Source: Amoeboradix gromovi X-113 (taxonomy: Eukaryota; Fungi; Sanchytriomycota). From it: a DNA stretch of 25,098 bases. The stretch lies in contig JADGIF010000061.1 of NCBI GenBank assembly GCA_018985225.1, forward strand, positions 1 through 25,098, written 5' to 3'. A model generated the notes under the pieces. It was not told the origin of the DNA, made no database searches, and saw only the letters and a program-made list of their open reading frames with translations. This document shows positions 1-25,098 of the stretch, in pieces. Each line of letters begins with the position of its first letter. Positions within the stretch are counted from its first letter, which is position 1. The position numbers were made by a program, and so were the translations under genes.

Positions 1-80
1 GTGTAATTGCACTTGGATCGTGCCTCTCGTTTTGAGGGTGGTCTGCTCTCTTCATCAGCGGAATTGCGCTTTCTTTTCAT
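1..80 (-). CDS. Possible 5' end of a gene running off the window (MKRKRNSADEESRPPSKREARSKCNY...)
   Basis: ATG at 80 opens a frame to the window edge and has an NLS-like KRKR. Too short to identify. Confidence 0.35.
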   Translation of the reverse strand, partial: MKRKRNSADEESRPPSKREARSKCNY

Positions 81-249
81 GTTTTGTAAGGGCAATCCTC
101 TTCTTTCAACTCTGATTGAATTGTATTTGAAATCATAAAGTCAGTAGTTATCCTGCAATTCTAAAATAAAAGCTAGATGAAAGAGCAAGAGAATAGCTGT
201 ACAGAATATTTATTTTTGAAATTTGGATACATTTTGTTTTGTCTAGTTT

Positions 250-1266
250 TTACAGAGCATGTCCCATATCTTCAAAATAGTGGCACCTGCAATTCATTGC
301 AAACTGCACTATCTTAAGTCGTTCTTCGATCTCAAATAACCCTTTGCATCGCAGAACCAGACGAAGGCCATTAATAAGCCTAAATTGCACCCAATTACTT
401 TTCCACGTGTAGTAGCTACTCTCTACCTCCAAAACTACTTTCTTCTTGTTCAAAAAGCTTAACGTGATTTCTTTACTAAACTCATTTAATGACGCCGTAC
501 CTCTTATCCATTTTCCAATAATAGGTATTGTTGTTTTAGCTTTCGTAAGAAACAAAACATCTACTTTGATATCATTCTTATGTAACGAGAAATTCGATTG
601 TAGATTGTGTGTATTTGACTGCTTTGAGACACCAAGAGACTCAATACGCTCACCCTCAAATACTTCAGTGAATTTTTGTTGTTCTTCTTGGTTTTGCGCA
701 TCAAGGTTCGACGGTGGAGTTTCAATTTTATTTTCTAAATGAGGCGATTCCATGGAAAAGACAGGAATGACTTTTTCATAATCATTAAAGCTCTTTTTTT
801 CAATCAGCGTAGAAGTGCTATGAGGAATACGGGTAATTTCTGGCTGAAAGAATATAGATCTATCAATGGCTTTCCATTTCAACTTGCTCCACCTGTTTTT
901 AATTAAAAAGGGTATTTTTATGGCCATCATCCACTCTGAGATTGACAAAAAAATTGGGACTTGTCCATTGAACGGCTTGCTTGATAATACTTCATAAAAA
1001 TTAGTTGATCCTTCTACCAGCATATCGTGTGTTATGGAACCTTGAATAAAAAGATAATATAAAGAGATAAATGAAATGAGATCTACTCGGTATATTGTCA
1101 AATAGTGTGCTAGGTATGATATATTTTGGACGGGATCTTTTCCAGATATAAGTCCCACAAGTGATGAAATTATTTGATTGTTTAACTCCTCTATGTCTAT
1201 CTTTAGCATCTTTTCGCTAGAGCGAGATATATCAATATTTGATATGGTTCTGATGAATTTTTTCAT
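250..1266 (-). CDS. Hypothetical protein (~338 aa)
   Basis: Long ORF. The track's TTG start at 1308 lies inside a Fanzor end, so the first ATG at 1266 (MKKFIRT) is preferred. No family recognised. Confidence 0.65.
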   Translation of the reverse strand: MKKFIRTISNIDISRSSEKMLKIDIEELNNQIISSLVGLISGKDPVQNISYLAHYLTIYRVDLISFISLYYLFIQGSITHDMLVEGSTNFYEVLSSKPFNGQVPIFLSISEWMMAIKIPFLIKNRWSKLKWKAIDRSIFFQPEITRIPHSTSTLIEKKSFNDYEKVIPVFSMESPHLENKIETPPSNLDAQNQEEQQKFTEVFEGERIESLGVSKQSNTHNLQSNFSLHKNDIKVDVLFLTKAKTTIPIIGKWIRGTASLNEFSKEITLSFLNKKKVVLEVESSYYTWKSNWVQFRLINGLRLVLRCKGLFEIEERLKIVQFAMNCRCHYFEDMGHAL

Positions 1267-1273
1267 ATTTGGC

Positions 1274-1560
1274 CTCCTAATTAAAAGCCCTGATTTACAA
1301 AAAACCAAGAACTATCACAGGCAGAGCCGGTCAATCCACTTTAATGGAAGCGTGAGCAACGGCTGCACTGAAGCTTGAGTTAATAAAGATGCACGTTCTG
1401 GATTCTATCTACTGAAAAATTGGAGCTTGTACATGTAAGTTTTTATGTGTCCAAATTGCATTTATTCAAGCTGCACACCTTGTGCACGTTAGACGAGTAA
1501 GTACCTCTTTGCATTCCACCAACATCTTCCCCTTTCTTTGGAAGATGATTTTACCTTTCC
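1274..1560 (-). mobile_element. Fanzor2/TnpB relic A: decayed C-terminus plus 3' scaffold and end
   Basis: Minus strand 1540-1466 reads QRKGKMLVECKEVLTRLTCTRCAA*, then after a frameshift KLTCTSSNFSVDRIQN. This is homologous to 21090-21392. It ends TTCTTGGTTTTTTTGTAAATCAGGGCTTTTAATTAGGAG at 1274. Confidence 0.75.
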
Positions 1561-1879
1561 GCCATATCAGAATGTCACCTATATCGCCTGGTGACCTCTT
1601 AGCTCTGACTCTTCTGACTGAGATAATTTGGGACACTAGCTGTGTCAGAAACTAGAATTCTCACATATTCTGTTAGATGTTGTGGCGAAGATGAAATGCT
1701 GGAACTGTAAATTCATGCTATAACGATAACCGGTTTATTTAATTTGAGCTAATACTGCTTTTTTCTCGATGCGAATATCGAGAAGAATGGTGTAGTGTAG
1801 GTTGAATGCAACGCGAACATTATGTAGTTGCGCTTAATGCTCTTTATTATCGGTGCACTACTATGTATAAGGGCTTCTA

Positions 1880-1980
1880 ATAGTAGTGGAGATGTGGGAA
1901 CCACTGCAACGAAGTGAATGACTTTTCATTTCGCTGTAGAATTCTTGATTTATTAGAAAACCAGGACTTTTAACGAGGAG
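1880..1980 (+). ncRNA. Candidate Fanzor omega-RNA scaffold / right end, copy B
   Basis: Stems GTAGTGG/CCACTGC (1883-1907), CGAAGTGAA/TTCATTTCG (1910-1933) and TCTTG/CAGGA (1943-1966), then GGACTTTTAACGAGGAG. Collinear with 21300-21399. Only a faint coding remnant lies upstream. Confidence 0.65.
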
Positions 1981-2001
1981 TATTATAAGTCAATTTAATT
2001 T

Positions 2002-2403
2002 TTACTTGATGCTTAACCATTTTTTGTTTAGCTTTTTAGCAGTCTTTCCATTAGACCTTCTTCTACCACCATTAACTGGCAATCCATACTTGAACTTCAT
2101 TCCTCTTATGGTTTGCATCTGGACTTCTTTTATGATATTGCTTTGAACTTTTCTTTTAAGATCGCCTTCCAGTGTCAGATTAGATAAGTGATCCGAGATT
2201 TTGGTTATTTCTGACTCTGTGAGTTTTCCGAAAGTCAATTTTGGTGCTATTGTCAATTTTCCACAGATTTCTTTACCTTTAGCTTGACCTATTCCATATA
2301 TTTTGCTTAAACCGAAATATATGTAATCCGACTGAGGAATTGCGACTCCGAGTAATCGCACACTACTGACAGCTGCTGTGGCACTTTTTACATATTTCGA
2401 CAT
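2002..2403 (-). CDS. SWS2: Mitochondrial ribosomal protein uS13m (Sws2-like)
   Basis: S13 motifs VRLLGV, GLSKIYGIG, LEGDLKR and GLPVNGGRRRSNGKTAKK. Confidence 0.9.
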   Translation of the reverse strand: MSKYVKSATAAVSSVRLLGVAIPQSDYIYFGLSKIYGIGQAKGKEICGKLTIAPKLTFGKLTESEITKISDHLSNLTLEGDLKRKVQSNIIKEVQMQTIRGMKFKYGLPVNGGRRRSNGKTAKKLNKKWLSIK

Positions 2404-2411
2404 AATAATTT

Positions 2412-3725
2412 ATGTTTGATCCTTTTCAATTTTTGTACTTGCCAATTTATTTGTTTAACAAGACATGGTTTGTACCAGACGAACAATTTCAAAGTATAGG
2501 TCTAGCGCATAGATTGGTGTTTGGGTACGGAGAGCTAGTTTGGGAATACACCGATGCAATTAGAAGCGGAATGTGGTACGGAATATTTAACATTTATTTC
2601 GAAATACTTCATTACTTAGACTGGGATACAGTGTTTATGATAAACGATTTTCCTATTGTAGTTGTTTATTTGTTTATGGTGCTTACTCATAGTATTGTAA
2701 TCCCAAAATTTGGTAAATATTATTGGCTGGTTAGTTTTCACTGGATGCATTACTTTATGAGCACTAGAACCCTTGTTAATACTATCGAGTATATGCTCTA
2801 TTCTTTTGCAATACATTCCAGACACTTTTATTTTTTTGTAATTGTGGGTTGCATAATTCGTCCAACCATGGCGGTTTTCTTTATTCCGTTTTTCATCCGC
2901 TCTATATCTAAAAGCAAAAGAGAATTTTATGTCTGGATTAGTTATGCTGCTGTAGGTGTGTTTTTTTCCGTCTTGTCTGATTCAATATATTATGGAAGAC
3001 TAACAAGTTCAATTTGTAATTTTATAACTTTCAACATTGTAAAAGGCCATTCAGAGTACTATGGAGTTCACAGCCCATTCTGGTATTTTACTTCCGCAAT
3101 ACCTACGCTCTTGGGCCCTTCCCTCTTGTATTTTATTGTAGGAATAGCCTATTCATCCAAAAGTAAGTTGTTTGATATATTTATTCCGTTGATCCTTTTT
3201 AGCCTGCTAAAGCATAAGGAATTTAGATTCATATATCCTTTAATGGATCAGCTTTTATTAGTTTCCAAGCACGGTGCTGAAAGAATCAAAAACTTACATC
3301 TATCTAGACTTGTGATTTTTGTGAACTGTTCGCTTATACTGTTTTTTGGCTTTGTTCATCAACGTGGTATATATGATTCTATGAACTACTTGAGGACACT
3401 AGAAGTCCAGTCTCTGCTTATTTTAGCGCCTTGCTACTCGTTTCCAGGCATCTCTTATTTTCATTCCAACTTTAAAATCAAAACTCTTAGCTGTGATCCA
3501 CCTCACTACTTGAATGGACTATCAGAGCAAGATGTATTCTATAGCAACCCTCAAGCAGAATCATATAACATGATATCCAAGTATACCCCCACTCATTTGT
3601 TAAAATTTAGTAGTTTGAACATTGAAATAAACGGATATCATCTAGACAAGTCCTTTTTTAATAGCATATTTCACGACGATAATAGAAGAGTGGGGCTGGT
3701 AGAATTATGGGTTAAAAGTAAATAA
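2412..3725 (+). CDS. GPI10: GPI mannosyltransferase 3 (PIG-B/Gpi10, glycosyltransferase family 22)
   Basis: PDEQFQS...AHRLVFGYGELVWEY, IRPT, HSPFWYF, HKEFRFIYP, VHQRG; multiple hydrophobic segments. Confidence 0.85.
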   Translation: MFDPFQFLYLPIYLFNKTWFVPDEQFQSIGLAHRLVFGYGELVWEYTDAIRSGMWYGIFNIYFEILHYLDWDTVFMINDFPIVVVYLFMVLTHSIVIPKFGKYYWLVSFHWMHYFMSTRTLVNTIEYMLYSFAIHSRHFYFFVIVGCIIRPTMAVFFIPFFIRSISKSKREFYVWISYAAVGVFFSVLSDSIYYGRLTSSICNFITFNIVKGHSEYYGVHSPFWYFTSAIPTLLGPSLLYFIVGIAYSSKSKLFDIFIPLILFSLLKHKEFRFIYPLMDQLLLVSKHGAERIKNLHLSRLVIFVNCSLILFFGFVHQRGIYDSMNYLRTLEVQSLLILAPCYSFPGISYFHSNFKIKTLSCDPPHYLNGLSEQDVFYSNPQAESYNMISKYTPTHLLKFSSLNIEINGYHLDKSFFNSIFHDDNRRVGLVELWVKSK

Positions 3726-3726
3726 T

Positions 3727-5058
3727 TTATTCTGTGATCAATTGAGCTATTACCTTGCCTTTAATTGTTCCGACTACCATACCAGTAGCTCGTTGCAGTT
3801 CCAACGGATGTAAGCTATCGTCAATGTGAATTAATATTTGATTATAATCTTCTGTACATGTTCGTAACTGCAGATCCAATAACTTAGCACTGACATAATT
3901 GATCTCGTCAACTGATAAGTCTATTTCCTTGTGCTGTAGGAAACACGAGTTCAAAAGCTTGTATTCCTTTGTTTCACTGATATCGTTGTAGAATGAATGC
4001 AAGTCTTCTATATGACTGTTTTTTAGTTTCGTTAATGGGAAGCTAAGTAGTCTGATTCTTATTAGCAAATCTTCACTTTTTTTTAACGCTAGTAATATGA
4101 ATTGGTTCAGCATATCCAACTGCTCTGCTTTTAATGCATTCCATGAGCTTCCACAATAGACTAGTATAGATATCCAATTTAGCAAATCATGAGTTGAATC
4201 AACATTGTCAAGCACAGATAATCCGGCCTCCAGTAGTGAAGCATACAGCTGTATTAGATCAATGGCAATAAATTTGTCACATGGAACAGACTTGGAAATT
4301 AAAGAAAGCAATTCATTCAGACTATCCTCACTGGATAACAAATCACTGCATAACATTTTAAGCAAAACAAGTATTTGATAATGAGTGACTGACTTAGATA
4401 GTGAAAGTGCTGTGAGTTGCTGCTCAGCATCCCATGAGTTGTCAAGTAGAACATTGTCCAGGACCAGCGGGTAGCTGTTATTCCTATTAAAACCAATCCA
4501 TTCCAGTAAATACTTTTTTTTCCATTCATAACACTCACTTTTCAGTAACCACTGCAGGATTATGGCACGCTTGTCATGTACAACAATATTTACCTCATTT
4601 GTATGTGATTGAGCCCAAAAAACTAAACATTCTACGCAGTACAACTGATTAATTGGATGAAACCCATCAAATTGAATCATTTGGTCAATAAAACAATACA
4701 TATGCCATAAAGAGATATGGGGATTATATGCTATTGGCATTCTATTTAAATCCATCATGATACCAAGTACAACTGGGATTAACTCTATATCACAAGGTGT
4801 TTCTAGTTTATACCAGTATGATATTGCTTCCTGTGCTGGTTTTGCGTTAGTTTTTGCGAACTGCAAATACTCCATTGTCGGGTAATTGTGCATGTACCAT
4901 GTGGTATGATATTTAAGGTTTCTACTCCTGCTAAACAGCATGCACTGTAGAGATACAGGCTTATTAGGTATGTTGTCAATCGAAACTCCTTGGCTTTCTA
5001 AGAATTCAATCATTTTTTCATCAATTAGTTTTGATGGAAGCAAATCAAGCTGAAACAT
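3727..5058 (-). CDS. Hypothetical Leu-rich alpha-helical protein (~443 aa)
   Basis: Long ORF. First ATG is at 5058 (MFQLDLLPSK); the track start at 5076 is GTG. Tail-to-tail with GPI10, 1 bp apart. Confidence 0.7.
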   Translation of the reverse strand: MFQLDLLPSKLIDEKMIEFLESQGVSIDNIPNKPVSLQCMLFSRSRNLKYHTTWYMHNYPTMEYLQFAKTNAKPAQEAISYWYKLETPCDIELIPVVLGIMMDLNRMPIAYNPHISLWHMYCFIDQMIQFDGFHPINQLYCVECLVFWAQSHTNEVNIVVHDKRAIILQWLLKSECYEWKKKYLLEWIGFNRNNSYPLVLDNVLLDNSWDAEQQLTALSLSKSVTHYQILVLLKMLCSDLLSSEDSLNELLSLISKSVPCDKFIAIDLIQLYASLLEAGLSVLDNVDSTHDLLNWISILVYCGSSWNALKAEQLDMLNQFILLALKKSEDLLIRIRLLSFPLTKLKNSHIEDLHSFYNDISETKEYKLLNSCFLQHKEIDLSVDEINYVSAKLLDLQLRTCTEDYNQILIHIDDSLHPLELQRATGMVVGTIKGKVIAQLITE

Positions 5059-5079
5059 TAACGACACGTCGGACACAAT

Positions 5080-5600
5080 CCGAGAATAGATCCAACTGCA
5101 ATTTCTGGTGACTCCGTCGCTCTCGTAACCATATGTGAACCTCTGATGGTTTCATTAATTGGCAATCGACTGAATCTGAGTGGAACATACAAGCAAATGA
5201 GACAGACTTTGAGAAAAGGGCAATAAAATTAGCCAGAAGACCCACACTCGATGTTGTTTCTAAATCCTTTCAGTTTTTTGCCTCTGGGACATTCATTGTT
5301 ATGCCCGATGCAAATAAAAGCAAATTACTTACTGAGATTACAATTGTTATACATTCTATAGGATGATGTAACATTTTAGCGCAAAGCGTGACAAGACAGC
5401 TCGCTATTTTAAGATATTGGAAAGCTCAAGCTTCTCTACCATTAATATTAAACAACAATCAAAGTCTGCATATCACTAAAAATGGCCTTGGACATTCACC
5501 AGTTCAGAGTTAGCATGATAGCGAACGGTATAAGCAGTTAAACAAAGTTCTTGATCGAAACAATAGAGCTGCGATCAAAATGAAAATGTAAGCAAAGAGT
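5080..5600 (+). pseudogene. Decayed Fanzor1-like ORF
   Basis: RIDP (RuvC-I-like, ~5085), then a frame from 5139 with internal stops: ...EITIVIHSIG*CNILAQSVTRQLAILRYWKAQASL...GLGHSPVQS*...KVLDRNNRAAIKM. By eye this aligns with EYLVVVH...KKLRFRRYQIEQKIM...TLDRDVNAVYNV at 24567-25098. Confidence 0.55.
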
Positions 5601-5647
5601 TATTAAAACCGGAAATGACAATAGAGTGCCCGAACATGCTGTTCATT

Positions 5648-5709
5648 TGAGACTATATGGAATTGAGAATGCCAAAGTGTAGCTGGCTAATTCTCCAAAT
5701 ACTATCTCA
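5648..5709 (+). ncRNA. Imperfect long hairpin after the Fanzor1 relic (candidate omega-RNA remnant)
   Basis: Nested pairs TGAGA/TCTCA, GAGAAT/ATTCTC and GCCA/TGGC. Confidence 0.35.
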
Positions 5710-5736
5710 TGTCATTTTATATAATTAAAAGAATAT

Positions 5737-6678
5737 TTATTTTATCTCCTTGTTGTAAATTCTTTCGTAAGCCTCACTAAATGTAAGTTTATTTTGCAGA
5801 AAATCGCAATAAATTAATTGATTCCATCGTGATGTAGCGTAGCAAGGTATAGCCAGTTTATCAGATATAAATGTTTGAACATTTTCTGCATAAAACACAG
5901 GGTCGGACTTCTCGTGATCATCTGGATAATATAAAGGGTATATAGTTACAGTACAGGAGTGATAAAATTCTGTCAAAATGCGAAAGAGCCATGACTTCCA
6001 CTCCAAACTATCAAAAGCAGGTGAAAAATAATTATAAGGATAACTAAAAGTCATAGGCAGTACTGCGACACCGGGAACAAATGCACCAGTTTTGAAAGAA
6101 ATAACAAAATAGCCGTTTGTTGTGGTAGCTTCAGGAAAAACAGCAACTGGAGGACCAGGATTATTTAATGATTTGGACAACGACTTAGACACACCGTTAC
6201 TCTCACCATTAGTATATAAGCAATTTAATTGATTTGCTACTCTACCAAAGAACGGTATTTTAGAAATCTGAGACCTTCCGATAAACGATGGTACTTCGTC
6301 ATGTACCGCAACAATTATCAGAAAATCAAATAAACTAACATGGTTTGATATAATTAGTCTACTAGTCTCTTTACCATTTCTCTTGTCCAATATGTTCAAT
6401 TTGTAAAAGCCACAAATAAATAACAAAAACCTGGCGCTCCATTTGCATGTTTTCGTAAATAGTACATGAGACCACGAATTGTACTTCATTGGCAGAAAGG
6501 ATAACAAATAAGGTGGTATAACACCGATAGGGCACAATAATAACCGAATTGGCAGTAGTCCTACACTTCCTATAAATATTTTCACTTTTTTGACTAGTCC
6601 AATACCCTCGGGGGACCTGTAGAATGGTAGTACATGCAGCGAGCTTGCTATTTCTCTTGAGTTTTTATTTCCCTCCAT
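5737..6678 (-). CDS. Lysophospholipid acyltransferase (LPCAT/LPEAT-like, PlsC family)
   Basis: HX4D motif NHVSLFD, FPEATTTN, FKTGAFVPG and N-terminal TM segments. Confidence 0.9.
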   Translation of the reverse strand: MEGNKNSREIASSLHVLPFYRSPEGIGLVKKVKIFIGSVGLLPIRLLLCPIGVIPPYLLSFLPMKYNSWSHVLFTKTCKWSARFLLFICGFYKLNILDKRNGKETSRLIISNHVSLFDFLIIVAVHDEVPSFIGRSQISKIPFFGRVANQLNCLYTNGESNGVSKSLSKSLNNPGPPVAVFPEATTTNGYFVISFKTGAFVPGVAVLPMTFSYPYNYFSPAFDSLEWKSWLFRILTEFYHSCTVTIYPLYYPDDHEKSDPVFYAENVQTFISDKLAIPCYATSRWNQLIYCDFLQNKLTFSEAYERIYNKEIK

Positions 6679-6717
6679 TGAAATTAAAATGTTTCAAATA
6701 TTAAATGAAGTCGAAAT

Positions 6718-9047
6718 TTAATTCTGATTTATTAGATACTCTAACAGCACTCTCTGAGCCAAATTCATTTCTCTTAATATCTCTGCTGCCATTCTATATT
6801 AGATGTTATGTACGACTTCTCTATTTCATTATTTGTTTGATTAAACCATCTTAGTGTATCTAGCAGCTTTTCATCAGCACTCTTCTGTGTGCTTGTATTA
6901 GACCCTTCATAAGGTCCAAAGCTTACTCTTTTAGTTTTGCTCTTTACTAGTGGAGAATCCATGATAAATAAATCCACATGGTTCGGTGAATAACTACCTT
7001 CATCTCCATTCATTTTAACCTTCTTGGTACTTGGTGTATTCCCATTAGTGCTCCTCTTCCTAATCGATTGCTGCGTCGAATTTTTATTGAATATTTGACA
7101 ATGCGACTCCTTAAAACCTGTCATGGTTAATAAATCGTATATTGTGGGATACAAATTAGCATTTATCTTCAAATATTCCACCAGTTCATCATTTGTGTTA
7201 TAGTGCTTTAGTATAGATTGCAGCATGGAATCATCTGGTGTAACGAACACACAATAACTTATAAATTTTAAAATAATAGATTTTTCGGTCTCGTTCAAAG
7301 TCAGAGTAGTTGACAAGGTCCCAGCAAATCCCAGTATATCTGTGAGTGTCTCATTTTTGTTTGATTTGTTCAATAGACTTAAGTCCTGTTGAAACACAAA
7401 ATTGTTTAAATGTTTAAAATATTCAAATGTAGATGACCTTATGTTTACATTTGGCTTGGAAACTACGAATGGATTAAGTACATCTTCCTCTATCAGCAGT
7501 GAGCTCATTAGATGTATTTTAATTAGATATGCAAAACAACTCAGCGAAAACCATGACAGGTGAAGTCTCAAATTTTCAATGAATATTATGACTTGCCCCT
7601 CCCATTTAGAAGGCATAATCGATCTTTGTTTAATACTAGATATCAGTTTAGTCCATCCTTCCACCAGGCTCTTCAAGTACGGCGGTTGATTATTAGGAAT
7701 GCCAACGCTTGCCTGATTAACATGCATTATGGGGAACTTTGTAATTTCTATAATATTGTCATGGCTACTGAAGGAATCGGACAAAGACTTTTCATCCAAG
7801 TAGTTAGTGACTCTGATAGCAATAATGTTCCATATCATTAAACCATTAAGAGCATTGTTGGACGAAGAGTCGTTCATTGTATTAGAGTGCAGTACTTGAG
7901 CTAACGCTCTGTAATTGTCCAGAGCAAATAAATTGGATTTAGCAGAAGAAATACAGGCATCAAACAAGTTCTTGGATTCGGTAGAAAATCGAGAAAACAT
8001 GAGATCAGATTTTTCTAATAGCAGTGCGAAGATACACACTACTGGGGTAATCGTTATATTGGCTAGCTTTGCATCATTAAACAAATTGATTTTTTCTTTG
8101 TTTTTAGCAGATAGTCGAAACTTTTGAGAAGCCAATATAGAGGAGTCCATTGCTAGTAGAAACACTTTGTAAAATGACGTTCTTAATACCATGTCAGTAA
8201 TACCGCCATGGCCAGAACTAATACTCAGAAATAGATTATAGATCATTTCGATGATGTTCGGACTAGGATGAATCAATTTAGAAGCCCTGCTCGATAAGAA
8301 TAGAGCCATAGCATGATAAGCATCAAAGTAACTTCTGCTGATGCTTTTAGGGTTTACAATGCTGTTTATGTCCTCTGGTTTTATTTCAGATACATCGGAC
8401 AGACTGTCAAAAAATATCTTGGATAACTGAGGAAACTTTGATTCTAAAAATTCTTGATTTAAGGATGGAAATCTACCCAAAACAGAAGAATGTTCTGTTG
8501 ATGGATTGAAAACCTGAGATAAGGATTCATCATCACTTTCCCGATATGTATTTCCTCTTAAAATAGCAGTTAAGCAAAAAGGAACGTGTTTGGGTGAATA
8601 GTTCAACACATTCTTTAAAAATGAGACTACCACTTTATCCCAGTAATCTTCTAAATCAGGAATAACTACGCATAATCTTACCCATGCGGCAATTATATGG
8701 GTTATGCACTTTTTAATTCCTGCCACAAAGGGAATTTGACAAAGTTCAATCTTTTTATGTGTAAGTAATTTTTCTTTTGACAGCGCCAACATAAACATCG
8801 ACCAAGACTGCAATGCGATATTTATATTCTCACACTTCTTATCGTTAAATACATTCTGAATTTCTTTTAAGTTGCTGTTCAATATCATCTTATCGTGTAC
8901 TACTTTTTTGCGGTTTAGATATACATTCAATCCCCAAAGCTTTACCTTTTCTGCAGAAGTAGACGCTATAATTTTATCGAGCTTAGCGTTATCTTTATAA
9001 ACTGCATCCCAGTTCAGCCAAATTTCCTCAAGCGCATTTGCAGCCAT
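6718..9047 (-). CDS. Probable Rif1 (HEAT-repeat PP1-targeting telomere/replication protein); exons 9047-6814 and 6793-6718
   Basis: Helical N-terminus resembling Rif1_N (IALQSWSMFMLAL...KIELCQIPF), with SILK and KRVSF PP1-docking motifs. First ATG at 9047. Removing a 20-nt intron gives the C-terminus SMAAEILREMNLAQRVLLEYLINQN*. Family assigned from motif recall only. Confidence 0.55.
6794..6813 (-). other. Predicted 20-nt spliceosomal intron GTACATAACATCTAATATAG
   Basis: GT...CTAAT-ATAG, the same layout as the other two micro-introns. Confidence 0.6.
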
Positions 9048-9074
9048 ATCCCCTGTTACAATTTTCAATTTTAA

Positions 9075-10492
9075 ATGTCATCGCCAAAAAGGCTGCAAAC
9101 TCCAAATTTAAATTACTCTTATATACAAACCCAAGAAAATGTAGATTTAGATGATCTAGAACTAATGAACAACTTAGAGTCTAATAGCGACGAGTCCCTG
9201 ACAGAGCAAAAATTGAATACTATCAAATCAAAGTCAAAAAGAGTAGTGTCCAGTTCACCCTCTTATGCAAAAGTACCCAGCTCACCATTTCACTCACGCA
9301 ATACCAAGTCAGTACAAAAACCAAAGGCTGATGCTACAATGGAGCTTGGGCAGTCTGCCGAGCTAAGTTCAGAGGCAATCTTGGATTCTCAAATCGAGAG
9401 CGACAAAATGGAATATGTAGGTTTCAGTCGGTATATCTCATATTTTGTTGATGTGTTTAAAGACCAATATCGAGGCTGTTTCCTAAGTTGGTATAACTTC
9501 TTAAAACTAAATCCTGATTCGCTTCTACAAGTTCTCTCAAAATTGCCTTATCTTGCTGGTTCCTCTAGTCCTAGGCTCAATAATAAATGGGCTCATATTT
9601 GGCACCTCGTTCGTTGCAAACTCCCATTTGAATTCCAGGAACTGGCCCAGGAATACCCATGTTTGATTGAGCGGATTTGTGAAGTAGTTGCTGATAAAAC
9701 GGACTTCAAAACTTTTAAAAGTCATATCAATAGCGTAAAGAGGGAAATCGAAAAATTATTTGTTGTAAGTGTCAAGAAATTGTCTCATATTGAAGGTTCG
9801 GCGATTGACTTACGTATATTTACATACATGTGTTTAGACTCTTCCATATTTAACCTTCTTGTTGATAAATATGTGGACTTTAAAGAGTCGGAGCATCTAC
9901 CAGTCCAAGAGTTACACTCAAATTATTCGCAACAACATGGGTATCCGTCAAGAAAAGAAAGTTCTCCAGTATTTGCATCTGCTCCTAAAAGTTCTGCCAC
10001 GCCGAATTCTAGGAACACATCGAAGTCACCTACACTTAATAATTTTGATGAGTCAATTGATATTGAGGATAGAAAGTTGGTTGTGCCTCAAGCCTCTAGT
10101 ACACCTAGAAACAATGTTAATTACTCTGCTACCGTTTCTCGCACTGTTGATGAATTCAATTCGAAGACCATCTCTCAGACTGTAAATTCATTGGAAGTTC
10201 AATTTCCTAGTCTCAGTGTTGACGAAATAATGGATTTGTTCTACATCTGTAACTACAACGAACAAAGATTCTTGAAATACATGGATGAAAAACAATCAAG
10301 TAATTTGCTGCTAATATAGACCAGCCCATATCAGTTCTTACATGGGATCCAGAAGATGATTATACTTTAACTAGTGTTAACAGCACCCTCGAAGATTTAA
10401 CTGAGTTAAAACAAAGGAAGGGATTGGATGAATGCAAAAGTAGGATTAGAAATCTGTCTTATACACGACTATCAGAGATGCACTTCATTTAA
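9075..10492 (+). CDS. Probable Rap1/TERF2IP-like telomere protein; exons 9075-10299 and 10320-10492
   Basis: After splicing, the C-terminus reads WDPEDDYTL...LTELKQRKGLDECKSRIRNL, fitting the Rap1 RCT pattern W..EDD..L...L...K.G......R...L. Confidence 0.6.
10300..10319 (+). other. Predicted 20-nt spliceosomal intron GTAATTTGCTGCTAATATAG
   Basis: GT-AG with a CTAAT branch motif. Removal restores a frame to TAA at 10490-10492. Confidence 0.8.
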
Positions 10493-10506
10493 TAAATTTT
10501 GTTTAT

Positions 10507-13500
10507 TCATTCACCCTTGTTGCTTTGAAAGATTCGTGGTGTAATGTTCATACTCATCAGTTCTTGAAATAACAGTTTAGTAGCATATGGCATATCCAGC
10601 ACACTTACTTGAGTTTTGTTCTTGCATCCTTTACATTCAAATGTGTTTTTCTTTAGGTTAGCTATAGCGAATAACCCACACAAATCGCAAACATGGACTC
10701 TATAAGCATCGCTATTCTCAAACAATCTGTCTCTCATAAACAATGCAGCGCCATGACTTATCATACAGTCTCTCTCCATTTCTCCGAATCGCAATCCTCC
10801 GTCCCTACTTCTACCCTCAACAGGTTGTCTTGTCAAAATTTGCAATGGGCCCCTAGCACGACTATGTATTTTGTCATCTACCATGTGCTTTAACCTCTGA
10901 TAATAAGTAGGACCTATAAATACTTGAGCATTAATTTTTTTAGATGTATGCCCGTGATAGAGTACCTCTAAACCTCTGCTGTTATAGCCCTCTTTACGCA
11001 GCACATTGCTAATACTATCTACTGTAGTATCTGTGAATGGAGTAGCGTCGCCCTCTGTACCTTTAATAGCACTTGTCTTTGAAAGCAAACATTCTACCAT
11101 GTGACCAATAGTCATTCTACTAGGAATAGCATGAGGATTAATAATTAAATCAGGAATAATGCCATCGCTGGTAAACGGCATATCTTCATCCCTGTAGGTC
11201 ATACCAACAGTTCCCTTTTGACCATGACGACTAGCAAACTTGTCTCCCATCTGTGGTATTCTACAACTTCTGACTCGCACCTTGACAAACCTATACCCTT
11301 CAAAGTTCGTAGTCAGTACTACTTGGTCAACAATGCCATTTTCAGTAGATTTCAGACAAGTACTAACATCTCTCTTAATTTGAGCGCCCTGTACTTCGTT
11401 CTCTACAAGAGGAGTAGTTTTACCAATAATAACATCATCACCAACAACTCGCGTACCTGGGGCAATCATTCCATCATCTTCCAGGTTGATAGCGCTCTTT
11501 TTAACTTTAATAGTTGTGGACTGGTCTGGTTTCTCAAACTGCTCAACTAATGCTGATCCAACTAATTTCTCTTGATCACTGTAACATCTGTAGTACATTG
11601 ACCTAAACAGTCCTCTGTCTATGCTGCTTTGGTTCATGATCAACGAATCCTCCTGGTTGTAGCCACTGTAGCACAATATAGCAACAATAGCATTCTGACC
11701 AGCGGGCAATTCCCTAAATCTTAGAAACTCCATACTTCGAGTACAAGCTAAAGGTTTCTGTGGGTAGTATAATATGTTAGCCATTGTGTCCATTCTTGAC
11801 TGAAAATTTGTAGCAAACAATCCCATTGCCTGTTTTCCCATAGCAGACTGATATACATTCCTAGGTGACTGGTTGTGGTCAGGGAATGGAATGATAGAAG
11901 CACAGACGCCTAATATCATTGAAGGGTGAATCTCACAGTGAGTGTACTGAGTGGCACGATCTACAGCAGTTCTACTTTGCAGGGTGGCAGTTGGATCAAT
12001 CTTTTCTGGAACGTGTCTCTTACCAGCGTACACGTCTAGTAGTTCAGCAGGAGTCATACATATTAATGTAGCTTCTTCTTCTTCTGTATCGATATACTCT
12101 ATGATGCCATTTGAAACTAACCATGAAAAAGAAATTGGGTCCTCATTAGCATCATTTGAACCATTCAAACTACGCATTAGCTTGCTCAAATGATCCTCAG
12201 TCATCTCTAACTGATTGCCAGCTGGATTAACAATGAAGAGTGGTCTTAGCAATCTGCCACTATCTGTGCAAATACGGATTTCTTGATCCCTGAAGTCATA
12301 CACAATGCTCACCTGATGGCTAAACTCATTAAATCTTCTCATTTCTCTTAAATTTCTAACTAGCTCATATGGTGCTCGATGTAATCCCACTAAAGCACCA
12401 TTTAAGATAACTTTAGTCTTATTCTTAAACGCGTCAGCACTAATTTCCTCCAAATTTTCAACCGTGAACTCTTCTAAAAACTCAGCAACAATATTTGAGT
12501 CGCTTCCTACACTAACAGTAGCCATTAGAGCTAAATTCTTAACTAGTCCACAAGCTTGCCCTTCCGGTGTTTCTGCAGGGCATAAATATCCCCAATGACT
12601 GTTGTGCAGTTGTCTAGGTTTAGCAAGTTTACCTTCACGGCCAATTGGGGTGTTCAAACGTCTTAAATGTGATAGAGTACTAACATACGTGTATCTGTTT
12701 AGAACTTGACTCACACCACTTCTAGCCGACATAAACTTTTGCTGATCGCCCCAATTACCTGTGGCCAATGAGTATCTTAAGCCGTCAGTAATAGTTCTAG
12801 TTCTAATTGCCAATGTTAAGTTAAAATCGCGATTGTTATCAATACACCTTTGAAGATACTTTATAACTTCTTTTCTCATTTTAATAAAGCATATACGGAA
12901 TAACGATGTCATTAAGGGTCCAGCTAGATCTAACCTCTTTTTACCATAATGATCTCTGTCATCCAATTCCCTTCTTTCTAGACAGCATAGCAGCATTCTG
13001 TGTGTCATATACCCTAGAAACCAGCCTTTACGAGCATGTTCAACACTTGTAGTACCTATATGTGGTAAAACCTGGTTACTTAACAAATCCTGCGTATATC
13101 TTAACCTTTTCTGTTTATCTATACCCACAACAGTACCTCTTTTAGCTATGAAATCCATTGCCAAGTGCTGATCCTGAATGCTAAATGATTCCTCAATGGA
13201 CGACTTAATCATCTCCAACATTTGTTCATCCTCCATATCGTAGCATATGCGCTCTAATATATCCTTATCGCTCACAACACCCAGTGCTCTAAACACAACC
13301 ATAATAGGGATATCTTGGCGAATATATGGAAGTGTACAACGTATGTTCTTATCATTTAGAGATCTTTTCATTTTTAGCATTAACAAAGCAGGAGATCGAA
13401 ATGACTTCTGCGGAATAGATCTGATTTCACTCATGTAGGCAATGGGAGAGGGTGCAGCTTTGTCGAAAACATAGATCTGGTTTGCTGCCATCCTTTCTTG

Positions 13501-14088
13501 AGCAATGATAACCTTTTCACTTCCATTAATTATAAAGTATCCACCTTGATCGTGAGGACACTCATGAATACTAAACAGATCTTGCTCACTAATATCTGAC
13601 AGAATACAACATGAAGATCTAATCATAATTGGAACTTTACCCAAAAAGACCTTCGACTTACCAAGGACCTTGTCCGGTACTTGTGATTCTGCTTGATTTA
13701 ACTCATCCATTGTAGCGGATTCTGGATCTCTAGTGAATTCCTTGGTACTCTTTTCCATCTCGACAAACAAAGGAGCCGCATAAGTTAAGTTACGCATTCT
13801 AGCCTCAACTGGTAATAAGGGTTGATTGCTACCATCTGCTTCTGTATTTGTGGGTTTGCTAACATATATTTGCGACATGTTGATAGCATACTGCTTAACA
13901 AGTTCTAGTTTGCTGTTCAAATCAGGTTTTGCAGTTTCCACACGAATAGGCCCTTGGTCTCTGACGACCTGCTGAATTTGAATTTTAATAAAATCGTCAA
14001 ATGATTCTAATTGTTGCTTCACTAGACCTCTTTCTTTGAAAAAAGCGCGGATAACAGTCCATTCCAACGATGTGGTATCTGATGACAT
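10507..14088 (-). CDS. RPB2: RNA polymerase II second-largest subunit
   Basis: [46 protein letters not shown] and a C-terminal Zn finger. Confidence 0.99.
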
Positions 14089-14289
14089 TGATTAAGGGGG
14101 TTTGAGAGCACTCGTAGAGTTTTTGAGTTTGCAACATTTATTCTGACTAGGTGAATTGGCTCTACGGTGCATGCTGTAAAGCAGTATTCTAAGTTGCATC
14201 GAAATTTCGCAAAAATCAAGTTGGAAACATCCAAAATAAAACTAGACTGAATCGAAAAACTCATTATCTCGCAACCTGTAGTAAATGCA

Positions 14290-14640
14290 TATAAATATCT
14301 AGCCAGATGCACTTTTAGCAAGTGATACATTAATTTGCAAAAGGTTTCAAGATTGAAAGTAGAATATATATTTAATTCTATGCAAATAAATTCGAAGCTG
14401 ACATTGATGTGTGAAGTAAACCCACCTCTGTTAACGATAATTTACACAGTTTGTCTAGCTAAACAGTTCAAACATTGGCAGCATTTTCAATGAGTACTTT
14501 GATTGTAATATAAATACTTCCAAGTGTAAGTCAGCGTATCCGCTGTGATTTTGTGGACAGAAATGCGAATTCTTGCTGCAATACTTTAAAGATATCCAAC
14601 ATCTGTTAAGAAACTGTAGAGCAACGGCCTGGTAACGAAT
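14290..14640 (+). pseudogene. Heavily decayed Fanzor1-like C-terminal region
   Basis: Motifs in the expected order across frames: YINLQK (14326), NEYF...NTSKC, CDFVDRNANSCCNTLKI (Asp at 14556) and an in-frame RP (14625). Confidence 0.45.
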
Positions 14641-14649
14641 ATACGATTT

Positions 14650-15016
14650 TACTGGTCCAAGAATGAAATGTGATTCTTTGAAGAGTAAGACAAAGATTAC
14701 AGCGTAAGTATTGCTGGAAGCTCAAGTGCAAAGAAGTAGGAGGAACATTGGTGGAATTTAATGAAGCATTTACTACTCATACATGTACAAAATGTGGTAC
14801 TCTGAAGAAAAATAATTTGAAGAGAAGTACACGCACCAACTGCCATTTGGAAGTAGATAGAAACCATATAGTAGGGGAAAGCACATACTTACATGAACTC
14901 TTGGTCTATATCACCTCAGGGTAGTGGAAGCGTGAGCAATCACCGTAGATATACTGGAATATCCACCCTCCTTAGAAATTCTTGATTCCCAGATATCGAG
15001 ACTTTTAATGAGTGGC
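14650..15016 (+). mobile_element. Fanzor2/TnpB relic C: C-terminus plus 3' scaffold and end
   Basis: 14715-14924 reads WKLKCKEVGGTLVEFNEAFTTHTCTKCGTLKKNNLKRSTRTNCHLEVDRNH..., a clear paralog of 21090-21392 with RuvC-III D>N and one Zn Cys lost. Confidence 0.85.
14914..15016 (+). ncRNA. Candidate Fanzor omega-RNA scaffold, copy C
   Basis: CCTCAGGGTAGTGGAAGCGTGAGCAATCACCGTA is nearly identical to copy D. Stems GTAGATAT/ATATCCAC and TCTTGAT/ATCGAGA; end GACTTTTAATGAGTGG. Confidence 0.65.
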
Positions 15017-15109
15017 TATTTAGAGTGCGATCAGATTTTTACTCAGAGCTCTCTTCCTCTTTTCTGCGACCACTCTAAATGTTGAGCAATTAAAATAAAG
15101 TGATATTTA

Positions 15110-15941
15110 TTATCTTTTAACAAAAGGAAACTTCTTTCTTGCTTTTAATTGACCTGGTTTCTTTCTTTCTACTATTCTTGGATCTCTATCTAACAACTCA
15201 TCTAGATTAGCATATAGTACATTCTTGAAAGTAAGGAACTAGAAAAGAGTGCCATTTTGCCAGAGCACGAGCTATTCCCATTCTGATGGACGAAGCCTGT
15301 CCAGACACTCCCCCACCTGAGGTGGTCGCAAATATTTTAAATGACCCATATACATCAGTATCTAGCCCTCTATTGACCGAATCCCAGTGCAAGTGAGCAA
15401 TTTCAAACGGGATCAATATTGATTGTCTGTCTGAAGGATTCACAAAATAATCGTGAAGAGGTCTATTATTGATTAAAGCTGAATACTCAGAGATGATCTT
15501 AGGGTTATGTACAAGCCAAACATTTGCAATGGCGGTTTTACGAGAACCATATCCACTTATTCTACCATACTTGTCAATTGGTAGATCTACACCGTCATCT
15601 GCGACATACTGATTATCTTGAACTGATGAAGTAAATGGCTCAACAAACGACTTGTAAATCAAATGCAAATCATTTTCACTTTTGATATTAGAATTCAAAA
15701 AAATTAGATGGTCGAGAAGCGAAACCCTGTCTCTTATCTTGCCTTCAGTTTTCCATAGATTTTGTTTTGTTTGCCATGGCTGTACAATTGGATCGCCAAG
15801 TTCTTTTATATAAAACATTTTAAGTACTGATTCAATTGGCACATTCTCTTCAACAAAGTCGTTAGGCAAAAGCTTATCTATTTGTGAATCTAACTCAAAT
15901 ATTGTTGGTAAAACTGCATGTCTTCTAGTTAACTTAATCAT
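15110..15941 (-). CDS. MRPS9: Mitochondrial ribosomal protein uS9m; exons 15941-15221 and 15201-15110
   Basis: [10 protein letters not shown] and [19 protein letters not shown]. Splicing restores the canonical end [25 protein letters not shown]. Confidence 0.92.
15202..15220 (-). other. Predicted 19-nt spliceosomal intron GTACTATATGCTAATCTAG
   Basis: Needed to join the conserved S9 C-terminus in frame. GT-AG with a CTAAT branch motif. Confidence 0.9.
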
Positions 15942-15978
15942 AGTTTTTTGTATCTCCAGGTTTTAAACTGCTGGAAAA

Positions 15979-16965
15979 ATGACAGTGGGAAATACAATTA
16001 TTGAAATTACTTCGTTAAATGACATGGAGATCGCTTTCACATTAAAGCAGTCATACTTAAGTATTGCTAATGCACTTCGAAGAACTATCGTATCTGAAGT
16101 CCCAACAATTGCTATTGATCTAGTCAACTTCGAGACCAATACTAGTGTTTTGCCTGATGAATATATTGCACATAGGATGGGATTGATCCCACTAGTCAGT
16201 GACCAATACGTGAATACTCTCAAGTACTCTAGAGATTGTACCTGTGATGATCATTGCGAAAAATGTGCTGTTTTGTATAGAATTGATAAAACGAACACTG
16301 AAAAAGGCACAGATAAGCGAGTCGATAGTGACAGTCTTTGCGTTCAAACACAATATAGTGATGTTCATCCATTTCTCATGGCCGATCTTAAAATACCTGA
16401 CTCATTTGGGAACATCAATACTTATAAAGATGAAGGGGTTCTAATTACGAGGCTGGCCAAAGGACAAACTCTTGCTGTTGAATGTGTTGCAAAAAAAGGT
16501 ATCGGGAAGGAGCATGCAAAATGGTCACCGGTAGCTGGGTTTTCATTCGAGTATGATCCCCACAATAAGCTTCGCCACACTCGTTACTGGTTAGAACAAG
16601 AAATAAGTGGATTTCCAACTTATGGTGCTGCTAAGTGTGTTGGTACACCTATTGAGTCTGCAGTGAACAGTGAAGATGTGGTTGAAAAAGAATGGCCTCG
16701 ATCTAAAAATGCTTTAAAAGAAGATCCCCCTTCCAATCTCAATGAGCCATTATTGGATAAGGTTCCCACAGTATTTTACTTTGAGTTAGAATCAAATGGC
16801 TCACTGAAAGCTGATTTTATTGTTGAGCAAGCTATCGATGTCTTACTACATAAATTTGCGTTGTTATACACCGAACTAAAGAGCGAAACAGACGAAGTTG
16901 ACCAAGAACATGATAATATGCTTGAGGATGTTCAATTACCTATAAATGCGGGCTGGGGTGCATAA
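15979..16965 (+). CDS. RPB3: RNA polymerase II subunit 3
   Basis: ANALRRTIVSEVPTIAID, DEYIAHRMGLIPL, CTCDDHCEKC and KGIGKEHAKWSP. Confidence 0.97.
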   Translation: MTVGNTIIEITSLNDMEIAFTLKQSYLSIANALRRTIVSEVPTIAIDLVNFETNTSVLPDEYIAHRMGLIPLVSDQYVNTLKYSRDCTCDDHCEKCAVLYRIDKTNTEKGTDKRVDSDSLCVQTQYSDVHPFLMADLKIPDSFGNINTYKDEGVLITRLAKGQTLAVECVAKKGIGKEHAKWSPVAGFSFEYDPHNKLRHTRYWLEQEISGFPTYGAAKCVGTPIESAVNSEDVVEKEWPRSKNALKEDPPSNLNEPLLDKVPTVFYFELESNGSLKADFIVEQAIDVLLHKFALLYTELKSETDEVDQEHDNMLEDVQLPINAGWGA

Positions 16966-16993
16966 TAAATAAATAAAAGTATTTTATTAAATG

Positions 16994-18928
<1,935 letters not shown>

Positions 18929-18980
18929 TTAACGGGGTTTTTCCAGATATTTCAATTAATAGCGAAAACGAGATAATTTA

Positions 18981-19856
18981 CTAAGAATAGTACGCATCCA
19001 TCCAGCAATCGATTATGTTGTATATACTAGATAAGCACATGAGTTGGTTGGTAGGATCTATCGGTAAGTTACATTCCAAGCATATATCCGCATTTTCAGG
19101 AGGCAATGTGATTTTTAATGACGATTTTTCAACAGACAGTTTTGAATCCATCTCAAAAGCCAACTGCTTCGATGGTGTCTGAACTTCAATGTTCTTTGAT
19201 TTTTTTGGAGTGGAAAAGCAACTGGAGCACCGTTCTCCAGCCGTAGGAGCGATTTTGTTGGCATTTCCGATATCGCGATCAATTTCAGCTTTATGGTATT
19301 TTAAAGGTGATTCGCATAACGTCTCTTCGATTGTTTCATCGAATACGTTTATTTCTTCTCCAAAATCTTTTAGAGTTGTGGAATTCATGCCCTCGAATTT
19401 TCTGCGCTTTTCTGACAATAAGCTGTCTTCGTCAAAAAAAAGATTATCCACTCTCCTTTTATTTCCAACAGAATTCTTCCAGCTCTGCTGATACATGGGT
19501 ATAAACTTAGTGTACCACTCTTTGGATTTATAATTTGATCCTTCTAAGTAGTGTTGATGAATAATTTCCAGATATAGTACTTCTTTTTCTTTACTGGTAT
19601 CAATTTCTGGAGAGAATTTTGGACACTTACCAATGTTTTCCTTTTGTTCAGAAACAAGTCTTGTAACTTTAAAAGGATACCAGTTAGCAGAATATTTGAC
19701 AAAGGATTCTATTTTATCAGTATAATACACGTGCCTATATGACACACTGGACTTGCAGCCCTTCTTGGCTTCAGAATACTCAATATGAAAAATTGGTTGC
19801 ATATTATGAAACAATGTTAACCCTTGGAACCTATATACAAAGCGCGTATCCTTCAA
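18981..19856 (-). CDS. Hypothetical protein with a Cys-rich C-terminus; both ends uncertain (may have unrecognised introns)
   Basis: 291-codon ORF with a TTG start in the track. It ends CLECNLPIDPTNQLMC, resembling half of a PHD/RING finger. Confidence 0.6.
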   Translation of the reverse strand: MKDTRFVYRFQGLTLFHNMQPIFHIEYSEAKKGCKSSVSYRHVYYTDKIESFVKYSANWYPFKVTRLVSEQKENIGKCPKFSPEIDTSKEKEVLYLEIIHQHYLEGSNYKSKEWYTKFIPMYQQSWKNSVGNKRRVDNLFFDEDSLLSEKRRKFEGMNSTTLKDFGEEINVFDETIEETLCESPLKYHKAEIDRDIGNANKIAPTAGERCSSCFSTPKKSKNIEVQTPSKQLAFEMDSKLSVEKSSLKITLPPENADICLECNLPIDPTNQLMCLSSIYNIIDCWMDAYYS

Positions 19857-19909
19857 AATCTATCAATTGCTAAACAAAAGCGTTGCATCAGTTTTTCTAC
19901 TTACTGTCA

Positions 19910-20296
19910 ATGAAACGTGGAGGAAATTTGCTCATTCCTTATGCAGCAGTATCAAAATCACAGCAAGAACAGATAGAGGCAGTAAATGAGTGGCCTGAAT
20001 ATACACCAGAAGATCCTGAGGCATTAAATGATGAAATATCTCAGTGGGCCATTAAATTTTGTAAGAGAATGAGAGATATTCATGATTTGCACGAAGATAC
20101 TGTTGATGACTACATGCCTAGTGAGTTAACAAAAAAATCGACAATAATGAAGAATGGTCAAGTGACTAACTCTTCCAGTGATGATGAAGATGCAGAAGGT
20201 CCTCCGTCTGAGAATAATGTACCTACAGAAGAGGAAGACAATGATTACATAGCCGATTACTTTGATGAGGAGGCAGATGCTTTCGGAAATGAATAA
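19910..20296 (+). CDS. RPC31: RNA polymerase III subunit RPC31/RPC7-like
   Basis: WPEYTP, YMPSEL and an acidic tail with EEDNDYIADYFD. First ATG is at 19910. Confidence 0.6.
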   Translation: MKRGGNLLIPYAAVSKSQQEQIEAVNEWPEYTPEDPEALNDEISQWAIKFCKRMRDIHDLHEDTVDDYMPSELTKKSTIMKNGQVTNSSSDDEDAEGPPSENNVPTEEEDNDYIADYFDEEADAFGNE

Positions 20297-20393
20297 AGTT
20301 TATTAATTATGAAATCGCTTTCTTTTTACATTTGGGACGTCAAAGTCTTGATTTAAGAGAAAATTAAGGATTCTAGTGAAATTGATAAAGCCA

Positions 20394-20500
20394 GTCGCCC
20401 CATTAAACCTATAGCTCATGCTTCCGCTACCCATAGGTAAGATTGAATAGGGATTGAGGATTCATGAAAGTATTTGAGACCCATTCTGACAAAATATCCT
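20394..20500 (-). mobile_element. Fanzor2 relic E: internally deleted 3' scaffold and end
   Basis: Minus strand CTATTCAATCTTACCTATGGGTAGCGGAAGCATGAGCTAT matches D (TTATTCAATCCCGCCTCAGGGTAGTGAAAGCGTGAGCGAT), then jumps to TTTAATGGGGCG. Confidence 0.7.
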
Positions 20501-20699
20501 CATTTTCAAGTAGGAGTAACACCTAGAAACCATACTAGATTACCCGTTATCATTAATTCATCATGACAACACAACCAAGAAACGAAAACCCCCGATAATG
20601 CTCAAATACTAGAGAGAAAATTAAAAACATTAAGACAGAACATGAAAATGGTTATAGTTTGGGACATTGCAACATGTATTCAAGTGCTAATCAGCCAAG

Positions 20700-20960
20700 C
20701 CATTTTAGAAAAGATATTTCCAGTGCATCTTTCATATTGAGAGAAGACTTGATGTGTTTTATTGCATACTATCAGTGTCTTTCCTCTTTCTTAAGAACTG
20801 AAATTTATTTTTTGACCAGTTTGAGTATTTTTTGCAGCTTGACTATTTTCTTGAATAAATCATTTATCGCGAATTCGTATATATTTTTGTATCATTTCAA
20901 CACTTTTCCAGATTTTTCTAATAGCTTAAATACTAGATATTCTTCCTATTCGCAAGTGGT
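20700..20960 (-). pseudogene. Decayed Fanzor2-like N-terminal segment
   Basis: Minus-strand frames read KNIYEFAINDLFKK and NKFQFLRKRKDTDSMQ, resembling the AINDL...F.L.FR.KK region of IS607-type TnpB/Fanzor2 (from recall). Confidence 0.45.
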
Positions 20961-21009
20961 AAATGGAATCTAAAGAAATAACTAAAGGTACAGCATCATC
21001 TCAGACTGA

Positions 21010-21399
21010 TAAGCTGGTCCAAAGATGGAAGAATTAGATGTCTTTCAATGCCTAGACAGTGATATCTGTACAATTTATTCAAGGAACGCTTGAAGTTCAA
21101 GTGTAAACAAAGAGGAAGGACTATACTCGAACGTAATGAATCATTTACTAGTCAGACATGTACAAGGTGTGGTACTCTAAAGAAAACCAATTTAGAAACA
21201 TGCACATGTACAAGTTGTCATTTGGAGATAAAAAGAGACCATATGGCAGCAAGGAACATATACATCAAGTATCTGCATCCTTATTCAATCCCGCCTCAGG
21301 GTAGTGAAAGCGTGAGCGATCACCGTAACGGAGAAACTAGCATTAGTTTCTCTGTGGAAATTCTTGATTTTCTCGGAAATCTGGACTTTTAACGAAGAG
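21010..21399 (+). mobile_element. Fanzor2/TnpB relic D, the best preserved: RuvC-II, Zn ribbon, RuvC-III and right end
   Basis: LFKERLKFKCKQRG...NESFTSQTCTRCG...CTSCHLEIKRDHMAARNIYIK. No RuvC-I; stops lie upstream. Confidence 0.9.
21294..21399 (+). ncRNA. Candidate Fanzor omega-RNA scaffold, copy D, overlapping the ORF 3' end
   Basis: GTGA/TCAC stem with GC-GTGA-GC tetraloop, 12-bp stem ACGGAGAAACTA/TAGTTTCTCTGT, GATTTT/GAAATC stem and end GGACTTTTAACGAAGAG. Confidence 0.7.
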
Positions 21400-21489
21400 T
21401 TATAAAATCTTAAAAGAAAGTATATTTTGGCGATATATTTCATGTGATCGCCATATATGGCTTATTAAATTACGATCGAGATCTAAAAC

Positions 21490-23766
21490 ATGTTGTCGTC
21501 TTGTAGCAGAGTTAGTCCGTTGCACAAAAAGAAAAAAGTTGAAAGAATATTATGTTACAATTCTGACAAAAAGAACTACAGCATCTGCTGCTTAATAGGG
21601 AATGATTTACATTTGATAATTGATAGATGCAAAACAGATGATAGCTTTGAAAGAGCATTAACGTACTATATGCCAAGTATGGTGTTACTAAGCTCCAGAC
21701 ATGAGTTTGAAATTGAAATATGTGAACTGAGACAGCTAGAATATGAGTTAAAGCCAAATATGGATTTTAATTCAGATAACGGCTTGCGATCATTGGACCA
21801 AAGATGTAAAAAAACCAGAGAAGAGATAGAGTTTATGGTTTCATTTGAGCAGTACCTTGTTCTGACTTGCTGTTCTGTATTATTTTCATATACTGACTCA
21901 CAGGGCTCTACAATTGATATTGACGAGCTAATAGAAAGCGAAATCGATAATCTAATGCTTTTGAATGAAGACGCGTTGTTATCCTTGGATATATTCTATG
22001 AAGAACATCATCCAAATCAGAATATGCAAAAATCAAAAGAAAGCTTGTCGCTCTTTGGGATCTTTAATCATACCAAGTCGTCTTATGGATGCAAAACATT
22101 AAATCAGTGGTTCCGCTGTCCTAGTACTGACAAAGCAATAATTATGCATAGACAAGCCGCTGTTGAGGAACTGTTGCTGGCAAAACATCAGAAAGTATTT
22201 GACAAGCTGAGAAAAGCGCTGTCAATAAAAAGCCCACAGAAAGTTATGAAGGAAATTGCTCCTGGCTCCTCACATCATGAATGGAAAGCTTTACTAGGCT
22301 TTTGTGAATCTGTTTTCAAAATCCACCAATTTATTCAGGAAATGACTTTTGGCAATCCAAATAGCTGTTTATTGTTGCTAAACAAGGAGCTGGATGTAAA
22401 ATCGCTTAAGGATGTTAGCTTGACCATAATCCAAGTTGTGGACTTTGAAAAGAGTTCGACCGAAAATAGGGTTTGTGTCAAAACTGGCTTGGATCCTCAA
22501 CTCGATGAGATTAGAAACAGATATGACACCATATCATCAGAACTAACCAGAGCTAGTGAAGAACTGTTGACTAGGTATGTTCTTTCGTCAATGTTCCCAT
22601 TCGCGGAGACTCTCAACGTTGTTTACTTTCCACAGCTTGGATTCTTAACCTGTCTAACTTTTAGTAACAATGTATTCCCAGATGCAGAAATTTTAGATCA
22701 ATCGCCGTGGAATTTGCAATTTGAGTCCCAAAACGGAATTTACTTCAAGAATGAGCAGATGGTAGAAATGGATGATCAGATCGGAGACATTCAGCAGATG
22801 CTTGTAGAGAAGGAAATAGACATATTGTATCAGCTTATTGTCTATATTAGGCTGTCATTAGACATTCTAATCAAAGCTGAGAAATCATGTGGAATTATTG
22901 ACGCTCTTGCAAGTTTGGCTGTAAGTGCTAAGCTTTATAACCTATCAAAGCCTACAATTGTTGACGAAATGGAGATAACATTTAAAGAAGGCCGTCATTT
23001 ACTTCAAGAAATGTGTGTCAGTCAATTTATAACGAACGATTTTACGACTAAGGATATCAATAAATGCATCTTGATAACGGGACCCAATAACTCAGGTAAA
23101 TCTGTAATTTTAAAACAGATTGGAATTCTTTCAGTCTTATCGCAAATTGGTAGTTTCGTACCATGTTCCATGCTCCGAATTAGTATATTTGACAGAATTC
23201 TAACAAGAATTAAGAGCGTAGAAAGCGTAAGTCGTCAGAAATCAAGTTTTATGATAGATCTGCAACAGATTGGTTACTCTATTAGAAATGCGACTAATGC
23301 GCTTGTTTTATTTGACGAGTTTGGCAAGGGCACTCGAAATCAAGATGGAATAGGATTACTAGCAAGCACTATCAAGCACTTTCAACAAATGGATCATTTT
23401 GGATTCTTATTTGCAACTACACACCACTTGGAAGTTTACAAGTATCTTGAGCATCTAAAAGTCGAGTTTTATAAAATGACAACAGTTAAAAACGCAAATG
23501 GAACATTGACTTTTATATATCATCTAGAGCCTGGCTCAAGTTTGTCTTCGTATGGAATTGAATGTGCTAAAAGTGTGGGTATGCCTGATGAATTCATTGA
23601 CAAAGCATTCAAATACTTTACAGCAATACAGAATGAGACAGCTATTCACTTAGAGATCGAACAGGATGACCTTAAAATGAATAGAGTCTTGACTGCATTG
23701 GGCGTTATGGCATTAGAAAGCGAAGAAGATGTGGAAGAGTTGAGAAAGCTTTTTTTGAGTAACTAA
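21490..23766 (+). CDS. MSH5: Meiotic MutS homolog 5
   Basis: KESLSLFGIFN, VVYFPQLGFL, ITGPNNSGKS, SSFMIDLQQI and DEFGKGT. No mismatch-binding domain I. Confidence 0.92.
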   Translation: MLSSCSRVSPLHKKKKVERILCYNSDKKNYSICCLIGNDLHLIIDRCKTDDSFERALTYYMPSMVLLSSRHEFEIEICELRQLEYELKPNMDFNSDNGLRSLDQRCKKTREEIEFMVSFEQYLVLTCCSVLFSYTDSQGSTIDIDELIESEIDNLMLLNEDALLSLDIFYEEHHPNQNMQKSKESLSLFGIFNHTKSSYGCKTLNQWFRCPSTDKAIIMHRQAAVEELLLAKHQKVFDKLRKALSIKSPQKVMKEIAPGSSHHEWKALLGFCESVFKIHQFIQEMTFGNPNSCLLLLNKELDVKSLKDVSLTIIQVVDFEKSSTENRVCVKTGLDPQLDEIRNRYDTISSELTRASEELLTRYVLSSMFPFAETLNVVYFPQLGFLTCLTFSNNVFPDAEILDQSPWNLQFESQNGIYFKNEQMVEMDDQIGDIQQMLVEKEIDILYQLIVYIRLSLDILIKAEKSCGIIDALASLAVSAKLYNLSKPTIVDEMEITFKEGRHLLQEMCVSQFITNDFTTKDINKCILITGPNNSGKSVILKQIGILSVLSQIGSFVPCSMLRISIFDRILTRIKSVESVSRQKSSFMIDLQQIGYSIRNATNALVLFDEFGKGTRNQDGIGLLASTIKHFQQMDHFGFLFATTHHLEVYKYLEHLKVEFYKMTTVKNANGTLTFIYHLEPGSSLSSYGIECAKSVGMPDEFIDKAFKYFTAIQNETAIHLEIEQDDLKMNRVLTALGVMALESEEDVEELRKLFLSN

Positions 23767-23795
23767 ATTCCAATAATGCAATAAATTTATTTTTA

Positions 23796-24485
23796 TTAAA
23801 GCTCTTTAGATGTAGAAACTTTTGGTATTTCTTTTCTCATGATGATGTCTAAGTCTGTTTGGCTAACTGAGAATAAAGGTGAATTGTGCACAAGCTTGGA
23901 TTCTATATTATATCTTTTCGATATTAGCGATTTTAAGCCGCCATCAATAGGTAAACTACTCAAAACCTTCAGCACAGGCAAGTCAGAGGGTCTTACTTTT
24001 AAAAACTCAATACATTCATTGAATGTTTGCTCAAATCGTTGCAAAAAGTTTAAAGCCAGAATCCGAGTGTACCAAAATCCATAATCCTGTTTGGAGTGTA
24101 TAATAGATTCATCCAAAAGTTTTATAGCAGTATACCTGTCGTTCAACTTCATAACGCAACGTAAAGCGGAATCCAATACAGTGCGTGAATTACCATTGCT
24201 AACTTTTAAGTACGTACTTGGCTTATTTTTTGTGTCGTAATCTTCAGCAGCTATATCAGAGTCTATTATTTCGAGACATAGTGCTAAGCATTTGCTGTAT
24301 TTCTTAGTTAGGTAAAAATAATTTAATGTATTAATTTTGGATTTAACTGTCGTTCCATGGGCATACTCAAGATCTTTTAGATTCTTATAAACGGGCTTAT
24401 AATCCTGACTTCTATTAATTCTTGCGAACCTATCCTTAGGAGTCGCAATCAAATCATCGTCAAATTCGAAAAGCGTTTGCGACAT
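23796..24485 (-). CDS. Hypothetical protein (229 aa), possibly TPR-like
   Basis: ATG-initiated ORF with helical segments such as FWYTRILALNFLQRFEQ. Confidence 0.65.
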   Translation of the reverse strand: MSQTLFEFDDDLIATPKDRFARINRSQDYKPVYKNLKDLEYAHGTTVKSKINTLNYFYLTKKYSKCLALCLEIIDSDIAAEDYDTKNKPSTYLKVSNGNSRTVLDSALRCVMKLNDRYTAIKLLDESIIHSKQDYGFWYTRILALNFLQRFEQTFNECIEFLKVRPSDLPVLKVLSSLPIDGGLKSLISKRYNIESKLVHNSPLFSVSQTDLDIIMRKEIPKVSTSKEL

Positions 24486-24489
24486 GCTT

Positions 24490-24566
24490 TATGAAAGGGG
24501 ACGCACTCTATGATTTCTAGGTTAGGGGTAAATCTAGTAGAAATACATAGGTCCCATATCATGTCA
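24490..24566 (-). ncRNA. Candidate Fanzor1 omega-RNA / 3' end hairpin
   Basis: Directly after the stop codon: GGGAC-CTATG-t-ATTTCTA-(18 nt)-TAGAAAT-CATAG-agtgc-GTCCC. Confidence 0.55.
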
Positions 24567-25098
24567 CTATGCAGCGACACTTTGTTGCCACAAAGATTTT
24601 TCATTAAAAAGTAGATAAGATTCTACTACTTCCATAACATTATATACAGCATTCACATCTCGATCTAACGTTACGAGGCAATGTTTACATTGTCGTAATC
24701 GAAGTCTTCTAGAGCGAATTTTAATCCATTCTTTATCTTCATTCAGGTGATGACATCCCGAACAAGAATGATTACCAAGGTCCTTTTAGATAAAGCATAA
24801 GTTAACTTTTTGTTCATGGCAGATTCACATCCGTGGCTATTATGTTTATAAGACCCATCTCCATAATAAATGACTTTCTTATTCTTTTTGATATTGGTGT
24901 ATCTTGTCTTTTTTCTCTTATGATCATTAAAAGACATATTGGTCGCCATCACTTGTCCACATTGAACTTCTTTATACACTAGATCCATTATTTTCTGTTC
25001 TATTTGATACCGTCTAAATCTTAATTTCTTACAAGTTCTCGTCCCATAATGATGTCTTACTTTGTTAAAATAACGATGAACAACAACAAGATACTCTG
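24567..25098 (-). pseudogene. Fanzor1 C-terminal half, frameshifted; continues beyond the window
   Basis: KKLRFRRYQIEQK...KVIYYGDGSY...ALSKRTLVII, frameshift near 24766, then CSGC...CKHCLVTLDRDVNAVYNV...* with TAG at 24569-24567. Confidence 0.88.

Follow-up and report, generated by a model that had tools for sequence, protein, structure and literature searches.

The window, the whole stretch of 25,098 nucleotides that was analyzed, comes from the parasitic fungus Amoeboradix gromovi and contains five repeats (A to E). Each is the degraded right end of a mini-transposon of IS607 type, very abundant in the genome, that derives from an RNA-guided nuclease (Fanzor2) element. A profile built from genome copies recovers every end where the original prediction had placed it: D (20835-21398, plus strand, E 1e-179, profile positions 1-592), C (14706-15013, plus, E 7e-50), A (1538-1274, minus, E 3e-16), E (20461-20341, minus, E 2e-11), and B (1883-1980, plus, E 2e-9). 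There is no match for the ends in Rfam. The TnpB/Fanzor remnants expected ahead of three of the ends are present: the peptides of D and C match PF07282 (E 5e-15 and 1e-7), and the nuclease remnant ahead of A aligns at the DNA level. Several limits had to be redrawn. C stops at 15012, at the first AG, and not at 15016; E is not confined to 20394-20450, as it runs on to about 20340, without the terminal GAGGAG; and D, taken earlier for a mere right end, is a whole 565-bp element with its left end at 20835-20837. The family, proposed from five copies, has many hundreds genome-wide.

Copy D (20838-21399, plus strand; profile match) is a complete short non-autonomous IS607/Fanzor2 element with no TIR and no TSD beyond AG. 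Ahead of it lies the target/TAM GCAG (20834-20837, plus), in keeping with the CAG ahead of left ends and a family preference for RCAG, in which AG is the crossover core. Its left end (20838-20965, plus) has 520 first-look candidates in the genome, the best at 98%. Next comes a remnant of the N-terminal HTH of the TnpA serine recombinase (20970-21077, plus; E 0.019 in D and as low as 1e-7 in sister copies), which forms a deletion junction with the Fanzor C-terminus. The Fanzor2 C-terminal remnant has 100 codons (21090-21392, plus; PF07282 E 4.6e-15); it keeps the shifted RuvC-II Glu (21138-21140), the C4 zinc ribbon, and the RuvC-III Asp (21237-21239), and RuvC-I and all upstream Fanzor domains are missing. 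The omega-RNA scaffold (21290-21399, plus) includes a 5′ hairpin (21290-21301) whose loop forms a pseudoknot, stems 1-3, the pseudoknot strand GAAG with one pair broken, and the AG core. The right flank (21400-21415, plus) would, by its position, be the guide, and no RCAG-adjacent target for it was found elsewhere in the assembly. D is part of a younger wave, whose copies differ from the consensus by 1.5-9%.

The other four copies, A, B, C, and E, date from an earlier wave and are fossils with about 30% divergence. A (1274-1538, minus) and the 5′-truncated C (14706-15012, plus; profile match, PF07282) each have an ORF remnant and a scaffold. A was found by profile match, is about 61% identical to the young consensus, and has a micro-inversion in place in the stem-1 interior and loop (1345-1359, minus), as does another copy (C11/L051). 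C stops at the first AG, so its pseudoknot strand is incomplete. B (1883-1980, plus) is a right end only, without the 5′ hairpin and pseudoknot loop, and is the best-folding old copy. E (20340-20476, minus) is an old, unfolded right end that has lost the terminal pseudoknot strand. In none of the five copies do an intact hairpin and pseudoknot occur together; the pseudoknot is broken or absent in each. We considered A and B as members of separate young subfamilies and rejected this, because neither has a close relative in the genome.

We estimate roughly 500-800 young copies of the ~0.6-kb non-autonomous element, with many more older ones, and a share of about 3-4% of the 10.5-Mb genome. Full copies mostly have CAG ahead of the left end, with a purine at -4 in 54 of 61; CAG also precedes the left ends of two relatives (L068 and L069). 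AG is present at both junctions, flanks are unique, and TIR and TSD are lacking, as in IS607 elements. About 12 of 71 copies end at an upstream AG, as is expected of a second crossover core. No empty target site was found in the assembly. Among old matches, right-end-only fragments are commoner than left-end-only ones, a point against reading the copies as neutrally decaying fossils.

Longer copies have the DPG motif and the shifted glutamate; these, with the serine-recombinase TnpA and the AG core, support a Fanzor2/IS607 origin. In Fanzor2, the shifted RuvC-II Glu precedes the C4 zinc finger by six residues, and RD (RuvC-III) follows the finger (PMC10711439); in D the E is at 21138 and the D at 21237. 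The RuvC-I DPG motif, deleted in A-E, is present in the longer copies C385 and C565, whose reading frames have stops, and in C542. In a quick, midpoint-rooted tree with few labelled references, in which X marked the breaks in disrupted transposon ORFs, the A. gromovi proteins fall with DPG/shifted-Glu proteins, apart from canonical TnpB, and form a clade (support 100) with the intact relatives L102, P0006, and P0007 and with C542. PF00239 (serine recombinase) has 12 matches. The overlap of the TnpA and nuclease genes is visible in the TnpA-Fanzor contig C46 and in L102, and a D-type left end on C977 is joined to pieces matching C46. Together with the HTH remnant in D and the DPG motif of C385 and C565, this junction shows that the family descends from a TnpA-Fanzor2 element. 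Close relatives occur in giant-virus contigs, where P0035 adjoins an NCLDV capsid gene; a scan of viral sequences with P0006 alone found nothing.

An intact Fanzor had been suggested elsewhere in the genome, and no open full-length D-type ORF is assembled. With an assembly this fragmented (1319 contigs), an intact master may have escaped it, and the missing ORF is no proof of absence. The sole open Fanzor2 ORF is the related C542 (671 aa, D471/E605/D635; best PDB match 9B0L, E 2e-13). Its TnpA passes NF033518 yet has an in-frame nonsense stop in the HTH, which rules out a fully intact element. C542 was also dropped as a pseudoknot example because its right end is single-copy, with two candidate positions.

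As predicted, the right end corresponds to an omega-RNA scaffold with three hairpins that overlaps the ORF 3′ end and stops at the transposon right end, and the guide would be the DNA just past it. The one sequencing run that covers the region is of DNA. Comparison across lineages indicates that the guide-RNA fold is real and ancestral. In the pseudoknot, which the original prediction did not include, the 5′ hairpin loop pairs with the last bases of the scaffold: 54 of 55 pairs are Watson-Crick across 11 lineages, with compensatory changes, and only 38 pairs form with strands swapped. The strands were chosen by eye and the pairs tabulated by hand, because MAFFT failed to register the pseudoknot strands of distant lineages; a blind scan found the pseudoknot in 11 of 68 loci, against 4.0 in shuffled sequence. 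The family consensus and relatives have it beside the guide, and the older-wave consensus has the same fold, with G-C for A-U swapped in stem 1. The convincing covariation lies between lineages, in this pseudoknot. The proposed stem-2 arms pair at 9 of 9 positions in B (one G-U) and D, and at 7 of 8 in C. Their divergence from copy to copy, first read as covariation, more probably reflects descent from distinct masters, with decay or template switching at the hairpin added to it. In a shuffle test, B (z -3.2) and D (-2.1) fold better than expected and A (-0.3), C (-0.5), and E (+1.2) do not.

Copies A-E decay like neutral DNA. The suggestion that the RNA outlasts its protein is not supported: in 61 young copies the RNA region shows 4.3% decay, versus 4.8% for the left end and 3.9% for the ORF scrap; these rates are biased, since the copies were chosen by similarity to D. 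Scaffold conservation beyond the neutral expectation was not found in protein-less copies, except for a weak stem-3 signal and copy B. Against neutral decay, stem 3 has 24 substitutions where 48 are expected (for rare changes, O/E 0.61, P 0.03 uncorrected), and, taken overall, slightly fewer pairs are broken than expected (P 0.03). No selection on RNA pairs was found in the young copies; paired and unpaired sites are alike. In folding, 17 old ends do not surpass what neutral simulations give; B is the exception (z -3.3), the sole strong outlier among about 20 old ends. The ORF scrap shows an apparent excess of synonymous change (ratio 0.54), which we discounted because protein similarity was the basis for selecting copies.

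We think it likely that an IS607 invasion gave rise to short derivatives that are now neutrally decaying fossils. An IS607-type transposon, with TnpA overlapping a Fanzor2 gene and an omega-RNA at its right end, would have invaded the A. gromovi lineage and produced internal-deletion derivatives that retained both ends. From known IS607 biology, TnpA acting in trans may have excised and inserted these mini-elements by AG crossover. While an intact Fanzor2 existed, the right-end transcript (scaffold plus flank guide) could have directed it to cut the empty RCAG-flank site, restoring the element. Protein-less copies would retain the RNA region because transposition requires the right end, and the scaffold is carried along. 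All five copies in the window are most likely inert today.

It is unlikely, in our judgment, that some young copies (not A, C, or E) are instead transcribed and supply omega-RNAs to an intact Fanzor2 (either C542 or a D-type master missing from the assembly) that would block excision and guard each insertion. Spizellomyces ghosts (PMC10432273) and bacterial PATEs (PMC10055086) are precedents, the C542 frame is open, D-type Fanzor pieces are cut off by contig ends, and stem 3 is mildly conserved. Twelve of the 61 young copies keep all pairs; this count is the neutral yield (10.0 +/- 2.8), and every sampled copy is at least 1.5% away from the consensus. In addition, the 3′ end of C542 is unlike the D-type scaffold, and D has its broken pseudoknot and a guide without a target. 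A genome-wide anti-excision network, in which hundreds of protein-less mini-elements each guide one remaining nuclease, possibly with C542 cross-using the scaffold, also seems improbable. We consider it very unlikely that hairpins of single old copies, B above all, are host-domesticated terminators or 3′-end signals, or were perfected by template switching and not selection. Stem 2 of B reaches -16.5 kcal/mol (0 of 200 shuffles as good) just past the stop codon of a ribosomal S13-like gene in a tiny intergenic space, and the micro-inversions in A and C11 reveal template switching acting on these hairpins; B is one outlier among the old ends and has no relatives. Contaminating bacterial or viral DNA might be suspected in a whole-genome-amplified assembly with close relatives in giant-virus contigs. 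The copies lie between fungal housekeeping genes (Rpb2, Rpb3, DBP2, MSH5-like) on hundreds of contigs with matching GC, and contamination is refuted to near certainty because their flanks are unique and eukaryotic.

We found no paper on the A. gromovi Fanzor2 family, as the original prediction supposed, and no report of a Fanzor in Sanchytriomycota in the literature searched. The copies belong to a known kind of system, and protein-less omega-RNA loci have already been described. The IS607-type Fanzor2 elements ISvMimi/ApmFNuc and ACa-1 (Bao and Jurka PMC3627910; PMC10530073; PDB 9B0L) likewise encode TnpA and Fanzor2, lack TIR and TSD, and have the DPG and shifted-Glu RuvC and a right-end omega-RNA. 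The A. gromovi family differs in its sanchytrid host, in using an AG core and an RCAG target where those elements have GG/GGG, and in the dominance of hundreds of ~0.6-kb deletion derivatives. The reRNA of the ISXfa1 IS607 TnpB (Yoon et al., PMC10711439) shares three stem-loops, a pseudoknot in which a hairpin loop pairs with the bases immediately ahead of the guide, and the core dinucleotide at the scaffold end. ISXfa1 is bacterial and intact, whereas the A. gromovi pseudoknot is deduced from covariation only and is broken or absent in A-E. The Fanzor1 ghosts of Spizellomyces punctatus and the PATEs, both proposed to supply guides in trans, are also short (~550 nt) and protein-less with the omega-RNA end kept. 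The ghosts are Fanzor1 loci with inverted repeats that were shown to work as scaffolds; the A. gromovi copies are Fanzor2/IS607, retain a gene scrap, and show no sign of selection.

In this family, an IS607 element with a serine recombinase has multiplied on a large scale within a fungal nucleus. For the Fanzor2 pseudoknot, previously annotated by hand, the family also provides a clean set of natural covariation, with a predicted RCAG TAM. Structure in the omega-RNA of protein-less copies does not have to imply function, as an end kept for transposition later decays. The open-frame nucleases C542/P0057, L102, P0006, and P0007 are candidates for testing. The back-to-back pairs A/B and E/D appear to have arisen by separate insertions packed into short gaps between genes, and nested insertions are likewise seen at three other loci (L003, L009, and L012).

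All five of the related Fanzor2-type ends originally predicted for the window, A and E on the reverse strand and B, C, and D on the forward strand, are present, with similarity far beyond chance. The placement of A, C, and D behind a TnpB remnant also held, given PF07282 peptides in C and D and the alignment of A to the same ORF region, and some extents needed correction. Copy D is a complete element (20838-21399) rather than a mere end, C ends at 15012, and E reaches ~20340 and does not have the final motif.

First-look searches of the A. gromovi assembly (1319 contigs, 10.55 Mb) with the D peptide, right end, and left end returned 887, 768, and 520 hits, which are candidates and not exact counts. 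We estimate that young copies, those close to the D-type consensus, number ~500-800 and make up ~3-4% of the genome. Old right ends (60-75% identity) from the strongly diverged wave that includes A, B, C, and E are about as common as young ones in the sampled flanks. In the alignment, copies span 536-623 bp, their ends are sharp, and their flanks are unique; RCAG forms the left junction, and the right end closes with GAGG-AG. No terminal inverted repeat, or duplication beyond the AG, was found at aligned family copies. About 12 of 71 copies end at an AG three bases upstream, as expected if the recombinase crosses over at the AG core, and crossover at a core dinucleotide is the IS607 pattern (PMC10711439). 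Nested insertions are common among family copies, and at L009:1083-1192 an old right end has its third stem interrupted, at a GCAG site, by a young copy.

By every sequence feature tested, the D-type family belongs with the IS607-Fanzor2 elements. In the short copies a scrap of the TnpA HTH is fused to the Fanzor C-terminus. Contig C977 joins a D-type left end to pieces matching C46, a contig where a broken serine recombinase overlaps an open 335-aa Fanzor N-terminus that runs off the end. The published Fanzor fingerprint (PMC10711439) combines DPG with a Glu located six residues ahead of the zinc finger; the DPG RuvC-I is present on two contigs (C385 and C565), but with stops and frameshifts. 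None of the 1319 contigs contains an open full-length gene of the family.

A quick tree places the family with C542, L102, P0006, P0007, P0020, P0023, and P0035 (support 100). Contig C542 (L048:1473-3488, reverse strand) encodes an open 671-aa Fanzor2 (P0057; D471/E605/D635) overlapping a TnpA with an in-frame stop inside the HTH; the 3′ end of C542 occurs once in the genome and differs from A-E. C542 is identical at every base to the contig from the source run, which is the same data and not independent. Among open relatives, L102 (metagenomic, Ga0102960_1025404) is nearest to the window family; it is an intact IS607 TnpA-Fanzor2 element with a five-pair pseudoknot and a good test enzyme. P0035 adjoins a giant-virus capsid gene, so virus-borne transfer of the family, in either direction, is plausible. 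A second, distant IS607/Fanzor2 family occurs on C459, C392, C689, C373, C578, and C1028 (L037-L046); on C459 the TnpA frame is open and the nuclease frameshifted.

The omega-RNA scaffold (~110 nt) begins with a 3-bp hairpin whose loop is 6 nt long, followed by three stems, five bases complementary to this loop, and the core dinucleotide. This pseudoknot forms 54 of 55 Watson-Crick pairs across 11 lineages (45-74% nucleotide identity where measured), against 38 when strands are swapped between lineages; the strands were chosen by eye, making the count partly circular, but countering this, the Amoeboradix end was set independently by multi-copy alignment. Two-sided changes occur at four of the five positions, and the closing stem covaries too. 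A blind scan likewise speaks against circularity: of 68 related loci, 11 had pseudoknot-like pairings, versus 4.0 in shuffles. In ISXfa1, breaking a single pair of this kind lowers activity >10,000-fold (PMC10711439). The older-wave consensus has an identical fold: stem 1 carries G-C in place of A-U, stem 3 pairs throughout, and the pseudoknot has five pairs. Together, these results indicate that the RNA structure was under selection in active masters.

The further claim that the RNA outlasts its protein is not supported: the RNA region decays at rates like those of the left end and ORF scrap, and old ends fold as neutral sequences do. Divergence among 61 young full copies is 4.8% for the left end, 3.9% for the ORF scrap, and 4.3% for the RNA. 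Substitutions number 167 at paired sites (189 expected) and 110 at unpaired sites (114 expected), and rare changes have observed/expected ratios of 0.92 and 0.86, respectively. Single changes keep pairing in 33% of cases (32% expected), two double changes keep pairs and four break them, and all pairs survive in 12 of the 61 copies (simulated 10.0 ± 2.8). Seventeen old ends have a mean folding z of -0.43, and neutral simulations give -0.35 to -0.39. Against neutrality stand a stem-3 substitution deficit (P ~0.03, uncorrected) and the folding z of copy B (-3.3). In-place inversions in A and C11 suggest that template switching reshapes these hairpins without selection. Right-end-only old fragments are commoner than left-end-only ones, an excess that could arise if the older wave had left ends of another type. 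The family appears mostly fossil, with near-neutral decay.

Of the five window copies, none qualifies as a working locus by the tests applied. Folding exceeds that of shuffled sequences in B and D alone. Copy B is missing the 5′ hairpin and the loop for the pseudoknot, and D has one broken pseudoknot pair. The stem-1 interior of A is inverted, C ends early, and E has lost its pseudoknot strand. The would-be guide of D has no RCAG-adjacent target in the A. gromovi assembly. For Spizellomyces Fanzor1 ghosts (PMC10432273) and PATEs (PMC10055086), action in trans by omega-RNA loci that have no protein has been proposed before and tested in part. We consider a live guide network from protein-less copies here very unlikely. 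Reasoning from IS607/TnpB biology (PMC10711439, PMC10055086), TnpA would have moved the mini-elements in trans, and Fanzor2 with the right-end RNA would have cut empty sites, retaining elements, while an intact gene lasted. On the features compared, the D-type system would work like ISXfa1 and ApmFNuc. The literature searched does not mention Fanzor and Amoeboradix together.

The host is the sanchytrid fungus A. gromovi, and the nearest proteins to the D peptide are all from this species (EukProt). The window is compact eukaryotic DNA (~36% GC) with genes for Rpb2, Rpb3, DBP2, an MSH5-like protein, and mitochondrial ribosomal proteins. At 24573-25098 (reverse strand) another type of nuclease, Fanzor1-like, has left a remnant (PF07282, E 4e-5) that is disrupted close to RuvC-II and has 36 genome matches; intact relatives may be encoded on C1184 (open frame of 748 aa) and C363 (693 aa). 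At 1266-1274 (reverse strand), copy A ends 7 nt before an ATG within the 352-codon ORF at 250-1308, probably due to very short intergenic gaps. A 33-nt inverted repeat (88%) at 17528-17635, within or beside the DBP2-like gene, is probably that gene's intron. TGGGAC-N11/12-CTAG, a candidate promoter element, occurs 5′ of two host ORFs (243-266 and 24534-24556, both reverse strand; 2 found versus 0.22 expected), and L069 has a similar one on its 5′ side.
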